A stretch of DNA of 64,000 nt from Macrostomum lignano (taxonomy: Eukaryota): assembly GCA_002269645.1 (NCBI GenBank), contig NIVC01001500.1:1-64000 (forward strand), written 5' to 3'. The translations under genes and the position numbers were made by a program. The notes beneath the pieces are model-generated. The model was not told the DNA's origin. It ran no database searches and worked only from the letters and a program-made list of their open reading frames with translations. This document shows, piece by piece, positions 1 to 64,000 of the stretch (positions are counted from its first letter, which is position 1; each line of letters begins with the position of its first letter).

Positions 1-649
1 TAAAGTATACTAAATTAATTTTGCTTATATATTATTCACTATTACTAGAGCCATTTCTATATGGCGAAATCCAAAAACGTGGGATAAAACAGTAAAACAA
101 ATCTGCGGACATTCAATGGAAAGTAGTGTATCTAAAAAAGGTTTTTGAAAGATAGATAGGTCTTTAGAAAATAGTTCTGGATAAAAACTATTGTTTTTCA
201 TGTTATATTATTGAATAAATAAGAAAAAACCACAAAAAAGCATTTTGAAAGTCTGAGTTGACCGATTTGCAATTTTTTGTTTCACTTTTTTTATTATTAA
301 ACAATTAATTTTAAGACTTGTAGGCCTTAGAGAAGGCTAATTTTTTTACTACTTACAAAACAGAAAGTAATCTGTGTTTTATTTTTTTTTCTATTCAAAA
401 AGATTAAGTATTTCTAAGGATTTCAAAGTTTTTCTAAAACCATATAAACTTGCGAAACTTCATACTTATATAAAGTGCAAAGTTTGCCAGCAAACATCTT
501 TTTCTAAAAGTAAATATATCGCTAATTCCTTGTTGCAAAATAATCTTTAAGTTGTTTTCTTTCATTTAAATATCAACTTGCATAGTATTAGTATTTGTAA
601 TATGCCTATATTTAGACTTAAAAATTTTGGGTAAAAAATGGTACCACAC

Positions 650-1180
650 AATGTGAAACCCGGCATCCAAATCAGATGCTTACTGTATGCTCATTAAGCG
701 ACGAAGAACAATGAAATTACACTAAAACATGTATCATTGCGGCGTGTATGCAGGAAAAAAGGAATTTTTCAAATCGTTTTAGTAGAAGCTGAGTAAAATG
801 CAATTTTCTAATCCTTATGGGAATTCCAATGTGTTACCCAGCTTCCAAATCAGATGCTTACTGTATGCTCATTAAGCAACGAAGAACAATGAAATTACAC
901 TAAAACATATATCATCGCGGCATGTATGCAGGAAAAAAAGAATTTTCCAAATCGTTTTAATAGAAGCTGAGTAAAATGCAATTTTACAATCCTTATGAAA
1001 ATTCCCATGTGTTACCCGGCTTCCAAATCAGATGCTTACTGTATGCTCATTAAGCGACGAAGAACAATGAAATTACACTAAAACATGTATCATTGCGGCG
1101 TGTATGCAGGAAAAAAAGAATTTTCCAAATCGTTTTAGTAGAAGCTGAGTAAAATGCAATTTTCCGATTCTTACGGGAAT
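650..1180. repeat. Tandem repeat, ~3 copies of a 178-bp unit
   Basis: CCAAATCAGATGCTTACTGTATGCTC starts at 667, 845 and 1023 (period 178). Confidence 0.9.
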
Positions 1181-1858
1181 TTGTATGGTTAAATAATAAA
1201 CTTACGTTGAATACAATTTATTGCAAACAAACTCTACAAAATACACGTTGTCAAGAGTAACGAAAGTGATAAACAAATAAACCCTTGAATATAATGTTAA
1301 ATATGTTGTAGAATTATAGAGTGTAACATTATAAGATAGTTAAAGTTAATAAAATACATTATTATAGCTTTTCTATCATTTTCATTAGACTCATTTTAGG
1401 TTGTAATTAAACTTACGTTTTAACAAATCATTTTATTAAAAATAAAGCTATACAAAAATAATTTGTGCTTTAATAGACTTTTTTACCTTTTTAAAAACTT
1501 GAATAAATTTATTTTATAGCTTTATTGCTTTCAAATTGCCAAAAAACGAATTTTCATAAAACTTGCCCCCGATTTTTGGATTTCACCATATATAGTATAC
1601 TATATTAGAAAAATGGCATTTTTCTTTTAGTTTCATGTTGGACATGTTGCCATTTGTTTCTAATTCTATGTATATCTTTGGCTTTTAATTATCATAATTA
1701 CAAATTTATCTAAGCAAAAAGTCTAAATATTAATATCATAGGGCTTCTTATATTCTTATGATACATACATGCGCAACTTCTGAAATTACGCTGGCTGTGT
1801 GACTTAGTTTTTGATAAAAAATGCAACTTACCTATGAAAGAGCCAAGCAAAAACTTTA

Positions 1859-1922
1859 GGTAAACGGCAGGAGTAACTATGACCATATTTTTAAAGCTAA
1901 ATGCCTCGCCAGCTAATTAGTG
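1859..1922 (+). other. Degenerate 28S rRNA fragment (R2 / I-PpoI target region) inside the transposon
   Basis: GGTAAACGGCAGGAGTAACTATGAC-catatttttaaagct-AAATGCCTCGCCAGCTAATTAGTG vs conserved LSU GGTAAACGGCGGGAGTAACTATGAC-TCTCTTAAGGTAGCC-AAATGCCTCGTCATCTAATTAGTG (recalled consensus). Flanks match 24/25 and 22/24; the core matches 6/15. Confidence 0.85.
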
Positions 1923-2339
1923 CTGCGTGCAGATTCCGCGTTTTTATAACAGCTAATCAGTATGTCATCTAGTGGCGGCATGAAGCAATTAGTAAATTGT
2001 CAGTACAGTGTAGTGAGCGCACTACAAAAGTCATGATTCATGAATGTCCAGAAGTAAGTGAAGTAAATACAGTGTGACCTATAGCTCAAGAACGATTTGC
2101 TAGACGATTTGGCATTGAAGATGAGAGCCCTGATTCAGATGGCTCATCAGATGCGGAATACGAATCCAGTAGAGATACAAGCTGTGAAAACCCACAGATT
2201 TTTAAACCACTGAATTCTAATTCTCGGAACTATTTTTGCATAGATTCTAAATTTGAAGTCATGCTCAAACAAAAACTTGTTAACAGTTAGGAAAAAGGCA
2301 AAGATGGGAGTAATGCATGTTAAACTAAGATTTGAGGCC

Positions 2340-3015
2340 TTTGCAAATTCTCTCCATTCCTCAATCTTCTCATCCTCTTTCTTTTCTCTCTCATCCCTTC
2401 TCTCTTTCCTCTCCTCTCTCCTCTCCTCTCTTTCCTCTCCTCTCCTATCTCTTCTGTCTCCTCTACATTCTTATCTCTCCTCTTGTCTCTCTCCATTCCA
2501 CTCTACTCTCTCATCTTATCTTCCCTCTCGTCTCTCTCCACTCTACTCTCTCATCTTATCTCTCCTCTCTTTTCTACTCTCTCATCTCTCCTCTCTTCAC
2601 TCTCCTCTCATCTCCTCTATCCTCTCTTCTCTCATCTACTCTCTCCTCTTTCTTCTTTCCTCTCTTCTGATCTCATCCATCATCTTTTCTTTCCTCTTTC
2701 CTCTCATCTCCTCTTCTCTCTCATCTCTTTTTCCTCCCTCAGCTTTTCTCTCCTCTTCTATCTTTTCTACCATCGCATCACTCGCCTCTCCTCGTTTGCT
2801 TATCTCTAATCTTCTATTCCCTCTACTTTGAAGTAAGAAAATATGCACATATTTTTGTTGAAGATAAGAGGAGAGAAGAGGGCATTGAGGAGAAAGGGTA
2901 GAGAGAAAAGGGAGAAGAGAGGAGAGTAAAAATGAGAGGAGAGAGAAGAGGGAAAAGGGGGGAGAGAGAGAAGAGGGGAGGCAAGGTAGAGAAGAAGAGA
3001 GAGATGAGAGTTGAA
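2340..3015. repeat. Low-complexity polypyrimidine tract (2340-2830) followed by polypurine tract (2865-3015)
   Basis: Nearly pure C/T then nearly pure A/G sequence. It produces spurious Ser/Leu-rich ORFs. Confidence 0.9.
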
Positions 3016-3097
3016 GAGACACCAACCTTGCTACAAGTAGTTAGTAAGTTAGGAAGTTTCAAAGAACCCGAGGGGCAAGGGCCAGATAGAGGGGCTT

Positions 3098-3123
3098 CGC
3101 GAGCCGGAGTTTGCCAACCCCTG
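3098..3123 (-). mobile_element. Isolated hAT (Charlie/MER58-like) terminus nested in the long element
   Basis: Reverse strand reads CAGGGGTTGGCAAACTCCGGCTCGCG, the typical CAGGGGTYGGCAAAC hAT end. No partner end was found. Confidence 0.45.
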
Positions 3124-3261
3124 CTCCAGAGTTAAGAAATCAATGGGAAACTGTTGACGCGGGCTTCTGATTTCAAAGATCTTGTCTGTTGTTGAAGGCT
3201 TCTATTCTGTTTTTGCTCTCCTGCCACACTTGCACCTACTACCCCCTGATTGCCTCTGATT

Positions 3262-3705
3262 GTGACTTACTTCCCTCTTATTGCGACTTAGTTGCTTCTT
3301 TTTGCGACTTACCTAATCCTTTTGCAACTTACCTAACCCTTTTGCGACTTACCTAATCCTTTTTGCAACTTAATCCTTTTTGCGACTTACCTAATCCTTT
3401 TTGCGACTTACCTAATCCTTTTGCAACTTACCTAACCCTTTTGCGACTTACCTAATCCTTTTGCGACTTAGCTGATCCTTTTGCAACTTACCTGATTATT
3501 TTTGCAACTTACCTGATCCTTTTTGGGACTTACCTAATCCTTTTTGAGACTTACCTAATCCTTTTTGCGACTTACCTAATCCTTTTTGGGACTTACCTAA
3601 TCCTTTTTGTGACTTACCTAATCCTTTTTGCGACTTACCTAATCCTTTTTGGGACTTACCTAATCCTTTTTGTGACTTACCTGATTATTTTTACAACTTA
3701 GTTTG
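3262..3705. repeat. 19-21-bp minisatellite (TTTTGCGACTTACCTAATCC)n, ~20 copies
   Basis: Directly visible. The unit resembles the element's own subterminal motif TTTTGCGACTTACC at ~3822. Confidence 0.9.
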
Positions 3706-4854
3706 CTTCTTTTGCGAATTGTTTTTCTTTTGCTTCACCATTTTCCCTGAACTGCTCTTTCTTTCACTTTCCTCTTGCCTTTCTTGTTTTTTGTGTTTTT
3801 CTGTTTTTGGTTGACTCAATTTTGCGACTTACCCCTGGTCAGCCACGATTTACGGTGGCCAGATCGGCCAGGTCGGCCAGCAGTTGCGCATGTATGTTAT
3901 GATATCTTATTGCTTAGTCACCAAAATTGTTGTAGGGGTTATTTCTATCCCTAATATAATCTTTACAAACTGCTACCAAGTTGTAACAGGGGTTAATTCT
4001 ATCCTGTTGTTACCAAATTTTGTACTAGGCCTAGGGTTATTTCTTACTACTTGATTTTATTGGTTATTTCCTATACTTGTATATTTACTGATAGCATATG
4101 TACTTTTATTGGTAGCATATATACTTTTAGCCTGAGCAGTCTAATGGCACTATATTTCTAATTCTATATATCCCCCAGTTTTCTCCTCTAAGAGGGTTTC
4201 TCTCAGTCCAGGCATTACTGGGATCAGAGGGTCATAGCTTTTTTGCTGGGTATTCTACCCTAGGCCTAAGGTAGGTTTCTTAGACTCTAAGTCTAGATCT
4301 CTCTATTACCCTGTGGTAGGATTTCTGCCTTTTAAAGGCAAATTCTCCTGTTCTGAATCTGGATGTCTTGTTCTTTGAAAATAATTTGAATTCTCCCAGT
4401 CTTGGGGTTTCTAGTGCTTCTAAATAACTAAGTCAAAAAGTATTGATCAAGCTTCAATTCGAGATACTAAAATAGACTATAAACCCAAAGCAAGTGGCAA
4501 GTTGTTTCTTCTCTTGCTAACAGCTCGTGTATTTATATTCCTTTTCAGTAAGTTTTAAAACAAATAAAATTTTGTAATATTTATAATATTTACAATATTT
4601 TTGATATTATACTCATTAAAACAAAATAGCCTAATTTCAAATGCAATACTTTCTAGGATAATAACAAAGCCTATTTCATTAAGAAGACAAAAGTATTCTT
4701 AGAATTTTTTTGTGCACAAAAGCAAAATTTTGGCATAATCTGGTTAAAGCCAAAGATTCAAATTATCCAATGTGCCAATTATATTAGTAAAGGCAATCTG
4801 AACTTGGGTTTTTATTGCACCTATGCTTTTATTGCTTATATATAGGATTGTTGT

Positions 4855-5580
4855 ATACATGCATAGGTCACTGGTCAGATTGTCATATTCTATTTCATCA
4901 TATTGGATGACAAAGTGATTGTTACAGGTTTGTACTAAACACTGGGCTTAATGCCCTGAATATGTGCCGTAGTACCTTTGGCCTTCTTTTGCCAATGTCT
5001 GCTTGGCACCATTTAAACTTTATATTTATTTTACTTATTTCCAAGTGGTTTGCCTTTAGTTAGGCTCTTGTGCTCAATACAGGCAAATGAAATAGTCTAT
5101 GATCATATTTCAGTTAAAAATAAACTTTAATCTGCTCGGGCAAAAGCCAGCCTGCAGCAGTAATCAAAAGCAAAGTAGCTTGAAAAATAATATGACAAAG
5201 TGACCAAATATTTATTTATGCTGGATACTTCGTCATCAACCAACGCAATCTGTGTGGGATTTGAGTTTGTGTAAACTATTTTTTGTTTAATAACAATAAG
5301 TTGTGGCAAGCAGAATCGATCGACAGGTTTTATCAGATGACATATTAGATGACATTAGATGACAAAATGACTGGGATCATTAGGATTCCAAGATATGTTT
5401 GATTGTTACATTAATTCACTTGAAGTTGGAACTAATATGATCAGTAGATGACGAAATGACTCTCTTCAGGTAGTGCATGTTAATTAAGATGACAAAGTGA
5501 CCATAGTTAAGGTGAGCACCCCAGACACCCAGATGACAAAATGACATATGACGAAATGACTAGGAACCCATGCATGCATA
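4855..5580. mobile_element. Probable MITE with ~30-bp imperfect TIRs and internal ATGACAAA(A/G)TGAC motifs
   Basis: Left CATGCATAGGTCACTGGTCAGATTGTCATA vs right reverse complement CATGCATGGGTTCCTAGTCATTTCGTCATA. About 8 ATGAC(A/G)AA(A/G)TGAC motifs inside. No clear TSD. Confidence 0.5.
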
Positions 5581-5941
5581 GCACTTGGTTAAAAATCTCT
5601 ATAGTCCATCTGTCTTTAATTTAACTTCACAAGTTAAATGCTTTAACTATTAGTGTATATTATTATATAAATTCATACATAACATCTGGCTAATTTGGCT
5701 AAATTTTTCTGGTTTTATTTTTCACAAGTGACTAAAATTAATGATTGTCTAAGGCAACACCATATGCAAAAGTACATTGTCATCTCATAAATCTATTTTT
5801 ATTCTTTAGCCCTGAATAAGTTTACAGTTAATTTCCATCCTTTGTAAACTTGAATAAGCAGCAAACTCCTGCCATAGCACCTGCATACCCTAAGACAATC
5901 CAATGCTTGCATGTTGTTAACCAGTCAGCCATAGTCAATTG

Positions 5942-6289
5942 ATGCCGCCAAAAAATCAGAAGCCCGACCCGAAAAAGTCGGCGCCAGCTAAGAAGAAAGA
6001 TGCCGGATCCAGCGGCGGCAAGGCTAAGAAAAAGAAGTGGTCCAAAGGAAAGGTTCGCGACAAGCTCAATAATATGTGCCTGTTTGATCAGGCCACATAT
6101 GACAAGCTCTACAAGGAGGTGCCAGCCTACAAGCTGATCACTCCGTCTGTGGTTAGCGAGCGATTGAAAATCCGGGTGAGCCTGGCCAGAGCTTCCCTGC
6201 TCGAGCTGGAGCGCAAAGGGCTTATTAAGCCCGTGTCTAAGCACCATGCCCAGTTCATCTACACCAAGACTACTAAGACCGAGGCCTGA
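5942..6289 (+). CDS. RPS25: 40S ribosomal protein S25 (eS25), intronless CDS
   Basis: MPPK...[20 protein letters not shown]...[56 protein letters not shown] is the eS25 signature. ATG at 5942, TGA at 6287-6289, AATAAA at 6375. Confidence 0.97.
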
Positions 6290-6552
6290 GCATCTTAAAG
6301 ATAGGTTGAGTTAAACATCTGGACTGAATTATTGTTAAGGAAATTTGTCTGTATTGAATTGGAATCTATGATTAAATAAAATGTAAAAGCACTTGATTGT
6401 GGCTGTTGCTTAAGTGGAATTCTGTGACTTTTTCATGTCTGCTTCCTTTTATTTTATATAAAAATAATGTATAGAATAGACCCACTCACTAAGCTTGGAT
6501 CTCAGTATCTTTCAGATTTTTATAATTCTGGGCTTGTACTAATTGCTTCAGA

Positions 6553-7190
6553 TCCTCAGGTAGGGTGACAAGTACTGACAACTATTCTCCCAGATTCTCA
6601 GGTAGGGTGGCAGCTATTCTCCCAGATCCTCAGGTAAGGTGGCAGCTATTCTCCCAGATCCTCAGGTAGGGTGACAACTATTCTCCCAGATCCTCAGGTA
6701 GGATGACAACTATTCTCCCAGATCCTCAGGTAGGGTGGCAGCTAGTCTCCCAGATCCTCAGGTAGGGAGACAACTATTCTCCCAGATCCTCAGTTAGGGT
6801 GGCAGCTATTCTCCCAGATTCTCAGGTAGGGTGACAACTATTCTCCCAGATCCTTAGGTAGGGTGGCAGCTATTCTCCCAGATCCTCAGTTAGGGTGGCA
6901 GCTATTCTCCCAGATTCTCAGGTAGGGTGACAACTATTCTCCCAGATCCTTAGGTAGGGTGGCAGCTATTCTCCCAGATCCTCAGTTAGGGTGACAAATA
7001 TTCTCCCAGATCCTTAGGTAGGGTGACAAATATTCTCCCAGATCCTCAGGTAGAGGGACAACTATTCTCTCAGATCCTCAGGTAGAGGGACAACTATTCT
7101 CCCAGATCCTCAGGTAGAGGGACAACTATTCTCCCAGATCCTCAGGTAGAGGGACAACTATTCTCCCATATTCCCAGGTAGGGTGACATT
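6553..7190. repeat. 32-bp minisatellite (CTATTCTCCCAGATCCTCAGGTAGGGTGGCAG)n, ~19 copies
   Basis: Directly visible tandem array with GTGGCAG/GTGACAA variants. Confidence 0.92.
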
Positions 7191-7375
7191 TACATATTCG
7201 CCGAAATCCTCAGGTCCCAGTAATTACGTAGATTATTCTGTTTATCACTGACGTGCCTAATAATTGAAAGGATTTTATTAATTGTTTTTACTAATTGAAG
7301 ACTCTTGACAAATTAAACTGACTCCTCTACTTGATAAATTTATGATCAGCCAATTGAGCTCACACTCGCACAGTC

Positions 7376-7642
7376 ATGGCCTACATGCACCTCAGCATTA
7401 CAATACCAATAATCTTCTGTATTCTAGTGGGCCAATTTAGTAACCTGGCATCGGCCGTCACACTGAAACAGGGCCAAGACGATCCTAGCGTGTACATTCA
7501 TTACGATACTAGCCTGTTTCATATTGGCCTGCACTGCGGCGTCTCCTTGATGATTTGCTACGCTATACTGTGCTCAATGTGGCTAATAGTACAAGGCGTT
7601 ATCTACGTCAGTGGGACTAAACGAATCCAGCGTCATGGCTAG
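7376..7642 (+). CDS. Possible 88-aa single-pass membrane microprotein
   Basis: ATG-initiated ORF with an N-terminal signal-peptide-like stretch, a short polar segment, a second hydrophobic segment and a basic tail. No recognised family. Confidence 0.3.
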   Translation: MAYMHLSITIPIIFCILVGQFSNLASAVTLKQGQDDPSVYIHYDTSLFHIGLHCGVSLMICYAILCSMWLIVQGVIYVSGTKRIQRHG

Positions 7643-8494
7643 CTTTGAGTATCTGAAGATTTTAATAAACAGTAATATAACATATTGCTAACAACTTTAT
7701 GTTAGTAACGCGTATATTGACTGCCCGACAAAAAATTAATGTGCCATACTTTGTGCAGTGCTCAGAAGTGCTCAGAAAAGAAACACTCTCAGCTCAGTAG
7801 TAAAACTGGTCTGACTCTGGCACGAGTTCGCATTCATTTTATAGGGCTTGTGTACGAAAAATTGCACCAGGGAAATCATTCCTCAATATTATAATTTGTT
7901 GTAAATAGATACGCAGATGCTTTAGCGTTTAAATTATTAAATTGGGCAGAATTAAAATTATTAATAAAATTTTTATCCGTAGGACACTGGCTATTTTTTG
8001 TTGGGCAAGAAATCCTTGAAAAATAGGAGTGCTTAGATCATTTCTAGGATTTTTCCTTTTCTTATAATTAGTTTTTTATTTCTACAAGAAGCAAAGCGAC
8101 TATATCAATCTGCATTCAGGCTTGTTTGATTATCGCTCTGCTTCCATTTAGTGTATTATACACTCGCGTTTTATAGTCAGTACTAGTAGTAGTGCGTATT
8201 TAAAATTTTTTTATTTTCTAGTACGTGTCCTAGCTAACCTCTGTTCCTTAGTGCGTTCTAGTCTTTTTACTCTAGTGCGAACTTTTGAATCAGATTTTTA
8301 TGATTAGTGCGAATAATTTTTGTTCTGATTTCACGTGTTTTTTTACCATTTTTCCTTCCAAAGTATACAACGCGCGTTCTTTTCTACTTGTAGGTTTATA
8401 ATAAATAGTAGTATAACTTGAGTGTCTCACTCTTCGAAGGTCGCTCAGTCGGTATCACATAGACCTAATTTTCATATCACTATAAGTTGCAAGC

Positions 8495-10070
8495 ATCAAA
8501 GCATCACTTCCTTATCAGCATCACTTCCTCATCAGCATCACTTCACTACCAGAATCACTTCACCATCAGCATCACTTGCCCATCAGCATCACTTGCCCAT
8601 CAGCATCACTTCCTCATCAGTATCACAATTCCTCATCAGCATCACTTCACTACCAGAATCACTTCACCATCAGCATCACTTGCCCATCAGCATCACTTGC
8701 CCATCAGCATCACTTGCCCATCAGCATCACTTGCCCATCAGCATCACTTGCCCATCAGCATCACTTGCCCATCAGCATCACTTGCCCATCAGCATCACAA
8801 TTCCTCATCAGTATCACAATTCCTCATCAGCATCACAATTCCTCATCAGCATCACAATTCCTCATCAGCATCACTTGCCCATCAGGATCACAATTCCTCA
8901 TCAGCATCACAATTCCTCATCAGTATCACAATTCCTCATCAGCATCACAATTCCTCATCAGTATCACAATTCCTCATCAGCATCACTTGCCCATCAGCAT
9001 CACAATTCCTCATCAGTATCACAATTCCTCATCAGCATCACAATTCCTCATCAGCATCACTTGCCCATCAGCATCACTTGCCCATCAGCATCACAATTCC
9101 TCATCAGTATCACAATTCCTCATCAGTATCACAATTCCTCATCAGCATCACTTGCCCATCAGCATCACAATTCCTCATCAGTATCACAATTCCTCATCAG
9201 CATCACAATTCCTCATCAGCATCACAATTCCTCATCAGTATCACAATTCCTCATCAGCATCACAATTCCTCATCAGTATCACAATTCCTCATCAGCATCA
9301 CTTGCCCATCAGCATCACAATTCCTCATCAGTATCACAATTCCTCATCAGCATCACTTGCCCATCAGCATCACAATTCCTCATCAGTATCACAATTCCTC
9401 ATCAGCATCACAATTCCTCATCAGCATCACAATTCCTCATCAGTATCACAATTCCTCATCAGCATCACAATTCCTCATCAGTATCACAATTCCTCATCAG
9501 CATCACAATTCCTCATCAGCATCACAATTCCTCATCAGTATCACAATTCCTCATCAGCATCACAATTCCTCATCAGTATCACAATTCCTCATCAGCATCA
9601 CTTGCCCATCAGCATCACAATTCCTCATCAGTATCACAATTCCTCATCAGCATCACTTGCCCATCAGCATCACAATTCCTCATCAGTATCACAATTCCTC
9701 ATCAGCATCACAATTCCTCATCAGCATCACTTGCCCATCAGCATCACTTTCCCATCAGCATCACAATTCCTCATCAGTATCACAATTCCTCATCAGCATC
9801 ACAATTCCTCATCAGTATCACAATTCCTCATCAGCATCACTTGCCCATCAGCATCACAATTCCTCATCAGCATCACTTCCTCATCAGCATCACTTGCCCA
9901 TCAGCATCACTTCCTCATCAGCATCAATTCCTCATCAGCATCACTTCCTCATCAGCATCACTTCCTCATCAGCATCACTTCCTCATCAGTATCACAATTC
10001 CTCATCAGCATCAATTCCTCATCAGCATCAATTCCTCATCAGCATCACTTGCCCGTCAGCATCATTTCCC
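8495..10070. repeat. Compound minisatellite of 17-bp (CATCAGCATCACTTGCC) and 19-bp (CATCAG[C/T]ATCACAATTCCT) units
   Basis: Directly visible. It explains the three overlapping 500-aa plus-strand ORFs. Confidence 0.93.
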
Positions 10071-10453
10071 TTAGCTACAAAACACTGCTGCTTATCGGTC
10101 TGAATTTTCTATATTAAACATCGTCGCAGTGAGATACGAGTGCTCGTATTTTGGTCTTAAAAATTAGGTCTTGTGATGAGAATATTTACTGTATTAACTG
10201 CCTTTTGCGACAACAATATTTAGCTTTTGTTTTCTCACTTTTTATGGCTATACTTTAGTTATTAGCTTATTTAATTAAATATATAGATATAGAATTTATG
10301 GAGCTTCTCCTTGACAGAGTTTGCCGCAATAAAAAAATCCATTTATATGTGAATCTTTGCGACTAACTGCTTGAAAGTAACAAGTCAGTTGCTAATATTT
10401 AAGTGAACTTAAAGATCGCCATTCACCGCTAATCTTGAACGTAGACTCGTCAA

Positions 10454-13400
10454 TCACGTCGAAGAAGACGGCAAAGAAGTTCCTTCTGCTCGTTGACGCC
10501 TGCGCAGACGCTGCTCCGGTCTCTGCCATCCGGTCTCCAATTTAATTTGCTCGTAGTTGCATTGCGTAGCGCATTCTCGGAACTCTCGTTGGTCATCAGA
10601 TGCAACAGCCGTTGGTTGCATCGTCGCAGGCGCTGTCGATTTCTCCGCTTCCTCATGCCAGCCAGCAAAGTCGTCAAACACGGTGTCTTGTCGCATCAGC
10701 GCCGAGCTGCGCACTGAGCCGCTTGTTGTTGACGACTTGCGTGCCGATTGTTGCGGCTGCTGCTGAACTGCTGAAACTTGTGATGGATGCAGAATTTGAA
10801 GTGCTCGATGATCTTGTGTGAGCTCATCATATACTTGCGAATTCTGGTGCACGGGTGACTCTTTCTGAATTATTGGTGGTGGCTGTGTCCAAGGTGGAAT
10901 ATCAACATTCGGCTCTCGTTGGTTTAGAGGCTTCCAGAACTCTAGATCATGTTGACCTTCTGATGTTTTTCTAACATCATCTGGCTCTTGTTGAATTTGA
11001 GGAGGATTCCTATTTTTTGTCTCTTTATGATATATTTGATCTTCGGGCGGCTTCCAAATTTCCGGCTCTTGTTGATCTTGAGCTTGAGGAGGCCTCCAAA
11101 TTTCCGGCTCTTGTTGACCTTGAGCTTGAGGAGGCCTCAAAATTTCCGACTCTTGATCTTGAGCTTGAGGAGGCCTCCAAATTTCCGGCTCTTGTTGACC
11201 TTGAGCTTGAGGAGGCCTCAAAATTTCCGACTCTTGTTGATCTTGAGCTTGAGGAGGCCTCCAAATTTCCGGCTCTTGTTGATCTTGAGCTTGGGGAGGT
11301 CTCCAAATTTCCGGCTCTTGTTGACCTCGAGCTTGAGGAGGCCTCCAAAGTTCCGGCTCTTGTTGACCTTGAGCTTGAGGAGGCCTCCAAATTTCCGGCT
11401 CTTGTTGACCTTGAGCTTGAGGAGGCCTCAAAATTTCCGACTCTTGATCTTGAGCTTGAGGAGGCCTCCAAATTTCCGGCTCTTGTTGACCTTGAGCTTG
11501 AGGAGGCCTCAAAATTTCCGACTCTTGTTGATCTTGAGCTTGAGGAGGCCTCCAAATTTCCGGCTCTTGTTGATCTTGAGCTTGGGGAGGTCTCCAAATT
11601 TCCGGCTCTTGTTGACCTTGAGCTTGAGGAGGCCTCCAAAGTTCCGGCTCTTGTTGACCTTGAGCTTGAGGAGGCCTCAAAATTTCCGGCTCTTGTTGAT
11701 CTTGAGCTTGAAGAGGCCTCCAAATTTCCGGCTCTTGTTGATCTTGAGCTTGGGGAGGTCTCCAAATTTCCGGCTCTTGTTGATCTTGAGCTTGGGGAGG
11801 TCTCCAAATTTCCGGCTCTTGTTGACCTTGAGCTTGAGGAGGCCTCCGAATTTCTGGCTCTTGTTGACCTCGAGCTTGAGGAGGCCTAAAAATTTCCGGC
11901 TCTTGTTGACCTTGAGGTGGCTTCCAAATCTTTGGTTTCTGGTGAATCTGTGTAACTATGCAAATCTCTGGCTGTTTTTTATTCTCTAGTGCTCGCTGAG
12001 AGTGTTCAGGCTGCTGCTGCTGTTGCTGCTCTTGCACCTGAACATCGAGTTTGTGACCGCAGCTTACTTCTACTGGTACGAAGTCAATTTTACGCAGTCT
12101 CTCCTGTTCTTGAAACACAGCAGAGGCATCTGATAAGCAGAAACTGGTAGTGGCAGCTTCACTTGGTACGGGGGATGGAGAGCGTCGAACCACCTGCACA
12201 AGCCCCATAGTGCGTCGCTGCTGCTGTGGCTGCGATGAATTTGTGCCGGCCTGTGCCGACAAAGTCTTGTTCCTACTCTGTGACAGCATACGGTCCTGTT
12301 GGATATAGTGAATGAAAATCAGATCTGATAAGTTTTAGGCCCAGTAGTAAACTCCCGACTCCTAACTCCACCTTTCTTATTGTCGCTATAAAATTTATAT
12401 AATAAACTCACATTTGCTACTCCCGTCGGACCGAACTGCTTCCATTGCTTCTGCTGCTGTTGCTTTCGCCCCGTCGACGTTGACCCTGATGACTTAGAAT
12501 TCGACGTCGTAGACGATAGTGACGGCTCAGTGAGACATTGCTGCCGGCGGATTCTCGGAGGGCAGCCAGAAACAGTCATGCTGCAGCTGCTTTTGCCATA
12601 GCCAAAGTCGCTAGTATCGTCGCGGCCCCAGGACAGCAGGGCGAGTTTGCTGCGCAGTTGGCGCAGCTTGTCAATATTAGCGCTGCCGAGGCCTTCGTCT
12701 AACAAACGGAGATCGTTAAGCTGCGAGAGCGGATCCGCTGAGCGGGCGTACACGGTGAACGGACTGCCGTTGACGTGGTTGCCCTGGTAGCAAACAGACA
12801 CCTCGTGAACGCCGTCGGTGCTGGGGTACCACACGATCTTGAGGTAAGCAGGGGAAACAAGAAAAATATCAGTTTGAAGTCTTGCACTCTATTTCCACCA
12901 AAGCCTTTCGAATCAGTCGCTTATTATGAATGTACGAGCTATTTACCAAATTTTAGCAAATTATAGAACCAATCAATATCATTTGCTGTCAATAATTGCA
13001 AGCTGAAGAGTTGGAGAATTATTTTTCACTTGTAAGGTAAAGACGCTTACCTGAATCCGGTCGCTGCTCAAGTACAGCATATTCACTGTCAGGTTGTTGC
13101 CCGGCTCATCTTGGCCAATCGGAGCAGCAGCGACGCTGTTACCGGCTGTTTGCGCGCCTTTCCATCTGCTGCTCGGACTCCGATAGGCCGGCAGGCGGTT
13201 CAACCGGAACGCCGACGCCTGCGGGCCGCGGATCTCTAGTCGGACGGAGCAGCCGCTGATTTGTCCACGACCTGACGCGCCATCGGGGCCACATGGGCTC
13301 ACCGTCGGCAGCTGGATCGTGAACTTGGCCGGCCGACCGACCACCGCTGATTGCAAGCCGATGCCGTGGGCCGAGCACTGGCGCACCAACTGGCGGATCG

Positions 13401-14352
13401 CCCGATAGCCTAACGCATCGTCGTCGTCATCTTCGTTATCATCGGAGTTGTCTCGATCTTTGCTGTCGTTGTGCCTGGCGTTATTGACTCTCTGTTCGCC
13501 GAAGGCTCTCCTGCGTTGATGATGCTCTTGCTGTTGCTGCAGCTGCTGTAGTGACAGCAAGTCCGGTGATCGGACATTTTCAGCTTGGTGGCGGATCATC
13601 AGCACCAGCTGGTAGACTTTGAAGTCGCTGGCTGACTGGGACATCTCCGTCGGCGTCACCACGCCCTTTAGGAATGGAAACAGGATCAAATTTTTAAAGG
13701 ACGGTCTTCACTCGAACTGTGTTTAGGTTTTATTGAAAAGCCGCATCTTTGGCTGCTGTAAGGAGGTGCCAAAACCTTTTAAAAAAGGGCGTGACATACT
13801 TTTGCCTGTGTCTTTAAACATTATAATTCAAATAAATTGTTTACACCCGCTCTAATTGGGCCAGATGTGCAACCGACAGCTCAGCCGCAGCTATTGCGCA
13901 GCACATCTGAAGGATCCGTACGGCTGGTCATTCTGAGGACTGGGGGTCGCCACAGACCCTCAATTACCCCAGTTAATGCTGGCACCCATTTTACAGCTGG
14001 GTGAACGGAAGCAATGCAGAATAAAGTGTCTTGCTCAAGGACACAACTTGTTCCAGTGGGATCGGGAATCGCTGCAACCCCCTATAAAACAAAATATGTG
14101 CAAATAATTGAATCTGCTCCCACACCTGAGGCAGCCGCAGGTGCTTGCAGGCGAGCCGCAGCCCGAGCTCGCAGTTGGTCACCCGCTGCGAAGGCTTTAG
14201 TGAGGTGTAGGGCGGGCAGCAGCCAGGCCGGAGGGCCTCCATCAGGGCGCACAGGGTGATGCCGTCAGCCCAGCAGGTAGAAAAATTGTGCACAGTGAAG
14301 TAAGGCAACTGGGCCTGAGCCCACTCCAGTAGCTGAGCCCGCTGCTGCCGTT
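10454..14352 (-). CDS. Short filamin-like protein: calponin-homology domain, one filamin Ig repeat, Q/P-rich 13-aa repeat tail (5' end not resolved)
   Basis: Exons 14352-14126 (LLEWAQAQLP...NFSTCWADGITLCALMEALRPG; CH2-like), 13665-13051 (CSAHGIGLQSAVVGRPAKFTI), 12837-12412 (IVWYPSTDGVHEVSVCYQGNHVNGSPFTV; filamin repeat end), 12295-10454 (QEPEIWRPPQAQ[D/G] repeats, TGA). All junctions are GT-AG and phase 0. Confidence 0.8.
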
Positions 14353-16171
14353 CTGCAGTAGATTTCGACAGACAGGTATTGACGCGGCAGCATTGAATTG
14401 GTACCTCCCTTTTTAGAAAATGGGCAACCTTTTTGTAAGATTTTCTTTGTTTCTTGGAAAATAGTTGATCGACGAAGGCTTGCAATTCTTTTTTTAACAA
14501 AGAAATAGAGCAGGAAAGATTTATAGCTACGGAGCGGAAGTCTTATAACAAAGAATTTAAGTTGTGCTAGCGCAGACACTTGACACATGATTTTATTGAT
14601 ACGCGTTGATCTGTCAGATTAGATTTTTTTATTTGGTAAGATACTACTTAATTATAGAAAATTCTTGTACACTACTTCTCTACTTTGTACTCGTAAGCTC
14701 GAAACTTTACAAGCGGTCGTATCGTTGAAAAGTCTTCTGTGTCCGTTCATCCATCCATCCAAAATGTGCTAAGATCTGAACATTGGACGAATTCACAAAC
14801 TGGAAATTTAGAATTTAGAGATTTCTGTAAGTGTAACGTGCCGTGGCTAAGGAGTTGTAAGGATTAAAATATTCCGAAAACATGCTTTTTCGCAAAGAGA
14901 AATTCTAAGCAGAACTTTTGACTATAAATGCACTACGAACCATTTTGTTTTGATGATTACATCATAAGGCAGTGTCAGTAAATTAGCTTTTAATTAATTG
15001 CATAACCATATTAACGCAGCGTGGCAGCATATCACAAGACTCCATTGCACCTTAGACTTGATTTATATTGTGCAACATGCATATTTTGAACTGTAATGGA
15101 AAACGATACTGACTAAGAAATTGATTACGTCATAACTGCTTCCTGTGATTTTACTCTAACCGACTTGATGTGAGACCTAATTTATGAGTGCTGCCCGCAA
15201 TGCATAATCATGAATTGACTGAAAGCTAGCCTAGGTGTAAACAGGTTGAGTTCACAGCAGACATAACGAAAGGGAAGAAAGGAAGCGTCATGTCAACCAT
15301 AAAATATGTATGTCAACTTTAAAAGAATCAACTACATGTTCATCTCTTGGGTTAGGGTTCAACCATTGAATCGCCCTGTCTAAAATGAAGCAATCATGGG
15401 GGAGCTGCTCAAATTCCAATGCTAATTGGGGGGGGGGGGTTGCTGAAATGTCAAGACTCATGGGAAATTGCTGAGATATCAAGGGCCGAAGCTAGGGGTG
15501 CTGATATCTTAGGCTAGTAGATCGGAGGATGCTTTTTGCTTTAAACATCATTTTCGTTAAGAAACTAACGATAAAAGGTGAAAAACTTCAAGTAGCTAGT
15601 TTATTAAAATAATTCCTTTCTTCTTTGCCTCCCCCAGATTGCTAGTCACTTTTTATAGCTCAAAAATTCTCTAATGCTCACTTTTACCGTAGCTAGTATC
15701 AAAGTTCCAAAGCCACTCTAGCTATGAAGTTTTTCATTTTTAAAAATAAAAGACTCTTTAAAGTCAAGCACGCATTGAGTGGCAGATAGCCCCAGACAGG
15801 TTGACCTCCTCGACTGTCCTTGGGAGCTCGGATCAACGAACCCTCCCCAACATGGTCCGAGCGATCAACTTCATCGATCGCTTTTCGTTCCCGGTTGGTA
15901 TTTTTTCATATGCATAAGGAAAACGTAGCAAAGCTAACTAAAGGCAAGTAGAGCACGAAGATTGGCGTTTGACGACATTGCTGTGGACCATAAAGTTTGA
16001 GCTTTAGCTTTTCTGCTTGTGGCTGGGTAATCATAAAAACAAACTTCTATTATATTGCGGTGCATTGCTGGTGAGGCAAACCAGCACCAGACAGAGTGAC
16101 CTCTGAGTTATTGCATTTTTTATTGTGGAATTTTCCATAGCTAGTGGATAAAGATACACTGCGTGCAAAAA

Positions 16172-16725
16172 CCAATGAGATGCCCACCTCAAAACGGATG
16201 AGATGCCCACCTCAAAACGGACGAGATGCCCACCTCAAAACGGATGAGATGCCCACCTCAAAACGGATGAGATGCAGACCTCAAAACGGACGAGATGCCC
16301 ACCTCAAAACGGACGAGATGCCCACCTCAAAACGGACGAGATGCCCACCTCAAAACGGATGAGATGCAGACCTCAAAACGGACGAGATGCCCACCTCAAA
16401 ACGGACGAGATGCCCACCTCAAAACGGACGAGATGCCCACCTCAAAACGGACGAGATGCCCACCTCAAAACGGATGAGATGCCCACCTCAAAACGGATGA
16501 GATGCCCACCTCAAAACGGATGAGATGCAGACCTCAAAACGGACGAGATGCCCACCTCAAAACGGATGAGATGCCCACCTCAAAACGGATGAGATGCCCA
16601 CCTCAAAACGGATGAGATGCCCAACTCAAAACGGATGAGATGCCCACCTCAAAACGGATGAGATGCAGACCTCAAAACGGATGAGATGCCCACCTCAAAA
16701 CGGACGAGATGCGTAACTCAAAAAA
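16172..16725. repeat. 23-bp minisatellite (GATGAGATGCCCACCTCAAAACG)n, ~24 copies
   Basis: Period 23 is directly visible. Confidence 0.93.
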
Positions 16726-17213
16726 GTGGATGCATTTGTCCGAAACAGACAGCAAGCTCTACTAAATCAGCTTGTCTAAAGCTTTTAGTGATTCTGCATT
16801 TTTATTCACTGAAAAACACTCAACACTGAATTATCAGCCTGGATCTTCGGATAGTTTGCCAGCTAATTGCCTCTCAGTCATTTCCGATTCCGTACTATGC
16901 AAAAGTTTTGTTCTCCAAGACAAACTGTGAAAAGCACTAGCTGGACAGCTAGTGTTTTAGACCTCTGGGCCAATCGGCAGAGTCGTTTCGCAACGCTCAC
17001 TTATTGAGCGGAGACCTTTCTCGATGATAATGCACCTGCTGGTTGTGGAGAAGACTACCCCGCCCATGTTTACCCACCTCCGCACCCCCCCATTATGGCC
17101 GGGAGTTTCGGAACAAAGATAAAAAGACTGAAGAGGATCGGCAAAGTCAGTGCTTCAACCTTCTCGAGTCAAGTGTCAAGGCTGATTTCTCCTTTAACTC
17201 TCGTCACCCAACA

Positions 17214-19585
<2,372 letters not shown>

Positions 19586-19958
19586 TGATGAAGAACTGAC
19601 AAAATTTCAAACTATAAACACTTTTTGGTGCGAGAATCTCCTTTAAATTATTTAATCACTCTCGAAACATTATTTCTCCTCAATTGGTAATCCTATCGGA
19701 AAGACAAGATTGACATCAGGATAGGTACCTGAATGAGACAAGAGTTCGTATACTGAAAGTTGCTGGAAGTATGTACACTGTGGTGGTTGATCTTCCTTGA
19801 CATGACACCTCAAGATTAATAATAAACTCGCAAAAGCAAGCGTCTGCTGCACATTGTGTTTATCTGTCTTCTTCCCTACTCGGAATGGCCGGTGCTGCAT
19901 GACCTGACGATTAGAAAGTGAGATTGCAATAGATCTGCGCCCGTGTGCCTTCCCAGGA

Positions 19959-19991
19959 AACTAACTAACTAACTAACTAACTAACTGACTG

Positions 19992-20050
<59 letters not shown>

Positions 20051-20123
20051 GACTGACTAACTAACTAACTGACTGACTAACTAACTAACTAACTAACTAA
20101 TTAACTAACTAACTAACTAACTG

Positions 20124-20165
<42 letters not shown>

Positions 20166-20190
20166 CAACTAACTAACTAACTAACTAACC

Positions 20191-20239
<49 letters not shown>

Positions 20240-20274
20240 ACTAACTAACCAACTAACTAACCAACTAACTAACC

Positions 20275-20305
<31 letters not shown>

Positions 20306-20322
20306 CAACTAACTAACTAACC

Positions 20323-20367
<45 letters not shown>

Positions 20368-20402
20368 ACTAACTAACCAACTAACTAACCAACTAACTAA
20401 CC

Positions 20403-20437
<35 letters not shown>

Positions 20438-20438
20438 C

Positions 20439-20482
<44 letters not shown>
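19959..20482. repeat. (CTAA)n microsatellite with CCAA/CTGA variants
   Basis: Directly visible. Confidence 0.95.
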
Positions 20483-20518
20483 TACTAAAGCTAGCACTAA
20501 CTTGCACTCGCAGCTCAC

Positions 20519-20797
20519 CTGAAGTGAAGACGCTCCGAATCCGATAGAACACAGGCGGTTGGTAAACAAGCTGACCGTCCTTGGTGCGCGTGTGGCAGCT
20601 CTGCCTGCTAGCCAGGTACCTCAGCGGCTGACTGGCGGCTCCTAGCAGAGCCCAAAGCGCCGCGGCTAGCAATTGGAACAGCCGGCGGGAACCGCTGAGC
20701 AGCAGGCTGCGTACTGAGGTTAGTCGGTTTCGTGGCGCATCTGCGATGTGGTGGTGGTGGCAGTGGGGGAGTTTCGAGCGTAGAGTTGAACGGTATG
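20519..20797 (-). CDS. Candidate internal coding exon (93 codons, phase 1-1), possibly an upstream exon of the filamin-like gene
   Basis: Acceptor TCTCTTACAG, donor TCAG/GTGAGC, GC-rich and stop-free (YRSTLRSKLP...VYQPPVFYRIRSVFTS). The terminal G joins AA of the CH exon at 14352 to give GAA in frame. Confidence 0.45.
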
Positions 20798-21056
20798 CTG
20801 TAAGAGATCGCCTACTGACAAGTAGTTAGACAAGAATCATGCGAAGCGATTCTGATTTTCAAATACTGCACGATCGCGGCCTCAAAGATCGAGTAAGTCA
20901 TCGAGCGAGCGTCACTGTAGTGTGACTAGTGAAAGAACGGAGTGTGCTGGGACGAACGTTGAGTCTTGTTAGGTGGGCTGATCGATCAAACGATGAATAA
21001 TAAGCATACCATCAGAGTGGGGGAGATATTTCCACATTTATAAGTGGATTTATGTA

Positions 21057-23354
21057 GGCAGCATGGGAATATTCTGCAGGAAGTTTTCCCGCAGGAGGTT
21101 TTCTCGCCCGCAAGGTTTTTCCAGTCAGAATTTCAAGTCAAATCAAGTCTATAGACAATGCTGGGTTAGATTAGAACTAGCCTAGACTAGACTAGACTAG
21201 ACTAGAATAGACATAAACTAGACTAGATGGAAAACTAGACTAGATTACAAACTAGACTAGATTACAAACTAAACTAGATTACAAACTAAACTAGATTACA
21301 AGCTAGACTAGATTACAAACTAAACTAGATTACAAACTAAACTAGATTACAAACTAAACTAGATTACAAGCTAGACTAGATTACAAACTAAACTAGATTA
21401 CAAACTAAACTAGATTACAAACTAAACTAGATTACAAACTAAACTAGATTACAAGCTAGACTAGATTACAAACTAAACTAGATTACAAACTAAACTAGAT
21501 TACAAACTAAACTAGATTACAAGCTAGACTAGATTACAAACTAAACTAGATTACAAACTAGACTAGATTACAAACTAAACTAGATTACAAACTAAACTAG
21601 ATTACAAACTAAACTAGATTACAAGCTAGACTAGATTACAAACTAAACTAGATTACAAACTAAACTAGATTACAAACTAAACTAGATTACAAACTAAACT
21701 AGATTACAAGCTAGACTAGATTACAAACTAAACTAGATTACAAACTAAACTAGATTACAAACTAAACTAGATTACAAACTAAACTAGATTACAAACTAAA
21801 CTAGATTACAAACTAAACTAGATTACAAACTAAACTAGATTACAAACTAAACTAGATTACAAACTAAACTAGATTACAAACTAAACTAGATTACAAACTA
21901 AACTAGATTACAAGCTAGACTAGATTACAAACTAAACTAGATTACAAGCTAGACTAGATTACAAACTAAACTAGATTACAAGCTAGACTAGATTACAAAC
22001 TAAACTAGATTACAAACTAAACTAGATTACAAACTAAACTAGATTACAAACTAAACTAGATTACAAACTAAACTAGATTACAAACTAAACTAGATTACAA
22101 ACTAAACTAGATTACAAGCTAGACTAGATTACAAACTAAACTAGATTACAAGCTAGACTAGATTACAAACTAAACTAGATTACAAGCTAGACTAGATTAC
22201 AAACTAAACTAGATTACAAACTAAACTAGATTACAAACTAAACTAGATTACAAACTAAACTAGATTACAAACTAAACTAGATTACAAACTAAACTAGATT
22301 ACAAACTAAACTAGATTACAAACTAAACTAGATTACAAACTAAACTAGATTACAAACTAAACTAGATTACAAACTAAACTAGATTACAAGCTAGACTAGA
22401 TTACAAACTAAACTAGATTACAAGCTAGACTAGATTACAAACTAAACTAGATTACAAACTAAACTAGATTACAAACTAAACTAGATTACAAACTAAACTA
22501 GATTACAAACTAAACTAGATTACAAACTAAACTAGATTACAAACTAAACTAGATTACAAACTAAACTAGATTACAAACTAAACTAGATTACAAACTAAAC
22601 TAGATTACAAACTAAACTAGATTACAAGCTAAACTAGATTACAAACTAAACTAGATTACAAGCTAGACTAGATTACAAACTAAACTAGATTACAAGCTAG
22701 ACTAGATTACAAACTAAACTAGATTACAAACTAAACTAGATTACAAACTAAACTAGATTACAAACTAAACTAGATTACAAACTAAACTAGATTACAAACT
22801 AAACTAGATTACAAGCTAGACTAGATTACAAACTAAACTAGATTACAAACTAAACTAGATTACAAACTAAACTAGATTACAAACTAAACTAGATTACAAA
22901 CTAAACTAGATTACAAGCTAGACTAGATTACAAACTAAACTAGATTACAAGCTAGACTAGATTACAAACTAAACTAGATTACAAACTAAACTAGATTACA
23001 AACTAAACTAGATTACAAACTAAACTAGATTACAAACTAAACTAGATTACAAACTAAACTAGATTACAAGCTAGACTAGATTACAAACTAAACTAGATTA
23101 CAAGCTAGACTAGATTACAAACTAAACTAGATTACAAACTAAACTAGATTACAAACTAAACTAGATTACAAGCTAGACTAGATTACAAACTAAACTAGAT
23201 TACAAACTAAACTAGATTACAAACTAAACTAGATTACAAACTAAACTAGATTAAAAACTGCGGGCGGGAAAACCTCCTGCGGGAAAACCTCGACGGGAAA
23301 ACCTCCTGCGGGAAAACCTCGACGGGAAAACTTCCTGCGGTAAATTCTCATACC
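21057..23354. mobile_element. Non-autonomous TIR element enclosing a 2-kb satellite
   Basis: Left arm ...CTGCAGGAAGTTTTCCCGCAGGAGGTTTTCTCGCCCGC is the inverse of the right arm GCGGGCGGGAAAACCTCCTGCGGGAAAA...CTTCCTGCGG. 8-bp TSD TTTATGTA at 21049-21056 and 23355-23362. Ends are GG...CC. Confidence 0.7.
21241..23253. repeat. 17-bp satellite (AAACTAAACTAGATTAC / AAGCTAGACTAGATTAC), ~118 copies
   Basis: Period 17, two variants, very homogeneous. Confidence 0.95.
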
Positions 23355-23559
23355 TTTATGTACGTATAGACCCTTTATGTACGTATAGACCCTTTATGTA
23401 CGTACTGTGCGCAAAGGTGGATGTACATATATATTGGGGCTCGTTTGAGCACTAGATCTCTCCTCGAGCGGATTAATGACAAGGAGATAAAAGTGAACTT
23501 CTTGGCGTTGTCACAGTAGCCGCTGAGACAGAGTGGTGGAATCTCAGGCAGAGGAATTT

Positions 23560-24450
23560 CAGAAAGCTGCTTCAGTTGTTGGTCGCGCCACGTCCACTCT
23601 GCCCCGTGCTTTGTCAGGTCCCGGAGCGGCCGTGCCCTATCGGACAGGTTGCTAATGAAACGAGCGACAAAGGTAATAAGACCGAGGAAGGACCGCGGAT
23701 CTCGGTGGCGTTGGTCGGTCTTTTGAAGCAGTTAATGGCCGCCACCTTCTCCGTGCTGGCATGTATGAATTCCAGCTGCGGTTAGACGCATGGCGAGGAA
23801 GTAGACTGCTTGCTGTGCGAACCTGCACTTCGCCGGGTTGAGGGTTGTCGTCGTGTACCTAGCGCACACCGGAGAGTTCGCTCAGAACAATCGTCATCAC
23901 GCGCTGTCACGTGTAGCCCATGACGAAGCGTCTCAGTCGCATGCATAAGGCCTAGTGGCGTTGAGAAGCTGAGGAGCTCCCGATCGAATCTTCGGCCACC
24001 TCGATTTGGTGGAAGGCATTGACGACATCCAACTGTGGATTCAGCCACCTCGTCAGTAAACTTGGGAATCGCAAATTTGCTGACCTCGCGAAGATCCTGG
24101 GTGATGCGGATCCGTCCTTTGGAACAGCCAATGATGCACTGAACAACCTGTTCTTCTTGCTCTTTTTCGACGGCGTCTCTGAGGTGCACTGGTACCTCTG
24201 AGGACGCCGCCGCCAGCCTGATGCGTCGGCCCACGAGCCCCCTTGAAAGACCAGCAGCAAGTGCATCCGCTGCGGAGAGTCTGCTGTACACCGAAACTGC
24301 AACAATGCGCAGGGCAAGAAGTGCAATTGATGAACCACCTCGCTAAGGTGCATCAACGCACTTGGCCCTGACTTGCACGAGCCGACTGACCGGTCATTTG
24401 AGGAGGCGTCCTGGAAGACAACATCGGGAGTGCAAACAAAGTTCATCATC
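23560..24450 (-). mobile_element. Degenerate Ty3/Gypsy pol relic (RT region)
   Basis: Minus-strand pieces VPVHLRDAVEKE, VPKDG, IRITQDLREVSK, LDVVNAFHQIEVAEDS, LLSFSTPLG, GVR*VHDD, FLAMRLTAAGIH, FKRPTNATEIR, SFLGLITFVARFISNLSDRARPLRDLTK align with the pol at 46674-48790. Multiple frameshifts and stops. Confidence 0.85.
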
Positions 24451-24860
24451 AGCATCAACGGCCAAGAATTCCGGTTGCGTAACTTGCATCTGCGATCGGA
24501 GAGAAATGGCTCACTAACTCAGCGCGTATACTTTTCAATATCCGTGAGTTTATACATGTAATTGCGTTTCAACTTGCTGAGAAGTAAGTCTTACTGATGC
24601 GCATCTGCAATACGGTCATTAGATTGTATGGATGTGATAGATGATGATGTGGATGCAAATCATTGGCCAGCTACCCAGTGAGCATCGGGAGCTGTGGTAT
24701 CTCTTGCTATATAGTCTTCTATATTATAGCCAGTAACTATAGAGATAGTATCGCTGTTATTGGAAGTCCTAAAAGTAAATTTCCAAAAGCTCACACTTAT
24801 TATCTGCTATAATTATCCAGAGCCTGCATCAAGTGAATTCAACCGATTCCAAAGCTCTTA

Positions 24861-25736
24861 ATGATGATGCTACTCAACCGGGAACCAAAGAGCTTCATCA
24901 TTTTAAGATTGATACTGCTGCTGCCGCTGTTGAGCCGCCCCTTGAGCTGCTGCAGGCAGCGAGTCGCCTTCCACCCGATCCTCACCTCGAACTGCGTGTC
25001 CCCAGCTCACTACCAGCTGCTCGACCTTGACACCGCGGCCTGTGCGCTTCGCTGCGGAGCGGCTCCGAGATGCAGAGCCTTCGCCATGGAAGCTGCTGCC
25101 TCCTCAGACCGGCAGCTCTGCCTGCTGTTCGCCTTCGACGCCTGCAGCTCGCAGCTGCTGCTCGATCCCGGCTCGTGGAGCGGCGGCTGCCTCAGCAGGA
25201 GGCTTCGAGTCTTCGTCAAGCAGTCGGAGGGTCTCGAGCCGGGCCGACTCTGTCCCGTCGACTATCGCTGGGTGCCTGGCGTCAGCGGCAGCCGCTTCAA
25301 GGGCTCGCTGTACAAGGCTGCTGGGAGCGGGCTGGTGGCCAACTGGAGCGCTCAGGCCGTCAGCTGCCGGAGCTTCCTGACCACCTCGGACGGGTCCGCC
25401 ATGCCGCTGACGAAGCTCGCCGACCTGAGCAGCGTCGAGGAGCTCCAGGATGTGAGGGAGTCAACTGGCCTGACTGTCTATAACGCCAGCCAGCAGATCT
25501 GGGTTGGTGCCGTCAGTTTGGGCAACAGCAGCTGGGTGTGGGCGGACTGCGACTGGCCGCTGCCGCTCCTGAAGGCTGGCAGCGGCGGATTGTGGAACGC
25601 TGGCGAGCCCAACGAAGGCAACAAAACGGTGCTGCGAGCCAGGATTTATAACTCAGAACTGTATGACAGATCCGATTGGTACGAGTTTAATGGGGCCTGT
25701 GAATGCGCTGATCCATTCTCTTACTTTGCCACGTAG
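24861..25736 (+). CDS. Secreted PAN/apple + C-type lectin domain protein, intronless, 291 aa
   Basis: Signal peptide; PAN-like C...ACALRCGAAPRCRAF...CLL; CTLD-like CP..Y, W...C, IWVGA...SWVWAD, LWNAGEPN. Confidence 0.8.
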   Translation: MMMLLNREPKSFIILRLILLLPLLSRPLSCCRQRVAFHPILTSNCVSPAHYQLLDLDTAACALRCGAAPRCRAFAMEAAASSDRQLCLLFAFDACSSQLLLDPGSWSGGCLSRRLRVFVKQSEGLEPGRLCPVDYRWVPGVSGSRFKGSLYKAAGSGLVANWSAQAVSCRSFLTTSDGSAMPLTKLADLSSVEELQDVRESTGLTVYNASQQIWVGAVSLGNSSWVWADCDWPLPLLKAGSGGLWNAGEPNEGNKTVLRARIYNSELYDRSDWYEFNGACECADPFSYFAT

Positions 25737-27849
25737 GTAGAGTAGGTAAGGTTAGGTAGAGCCGAGTAGGTAAGGTAGGTAGAGTAGCTAGGGTATAGGG
25801 GTACATGTAGATCGTAGGTAAGGTAGATGGACAATAGCAGAAGTAGCCGAATAAAGACAAAGTTCATGTAGATAAAGAAACAACTTTGGTGGAAAACATC
25901 TGGCCGAATCGTGAATTACAAGTATAATTAGCTCAGATAATTAGGAAGGTATAGCTAAGGTAGTAGGCAAGATAGATAGAGTATGACTGAGAAATTAGGC
26001 TAGGGGAGTTAAATCACAAAGCTTACTAACAGGCTTAAGTATAAAAGGGTAGCGCCGCAGCGGTAGCCATGCAGGAGAGTGGGGGACCGGTGTGTGTATG
26101 TGCGTGTGTGTGTGTTTCTGGATAGCGATGGCTTTTTAACAAAATTGAGTGGTTTTTTGTCATAAAATACTCATTATCGTAATGGAAGACCATTAAAAAC
26201 TTTGAACAGCAATGGCATACATGTATATGCATGCGAGGTTTTATAGAAAAATCGATAGAAATATGAAGTATGACAGCTGAGATCTTGGCGCGCATGTCGA
26301 TCCCAACTTATACCCCCTTTTTAAAAGCCCCATCGAGTGAATTTCTTCCTCATCAACGAGGCCCTGAAAGCAACCGGGAAACATGCATAAACTTAACGAA
26401 TTTTTATTGTACTACTCCAGTGAGTAGAGTATCAAGAAGTTACTATTTTTTCTGTTTAATTTTTTACTGTTTAATTAATTCTGCCTAAAATCTTTAAAAA
26501 AATACTTTGAACTTCATTATAATTATATTCATCATATCAAAAAGTTGATTGCGAATTTCCTTTTTAAGGAATTTTCTTACCTTAAAATTCAAAATATGCC
26601 TATTTTCCAAGTTTTTTGATCCGCTTTAGTGATTTATTCTCTCTTCTCAATCTAGTCAATTTCTAGGAATGTATATTTTTACTCACTTCTGTCTTTATTA
26701 GATTTTTCTTCAATATTGCAAGTTCCTGTATGTAATAATATTTTACACTACAGTGATAACATCTTTACAATATTCTTGCAAATTAACTTTGCAGTTGACC
26801 AAAGTTTAGGAATATTTTTGCTAAGAAAGAAATGTACTTTGATATCCACACTTGTTAATGTTTACTAGCTACATGTATTTTGTGCACTTTAATACATATT
26901 TATAAGCACATGCATACTGTAGCTACGTTAAAGACAGTTTCCCTCATATTTTTTAACTTTAGTTATTTCTCTTTGTTTTAACGATGAACAAATTAAATAC
27001 AACCTATTCATATTTTTGAATGCTTAATTTTTTTCTAAAGGACTAAATTATATAAAAGACATGTTAAAATGCGCTGAGATTCGTGCTTTTTTTATTACAA
27101 ATTAAATTTAATCTAATTACATGTATTTCTAAGATAATTTTAAGGCAATTCCCAAATAAGTGTTTTTTAAGAGTAATACGCGAAGATGAAGATACACAAT
27201 ATAATCGCAGTGACGATCGGGAGTAGCTAATTTAAACACCAGTGCGAATATTAAGTAAACCTTGTTTTTCAGCAATAAATTTTAAGGGAATCTAAATTAT
27301 AAGCATAGAATCAACTCGAAATAATTAAACTCACTGAGCGCTCCGTCCCTCGACCTGGTTGACAGCGATCGATAAACGCCAGGCCTCCTGTCAGAATTCA
27401 TGACAATAGAAAATCTTCAAAACCCAGATTTCGGTACTGTAATGAACTATAATGTACTTATTATACTCCAGATTTCAAGGTGTCCTGCTCGCAGTTTCCG
27501 TAGCGCGTTACACTTCAGTGGATAAAAGATGAAGAACCTGCACTGCTCGCTCTTATCAGATGAAATCTCTTCTTTTTTTCTGAGTCAGCACTCGGAACTC
27601 GAAGACACGGATTGGTTGGTTTGCATTTTTTCTACCTGTTGTGCACGAACGCGGAACTAAGCGGCCACGCCCTGTGGGGGCGAGGCTGCCACTGGCTTAG
27701 AGTAAACAGTATTATAACTGGCCCACTGATTAAGAAGGAAGTCGTCAGCTAGATGGATGTGTACTATTTGAGAGCAACAGGTGGATTAAAATGATTTTAT
27801 AACATAGCAATACTACAAATAATGCTACAAAGAAAGGAGATACTTTAGG

Positions 27850-28150
27850 AATGATTCAGATGATACTTCAGGTTTGATTGAGATACGCTCGTAATATTTA
27901 AGGGACGATTCAGATAATACTTCAAGGATGATTAAGATGATACTTCAGGGATAATTAAGATGCTACTTCAGAGATTATTCAGATGATACTTCAAGGATGA
28001 TTCAGATGATACTTCAGGGATTATTCAGATGATACTTCAAGGATGATTCAGATGATACTTCAGGGACGATTCAGATGATACTTAAAAGTACAATTTAGAT
28101 GACAATTCAGGTACGATTCAGACGATACTTCAGAGATAATTCAGATGACC
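27850..28150. repeat. Degenerate ~22-23-bp minisatellite (GATTCAGATGATACTTCAGGGA)n
   Basis: Directly visible, ~12 copies. Confidence 0.8.
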
Positions 28151-28764
28151 TTAGGAGAAGAATACGTCAAAAAGAACATAGCTTTTATTTATAATAGATC
28201 AGCTGATATCAATATATCCATATATAGATAAACATCTGGTAAGCATAGTTACGCAGAGAAAACTGTTTAACATTTATATATAACATGAACAGTTCAATTT
28301 TGTCAGTATAATGTTTATTAGATATAATTAATAAAGCTTCAATAATACACGTCAACAATAACTATGGTAAATTTCTTTTAATAACTTTTTTTAAATCACG
28401 AAAACCCGCGTCCAAGAGAAACTAGAGAGAAAATAAAAAATCGCGCTCAAATTTTACTACTGACTTCCCCTCCTTCAGTAGCGAGTAGCGCAACAAAACA
28501 GATTAATATTTTATTACGAGTATGTTTGAGAGTAGGAAAATGTATGGAGCATTCCATGCCCGTCATTCTGCATTCGAACTGACTGCATATTTAAGAGTAG
28601 AAAAAAAACATAATGCAAAATGCAGTCACCAGAGTTATGAGTAAGCTAGCCTATCCAAGCACAGGGTAAGACTGGTTTGCTCGGTTTCGCTAACCAAAAC
28701 CAACGGTACTGATGTTCTCTGTGTTGTTAACTACGAGTATTAAAGCTGGACTGCCCACGACTTC

Positions 28765-29352
28765 GGTTAGGATTAGGGCTTAGGATTATGATTTTGTGTT
28801 TTGGTTAGGGTTTAGGTTATGGTTTAGTATTTAGATTAGGGTTTAGGGTTATGGTTTAGGGTTTAGATTAGGGTTTAAGGTTATGGTTTAGGATTTAGAT
28901 TAGGGTTTAGGGTTATGGTTTAGGATTTAGATTAGGGTTCAGGGTTATGGTTCAGAATTCAGATTAGGGTTTAGGGTTATGGTTTAGGATTTAGATTAGG
29001 GTTTAGGGCATTGATTTGTGTTTTGGTTAGGGTTTAGGTTATGGTTTAGTATTTAGATTAGGGTTTAGGGTTATGGTTTAGGGTTTAGATTAGGGTCTGG
29101 AATTATGGTTTAGGGTTTAGATTTGAGTTTAGTGTTATGGTTTAGGATTTAGATTAGGGTTTAAGGTTATGGTTTAGGATTTAGATTAGGGTTTAAGGTT
29201 ATGGTTTAGGATTTAGATTAGGGTTTAGGGTTATGGTTTAGGATTTAGATTAGGGTTTAGTGTTATGGTTCAGGATTTAGATTAGGGTTTAGTGTTATGG
29301 TTCAGGATTTAGATTAGGGTTTAGTGTTATGGTTCAGAATTTAGATTAGGGT
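28765..29352. repeat. Telomere-like higher-order repeat, 32-bp unit TTTAGGGTTATGGTTTAGGATTTAGATTAGGG
   Basis: About 17 units built from TTAGGG/TTTAGGG variants. Confidence 0.85.
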
Positions 29353-29788
29353 TCCAGCAATTCTATCGGCAGATTCTTAGGCTGACTCTACTCAAAGAGT
29401 ATACTTTTGAAGCTTTTCAATTTTCCGGCACAAAAATAACACTGCTTTTAATTGCTAAGCATTGAAAGCAGATAGCAGACTGAATGCTAATAGTTCAATA
29501 CGAAATCTATGCGTTATTGCATTAGTATTGTTTAGTCTTACAAACCGAACAGCTTTACAGCTTTCTGTGCACAACTTTACTTAAAGCATACCCGTAACAA
29601 AGCAAAGACACACGATTTATAATAGATTATAATAGCGTACCTTATAATTACACTACTTACAGTAGCAAAACTAGTTTAGTAGTAACAATAAAAGATAGAT
29701 AATGGTGACCCGAATTCCAAAAGAACTGCAGTTTTTGAACCGTATTTATTGTTGCTTGCTTAGATTATTGCCCATCAAGCAGTCGCTC

Positions 29789-32700
29789 TCATTTGCCAAG
29801 CGCCTTCATTCGCTCTTGCAGGGAGGCCGTGTTAGCTTGAACAGTCTTCAAATCTTCAGTTAGGCGCTTCTCTAGCCCAGCTAGGAGGCTGGCCGAGGAC
29901 TCCAGCTGAGCTGATGAAGCTCGCTGAGATTGATCGATGAGATTCAGGGCGCCGGAGAATTGCATAGCCTAACGGGAGTTTGAGGGGCGGATTGAGAGCG
30001 GATTTTGAGGGCGGATTTAAATCGGATTGAGTGAATTAGGGGCGGATTGAAAGCGGATTTTGAAAGGCGGATTGAGAGCAGATTTTAAGGGGCGGAGTGA
30101 GAGCGGATTCTGAGCGGCGGATTGAGAGCGGATTCTGAGGGGCGGATTGAGGGGCGGATTGAGGGGCGGATTGAGAGCGGATTTTGAGGGGCGGATTTAA
30201 ATCGGATTGAGTGAATTAGGGGCGGATTGAAAGCGGATTTTGAAAGGCGGATTGAGAGCAGATTTTAAGGGGCGGAGTGAGAGCGGATTCTGAGCGGCGG
30301 ATTGAGAGCGGATTCTGAGGGGCGGATTGAGGGGCGGATTGAGGGGCGGATTGAGAGCGGGTTTTGATGGGCGGATTTTAAATCGGATTGAGTGAATTAG
30401 GGCGGATTGAGAGCGGATTTTGAGGGGCGGATTTAAATCGGATTGAGTGAATTAGGGGCGGATTGAAAGCGGATTTTGAAAGGCGGATTGAGAGCAGATT
30501 TTAAGGGGCGGAGTGAGAGCGGATTCTGAGCGGCGGATTGAGAGCGGATTCTGAGGGGCGAATTGAGGGGCGGATTGAGGGGCGGATTGAGAGCGGATTT
30601 TGAGGGGCGGATTGAGAGCGGATTCTGAGGGGCGGATTGAGGGGCGGATTGAGAGCGGATTCTGAGGGGCGGATTGAGGGGCGGATTGAGAGCGGGTTTT
30701 GAGGGGTGGATTGAGAACGAGTTTTGAGGGGCGGATTAAGAGCGGATTTTGAGGGGCGGATTAAGAGCGGATTTTGAGCGACGGATTGCTAGAGGATTAG
30801 AAGGCTAAGAGAGACCTGTCGAATTGCTTTAAATTTCCAATTTTTTATAAACGGAAATATTTAATAAGAAAAAAACCGTACCTGCTCGTGCAGCTCTCGC
30901 AAAGCGGTCAGGCGGCCCACAATGCCGTGAACGGAGTCGGCCAGGCCGTCCCACTTCTTCACCAGTTCGTAGAGTTCAGCAACCCGAGTCTGCAGTGCGA
31001 AACAGTGGAGGATTAACGCTGGCTGTAAAAAACTTTAAATCACGGTTGTCATGCTATTCAGCATGATTTATGACGCCATATTCGTCTGTCCACCCCTGAT
31101 TTCCTACCGATACATGCCCTTCCCTCCCTCCCTGTCCCTGACCTTCACTCCCACCCCGTCTATGACCTTCCCTCCCTCCCTGTCCATGACCTTCACTCCC
31201 TCCCTGTCCATGACCTTCACTCCCTCCCTGTCCAGGACCTTCACTTCCTACCTGTTCATGACCTTCACTTCTTACCTGTCCATGCCCTTCCCTCCCACCC
31301 TGTCTATGACCTTCACTCCCTCCCTGTCCAGGACCTTCACTTCCTACCTGTCCATGCCCTTCCCTCCCTGTTCCTGACCTTCACTCCCTCAATGTCCATG
31401 CCCTCCACTCCCTCCCTGTCCATGACCTTCACTCCCTCCCTGGCGATGACCTTCACTCCCTCCCTGTCCATGACCTTCACTTTCTTCCTGTCCGTGACCT
31501 TCACTCCCTCCCTGTCCGTGACCTTCATCTCACCTGAGTGTCGGCATCGGCCAGGGGCTCCCGCTTGTCGCTGGTGAGCTGAGCCAACCGATGGTTAAGT
31601 GCGGCCAGTCGCGAGTCCACCTGCTCCAGACTGGCCGGCTCCAGCAGGGCCAGTTTACCAGCCAGTCGATGAGTTGCCTCCAGCAGAGGTCGGCCGGCCA
31701 AATCGCCGGACAGAGCCGGGGCGCGCAGGTGAGCCTCGCCGATGGCCGCTTCGAGGCGGGCTAGTCGAGCTTCGAGGTCTTTAGGTACGGCGGGTGCCCC
31801 GCTAGTAGGTTTGGTGTACACCTGTAGATTGTGTAGTATATCCCTAATTAGGCGACGAATCATTTACCTATGCATATACAGCTATAATAACAGTGACTGT
31901 ATACAGGACCTAAAAGTACTAATAAGATGACGAGGCTAAATATGTTATAGTTACTCACGCCGAATACCCAAACAAGATTTTCAATTGCTCTCACCTCGTA
32001 AACCAGCGAGCCACTGGCGCCTTGAGCAGCCGCCGCCGCAGTTGGCTGCTGTTTTCCTAATCGCTCTAATTGACCAGCCAGTCGCTTCTCCAAACAGCCC
32101 TCCGGATCGAACACGTGCAGCCCCTCAGCCTCCGGGCCAAGAAGCGAGTCCAGATGCAACGCCAGCAGCTCGGACTGGGCGCCGCGAATCATAGCAGCCA
32201 ACTGATCTGGCGACACTTCGCTGTCGCCGTCGCCGGCGCTATCGGCGGATTTGCGTGCCTCCTTGACAGCGGCAGACAGGCCGGCAATCTCGGCTTGTAG
32301 GCGTCTGCATTGGAAAAAATAGATTTAAGGTCGGTGACCTATATTAAGTGCAAGGCACTGCATTCTGGCACTCTGAAGATCCATTTCGGTACCCGAAGAT
32401 CCATATTGGTATCTGAAGATCTATTTCGGTACCCGAAGATCCATTTTGGTATCTGAAGATCCATTTTGGTATCTGAAGATCCATTTTGGTACCTGAAGAT
32501 CCATTTCGGTACCCGAAGATCCATTTTGGTACCTGAGAATTCATTTTCGTACCTAAAGATCCATTTTGGTACCTGAAGATCCACTTTGGTACCTGAAGAT
32601 CCATTTTGGTACCTGAAGATCCACTTTGGTACCTGAAGATCCATTTTGGTACCTGAAGATCCATTTTGGTACCTAAGGATTCATTCTGGTGGCTGAAGAT

Positions 32701-35700
32701 CCAATTTGGTACCTGAGCATTTATTTTGGTACCTGAAGATCCAACTTGGTACCTGAAGATTCATTTTGGTACCTGACGATTTATTTTGATACTTGAACAT
32801 TCATTTTGGTACCTGAAGATCAATTTTGGTAGCTGAAGAGCTATTTCGGTGCCTGAAGATTCATTTTGGTACTTGAATATTCATTTTGGTACCTAAGATC
32901 CATTTTGATACCTGAAGATCCATTTTGGTACCTGAAGATCAAGTTTGGTAGCTGAAGAGCTATTTCGGTGCCTGAAGATTCATTTTGGTACTTGAATATT
33001 CATTTTGGTACCTAAGATCCATTTTGATACCTGAAGATCCATTTTGGTACCTGAAGAGCTATTTCGGTGCCTGAAGATTCATTTTGGTACTCGAATATTC
33101 ATTTTGGCACCTGTAGATTCATTTTGGTATCTGAGGATTCATTTTTGGTGCCTGAATATTCATTGTTTGCATTGATATATCACCACCAGTGAACACAAAT
33201 TGCTAGCTGTAACATGTGTAGTCACCTGTACTTCTGCATCGGTGTTTCAGCATCCCTAGCAGCCTCATCGAGCAGTTCAAGATCGCCAACGGCACTGCTA
33301 GCGTAGCCAATTTTGCGACCAGCTCTGATGGCGTCAGTGAAATCCACCCGACTGGAGTCCAGCTGCTTGCCTTTGAACTTTGCGGCGGCTGCGGCTGGAT
33401 CGAGGCTGGACTGATCCACATCGCCTGACTCTGCCTGGTTGCTGGGGAACTGTGGGGGAATGGGAGATTAACATGAAATGTCTGCTTGGCAATGAATAGG
33501 TCATTGAATATATATCAATACTTACCTTTGTGTCTCTTTGTTGATCACTTTCTGGGAGATCTCCTGACTCATAAACATCTGGCTGGCCAGTAGCCTGCAA
33601 ACAGAAATAAAATTTTTATGCTATAAAATACTAAAAAAGACACATCTTTATTATGCAAATTCTGCATGGTATCAATAAATAGTATTGCTCATAAGAGTAA
33701 ATTAAAAGCTAGGCTATAATGCTAAAGACAAAGTAAGGTTAAAATAAAGAGTTTTCAGATGCTTAAGCTGTAGGAACTTGGACTTTTGCTCTTTGGACAA
33801 AAATATTTCTTTAGGCTTATGTTTAATAGTTGTTATGTGTCCAGTGACTAGACAATAAGCTATTTCATCTGTATAGTTAAATGGATAATTACTAAATACA
33901 TCAGTAGCTAATTGTTTTGTGAATATTTCAATAGATATTTATAGAATTCAATTTTGAAGCACAAAAAATTGCATATGATCAATCCCAATTGCTCATGTAA
34001 TGGAGAAGAGCACATAAATAAAGGCTAAAATTAACCCTACCCCAACTACCCTTTGGCCCATATATGCACAACACAGCCAATGTAAGTTGCAAAAATGACT
34101 ACTTGAAAAAAGCAAAACTTAAAACTTAAAATACTAATTAGATGACAAGATATTTAGCTTTAATAATATAATCCTAGTTACTCCTGCAATTTATCCAAAA
34201 TTATGTTTCTTTTTTCTTATGTTTCTTTGATAAATAAGTCAATTTTTTGGTCAAAAAGTAAGTTGCATAGTCAGTATAAGGCAAACATAGTCTGGATCAT
34301 GTTGAGTGCACGCCGGAATGCTCTGAACCAAATTTTTACATTTAAAAAATGCACTTCAAAAAAGCAAAGTCTTCAACATTTTAAAAAAAAATTTATAGCA
34401 TGCAAATATACAACATTTCTTTTTGGCACATTTAAATTTACTTGTCATTTTGCAATAAAAATAAGTATGACTCTTGTCTTCACAAGACCATGTCTTTTCA
34501 CAAACTTTTGTCTCAACAAAACATGACCTACTATCACACCAGGCCATATTCTATGCCAGCTATTCCACACCATAGCACACCAACATGCCACTTTTGGCAT
34601 GCAATACCCAATTACATGCCAATACATGTCACAATTTTTAGGCCAAACCAAATGCACACTAGAATTTTCTGGCATGATATATGCTTTCCAGAGTATGGTA
34701 AAGTAAGGGAATTGTGCATTTAGCCTTGGCCTTATTATATACAACAAAAATTATTCTATTTTAACTAATATTCTATATTTTATAGTTCAACAAAATACTA
34801 GCCAAGCTTTTATTAAAAAACTAAAACCCCTATTAAATCATATCTACTATGCTAATATGTATTCAAAATATGATCCCTATAGTCCGGATCATGCTGGGTG
34901 CACACCCAAACAGAAATTGAATAATTGCAAATGCACACCAAAAAAATTGAGTGCATACCCATTCTCAAAAATATGTTGGTATTGCAACCGTAAATGACCT
35001 TTTTAACATTGTGACAAAAAGGGGCCTTTTTAAAATTGTGTAATGAACCCTTTTTAGCAAATAATTTGGTTAGTTTTAATGCTTTTTAGGCAATATTATT
35101 TATAGCAAAAAATCAATATACACAAAGATTTGTTTAAGTGCTTCATAACAGGCTAAAAACTAGAAAGCTTGAAATTTACACTTGAAAATGAACTTTTTTC
35201 ATCTTTTTTCTACTTTACAAAAACTCTTCAGTGTGATTTTATAAAGTATACACCAGGTATACATACATACTATTTTCTTAGGAGTGATGCACACCGTACA
35301 TGCGCACCCCCCTGGTTTACACTGGCCATGCAACTTACTTTTTGACCAGAAATGCAAATTACCTGTGAAAGAAACCCTAGAGCAACATTAACACAATTTT
35401 GGGTAAATAGTAAGAGTAACTATGACTGTCTTATAAGGGATGCCTTATAAGAGTGCCTCATCATCTAATTAGTACTATGTCTATATTCTTTGGGGTGGGC
35501 ATTTTTGCGACTTACCCCTGGTCCACCACAATTTACAGTGGCCAGATTGGCCAGGTCGGCCAGCAGTTGCGCATATATGATGCACACCAACTATGCATGC
35601 CTAATTTTGGCATGCAAGGCCAATGCATGCCCAAATTTTTGGGCATAGGCATATACTACATGATCATGAGTGTGGTATGATCCCAATTCCCTAATTCCAT

Positions 35701-36782
35701 AACCTAAAACATTGATAAATATATTGTAGCCTTGTAGTAAAAAATTAAAAGCATTATAAGTAAAAAAGTAGTGTTCCGCCGTAGCTGTAGCTACAGCTAC
35801 GGGATCCTACGGCAAATATGGTAAAATAGGTGCCTATGGCAGCTACAGATACGCCTACGGTAGCTAGCTGCTCTTATGGCTACGACTACGGAAATATGGG
35901 ATTTGCTGTCACATTCTGTAGATTCCCATAGCCGTAGTTATTAATGTTAAAAATTAAAAAATTTTTAGAAACAGGTAGAGTAAAACAAATATACGTTTAG
36001 TAAACTGTATTATCAACCTAGAAACTTATAAAATATACCTAAAAAAGTACAATAAAACACTAGCAAACTCTAATTTTTATTAATGTGAAAAAATTTAGCG
36101 TTAGTACTTTCAGTAACGATTAAGTATTGTTGCTCTGAAAAAAGACGAAATATAATCTTACAAAGGCAATTGAGTGTTTCTTTTATTTTCTAATTTAATT
36201 TGCAGTTGTTTAAGCACTTTTGTTAAAACTACGGCTATGGCTATGGGAACTACGGGAATATGGTAATTTCGGGGTCCCTACGGCTACGGATATGGAGAAT
36301 TGGAATAAGCCGTAGTTTTGCTTACGGCTATAGCTACGGTACATGGACCCTCCTTACGGCGGAACACTATAAAAAAGGCTTTTTTCACTAGAGACAAGGT
36401 GCACAATTGCATCTTATAAACAGTTTAAAGGTGCAGTCAATATTTGTTAAGTTTCACTAGGCCTACATAGAAAACCCATCAATGAATTAAAGAGTGATAC
36501 TAACTCAAAACCATATTCACTACAATAAATGTGCTTATTTGTGCTGTTTAATATACTGGTATTTAATATCTAGGCCTATCTATACATTTAAAAATCAAAA
36601 CTCTGTCTGTCTGTGTGTGTGTCTTATACTATAATATACTAAAACTCTAGCGATGTTTGTCTGCTTTATACTATAATACTACCACCACAGTACCACTTAA
36701 AAGTTTAGGCGTGAACAAAATTAAATTAAAAAATGCAACTTACAATATATGGAAGGCTGCTGTACTTTGGATCCAGTGGCAT
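29789..36782 (-). CDS. DCTN2: Dynactin subunit 2 (p50 dynamitin), 7 exons, 405 aa
   Basis: Exons 36782-36744 (MPLDPKYSSLPYI), 33594-33526 (ATGQPDVYESGDLPESDQ), 33449-33226 (..FKGKQLD..DF..ETPMQKYR), 32304-31995, 31821-31534 (LEARLARLE..LEQVDSRL..ADADTQ), 30989-30882 (RVAELYELVKKW..L..LRELHEQ), 29968-29789 (AMQF...ERMKALGK*). All junctions are GT-AG and phase-consistent. Confidence 0.95.
29984..30785. repeat. G-rich minisatellite of GAGGGGCGGATT/GAGAGCGGATT units with ~180-bp higher-order duplication, filling DCTN2 intron 6
   Basis: Blocks at 30001 and 30181 are near-identical. Many GGGGCGG (GC-box) motifs. Confidence 0.9.
31110..31525. repeat. 24-bp minisatellite (CCTTCACTCCCTCCCTGTCCATGA)n in DCTN2 intron 5
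   Basis: Directly visible; starts right at the splice donor. Confidence 0.9.
32370..33165. repeat. 20-bp minisatellite (GAAGATCCATTTTGGTACCT)n in DCTN2 intron 3
   Basis: About 40 copies, degenerating toward higher coordinates. Confidence 0.9.
35295..35579. mobile_element. 285-bp MITE, short copy of the 28S-fragment-carrying hAT-like family (DCTN2 intron 1)
   Basis: Ends CGTACATGCGCAC...GTTGCGCATATATG. 8-bp TSD ATGCACAC at 35287-35294 and 35580-35587. The left ~80 bp and right ~75 bp align with the ends of 1764-3896. Confidence 0.82.
35401..35473 (+). other. Degenerate 28S rRNA fragment with a palindromic insertion at the R2 / I-PpoI site
   Basis: GGGTAAA..GAGTAACTATGACTG-TCTTATAAGGGATGCCTTATAAGA-GTGCCTCATCATCTAATTAGT. 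35429-35452 is a perfect 10-bp stem with a GATG loop. Confidence 0.8.
35769..36369. mobile_element. 601-bp hAT-type MITE (TIR TAGTGTTCCGCCGTA)
   Basis: 15-bp perfect TIRs, 8-bp TSD TAAAAAAG (35761-35768, 36370-36377), many subterminal CTACGG/CCGTAG motifs. Confidence 0.88.
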
Positions 36783-37243
36783 TTTGAAAGCTGTTTCTAA
36801 ATAGTTCGTTCAAATTTAACGATATGAATATTCCAACCAAAACACTGAGAAAACAGATACAATAGTTAAGTCTTAACACTTCACCTTGTCCCTGACTAGT
36901 GACTTTACTTAAGATTTCTCTGAAAAAGTATTAGTTTTGAAAAAACGCCTATTAAACTAATAAACAAAGAAACAAATATAGTATGTATAGAAAATAAATT
37001 CATTAAATTAAAACTAAAAAATCAATCAATGCAGTTCTTTAACAAAGTACTCATGCAGATAGTATACAAGTTAAAAAATTATTTAACAGATTTTTGTTGA
37101 CCGTGGCTTCTTTGACAGATTCAAAATAGAAGATTTCATTGAAAATTTATTTGATGGTCGAGTTTCATTTTCAAGCAAGACTCAATAGGCAGGGTATCGA
37201 GGTATTAAGACTTAGTAAGTGAACCAAGATCTCAAAATTTGTC

Positions 37244-38697
37244 ATGTCTGCACAGGCAGTGTCTAAAAGTCAGGCCCAAAAGCGGCATAGCCGCAAGGGT
37301 GGTCAAAAAGAAGGCGAAGATCCCAAAATATCAAAGGCAGTTCTTCGTCGAGTCGCTCATCATTTGTAAGCACAGCTATTTTTGATTCGATTTTTACTGT
37401 TCAGTCTTGTCTAAAAAACTATTCTAAATAATAATAAGTATACATGCCAATTTTAGAATTCATTTAAAAAGTTATAATCGAAATAAAATTTAATCGAGCA
37501 ATAAACAATTTTATTTTTAGAGAGAATCATTTTAACTACGAAATTCAGGAGAACAGCTTTGTTACGCGATCCGGTTCTCAACGGGAATCATTAGTAAGTT
37601 AAATTCTACAAATTTGAACGTTAGCTACAAGTTAACAAGTACACTCATATGATTTTCATGGTTTACAGATGTAAACCATATGAGTATTGTCTTGGATCCC
37701 TGTCCAAGACAAGTAAAACTTTTTTAACAAATATTTAATTTATAATTATATATTTATGTTCGTAAAGACACTTTTGCACTCGTTCTCTTCTAATTTCGAT
37801 TCGATAGGTTCTCTACAACTTTCCAGTGTCCAAACAATACCAGAGAAAAGAGCCCAGTGACGCTGTGTGAGTGTCTAATATCATATTTATTGTTTACATT
37901 TTTTCTAAATAAATACCGCTCCAAAACAAAATCATCCTTATACATGTTCTATTCTTTCTGCAGGCCCCAGCTGGTAAAGCCAAAGGTTAAGAGATCCGTA
38001 AAAAAGTCCATCTCAAACCCGTACGTTCGCTGCCTAGTGAGAACAACGAACGAAGTTGTGGTGAGTTCAGTTATGAGCCTATAAGAGCATTACATTGTAC
38101 TATTTACTAACAAGTTTCTCAATAAATTATTGATTAATTGATTGAAGTGTGAACTCTTGTCTCTGTAAATACATTTTAGGATAACTGAAGCTAGTAAGAA
38201 TTTAAATTCAAAAGCAAACAAAGTTACATGCTGTACTTTTGTCATTTATTATTATCTAAGTATATTCATGCCCCGCAAAGCACTGCACTGTGTTTTATCC
38301 TGACAGGGAAACGCAATCAATAATCTACACATAAAATTAATCAGTTTACAATTTATTATTTTGATGTAGTTGTTGTTATTATGTCCATCTATAGATTCGC
38401 ATTGTTTACACTGCGCATGCCAAACCTACATTCCTATATACTTTATTCCTGTATCCCGGCCGTCGCTCTACTAGAACCGACGATAAACGTAATATCGTGT
38501 AATGCGTAATCGATGTAATCGGCGCAGGCGATTATGGATTTATAGACTGAATTGTTTCTTAAAAAATAGGTTCTACTTTAGTTTAATCTAAAAATCTATT
38601 CATTCTTGCACTGCCGATCTCTGTATTTCTCCAGATCCCACCCCAGGTTCTCTTTAGGCTAATCCCAGTAAGATAAGCAAAGTAGAAAAAATCTATC

Positions 38698-38733
<36 letters not shown>

Positions 38734-38825
38734 TCATATTGAGTTAGCAACCGGTTTCAAGCCTCTGGGCTCTCTTCGTCAGGACAAAATGCATTGCCTT
38801 CCATTCACTCATTCATTCATTCATC

Positions 38826-38870
<45 letters not shown>

Positions 38871-41800
38871 TCTTCCTCCAATCTCTTTCATACTTGTCGA
38901 TCCATTTTTCACATCCAAGCTGCAACAGGCAGCTTTTTTAATTGTGCACTCTTGTTGCTATGCAGGAAAAATTGTAAATAAAGCGAAGCTATACGACGTA
39001 TTTTAAGTTTTATTTGGCAGTAGCAATAGGTTGTATTGTAGAAAAACCTAGTGGAATTTATTAAATCTATAGACAGGTAGGTGAATGGAGTCTATAATAG
39101 AAAGGTGATTGAGATCTATGAGAATGCTGTTGCCATCTATTGACAAGGTATGTGGAATTTATATACAGGTAGGTTGTATTTTTGGACAGGTTAGCATGGA
39201 AAAGTGGCATGGAATCTATCAATGAGTTGGTGGAATCTGTAAATGGGGGTGGTGGAATCTATATAGATGAGTAGATTAAGGTGAATTAAATTTATAGACA
39301 GGTAGGTGGATCTATAGACAGGTAGGTGGGTAGATTATAGACAGGTAGGCGAATCTATAGACATGTAGGTCGATCTATAGACAGGTAGGTGGATCTATAG
39401 ACAGGTAGGTTGATCTATAGACAGGTAGGTGGATCTATAGACAGGTTAGGTGGATCTACGAGCTATAGACTCGCGGGTGGAATCTATAGCCAAGTTGATA
39501 GGATCTATAGACAGGTAGAAGGATCTGTAGACAGGTAGGTGGATCTATAGACAGGTAGGTTGATCTATAGACAGGTAGGTTGATCTATAGACAGTTTAGA
39601 TGGATCTATAGACTCGCGGGTGGAATCTATAGCTAAGTTGATAGGATCTATAGACAGGTAGAAGGATCTGTAGACAGGTAGGTGGATCTATAGACAGTTG
39701 GTGGATCCATAGATAGGTAGGTGGATCTTTAGACAGGTAGGTGGATCTGTAGACAGGTAGGTTGATCTATGGACTCGCAGGTGGAATCTATAGCTAAGTT
39801 GATAGAATCTATAAAGGGGTGGTTTAGAATCGCTTGGTGGTGAATTCGAATCATAAAATAAACCAGTTTAATCAACAAGAAAACCTGTTACATGCATTGG
39901 CTAAAACTGTCTCAACTATTGTAGGCTATTGATTCGTATTAATTACTTAATTACTTAATTTATTGCCCCATCAATAAACATTTTCTACCCCCATTACAGT
40001 CACACTGGGGCTTAAATTAACTATTAAAATCCACAGGCAAAATATCCCGTGAAGAAGCTGGAGAAGCTTCACATCAGACCATTGGATGCTGAAAGCTCGA
40101 AAGTCGCTCAGGAAGAAGGCCGTGTCGACCACGACGACGACGATTACGACGAAGACGAACAAGAGGCGGCAAAAAGTCGTCGTCAATGGCGACAAAGCGG
40201 CGCAGGAGCCGAACAGCATCAGCGGTGCCGATCGAGCTCGCAGCAGTCACCTCGGCGGCTGCAGAATTATCGGCTGCACGTGGCGTGCATGCTTGAAGAG
40301 CAGAACTACGTTGATTTCTACCATAGACAGGGTGAGCGAAACTGCCTACTTTAAGTAGACTAATGAAGTAGAATGCTGTTTGCTTCCCGGTTTAGGCACT
40401 TAAGATTACCTTAAGTCTCGAGCCTTTTCAGTGGGAAGTTCTCTTAACTCTCAGTAGCGTAGGTAGTGCTGCCACCAGTTCCTTCAGGTCTCGGCCCTCG
40501 ATGAGGTGAGCTTCCCGTCGGAACGAAATAACGAAGTCAACGAACACAGCACGACGTGCAGATTTGCAGCTCAACGTAAAAGACGTCTCGTCAGCAGCAC
40601 CTGCCAGGCTTGGTTGGTGGATGCAAAGTGCAAGGGGCCGCATGACTCAGTATCTATTTTTAGAAACATGAGTCATCCTTTGCAAGGGCCCCGAGGCAAG
40701 TGATTCTCCCATAGACAGGACCAGCGAGTGCAGTACTCGTAAGTACATGTTTACTGCACTTTAGGACTCCAAGAACGCAAGATCTGTCATGTGACTTGCT
40801 CACATGACAGAGGAAACCGGGACGGGAATGAAACAGAAACAGCCCACAGCAGAGAGGCTGAAAACAGAGGCACAAAAAACGAGCAGGGCAGGAAAAGGGG
40901 CAACAACAGACAGACAAGGGAGACGGGAAGCTGACCAGCGGCAGACAGCAACCCAGGGCGAGGACGCGGGCGAGGGAAACTGCTGACAAAGGGGGACGCC
41001 TAACACTAAATTAGCGGCTCACTACACTAATCTTATTATTTATAAGCTCGAAATTTCACGTCGTCTATTAGTCGAAAACTCTTGCTAGGCACTTCCGCTA
41101 GCTCCAACTTGAACTAATTCGTGAAATTAACAAGCGAAACTTTTCATATTAATCGTAAACAAACATCAGTGGTCTAATGATTGTTATGCATCTTGCTTTT
41201 CAGGACGGTCTTTGCAGCAACAGAAAACGCGGAATCCTCCTGTAAGATTTTTTAAATCAAATTCTGAGCAATATGAAAGCAATTTATTGCAATCCATCTC
41301 TAAACCTACTGCATATCAATAATCCTTTGCTATACTTGCAGCCGAAACTGTCCAAGAAAGAAGTGGAGCGACGCGAGGCGATGGTAGCGGCCAAAAAGTT
41401 GATGTGAGTTCATGCTTTTTAATTGTAAGTTCTGAGGTCATTACAAGTATAGCAACCTAAATGTTCCGTGACTAAGCCGAATAAAAATACATCATCCGCC
41501 CAGTGACGAACCAAAGCAGCCCAGCGCTGGATGTCCCGCCGGAAAAAGTCCAAGCACCCATAGCAGCGCCTCTCGCTCTTCTGCTGATAAGAAACAGCCA
41601 CAGCTGCAAGAAGACCAGCCGTCTAGCGAGAAGCAATTCAACGACGGTTCATCTTCAAAGTCGTCCCACAGCACTAAAAAATCTGAGAACAGCAAATCCA
41701 CATCAGGTCGAAGCTCTTCAGAGCCGGAGGTTGCGGTCCATATTCGAGTATTGGGCGGTGGGAAGCCAGAAAACGAGGATCGGCTCAGTAAAAGCAGCGG

Positions 41801-42716
41801 CAACAGCGTTGAGCAGGAGCCGGACAACAGATCCACCTCCGATAGGGATCGCAGCGTCAGTCCGGAGGTGGTACAAGCATCTAGGCGCTCAAGAACGCCG
41901 TCACCGCCACTTTCGCCGCAGCAGAAGCAGCAGAGCTCTCGCGAATCCTCCGTTGGCAAGGAAGAGCGTAGTAAAAGCAGAAGCAGAAGCAGCAGTGAGA
42001 GCAGTAGCAAGGTCCACAGCGACAACAGCACCAGCAGAATCCACAGCAGCGACAGCAGCAGTAGCGTAGCGTCCAAATCCCTGTCCACGAATTCCTCGAG
42101 CAGCGATCTGGTAGAGCAATCGAAAAAGTCAGCAGAGCCACCAGCTGCAGAGCAAAGTCCGCGTCAACAAGATGCAAGTCCGAATCAGTCAGCAGCGCTA
42201 CCAGCTGCAGAGCAAAGTCCTCGTCAACAAGATGCAAGTCCGAATCAGTCAGCAGCGCCACCAGCTGCAGAGCAAAGTCCGCGTCAACCGGAGGCTGAGA
42301 TCGAAGCTCCTCCAGCAACTCAGCAACTTGACAGCTCAACGGAACCTGGATCGAATCCGGTAAAAACGTCCGACGAGTTCGACGCAGAAGCGGAGAAGCT
42401 GCAGGATTCAAGTCAGCAAGCTGATGAGCCATTGGTTTCAGCTGATGACCCCATGAGCGGCGCAGCGCAGTCCATGCCGACTGTTTCCGAATCGCCACAG
42501 AAGTCGTCAGTCGAGCCTCAAATAAAAGTTAAATCTCGGAAGAATAAGTACGGTTCCGACGATTCGTCGTCCGTTGTATCGCTTGACGCCTCCAGCTCGT
42601 CCGCGCCTCTATCTGACGACGGCAGCAGCACCATCGACGGAGACGACAATATCAGCAGCAGCAGCGGCGAAATCTATGCTCGGAGACGAGTCCGGCGACA
42701 ATTGAAAAATAATTGA
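37244..42716 (+). CDS. Multi-exon gene for an uncharacterised Ser/Gln/Lys-rich, probably disordered protein
   Basis: Phase-consistent GT-AG exons 37964-38060, 40037-40331, 41204-41241, 41342-41403, 41504-42716 (TGA). Candidate first exon 37244-37365. Small exons between 37521 and 37866 are ambiguous. No recognisable domain. Confidence 0.65.
38699..38870. repeat. (AG)n at ~38699-38733 and complementary (CT)n at ~38828-38868
   Basis: Directly visible, in opposite orientation about 100 bp apart. Confidence 0.85.
39290..39815. repeat. 20-bp minisatellite (GATCTATAGACAGGTAGGTG)n, intronic
   Basis: Directly visible. Confidence 0.88.
40364..41026 (-). mobile_element. Solo LTR (663 bp, internally deleted) in an intron of the orphan gene
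   Basis: TG...CA ends (TGAAGT...ACTACA), 4-bp TSD CTAA (40360-40363, 41027-41030), extensive similarity to 44441-45534. Orientation is inferred from the longer copy. Confidence 0.82.
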
Positions 42717-44440
42717 AAACGAATTGAAACTCTGCTCGTTTTTTAGTTCAAACCATTGATTCTAAAAATACTACTATAGAGAGTAAAACAGTTACATTTT
42801 TATTTACATGTACATAATATTAATTGGACGAAAATTCAGGTGAAAAAATTCTGTCAAAGTCAAGAAAGAACTCATGATACTACGAAGCTCATGCAGTTTT
42901 TAATGGCTTAAAATATGTATAGTAAGTTTCAAGCATAGCTACTGTTTGTTATTAGTATGCTATAGTACACTTAATGCATTGATATAAATCGATGATTCAG
43001 TAATTTTCTTATAGGTTTCCTTTTTGGTGATTTTTGCAGACTGAATCTTAACGATCTTTAATTAATTTATAGCTTAAAATATAATTTGACAGGCAAAAAA
43101 TTGAACAAACAAACAATCATTTCCTGTATGGTGGGACAAATCAACTTATTATTTTATCTAGTTTGGGTTGGCTTAGAGCACCTGGATTTGTTTATGTTTG
43201 TTTACAGCAGTTTTCTTACAGATTAACACTGTAATTAAGTTATTAACATTGAGATTTGTGGCAAAATTATTAAATTTGCTTATTTTTCACACTTGTGATT
43301 TGATCCTATACATGTGCATGCACAATGAATTTCATGGTATTTGGTGTCAGTTAATACTTAGATGCAAACCCTTCGGATATTCTCGGATTTATTTTAGTGT
43401 TTATTTTCTTCATAACAATGTGATTATTTCTGTCGTATTTATAATTTGTTTTAATGAACTCGCGTTAACTGTTTAATAGTCACTATATTTAAATCATCGT
43501 AAAATCTCAAATATATTTATTAAATTATATTTGTATTTATCGATTTTATTTATCGATTTTTAAAATTCAATTTCAACAAAGTGCAACTTCTTATTGGTGT
43601 TTGTAGTATAACGATTGTTTTTAAATAACAGAACAGAGTATGTTCCATATACCTGTACATGTATGTATAACGTAACATGGCTTTGTGTTACATTGAATGC
43701 ATACATAGCTTCACATTAAATTGCTTTTCAAGGTCAGGGTAATTCGTAGCCATCAAAGAGACATTTATCAATTATCGATCCACCAAACTATTGTACAGAA
43801 AATACAAAAAAAATGAAACACTACGTGTTGCTCAATGCATGTGTAGTTTAGTACATTTATAGGTCTATAGGCCACAAAGTTAAACGGAGTGCCTAGCAGT
43901 GAGGGGTGCTCGCGCACTGTACTCTGCACCACCGGCTTACCTCTCCTCTTTTATGTGATGGGTTTCGACCTTTCGGCCCCCTTGTGGGAAAGCCTTCAGT
44001 CCTCAGGTCTCAGAAATAAATCAATTAGAGTCCTGGCCCCCCACTCCTGTCAGATGGTCAGCCCCATGGTAGCTTGATCGTGTGGCGAGCAGTCTAGGTC
44101 CTATAGCTAAGAGAGGGACAGCGAGAGGCAAGCAGGGAGAATTTTGAAGGTAGAAATTAGCTAATCCGCAGACTAAGCTAACTCGCTGCCACCAGCCCGT
44201 GCGTCCTGGCTCACCACACCGGGACTCTCGAAATCGGGCTTCCGACTAGAAGGGGCTTTGCACTTACCTGCTAACTAGTGTCTTTTTGCTGTCTATTTCG
44301 AAGTCATAGCCAATGATAAGGGACACTGCTGGGACTAGATCGCATTGGACATGCAGGTACAGAGGGGACTTGTGCAGGGGATTCTTGCAGTGGCGAGTCT
44401 ATGGGGTAGCTACATGTACTATTACATTGCTAAATACGAG

Positions 44441-45534
44441 TGATGTACTTAGGGTTGTCTCTAGGTGGCCTGGTAGGTCTTTGAATCCCACCGCTGCCAC
44501 CAGTGAAGTACCTGTGCTTCTCCTGCTGTCTAGCACGGTGATTTGGGGCTCTCCGTCCTTTCAACCGGAAGCCTTCTATTAGCTCTTAGTAGCGTAGGTA
44601 GTGCTGCCACCAGTTCCTTCAGGTCTCGGCCTTCGGTGAGGTGAGCTTCCCGTCGGAACGAAATAAACAAGTCAACGAACTCAGCACAGCGTGCAGATTT
44701 GCAGATTAATGAACAAGGCGTCCTGATCAGCAGATCCCCGCCGGGCTCAGGGGTGGCTGGGAAGGCAGTGTTAGCCTCCCTTAGGCTTGGGCGTCTAAGT
44801 TTTAGTCAGGCCAATTGGTGATAGCTTAAATGGGCAACTGAACAAAGTCCGGAAAACTAGACAAGAAGAAGAAGATTCCGAAGACGAATAGTCAGAATCT
44901 CAGGAACTCGGCTACAAATACTGATGACTGAAAACTCAATGACGGAAACAAGGGGGAGAGGGGTCCTATTTATAGCCGGGAAACACCCGCGCACAAGACC
45001 TCGTGACTTGTTCTATTTTTAGAACTGACGTCACTTGAGGGTCTCGAAGCAGGGTTTTAGTGCGCGCAAGACCTCGTGACTCGTTCTATTTTTAGAACTG
45101 ACGTCACTTGAGGTCTCCGGCCAGAGTACACGCGGCTGTGACTCAGTTGCTATTTTTAGCAACATGAGTCACTCCTCTCCTTAGAGAAGGGAGGGGTCCG
45201 AAAGAACGTGACTCTCCCGGTAAACAGGACCAGCAAGTGCAGTAAACATGTTTACTGCACTTTAAGATTCCAAGAAAGCAAGGCCTTTCATGTGACTGGC
45301 TCACATGACAGGGAAACAGAGACTCACGAAGCAAGGACAGCCCACAGCAGAGAAGCTGAGGGCTGAGAAACGAAGGGCAACACGGGCAGAAGGGAGGGAA
45401 GGGAGCAGCAACAGACAGCCAAAAGAGGGAGGCGGGAAGCTGACCAGCGGCAGACAGCAACCCAGGGCGAGGGCGAGGGCAAGGGCAACTGCTGACAAAG
45501 TGGGACGCCTAACACCAACTAGCGGATCACTACA
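44441..45534 (-). mobile_element. Solo LTR (1094 bp), same family as 40364-41026
   Basis: TG...CA ends (TGATGT...ACTACA), 4-bp TSD CGAG (44437-44440, 45535-45538), minus-strand TATA-like CTATAAATAG at 44966-44975. Confidence 0.85.
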
Positions 45535-46673
45535 CGAGGAATTGTACTTTTGGCCTTCAACGCGCCAACTAGCCTCTTCTAGCGCTGATGATAGACTAAC
45601 TCGAACTTCAGAGACCTCGCATGATTCATTACCCGAGCCGCTTGGCTAACCTAGAGTGCACAAAGTACATCTCTGGCGCCGATTCTGCACTATTGACAAT
45701 TTTGCTCACTGATTTGATAGATTGATCGATTGAGAACTGCCTTGCCATAGGTCCACTGTGACCGGCGCCTACTAGCTTAGCTACTTATCTGAGCCATCGG
45801 CGAACAAAGAAATAAAACCGATAAAAATAACTGTCAGATTTAACCTTCTCCTCAAATCACTTCACACTTCAGATTGAATTGGAGTTTCGGACAACTAACA
45901 GTATTATTGAAAGATTTCTGCTTCGATAACAGCACCGCTGAACAAAATGAGCAAAAGTGTGCGCCTAATCCAGCTACTGAAATAGGGGACAGATAGGGGA
46001 TCACCCAATCAAGCAAGTCTAGGTAGCCTCTCACTCAACCAATCAGAAACTCAACAGCCGGAGACCAGGTAATCCACAGCGACCGAATCGGCTTAGTGCT
46101 TCGCAGCTGTAGACCCGGGATGATGCTGATGTCACAACCTTCGCAGGTAGCTAGCAGGTGATGCTCTCGACTTTGATGTTCACTTCTGATGACCGGGGGA
46201 ATTCGTCCTTGATGATGATGGGGGGAAGTCGCAATCCGGGGATCAAGAAACGACGGTCAATTCCTGGCCGGTGCAGCCGTGTCAGCCCGATGCAAGAAAA
46301 GTTGCAGTCCGAGCGGGCCAAAAACACCGGTTTAAATAGCCGCCAACTGGACCGCAGTTTGTTATAATGGAACACATCGATTCTGATTGGCTGAGCCGAT
46401 TCGTTAAAATGAGCGTCGAATTTTCTGATTGGCTAAGCTTGTTGCTACCCAGAATCACGTGACTGGGAGATCCTATCAGCTCCCTCGGGGTCGTAAAAAC
46501 ATGACAGGTGCGGCCATAAATCAATAAATCAATAAAAATCAAAGGATAAAAATGCCCATTGCCCACTGTTAGTAGGCTAGTAAGTTTAGTGCCCAAGTGC
46601 TAGCGCGTGATTTCGAAAAAAGTGCGTCCTCATCATATGCCTTTTATACCAACGTGGCCGCACATGATTGGCG

Positions 46674-48790
46674 GAGGAGGTGAGGGACGTGATGGCCGGG
46701 TCTGTGTACTTCTCAGAGCTCGACGTCGCCAAAGTCTTCAATCAAATTGAAGTCGCCGAAGAGTCCAGGGACCTGCTGATGTTCTCCACGCCCATCGGTA
46801 CATGTCCGCCTCGGAGATCCTGCAGCGGGTGACGACCTCCGTCCTGAACGGCCTCCCGGGCGTAAAGTGGATGTATGACGACATCCTGGTGTACACGAAG
46901 GACATCAAGGAGCACAATCAGCGTCTTCGAGACTGTCTGGCTCGGCCAAAGGAGAACAAAATCACACTGAACGCCAAGAAGTGTTGGTTCGCCCTGCGGG
47001 AGGGCAACTTCCTTGCCATGCGACTCACGGCCGCCGGCATCCACCCGAGCAAGGAGAAGGTGGAGGCCATCCGCAACTTCAAGCGGCCGACCAACACGAC
47101 CGAGGTCCGCTCCTTCCTGGGTCTCGTCACCTTCGTGGCCCGCTTCATCAGCAACCTGTCCGATAAGGCCCACCAGCCGTTGCGGGAGGTGACGAAGCGA
47201 GCCATCGAGTGGACAAGGGGCGAGCAGCAGGAAGCCGCCTTCAACGACATCAAGCGCACGATCTCCAGCAGCCAGGCGCTGACATTCTTCAACAGCGAAC
47301 TGCAGACCCAGCTGATCGTAGACGCCAGTCCGACCGGCGTCGGCGCCATCCTAGCCCAGGTGCAGCCGGACGGATCGACACGGCCGGTGGTCTACGCCAG
47401 CCGCAGACTGAGCCCGACGGAGCAGCGCAACTCCCAGACGGAACGGAGCGTGAGGCCCTGGCGGTGAAGTACGGCGGCCTGAAATTCTATCTCTACCTCA
47501 GCGACAGTTCAAGGTCATCACAGACCACAAGCCGCTGTTCTCGCTGTTCAGCCCGGGATCTCGGCCACCGCCACGGATCGAGCGAATGGGACTGCGGCTG
47601 CAAGACCTCGTGTTCCAGATGGTGTACCAGCCCGGCGCCAACAACCCGTTCGACGTTTTGAGCCGCCAGCCGCTGTCGATGCCGCCCAACAACGTTGGTG
47701 AACAGAAGATCTCACGATCATGAACAGAAGCCAATCTACGTGGCCACGGCAGTCCAAGCGGCAACGCCGATGTCCATCATCCTGGTGACCATCAAAGCGA
47801 CCTCCGACCAAGATGCTACAATCCAAGCTACGCTTCACGGCATCCGCTGTCATCGCTGGGACAAGAGCAACCCGAACCTGAAGGGGCTGCACGGCGTCGC
47901 TCACGAGTTGTCCGAGCTCGACGGCCTGCTGCTGCGTCTGGGCCAGATCTTCATGCCTACAGCACTGCGCTACCGGTGCCTGCAGCTGGCGCACCAAGGC
48001 CACCAGGGCATCAGAAAGACGCTGGATCGCCTGCAAGCTAAGGTCTGCTGTTGGCCCAGCATCGGTAGAGGCGCACGTGGCGGCTTGCCTAAGCTGCCAG
48101 ATTTGCACCCGGGAGACCACGCCGAAGGCGACGCCGCTCAAGCCGACCGAACTACCGGCGGCGCCCTGGCTGGAGCTCGGCATGGACTTTCTCGGGCCCG
48201 TCAACGGCAAGTCGCTGTTTGTCTGCACGGGCCACTTCTCGCGCTTCCCACTGGTCCACGTGCTGCGGAATTGGTTCAGCATCTTTGGGCAGCCGATGAA
48301 AGTGACGACCGACAACGGCCCGCCCTTCGCGTCGGCCGAGTTCAGCAGCTTCCTGGCGGACCAAGGCGCCAGGCACCACCGGATCACTCCGCTGTACCCA
48401 CAGGCCAACGGCGCTACGGAAAGGTGCAACCAGGGGCTCAACAAGGCCATCCGTGCGGCCGTGGCCGAAGGCAGGGACTGGACGGCAGCGATCGACGAGT
48501 ACCTGGCTGCGTACAGACGCATTCCGCACAGCGCTACTGGGATCGCGCCCGCCAGCCTCCTGTTCGGGCGGCAGATCATCGACACGATCCCCAACCTCCA
48601 GCACTCGCAGCCGGTGGACGTGACGAGAGCAGCCACTAAGGGCAAGGATCAGCAGCCCAAGAAGAAGATGAAGCGCTACGCCGACCAAGGGGCCAAGGCA
48701 GCAGACCACGACATTCGGCCAGGAGACCGCGTCCTGCGACGGCTGCAGTCCAGACAAAAGGCCGACGCCTTCTACGAGTCAACGCTGTGG
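46674..48790 (+). mobile_element. Degenerate Ty3/Gypsy pol (RT-RNase H-integrase) with several frameshifts and deletions
   Basis: RT: FSELDVAKVFNQIEV, WMYDDILV. RNase H: LIVDASPTGVGAILAQ, PVVYASRRL. Integrase: AHQGHQG, CQIC, WLELGMDFLGP, TTDNGPPF, TPLYPQANGATER. The RT-RH-INT order is Gypsy-type. Confidence 0.93.
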
Positions 48791-50284
48791 GTCGTGTCCG
48801 AAGTGTTCGGCGAATTCCACGAGTTCCACGAATGTCCCTATCATGCTGCAGCCCTGCATTATTGTTTAATTTGTTTGAACACCTAAATCTTTCCTAAATT
48901 TGCTATTTCGCCTAAGTTCCTAATTCCTAACCCTACGTTTTAGCCTTCACGGCTTGTATTTTTGAGTCCTCACGGCTTTCACAAAATTTGAGGCGGACAG
49001 TTGAACTTATTATTAGTTGGGGCACGGTAAAACAAATAATGATAGTGTTTATAAGAAAAGAAATTTAAACAAAAATAAGAAACCTTGATAACAAAAATAA
49101 ATTGCTGATTGGCAAGCGTAATATGTTCAATTACTATTAATACGAGTAAGAAGATACGATATTATTCGTGCCCACTATAATATTATTTACAGTAGGACTA
49201 AGCGATTTTTCCGATCGTCGAACCAAGAGGGGGGAATTCCCCCTGACAATTTTTTTGCTGCGCCGGAACGGAGCAACGCAGACTCACGAAATTCAAGAAC
49301 ACGGGCTAGCTTTTTGTTGCGCACCTTCTCAAACAAGAATCAAGTCGCCAGCCCACCGAACCGTCGAGATATTCGATTATTCTGCCAGAAGGTCGCTTTT
49401 TTTCATTAGCGTTAGTGTATCCAGTACAACCCTGAGCGCCAATCAGCACTGCGCCTCAGTGAGTCTTGCCAAGCCTCCAAACTTCATCAGCACGTCGAAC
49501 ACATGTATCTGCATCAGCTCTGACTTTGTTGGTCACTGGCCTTCACCCAGGCGGAGCTTCTAGACCTTCAACAGGTGGCACCATGCAGTTGACCATGAAC
49601 ACCCTGATGCGAATTTCTCTAGTTTCGCTGATCAAGCCTCGACTGTCGGACATCCTCAACTAGTCTCTCAAGCATTCAGTCATCACCTCGACGCCGTCGG
49701 CACTTTAAAATCGGCATTTAATAAAACAAACAACGAACAAAGTACACTCGAGCTTTTATTGCTCTCGTAATGCTCTCGTGATGCACCAATCGAAGCATCA
49801 GCACAGTTGCATTTTATTGACTAAGCCAGCTGATTTATGTATTCAATCAACCAATACGTTAATGTATTTTACGGAGCTAGCCCAGGTTCTCGAAAAATTA
49901 ACAAAACTTTAATCTGACCCGCTCTGACGGGCAGCACGACAAGCAGCTCAGTGTGAGAACGAGCAGGTGGGCCGAAAACAGCTAAACGGCTTAAAATCAA
50001 CGATCGAGAAAGCCATGAGTCTGCTGCAGCATATTTTAAGAATTGATGTGGGGCTAATAGGCTCTATACTGCTAAGTTGTAGCGATAAAATAATCAATAG
50101 CATGCTAAGTATGCTGCTGCTGCAAATTCTACTTGAGTTGCCTAAAAACCGTGAGATCGCTCCAGTGATTGACGCATGCAGCGGGGTTTCAGGAGCGAAT
50201 GTGCAGCTAAGCTTTTACATTGGACTGAATGACCGTAGGGGCGTCTATGTTTGAGAGGTGCCAGCTCAGTCAGTCAGTAAGTAA

Positions 50285-50323
50285 ACTAGTTGGTTGGTTA
50301 GTAAATTAGTTAGTTAGTTAGTC

Positions 50324-50366
<43 letters not shown>

Positions 50367-50379
50367 AAGTAAGTAAGTA

Positions 50380-50421
<42 letters not shown>

Positions 50422-50432
50422 CTAGCTAGCTA
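50285..50432. repeat. (GTTA)n microsatellite
   Basis: Directly visible. It is the reverse complement of the (CTAA)n type at 19959. Confidence 0.92.
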
Positions 50433-51078
50433 GTTACATACTGCATGAGAAGTCTGTTTATACGCGGCGCAATAACAGCGGCAATGAGTCATTCAGGCCT
50501 CCGGCCTCAGCGATAGAGAATCGCCAATTCCCCAGCTCGTGACAGCTCTTATAATGTACGATCGCCAGCAACAGCTGTGTGAGCTCGCTGCTCTACATAT
50601 TGTGACTATATGAGTAGCAGAGTAGCGATATGGAAAATTGCACAAGGGTGAGAAAGGGTGGGAAAATTAGTTGAGAGTCGAGTTGGAGAGTGACAGAGGG
50701 AGCTGCTAGTGCTATAAGGCTGAATTGGCTACATACAGACCTGATATTATACGTACTTTACTTTATTGCCTATGGCTTATGCTCATAGTTAATTATACAA
50801 GACACGCGGAGAAACCTATATAGTGTATATACAACCTAATATAATTCTATTACTAGTGCTCAATTGATGCGCCTCAGACTTTTCCCAATACAATTTACAT
50901 ATTCGTTATATCAGTTACTTGCTACACCTCGCGTTGTGCGTTTGATGAATGGGACATGTGATATAAGAAAAAAGCGAAGATTCTAGAACAATAAAGCGTT
51001 TTCTTGGATTGATTTATGAACTGTTGGTTTCTGGACTAGAAGCCAAATCTGTTGAGTACCTACAGTTTGGTTAGAGTT

Positions 51079-51226
51079 CCTGAGTGACTCAGAGAAGACT
51101 TCTGAGTGACTCAGAGAAGACTCCTGAGTGACTCAGAGAAGACTCCTAAGTGACTCAGAGAGGACCCCTAAGTGACTCAGAGAAGACTCCTGAGTGACTC
51201 AGAAAAGACTTCTAAGTGACTCAGGC
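51079..51226. repeat. 22-24-bp tandem repeat with palindromic CTGAGTGACTCAG core (7 TGACTCA motifs)
   Basis: Directly visible. Confidence 0.88.
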
Positions 51227-51325
51227 TCTGTGAAAACGGCAGTAATCAGATCAGTTCCAGAATAACCAAAGGAAAAACAATTAGCCATCATAGTACCAGA
51301 GATTGCTTAATCATTAAACTGCCAG

Positions 51326-51722
51326 GGGTGGGTTTCACAAACGCGAAATTTCACAACCGCTAAATCACCTACTTTCATAAGCGCTAAGTTTCATAAACGC
51401 GAAACTTCACAACCGCTAAATTTTTTCCAGTCACTTTCACAACCGCGAAACTTCATAACCGCGAAACTTCACAACCGCTAAAATTTTTGCACTTACTTTC
51501 ATATACAACAGTCTTTTAGCGGTTGTGAAGTTTCGCGGTTATGAAGTTTCGCGGTTGTGAAAGTAGATGACATTTAGCGGTTGTGAAGTTTCGCGTTTGT
51601 GAAGTCTAGCGCTTATGAAAGTAGGTGATTTAGCGGTTGTGAAGCTGATCGCGGTTATGAAGTTTCGCGTTTATGAAAGGTGATTTAGCGGTTGTGAAAT
51701 TTCGCGTTTGTTAAAGCAACCC
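51326..51722. mobile_element. 397-bp foldback MITE with long modular inverted arms
   Basis: Left arm of TTTCACAACCGC(G/T)AA modules and right arm of their reverse complements. Ends GGGTGGGTTTCACAAACG / CGTTTGTTAAAGCAACCC. 8-bp TSD ACTGCCAG (51318-51325, 51723-51730). Confidence 0.88.
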
Positions 51723-53699
51723 ACTGCCAGGACCCCTTCAGAGACTCCAAGAACAAGCATCTACATCTATATACATATAGTTCGTTTTTAGCACAACATG
51801 CAAATCGTGCAATAAATTTTCAATTGAGAATCCATCCATAAACAGCATTGTTAGCTAGCATTGAGCATGGCGGGTCTAACCTACCCGAGAAAGGAATTCT
51901 GCGGCAACAGACGCTGAAACCTCACAAATCAAGCTGAAACAAAGGACAGAATAATAACATCAGAAAAGATGCTTTAAAGATGCTTTCACAACCCCGATGC
52001 GGATGAGTCTGCGTCCATGATTTGGAGAATCATTTGGATAATGTTGCATTGTAATGAAGCCCAATCTGTGTGTTGTTGGACGTTGCGGATTTTTCTTGGT
52101 CTGCAGATCACTTTGCCATGCATGTCTTACAGGTGAAGTCATAATACAATTCCTTTGACACAAACAGATTCTGGCAGGCGTCTAATACTATAAGAAACCT
52201 GCAAATTTCTTTGTGGGCAACGGAAAGAGAGCAGATTTGGCTAAAAAAACAATCCAAATCAATATGTTTTTGTCGTTCATGATTTGTGATCTCTTTCTCT
52301 CATACCGTGGTGAAAAATTGACTCTCTCGTATGTTCAAACGATGCACTTAACCAATTCAATGGTTACACTGAGTTCATTGGATTCCAGGCACGAACTGAC
52401 TCCTGCAGCTTAAGCATACATGTAAGTCTGTATAGTTAAGCTACGCTTGTCAATCAAGCTAAAATTAGAAATTTCGAACTAAAAGCAGATTTCTTAAAAC
52501 TTCTAAAAGGAAGCAAGCACGTTTAATTGTTTGATTTGACATTTTTCTTTGAGAGCTTGACAGCTTAGCAAAGAGCTAACAAAGCAGGGCAACAGTGCTG
52601 TAGGTCCCGCTCGCAGGACGTGTCAGTAGGCATTAGTAGCATTAGTCCCTCGACAATGGACGCGCACCATGCACCAACATTTACTTTGCCTGTCGTTTGT
52701 GTATTTCTGCACGGAAAAAGTAACTTTTCTCTTTCAGAAAATTGAGTTGGGAATTTCTTCAGCTCACCCACACCGCGGCCACACCGCGCCCACAGGCTAC
52801 ACCCAGCTACCTGTCTTTTAATCGCTCAAATTACCGGGGTAAGTTCGAATCGAATTAGTGGGCGTATGGCAACTCATGTCAATCATTGAATAAATCGAAT
52901 CTTTATTTTCTACAAATGTCAACTTTAATGGTACACTCTCTTTCCTCCGGCGCCTGTTACAATGAGTCTTGTAGCTTTGACTAATTGTAATTGTGACCCC
53001 CCCCTCCCAGATGGATACCAGCTACTAGGCATATAATTGCTTCAACTCAACAGCAGCAACATATAGAAAGATAGAAATAGAGGCCGACGACAGAAAGCAA
53101 ACTTTCACTCAGAGCGTGCTGAGCTGAGCTAAACAGAGCTCGCACCCCACGTTTCACACACCCTTTTTCTCCGCGATTTCTTCACGAAGTCAAACCCTCG
53201 GAGTTCGGAGTTTTGAGAGAAAAAGGAAAAGCTAAGCTACAATTGTATATATATTCCAACTAGCAGAAACAAAGGCGGAGAGCGAGGGCAGAGTCAGTGC
53301 TCGTGCATATGAAAACAAACCAAAGAAATGTACGGGGCGGCAACGGGGAGAGTCTAGCTTAGCCGGTTACTGTGGTTGTGGTAGTGTAAAACTAAAACTG
53401 CATAGGAACAGGGAGGTCCGTCCGTCCGCCCGTCCCCTGAACGACCCCACCCCCTCTCCCCAGGAAAGGGAAAAGGCTCACGGCTTGTTGAGCTTTGCTC
53501 GCGAGTGTTGTGTGTGTCATGTGTGAGTTCTCCATATGACTCTGCCGGTTTTTAGTCGGGGCTTTCGGTTGGCCTCGTTGGGGACTTGGGGTTGCTTTAG
53601 CCTCAATAATTGCCTGAACTGAACCTCCGCTCAACATGTATTAAGCCCTATATGGCTTGCCTACTTTACTGCCCTATAGTATCGTTTCAGGCGGAACTG

Positions 53700-54530
53700 A
53701 GGGCGCCAAATCGCCAATCCCCGTCCCGCCCCCCCCTCTTCGGACCAGCCACCCCAAGCCAGGACCGCACCAACCCCTTCTCGCTATAGCGCGCACAGCG
53801 TGCATGGTGCTGGCTGCTATCTGGACGCATAGCCAAGTATAATGCTGTCGTGCAATTCAGTCGAAATCAGCAGCTCCCCTCAACACCAGCCCCCACCCCC
53901 CTCTAGAACACCAAGGGTCCACACTTATATAACGCGCAATAAGAGCGCTTTACTCCCTCTCTCTCCCTCTCTCAGTCCCTCGATCTCTGGGGAGAACCTT
54001 TCTTTGGACCTTAAAACTAAAACCGTTTTAAACCCTTTGCCACGCGGCCCGGGGCAGCACAACGCGACACGAATTGTGGGGGGCTGCATGGGCGCTCTGC
54101 CCACACAACCAACCGACCCCCCCCCCTTACTCCAGTCCAGTTCAGGCCTTCCCTCTACCCCCAACCCCCTATTTTCAGCTTTCGTCGTTTCTGCTTCGAT
54201 CAGCCCACCCCAACTCCGCTCGGTCCCCCAGTTTAAAGACAAACGCGCCGTCTTGTCCCCCGCCCCCTTCTGCCTCCTCCCCTGAACCGCATACTTATAG
54301 ATACAGTAGCTTTTCCTTCGCAAGAATGCAAGAAAAAGCCGCCCATGCATATTCCAAGGCTTTTCGATCCTCTTGAATCAAAGTAAGCCAGCTAGCAAAG
54401 GGTTTTTTAAGCCTTGGTTGGCATAAGAGCGCTTCGCTTGTTTCGTCTATCGTCTGGCCCTGACTGTCCACCCCCTGCTTCGCTCTGGCGTCTATAAGCT
54501 CCCAGGGTTGGATAAGCTGGTGCTTACACA
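53700..54530 (-). mobile_element. Possible LTR-like segment
   Basis: Minus strand starts TGTAAGCACC at ~54528, has TATATAAG at ~53930 and PBS-like TGGCGCCC at ~53708. No CA end or TSD was confirmed. Confidence 0.2.
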
Positions 54531-55845
54531 ACTATTGGGAATTGACTATAAGAACAAGATTTGGCTTTATAATAAAAATTCCATTAAGAGAGTCAGGGGG
54601 GCTGTCTTCTGCAGCAGCTCATGCTGCATGCATGCATCTCGTGGTGAAGTTGCTGAAGTTTGCCTTTTCTTCTGACAGAATTACTATCCCAAAGAAAGTT
54701 CTGTTGGTTTTACCCAAATAAATATAAACGGTAAGTCTTCAAGTTTCTGTAGTTAATTATTTTGTATTACAGTTAACTTCATACAATTATAGTCCTCTTT
54801 TGTATCGCACACGAGTCTCTGCCTTAACACTCTTTCATCCGATTTGAATTATTGCCTTGGCAAGGAAATAAAAATTGATTCATTTTTTAAAATCAATTTT
54901 CTGTCAAAAGTAAAATTGGACGGAGGACTGTTAAGGGCGAGCTGTGCGCTGGTCGACTGTCTGAAACGTAACTCGCGGTAACCCCCATGAGTTTATCGAA
55001 GTATTTTGCTATTTGTTTTACTGGTTTTGTTTATTGTTAATGAAAGAAGCACTTTTTCCTAAAAGTATTATTGAGCTTCAAATGAATTTCAATTAAAAAA
55101 TGTATCTGTAATCTGATGTATTATTGATTTGTCTTTTTTGCTTATAAAGGACTGTTCAGAGGAAATTGACTTTAAAACAAAATCGGCGCCTATTTAAATA
55201 TTTAAGTGACAATTGGGTCTTTTGTAGAGTGAATAAAAAATGAAGTCTGTTTGTTATGCTGCAGCTTTGATTCGCATATTAACAAAACTCTGCATGAAGC
55301 TTACTGCGCTGCATGCATGAAGGTCAAGAACCAAAACATTCGGAATAGGAATGATTCACATTAGTGTACAGTGTACAGAGCCCCCCAACGGTTTGTTACA
55401 GTTAACGCCGCAGTTCGTGTTTAATCGCTAAAAATATAAACATACAGTTTAGCCAGGTTGATAAGACGAAAAACCCGTGTTTGCATGGCCAAATTCAATT
55501 GCACTGCCTGGTATACTGCTCTGCGAACTGCATGGGAATGACGCCAGCCTTAGTAAAATATTCTAGCTCTTTTCGATTTGATAAATTTGAGCCAATTTCC
55601 GAATTTCGAGTGCTATTTTTGTGCTATAGCTACGACTTAGAGCGTACATGTACTTAAATTATTTGAAAGTGAAACGACTTGAAATTTTTTATGAAACAAA
55701 CTCGGCTTAGGTCTGAATACAGAAGCTGAAATTGTTTTTTATGTATATGCCGTTTCAACTTGTAGTTTATTTATTCACATATTAAACTCTTCACTACTGC
55801 TGTGACTTGTGCTGTTCAAAAACTCGCATTGGAAGAGATTGAGTT

Positions 55846-58800
55846 TAGCGCCGATTAAACACTCTCTCAGACAGAGTTTAGCCCCGATTAAACACTCTCT
55901 CAGACGAGAGTTTAGCGCCGATTAAACACTCTCTCAGACGAGAGTTTAGCGCCGATTAAACACTCTCTCAGACAGAGTTTAGCGCCGATTAAACACTCTC
56001 TCAGACGAGAGTTTAGCGCCGATTAAACACACTCTCAGGCGAGAGTTCAGCGCCGATTAAACACTCTCTCAGACGAGAGTTTAGCGCCGATTAAACACTC
56101 TCTCAGACAGAGTTTAGCGCCGATTAAACACTCTCTCAGACGAGAGTTTAGCGCCGATTAAACACTCTCTCAGACGAGAGTTTAGCGCCGATTAAACACT
56201 CTCTCAGACAGAGTTTAGCGCCGATTAAACACTCTCTCAGACAGAGTTTAGCGCCGATTAAACACTCTCTCAGACGAGAGTTTAGCGCCGATTAAACACT
56301 CTCTCAGACGAGAGTTTAGCGCCGATTAAACACTCTCTCAGACAGAGTTTAGCGCCGATTAAACACTCTCTCAGACGAGAGTTTAGCGCCGATTAAACAC
56401 ACTCTCAGACGAGAGTTTAGCGCCGATTAAACACTCTCTCAGACGAGAGTTTAGCGCCGATTAAACACTCTCTCAGACGAGAGTTTAGCGCCGATTAAAC
56501 ACTCTCAGACGAGAGTTTAGCGCCGATTAAACACTCTCTCAGACGAGAGTTTAGCGCCGATTAAACACTCTCTCAGACAGAGTTTAGCGCCGATTAAACA
56601 CACTCTCAGACGAGAGTTCAGCGCCGATTAAACACTCTCTCAGACGAGAGTTTAGCGCCGATTAAACACTCTCTCAGACGAGAGTTTAGCGCCGATTAAA
56701 CACACTCTCAGACGAGAGTTTAGCGCCGATTAAACACACTCTCAGACGAGAGTTTAGCACCGATTAAACACACTCTCAGGCGAGAGTTCAGCGCCGATTA
56801 AACACACTCTCAGACGAGAGTTTAGCGCCGATTAAACACTCTCAGACGAGAGTTTAGCGCCGATTAAACACACTCTCAGGCGAGAGTTCAGCGCCGATTA
56901 AACACACTCTCAGACGAGAGTTTAGCACCGATTAAACACACTCTCAGGCGAGAGTTCAGCGCCGATTAAACACACTCTCAGACGAGAGTTTAGCGCCGAT
57001 TAAACACTCTCAGACAAGAGTTTAGCGCCGATTAAACACACTCTCAGGCGAGAGTTCAGCGCCGATTAAACACACTCTCAGACGAGAGTTTAGCGCCGAT
57101 TAAACACTCTCAGACGAGAGTTTAGCGCCGATTAAACACACTCTCAGACGAGAGTTTAGCGCCGATTAAACACTCTCTCAGACGAGAGTTTAGCGCCGAT
57201 TAAACACTCTCTCGGGCGAGAGTTTAGCACCGATTAAACACACTCTCAGGCGAGAGTTCAGCGCCGATTAAACACACTCTCAGACGAGAGTTTAGCGCCG
57301 ATTAAACACTCTCAGACGAGAGTTTAGCGCCGATTAAACACACTCTCAGGCGAGAGTTCAGCGCCGATTAAACACACTCTCAGACGAGAGTTTAGCGCCG
57401 ATTAAACACACTCTCAGACGAGAGTTTAGCGCCGATTAAACACTCTCTCAGACAGAGTTTAGCGCCGATTAAACACACTCTCAGACGAGAGTTTAGCGCC
57501 GATTAAACACTCTCAGACGAGTGTTTAGCGCCGATTAAACACACTCTCAGACGAGAGTTTAGCGCCGATTAAACACTCTCAGACGAGAGTTTAGCGCCGA
57601 TTAAAACACTCTCAGACGAGAGTTTAGCGCCGATTAAACACACTCTCAGACGAGAGTTTAGCGCCGATTAAACACTCTCTCAGACGAGAGTTTAGCGCCG
57701 ATTAAACACTCTCTCGGGCGAGAGTTTAGCACCGATTAAACACACTCTCAGGCGAGAGTTCAGCGCCGATTAAACACACTCTCAGACGAGAGTTTAGCGC
57801 CGATTAAACACTCTCAGACGAGAGTTTAGCGCCGATTAAACACTCTCAGACGAGAGTTTAGCGCCGATTAAACACACTCTCAGCGAGAGTTCAGCGCCGA
57901 TTAAACACACTCTCAGACGAGAGTTTAGCGCCGATTAAACACACTCTCAGACGAGAGTTTAGCGCCGATTAAACACACTCTCAGGCGAGAGTTCAGCGCC
58001 GATTAAACACACTCTCAGACGAGAGTTTAGCGCCGATTAAACACACTCTCAGACGAGAGTTTAGCGCCGATTAAACACTCTCAGACGAGAGTTTAGCGCC
58101 GATTAAACACACTCTCAGGCGAGAGTTCAGCGCCGATTAAACACACTCTCAGACGAGAGTTTAGCGCCGATTAAACACTCTCAGACGAGAGTTTAGCGCC
58201 GATTAAACACACTCTCAGACGAGAGTTTAGCGCCGATTAAACACTCTCTCAGACAGAGTTTAGCGCCGATTAAACACACTCTCAGACGAGAGTTTAGCGC
58301 CGATTAAACACTCTCTCAGACGAGAGTTTAGCGCCGATTAAACACTCTCTCAGACAGAGTTTAGCGCCGATTAAACACACTCTCAGACGAGAGTTCAGCG
58401 CCGATTAAAACACTCTCAGACGAGAGTTTAGCGCCGATTAAACACACTCTCAGACGAGAGTTTAGCGCCGATTAAACACTCTCTCAGACGAGAGTTTAGC
58501 GCCGATTAAACACTCTCTCGGGCGAGAGTTTAGCACCGATTAAACACACTCTCAGGCGAGAGTTCAGCGCCGATTAAACACACTCTCAGACGAGAGTTTA
58601 GCGCCGATTAAACACTCTCAGACGAGAGTTTAGCGCCGATTAAACACTCTCAGACGAGAGTTTAGCGCCGATTAAACACACTCTCAGGCGAGAGTTCAGC
58701 GCCGATTAAACACACTCTCAGACGAGAGTTTAGCGCCGATTAAACACACTCTCAGACGAGAGTTTAGCGCCGATTAAACACACTCTCAGGCGAGAGTTCA

Positions 58801-60845
58801 GCGCCGATTAAACACACTCTCAGACGAGAGTTTAGCGCCGATTAAACACACTCTCAGACGAGAGTTTAGCGCCGATTAAACACTCTCAGACAGAGTTTAG
58901 CGCCGATTAAACACACTCTCAGGCGAGAGTTCAGCGCCGATTAAACACACTCTCAGACGAGAGTTTAGCGCCGATTAAACACTCTCAGACGAGAGTTTAG
59001 CGCCGATTAAACACACTCTCAGGCGAGAGTTCAGCGCCGATTAAACACACTCTCAGACGAGAGTTTAGCGCCGATTAAACACACTCTCAGACGAGAGTTT
59101 AGCGCCGATTAAACACTCTCAGACGAGAGTTTAGCGCCGATTAAACACACTCTCAGGCGAGAGTTCAGCGCCGATTAAACACACTCTCAGACGAGAGTTT
59201 AGCGCCGATTAAACACACTCTCAGACGAGAGTTTAGCGCCGATTAAACACTCTCAGACGAGAGTTTAGCGCCGATTAAACACACTCTCAGGCGAGAGTTC
59301 AGCGCCGATTAAACACACTCTCAGACGAGAGTTTAGCGCCGATTAAACACACTCTCAGGCGAGAGTTCAGCGCCGATTAAACACACTCTCAGACGAGAGT
59401 TTAGCGCCGATTAAACACACTCTCAGGCGAGAGTTCAGCGCCGATTAAACACACTCTCAGACGAGAGTTTAGCGCCGATTAAACACACTCTCAGACGAGA
59501 GTTTAGCGCCGATTAAACACACTCTCAGACGAGAGTTTAGCGCCGATTAAAACACTCTCAGACGAGAGTTTAGCGCCGATTAAAACACTCTCAGACGAGA
59601 GTTTAGCGCCGATTAAACACACTCTCAGACGAGAGTTTAGCACCGATTAAACACACTCTCAGGCGAGAGTTTAGCGCCGATTAAACACTCTCAGGCGAGA
59701 CTTTAGCGCCGATTAAACACACTCTCAGGCGAGACTTTAGCTTTAGCGCCGATTAAACACACTCTCAGGCTAGAGTTTAGCGCCAATTAAACACACTCTC
59801 AGGTGAGACTTTAGCTTTAGCGCCGATTAAACACACTCTCAGGTGAGACTTTAGCTTTAGCGCCGATTAAACACACTCTCAGGCGAGAGTTTAGCGCTAA
59901 TTAAACACACTCTCAGGCGAGAGTTTAGCGCTAATTAAACACACTCTCAGACGAGAGTTTAGCACCGATTAAACACTCTCAGGCGAGACTTTAGCGCCGA
60001 TTAAACACTCTCTCAGGCGAGACTTTAGCGCCGATTAAACACACTCTCAGGCGAGACTTTAGCTTTAGCGCCGATTAAACACACTCTCAGGCTAGAGTTT
60101 AGCGCCAATTAAACACACTCTCAGGTGAGACTTTAGCTTTAGCGCCGATTAAACACACTCTCAGGTGAGACTTTAGCTTTAGCGCCGATTAAACACACTC
60201 TCAGGCGAGAGTTTAGCGCTAATTAAACACACTCTCAGACGAGAGTTTAGCACCGATTAAACACTCTCAGGCGAGACTTTAGCGCCGATTAAACACACTC
60301 TCAGGCGAGACTTTAGCTTTAGCGCCGATTAAACACACTCTCAGACGAGAGTTTAGCACCGATTAAACACACTCTCAGGTGAGACTTTAGCTTTAGCGCC
60401 GATTAAACACACTCTCAGGTGAGACTTTAGCTTTAGCGCCGATTAAACACACTCTCAGGCGAGAGTTTAGCGCTAATTAAACACACTCTCAGACGAGAGT
60501 TTAGCACCGATTAAACACTCTCAGGCGAGACTTTAGCGCCGATTAAACACACTCTCAGGCGAGACTTTAGCTTTAGCGCCGATTAAACACACTCTCAGAC
60601 GAGAGTTTAGCACCGATTAAACACACTCTCAGGTGAGACTTTAGCTTTAGCGCCGATTAAACACACTCTCAGGCGAGAGTTTAGCGCTAATTAAACACAC
60701 TCTCAGACGAGAGTTTAGCACCGATTAAACACTCTCAGGCGAGACTTTAGCGCCGATTAAACACACTCTCAGGCGAGACTTTAGCTTTAGCGCCGATTAA
60801 ACACTCTCTCAGGCGAAAATTTAGCGCGGAATTAACACTCTCTCA
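55846..60845. repeat. ~5-kb satellite, 32-34-bp unit GAGAGTTTAGCGCCGATTAAACACACTCTCAGAC, ~148 copies
   Basis: Directly visible. The unit contains an inverted pair AAAC(AC)TCTC / GAGAGTTT. Confidence 0.97.
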
Positions 60846-61129
60846 TTGGGACTTAAAAGGTTAAAATTAATTTGAATACGTAATTAGAGATGCAGATCCA
60901 AGAAATTATCACTAAAATATTCTAACTTTGCTACTGAGACTTAATGGGCAGTAGGATGTTGACAAACAATTATATATCATCAATGTGGCTAAAAACGTGA
61001 TTTTCAATAGCATTTGATTTCACAAATCGCAAGGAACTATGTTTCACATCGCCTAAAAGATTTAACCATCCAGTATCAACAAACACCTCGAAACCTTTAC
61101 AAGACATGATATTGATGAGATTAATGATA

Positions 61130-61312
61130 TTAGTGACATTGGGGTGATTTTGGTGATATTGGTGTGATTTTGGTGACATTTGGGTGATTTTGGTGACATT
61201 GGGTGAGATATTAGTGGCATTGGGTGAGATATTGGTGACATTGGGGTGAGATATTGGTAACATTGGGGTGAGATATTGGTGACATTGAGGTGAGATATGG
61301 TGACATTGGGTG
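61130..61312. repeat. ~21-22-bp minisatellite (GTGACATTGGGGTGAGATATTG)n
   Basis: Directly visible, ~8 copies. Confidence 0.82.
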
Positions 61313-61651
61313 AGTTTGGTAGTCTACATGCATTACATATCTATACAAGGAGTTCCATGATGTTACTATACACATGTAGATTAGATCACTTGTGACCGTG
61401 GATTGGAGCAGACTCAAAGAAAGCAGCTCGCTATCAAGCTCGTTCATCACTCCCCACCTCCGCACAAATTGCCGGAATCCTATTGGCTGGCTGACCCGCG
61501 ACTCAAGCATAGCCAACCCCACAGGTCCCGGTCTCCCTGCTCCCAATTTTTCCAGCGATCTTATAAACGAATTTAAGTCGAGAATTTTTACTTCTGAACT
61601 TCCCTAAACTACAGTACAAGAGGAAAGTTAACTGCACAGCTAAACTGAAGC

Positions 61652-62705
61652 ATGGATTGCAGCGATGAGGCGGACAATGATGTCGATAAATCAACGACTA
61701 AACTACAGGGAAGATCTACCGTGAGGCTGCTTCAGCTGCCAGGCCAGTCAAAATTGCGGAGTCGATCTCCAGGTGAAGTAACGTATGAATCATTGTCTGT
61801 GTAACCTGTAGTAGTTTTAATTAGAATAGCAGCCTCGCAACTGTACAATTATGGTTTTATTGCCTATAGCCTCGCACCTGTACAATTGTGGTTTTATTGC
61901 CTATAGCCTCGCACCTGTACAATTGTGGTTTTATTGCCTATAGCCTCACACCTGTACAATTATAGTTTTAGTGCCTGGCCTCACACCTGTACAATTATAG
62001 TTTTATTGCCTATAGCCTCGCACCTGTACAAATATAGTTTTATTGCCTAGCCTCACACCTGTACAATTATAATTTTATTGCCTATAGCCTCACACCTGTA
62101 CAATTATAGTTTTATTGCCTATAGCCTCACACCTGTACAATTATAGTTTTATTGCCTATAGCCTCGCACCTGTACAATTATAGTTTTATTGCCTATAGCC
62201 TCGCACCTGTACAATTATTGTTTTATTGCCTAGCCTCACACCTGTACAATTATAGTTTTATTGCCTATAGCCTCACACCTGTACAATTATAGTTTTATTG
62301 CCTAGCCTAGTTCACACCTGTAAACTGTATGATTATCGTTTTTTTATCACACATCGTCTATTACTATTATGGAATTTCAACCGGTTCTCCTGTACCATGC
62401 ACACACAAAAACAGCCGAAACCACTGGGCCTCCGGTAAAAAGGCAACAGCAGTCGTCGCTGCAGCCGCAGGAGCAGGGCCAGCATCAAGAGGCTCAATGC
62501 CTCGTGTGTGGCGACCGAGCCTCCGGCAAGCACTACGGGGTGCTGAGCTGCGATGGATGTCGCGGTTTCTTTAAACGCTCCGTCCGCCGCAGTCTGGAGT
62601 ACGTTTGCAAAGAGTCCGGCGACTGCCCCGTGGATGTTGCTAGGCGGAACCAGTGCCAGGCCTGCAGGTACCGGAAGTGCCTCATGGTCAGAATGAATAG
62701 GGACG
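61652..62705 (+). CDS. Nuclear receptor of the NR2E group (PNR-like/NR2E6-type DBD), 5' part; ligand-binding domain not in window
   Basis: [69 protein letters not shown], with donor GTAAGT at 62706. Candidate exon 1 61652-61772 (MDCSDEAD..., phase 1) splices to the acceptor before 62415; alternatively the CDS starts at ATG 62369. Confidence 0.88.
61838..62320. repeat. 37-bp minisatellite (GCCTCGCACCTGTACAATTATAGTTTTATTGCCTATA)n, ~13 copies
   Basis: Period 37. It lies in the putative first intron of the nuclear receptor gene. Confidence 0.92.
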
Positions 62706-62799
62706 GTAAGTTAAATTGAAGTTCAGTTTAGGAGCTACTAATGAGGTTCGAGTCTGCATCATTGCAGGGCCGCTGGGGACACCACTAAATTGACCACTC

Positions 62800-63200
62800 G
62801 GAGATAATAGGGAATCGTATAGAGGATCATTAGGGGATCTTAGAGTAGAAGAGATCATTGAGATAATAGGGGATCATACAGGAGGATCACATAGAAGATC
62901 ATTGGGGATCATTGGGGATCATTGGGGATCATTGGGGATCATTGGGGATCATAGAGATCATAGGGGTTTATATCTCCTATCTCCTATATTATCCCCCATA
63001 GGGGTTTATAGGGGATCATAGGGGATTATTGTAGATCTAAGAGGATCATAGAAAAAAATAGGGGATCATAGGGATCATGAAGGATCATAGGGATGACGAA
63101 GGATAATAGGGGATCATTAGGTATTATATAGATCATAGGAGATCATAGGGGATCATTGGGGATCATAGAGTATCATAGGGATCATAGGGATCATAGAGCC
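62800..63200. repeat. Degenerate (GGGGATCATA/T)n low-complexity repeat
   Basis: Directly visible. Confidence 0.8.
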
Positions 63201-63699
63201 AAACGATTTAACGGGCCATACTGGATTAATAAGTTATTATACTAGGATCGATATCTGCCCAATTCTTCATCTCTAGAAGAATTTCAAAATCTAGAATTGC
63301 CGAAAGAGCAAAGAGGTGGAGTGATTGCTAAACTGAAAATTCGAAGACCCATGCAGGGGCCGGGCCGATCTCACTAAACTGCCTTCTTGTTCTTTATCTC
63401 TCTCCCCCATACACAACCCCCCCCCCCAGCATAGCCTTGAATTGCTCAGAGATCCCCGAACTTGTGTCGCATTCCATGCCTTTTCATACAGCTAGCTAAG
63501 CAATATTTGTATTATACCTAGCCGTGATTTCTGGAACATACTGAAATCTGAAGTCTTGAGCCATAGCGGACCAGGTGGCTACTTTCACGGTGCAGCTCTG
63601 CTTATCAATCGAATAGCGTTCAAAGATCTTTCGCGGAGAGTTGAAGAAGCAGACTTGTTTAGGAGTTTTGTGATCTACTAACTAGAATTTTTGTACACA

Positions 63700-64000
63700 C
63701 TCATGTGTCTTGGTGGCTTTTCATGTGTCTTTGTGGGTTCTCATGTGTCTTGGTGGCTTCTCATGTGTCTTGGTGGCTGGTGGCTTCTCATGTGTCTTGG
63801 TGGCTTTTCATGTGTCTTTGTGGGTTCTCATGTGTCTTTGTGGCTTCTCATGTGTCTTGGTGGCTTTTCAGGTGTCTTTGTGGGTTCTCATGTGTCTTGG
63901 TGGCTTTTCAGGTGTCTTTGTGGGTTCTCATGTGTCTTGGTGGCTTCTCATGTGTCTTGGTGGCTGGTGGCTTCTCATGTGTCTTGGTGGCTTTTCATGT
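63700..64000. repeat. 20-bp minisatellite (TCTCATGTGTCTTGGTGGCT)n, runs off the window end
   Basis: Directly visible. Confidence 0.9.

Follow-up and report, generated by a model that had tools for sequence, protein, structure and literature searches.

The 5' non-coding region of Pokey, a piggyBac transposon of Daphnia, contains pieces of the rDNA IGS and ITS2 (PMC3849761). The Pack-TIRs of animals (Tan et al. 2021, PMC8277862) are TIR elements holding host fragments that were captured via gap filling or fork switching. Mobile elements derived from rRNA genes also include SINE28 (28S), SINE3 and other 5S-derived SINEs, and the Cassandra and Ajax TRIMs (PMC10946416, Table 2), and R2 elements whose 3' UTR holds a sequence derived from 28S have been reported (Kojima et al. 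2016, PMC5035012). We describe here a family of DNA transposons that carries about 70 bp of 28S rDNA, found in a window of 64,000 nucleotides (64 kb) of contig NIVC01001500.1 from Macrostomum lignano. Pokey is its closest parallel. Like Pokey and mPok, it comprises a DNA transposon with MITE derivatives and with rDNA-derived sequence near the 5' end, and the same 28S hot spot is concerned, Pokey inserting in the TTAA of CTCTCTTAAGG. However, Pokey makes TTAA duplications, inserts into the 28S gene and has IGS/ITS2 pieces that evolve in concert with the rDNA, whereas the present family makes 8-bp duplications, carries a decaying piece of 28S coding sequence and shows no rDNA targeting in the window. 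Pack-TIRs and Pack-MULEs are comparable as non-autonomous TIR/TSD elements with a host-derived internal fragment (here the 28S piece in three members, E1, E2 and E3), but instead of a protein-coding gene fragment the present family has about 70 bp of an rRNA gene as its cargo, and the parent rDNA locus is presumed. SINE28, SINE3, Cassandra and Ajax likewise hold a piece of an rRNA gene; they are retroelements in which this part is promoter or body, whereas here the piece is internal and a promoter role is not evident. The R2 elements resemble the family in that a mobile element internalised a 28S stretch from around its insertion hot spot, but there it is a retrotransposon, and the stretch is tied to target choice in reverse transcription, a link that the DNA transposon described here does not have. 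The initial annotation of this DNA knew of no described parallel, which was too strong given Pokey and Pack-TIRs; what stands is that the literature searched contained no report of a MITE with 8-bp TSDs that has a piece of the 28S coding region.

Four carriers of the 28S piece, named E1 to E4, are present in the window (Table 1), and a search of the whole window with the family profile (nhmmer) gave no member beyond these. Only E1 and E2 had been proposed initially, as two insertions with shared TIRs, homologous ends and 8-bp TSDs. Both are real, the duplications (TTATGATA and ATGCACAC) being perfect and the arms alignable. The ends of the family are of the type CATA(C/T)ATGCGCAAC. E1 has CATACATGCGCAACT at its left end and the reverse complement at its right end, as part of an inverted repeat (I20) of 20 nt with 95% complementarity that pairs with positions 3878-3897. 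In E2 the right TIR reads CATATATGCGCAACTG, while the left end, CGTACATGCGCACC, is mutated slightly (2 changes). In E3 the right end is CATATATGCACAAC, the left end has decayed and the flanks GTTCAGAG and GGCCAAAG agree at 5/8 positions. A 16-mer end motif matches the window four times at ≤3 mismatches (0.51 expected), three of these matches being element ends, and the subterminal motif TTTGCRACTTACC is found 21 times against 0.17 expected, always inside family members. The right arms of E1 and E2 are 83% identical over 103 bp (91% in the last 78 aligned columns) and their left parts 66% over 192 bp. E3 is 67-71% identical to E1 and E2, the alignment of the three extends along both arms, and a 59-nt inverted match links E3 to the left arm of E2. 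The family profile matches E1 at 1765-1954 (E = 2.6e-54) and at 3804-3896 (E = 4.8e-27). All family statistics are drawn from four related copies in one 64-kb window. The family consists of non-autonomous cut-and-paste transposons with 15-19-bp TIRs, the subterminal motif TGCRACTTACC and 8-bp TSDs, and the multi-copy MITE family that had been proposed is recovered: E2 (285 bp) and E3 (262 bp) are shorter than 800 bp, non-coding, multi-copy and of the TIR/TSD class.

Table 1. Coordinates of the family members and associated features in the window
Feature	Position	Strand	Evidence or remark
E1, long non-autonomous member, 2133 bp	1764..3896	+	Paired TIRs and TSD
E1 left TSD, TTATGATA	1756..1763	.	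Same 8-mer again at 3897-3904
E1 right TSD, TTATGATA	3897..3904	.	Perfect copy of left 8-mer
E1 left TIR, CATACATGCGCAACTTCTG	1764..1782	+	Inverted repeat I20 and end-motif pattern search
E1 right TIR	3878..3896	-	Inverted-repeat and pattern search
E1 28S-derived piece	1858..1927	+	-35 to +34 relative to the R2 nick; blastn E = 2e-12
E1 orphan open frame, 70 codons	2078..2287	+	Without Pfam family
E1 CT-rich microsatellite-like block	2368..2757	+	Tandem Repeats Finder; imperfect pairing with 2860-3010
E1 AG-rich block, imperfect inverse of the CT-rich block	2860..3010	+	Inverted repeats I1-I19
E1 tandem array, 20.7 units x 21 bp (CTTTTTGCGACTTACCTAATC)	3277..3700	+	Tandem Repeats Finder score 568
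E1 right subterminal motif, TTTGCGACTTACC	3821..3833	+	Also E2 35504-35516 and E3 34081-34093 (-)
E2, MITE-sized member, 285 bp	35295..35579	+	Family profile E = 4.4e-87
E2 left TSD, ATGCACAC	35287..35294	.	Perfect match to right copy
E2 right TSD, ATGCACAC	35580..35587	.	Perfect match to left copy
E2 28S-derived piece	35401..35479	+	blastn E = 3e-7; centre expanded by net 9 bases
E3, older, decayed member, 262 bp	34059..34320	-	Family profile E = 1.7e-58
E3 28S-derived piece	34128..34196	-	blastn E = 1.6e-8; arms 41/55, centre 8/15
E4, internal fragment, 28S piece only, two central deletions	31913..31969	-	blastn E = 2e-3
Dynamitin-gene intron holding E4, 173 nt, GT..AG	31822..31994	-	One open frame when 31995 is joined to 31821

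The surplus of 1.86 kb by which E1 differs lies 3' of the 28S piece and is composed of family-specific 21-bp repeats, simple sequence and the orphan frame. The units of the 21-bp array are made from the family's own subterminal motif. The orphan frame is probably non-coding; it has no Pfam match and no homolog among 1.84 billion representative proteins, and a transposase remnant in E1 was rejected, as this is the only frame of the element. A hairpin or miRNA-like role of E2 was also rejected, the folding z of -2.2 being unremarkable given the inverted ends. In a metagenome collection, two exact patterns, one for the right end GGCCAGCAGTTGCGCATRTATG and one for the left junction between the 28S piece and family-specific sequence, gave zero matches, as did one scan of viral sequences. 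A lone match in a prokaryotic genome, an Oscillospiraceae MAG, was put down to chance because its flanks show no similarity. Paralogous empty sites for the elements are absent from the window.

An 8-bp TSD is typical of hAT transposons, yet the P superfamily and others have it too. The ends of hAT elements follow the rule 5'-YARNG (e.g. CAGNG, TAGNG) and their targets the consensus nTnnnnAn, and autonomous hAT elements encode a transposase that has a BED finger and a hAT dimerisation domain, while the P-element superfamily has 7-8-bp duplications, ends that start with CA and a THAP-domain transposase. The present family resembles hAT MITEs by its 8-bp TSDs, its short TIRs (15-19 bp) and its repeated subterminal motifs, but its ends, CATAC or CATAT, go against the YARNG rule, and only one of its two duplications fits nTnnnnAn fully (ATGCACAC at both positions, TTATGATA at position 2 only; two sites). 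The TSD length and the CA start of the ends agree with the P-element superfamily. No transposase ORF is present in the window, and a piggyBac or Pokey type is contradicted by the duplications, which are 8 bp long and unrelated to TTAA. We infer that the family is hAT-like or P-like. The plain hAT label given initially agrees with the 8-bp TSDs; against it stand the CATAC ends and the lack of a transposase in the window, and we treat it as unproven.

The internal piece is eukaryotic 28S rDNA. With a 28S reference as query, blastn matches the window with E = 2e-12 (E1), 1.6e-8 (E3), 3e-7 (E2) and 2e-3 (E4), and nothing comparable is found in the window outside these copies. The homology ends at about 70 bp (64-73 aligned positions for E1, E2 and E3) and the matched stretch reaches from -35 to +34 relative to the R2 nick, almost symmetrically. 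This confirms the LSU origin and a length close to the 65-70 bp first estimated, but the piece starts further upstream than had been thought, at GGGTAAACGGC. It begins 94 nt from the left end in E1 and 106 nt in E2, in line with the earlier figure of about 100 bp. In Rfam, LSU_rRNA_eukarya aligns E1 1869-1924 with consensus positions 2255-2310, at a relaxed threshold and for this copy only. The match is weak (12 bits, E = 1.3), and it is the one observation that could speak for a chance or convergent resemblance in AT-rich repetitive DNA. Such a low covariance-model score is expected, since a 56-nt fragment is compared with a model of 3401 positions, and convergence is exceedingly improbable: it is effectively refuted by the three lowest blastn E-values, obtained in a search of only 64 kb, and in E1 the arms of the piece show 89% identity with an rRNA segment that is conserved universally. 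Neither an rRNA nor any other RNA family reaches the Rfam gathering level in the window (LSU threshold 50). An rRNA gene or an rDNA pseudogene was rejected on this score and by the lack of extended collinear rRNA, a tRNA-derived origin by the absence of any tRNA gene or tRNA-like part, and the other weak Rfam matches (snoRNA, miRNA, group II) are at chance level.

Orientation and position of the piece are constant in E1, E2 and E3. The upstream junction with non-28S sequence, TTTRGRTAAA, is common to all copies, and the downstream junction ATTAGTAYT to E2, E3 and E4. As the piece occupies the same internal position in every recognisable member in the window, it was already present in the common ancestor of the family and probably goes back to one capture event. 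Three points had been named on which the initial proposal would fall, and within the window the piece is not missing from the family, its similarity to 28S is not fortuitous and the pairing of TIRs and TSDs is reproduced.

The central 15 bases of the piece (TCTCTTAAGGTAGCC) are those that hold the R2 nick (TTAAGG/TAGCC) and the I-PpoI core. They are the most damaged part of the piece in all four copies. Identity to TCTCTTAAGGTAGCC amounts to 6/15 in E1, 8/15 in E3 and 5/15 with deletions in E4, and E2 is split by 7 inserted bases. In E1, 49/55 positions are kept in the arms versus 6/15 in the centre (Fisher p = 2e-4), and the corresponding value for E4 is p = 4e-3. E1 and E3 have the derived centre ATATTNTTAAAGCTAAAT in common, whereas in E2 the degenerate core is duplicated (CTTATAAGGGATGC / CTTATAAGAGTGC) and a self-inverse match, the palindrome CTTATAAG, is found in the 28S piece. 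The centre has thus been altered in two ways, by a cluster of substitutions with deletions (E1, E3, E4) and by duplication or insertion (E2), and the damage perhaps represents 2-3 independent events, in part through shared ancestry of E1, E3 and E4. Indels occur throughout the element, so that a single one in the centre is unremarkable. In none of the four copies is the I-PpoI core CTCTCTTAAGGTAGC matched by a 15-mer with ≤3 mismatches, and the sole match to CTCTCTTAAGGTAGC in the window (5460) is unrelated and does not exceed the chance level.

The intact target string quoted in the initial annotation is present in none of the copies, and the proposal that the family spreads R2/I-PpoI target sites is not sustained. 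As the nick-site core is degenerate in every copy, these copies are, judging from their sequence, not functional R2 or I-PpoI targets today. In addition, the nick site is uninterrupted in all four, and the window holds no gene for an R2-like reverse transcriptase or endonuclease, its sole retroelement being a Ty3/gypsy-type pol. It is therefore very unlikely that the piece functions, or formerly functioned, as an ectopic target of R2, of another R element, of a Pokey-like piggyBac or of a homing endonuclease, with the MITE spreading decoys, although its span is close to the whole target region and the upstream arm, well kept in E1 (24/26 identical to 28S), is on the side that R2 proteins bind via their zinc-finger and Myb domains (PMC12180492). 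The centre was changed differently in at least two lineages. This could be read as scars of cleavage and error-prone repair, or as selection for copies that escape being hit, but it amounts to 2-3 events among four related copies and we give this reading little credence. There is likewise but a slim chance that the ancestral element took a recognition region of R2 or a homing endonuclease, complete from -35 to +34, through the genome and that its descendants then escaped. Were the centre truly hit or lost in a non-random manner, it would be the first evidence that targets of rDNA elements can be mobilised from the rDNA by another transposon, which would matter for understanding the restriction of R2-type elements to rDNA. 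Such ectopic targets would imply a direct interaction between a DNA transposon and rDNA elements, the MITE serving as decoy or landing pad before the escape. An intact CTCTCTTAAGGTAGCC core in a young subfamily, should there be one, would revive the landing-pad idea.

The decay exactly at the cut site of the rDNA elements argues instead for a captured passenger, and not a working landing pad. The ancestor of the family probably captured a 28S fragment and was then amplified, so that the piece would be a passenger as in Pack-TIRs. We infer both this status and the mode of capture. The common ancestor would have taken up about 70 bp of host 28S at about 100 bp inside its left end. The likeliest route would be filler capture, in which the repair polymerase switched templates while filling an excision gap, the abundant rDNA offering an ectopic template. 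The capture must have preceded transposition, since the family is multi-copy; amplification of the element would then have copied the piece into every descendant, where it would decay like the rest of the element and lose its core. In agreement with this, the 28S arms show no special conservation relative to the arms of the element: between copies they are 66-84% identical, compared with 60-68% in the left and 61-91% in the right arm of the element. Several observations count against it. Uniform neutral decay does not predict damage concentrated in the central 15 nt, random capture need not give near-symmetry around the R2 nick, neither microhomology at the capture junctions nor another direct trace of the mechanism is demonstrable from the present copies, and the number of copies is small (n=4, one 64-kb window).

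The same comparison bears on a possible cis function of the piece for the transposon, for instance as 5' non-coding or promoter sequence or as binding site for a host or transposase factor, in which case the arms would be kept and the centre would be free to change. The distance between the piece and the left end is fixed in every member, the arms are far better kept than the centre (in E1 as given above), and the 5' arm of the piece is nominally the best conserved segment (76-84% between copies). Pokey moreover offers a precedent for rDNA sequence retained in a 5' non-coding region, since its IGS/ITS2 repeats are located, and maintained, upstream of the transposase. However, the arms of the piece exceed those of the element only slightly in conservation, a difference that lacks significance with three copies; at 66-72% the 3' arm does not surpass the left arm of the element, the right arm of E2 (91%) exceeds the piece, and the only open frame of E1 has no homolog. 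We therefore consider such a function unlikely.

Another origin can be imagined, in which the family would descend from an element residing in the rDNA, the piece being a transduced flank between two ends that lay about 70 bp apart in 28S and were mobilised as a composite. A DNA transposon is able to occupy the same 28S hot spot and to exchange sequence with the rDNA, as Pokey demonstrates, and the present element is made of separable modules, a left arm of about 95-125 bp and the remainder, that meet at the piece. This is less parsimonious, because it needs two nearby insertions and a composite transposition. Besides, the two intact insertions sit in AT-rich non-rDNA at unrelated 8-bp targets, which gives no sign of rDNA targeting, and the window contains no rDNA. 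A composite origin thus appears quite improbable. If the 28S piece is indeed a captured passenger, the family would be a further case of TIR transposons picking up and spreading DNA of their animal host. Such families scatter short 28S-like matches that may be misread as rDNA pseudogenes, R2 sites or contamination.

E4 is located in an intron, the neighbouring exons of which match the Pfam Dynamitin family at positions 127-204 and 220-294. It has in common with the family the junctions TTTGGGTA and ATTAGTACT, which are element-specific, as well as the derived ATATT, and the family profile matches it over profile positions 102-184 (E = 3.2e-5). It was not an intron-creating insertion, because the intron ends differ from the element ends and the piece begins 25 nt inside the intron. 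A snoRNA is not supported either, since on the strand of the gene the piece is sense and not antisense to 28S. As to the other contents of the window, the dynamitin exons gave zero matches in the sequence collection searched, and an ORF of the window had no identical protein on record. The best match of a lipase exon is 56% (bivalves, a gastropod and a rotifer), and that of the Ty3/gypsy reverse transcriptase is 59%, on a 2.9-kb JGI contig.

The initial annotation had proposed E1 and E2 as related inverted-repeat transposons, and this is borne out by paired ends, perfect 8-bp duplications and homologous arms. The ends of E1 form a 20-nt inverted repeat of 95% complementarity (I20 in the inverted-repeat search). 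A 16-mer end motif, with up to 3 mismatches, has 4 matches in the window versus 0.51 expected, three of them at E1 or E2 ends. In the window self-comparison, identity is 83% over 103 bp between the right arms and 66% over 192 bp between the left parts; the final 78 aligned columns of the right arm are 91% identical. Two perfect 8-bp duplications adjoining paired inverted ends are strong evidence for cut-and-paste insertion of both elements. The motif TTTGCRACTTACC lies close to the right end in E1, E2 and E3, and related TGCAACTTAC units lie close to left ends of family members; TTTGCRACTTACC occurs 21 times in the window (0.17 expected) and never outside family members. The extra 1.86 kb of E1, 3' of its 28S rDNA piece, holds the 21-bp array and two blocks, one CT-rich and the other AG-rich and partly complementary to it. 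It also has a 70-codon frame, for which neither Pfam nor a set of 1.84 billion representative proteins gave a match. CCCCTGG and TTTACAsTGGCCA are present in direct orientation in both arms of E2 (35309-35328 and 35512-35546) and in the right arm of E1 (3829-3863), while the E1 left arm (1785-1796) has only a degenerate ATTACGCTGGC without CCCCTGG. The arms are thus partly direct repeats within inverted ends.

Features of the window, with identity of each 28S piece to the 28S reference
Feature	Position	Strand	Details
E1	1764-3896		left end CATACATGCGCAACT, right end its reverse complement
E1 target-site duplication	1756-1763 and 3897-3904		TTATGATA, same 8 bp on both flanks
28S piece in E1	1858-1927		arms 49/55, centre 6/15
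Tandem array in E1	3277-3700		21-bp unit, 20.7 units, amplified TTTGCRACTTACC motif
Tandem array	8500-10064		19-bp units, 85 copies, 74-bp higher-order period
ATG ORF	10454-12289	minus	611 codons
Array in 611-codon ORF	11049-11916		about 21 tandem 42-bp (14-residue) repeats, type PPQAQGQQEPEIWR
Filamin repeat and calponin-homology domain exons	12319-14500	minus	host gene fragment
Pancreatic-lipase-like exon	17586-18699	plus	host gene fragment
Weak PAN-domain ORF	24861-25736	plus	host gene fragment
Satellite-like array	31113-31527		24-bp unit, 17.5 copies, flanks dynamitin exons
Host intron of E4	31822-31994	minus	dynamitin gene, 173 nt, GT..AG
E4	31913-31969	minus	middle of family profile only, E = 3.2e-5
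28S piece in E4	31913-31969	minus	arms 42/55, centre 5/15 with 8 indel columns
Satellite-like array	32361-33164		20-bp unit, 40 copies, flanks dynamitin exons
E3	34059-34320	minus	low-stringency self-comparison and family-profile search
28S piece in E3	34128-34196	minus	arms 41/55, centre 8/15
E2	35295-35579		right end reverse complement of CATATATGCGCAACTG, left end slightly mutated, CGTACATGCGCACC
E2 target-site duplication	both flanks of E2		ATGCACAC
28S piece in E2	35401-35479		arms 46/55, centre 13/15, split by 7 inserted bases
Degenerate Ty3/gypsy-type pol	46802-48886		RT-RNaseH and integrase in separate frames

The two members first recognized are real but too few, E3 and E4 being added here; the family-profile search detected no further copies in the window. 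E3 is 67–71% identical to E1 and E2 (family-profile E = 1.7e-58) and gives a 59-nt inverted match (I1) with the E2 left arm. E3 keeps CATATATGCACAAC at its right end. With a decayed left end, and flanks (GTTCAGAG / GGCCAAAG) that match at just 5 of 8 positions, it is an old copy. E4 lies in an intron whose flanking exons match Pfam Dynamitin positions 127–204 and 220–294 and form a single open frame when joined without it. The same intron has a weaker second copy of the 28S 3' arm (GATTCGTCGCCTAATTAGGGAT, 31841-31870, minus strand, 77% over 30 nt) some 45 nt downstream of E4, pointing to either a local duplication or another fragment. E4, E3 and E2, three of the four loci, lie within 3.7 kb (31913-35579), inside and just upstream of the dynamitin gene. 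Given their 30–40% mutual divergence, the cluster is not a product of recent local hopping; it may simply mark an insertion-tolerant AT-rich region.

As 28S reference we used the Rfam eukaryotic LSU consensus, lengthened by a few bases that are conserved in 28S. Its core string is the I-PpoI substrate as printed in PMC2175346. By blastn it matched E1 (E = 2e-12), E3 (1.6e-8), E2 (3e-7) and E4 (2e-3), with no comparable match elsewhere in the window. The 28S piece reported earlier in E1 and E2 is therefore real, but the homology is longer than had been stated: it spans approximately 70 bp, starting at GGGTAAACGGC and reaching about GTGACGCG, or -35 to +34 from the R2 nick (TTAAGG/TAGCC). The Rfam covariance model gave 12 bits for E1 and no score for E2, E3 or E4, as is to be expected when a local piece covers just 56 nt of a model with 3401 positions. 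The piece is a fragment and not an rRNA gene. Its orientation with respect to the ends is constant in E1, E2 and E3, and its distance from the left end is 94, 106 and 124 nt, respectively. All four loci share the non-28S upstream junction TTTRGRTAAA, where 28S has GCGCGGGTAAA; E2, E3 and E4 share the downstream edge ATTAGTAYT (28S, ATTAGTGAC), and E1, E3 and E4 a derived ATATT directly after GAC. By these shared features E4 is a remnant of a family member rather than a separate piece of rDNA, and the junctions point to a single capture ancestral to all copies.

Capture of rDNA and subsequent amplification is the account with the best support. A non-autonomous element would have picked up a short segment of rDNA, which is very abundant, plausibly when the repair of an excision gap switched template, and would then have transposed with its 28S piece to give the present copies. 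The capture step is inferred; capture via gap filling or replication-fork switching is documented for animal TIR elements (PMC8277862), and the DNA transposon Pokey has rDNA-derived sequence in its 5' non-coding region (PMC3849761).

It had also been proposed that the family spreads rDNA target sites, as decoys or landing pads for rDNA-specific elements. We compared three parts of the piece separately: the upstream arm (26 nt), the centre TCTCTTAAGGTAGCC (15 nt) and the downstream arm (29 nt). The centre is degenerate or split in all four copies, and the I-PpoI core CTCTCTTAAGGTAGC is absent from each at up to 3 mismatches. The E2 insertion is a tandem duplication of a degenerate core (CTTATAAGGGATGC / CTTATAAGAGTGC). 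None of the four copies in the window is interrupted at the R2/I-PpoI site, by R2-like ORFs at TTAAGG/TAGC or otherwise. Judged from their sequence, the copies are no longer R2/I-PpoI target sites. The landing-pad or decoy reading has a low probability, and would be of interest if a genome-wide census bore it out. The lone window match to the I-PpoI core (5460) is unconnected with the pieces and no more than chance would give; the only retroelement is not R2 but a broken Ty3/gypsy-type pol (46.8–48.9 kb). Each duplicated core unit of E2 (35426-35460) holds the palindrome CTTATAAG, i.e. TTAA with TA inserted.

Whether the captured piece is a passenger or a functional part was considered from its conservation. 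Between-copy identity is 66–84% for the 28S arms, 60–68% for the left arm and 61–91% for the right arm, which gives no significant sign, among three copies, of the piece being better kept than other parts of the element. Changes are much denser in the centre than in the arms (Fisher p = 2e-4 for E1 and 4e-3 for E4), a contrast that uniform decay leaves unexplained. The altered centre is in part common to E1, E3 and E4, so the four copies count as two or three events. With so few events, and with indels spread along the whole element beyond the centre, the effect is a lead and not evidence for site-specific cleavage.

The hAT label given initially agrees with the 8-bp duplications and short inverted ends, but these fit the P superfamily too; the terminal CATAC departs from the usual hAT YARNG, and nTnnnnAn is fully present in only one of the two duplications. 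The window has no transposase ORF. We would describe the family as an 8-bp-TSD TIR family, with hAT-like affinity unproven. Membership of piggyBac/Pokey is ruled out by the duplications. As a kind of element, TIR transposons with captured host DNA are already known. A 2024 review table of rDNA-derived mobile-element parts (PMC10946416) lists Pokey IGS repeats, SINE28, 5S-derived SINEs and the Cassandra and Ajax TRIMs, with no entry for a DNA transposon carrying a 28S coding-region piece, and a full-text literature search found none published. Such cargo is apparently undescribed. The basis for all conclusions on the family is four related copies within 64 kb.

No genuine match to the family came from pattern scans of metagenome, viral and prokaryotic collections, and the window holds no empty site. 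An exact 22-nt right-end match in an Oscillospiraceae MAG (L001, 5589-5610) has no similarity beyond the pattern, about 0.5 being expected by chance. The protein searches suggest a host from an animal lineage that is poorly sampled: best identity is 56% for the lipase (bivalves, gastropod, rotifer; best relatives lophotrochozoan, 52–56%) and 59% for the gypsy RT, and the dynamitin query had no match. The closest database relative of the pol, only 59% identical, lies on a 2.9-kb JGI metagenome contig (L002). A weak Rfam MIR2655 match (32582-32679) is an artefact of the 20-bp array. The 19-bp array produces long spurious ORFs in three frames. The 611-codon ORF is possibly a gene for a repeat-rich secreted or structural protein. 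Exons in the window are GC-rich and their surroundings AT-rich.
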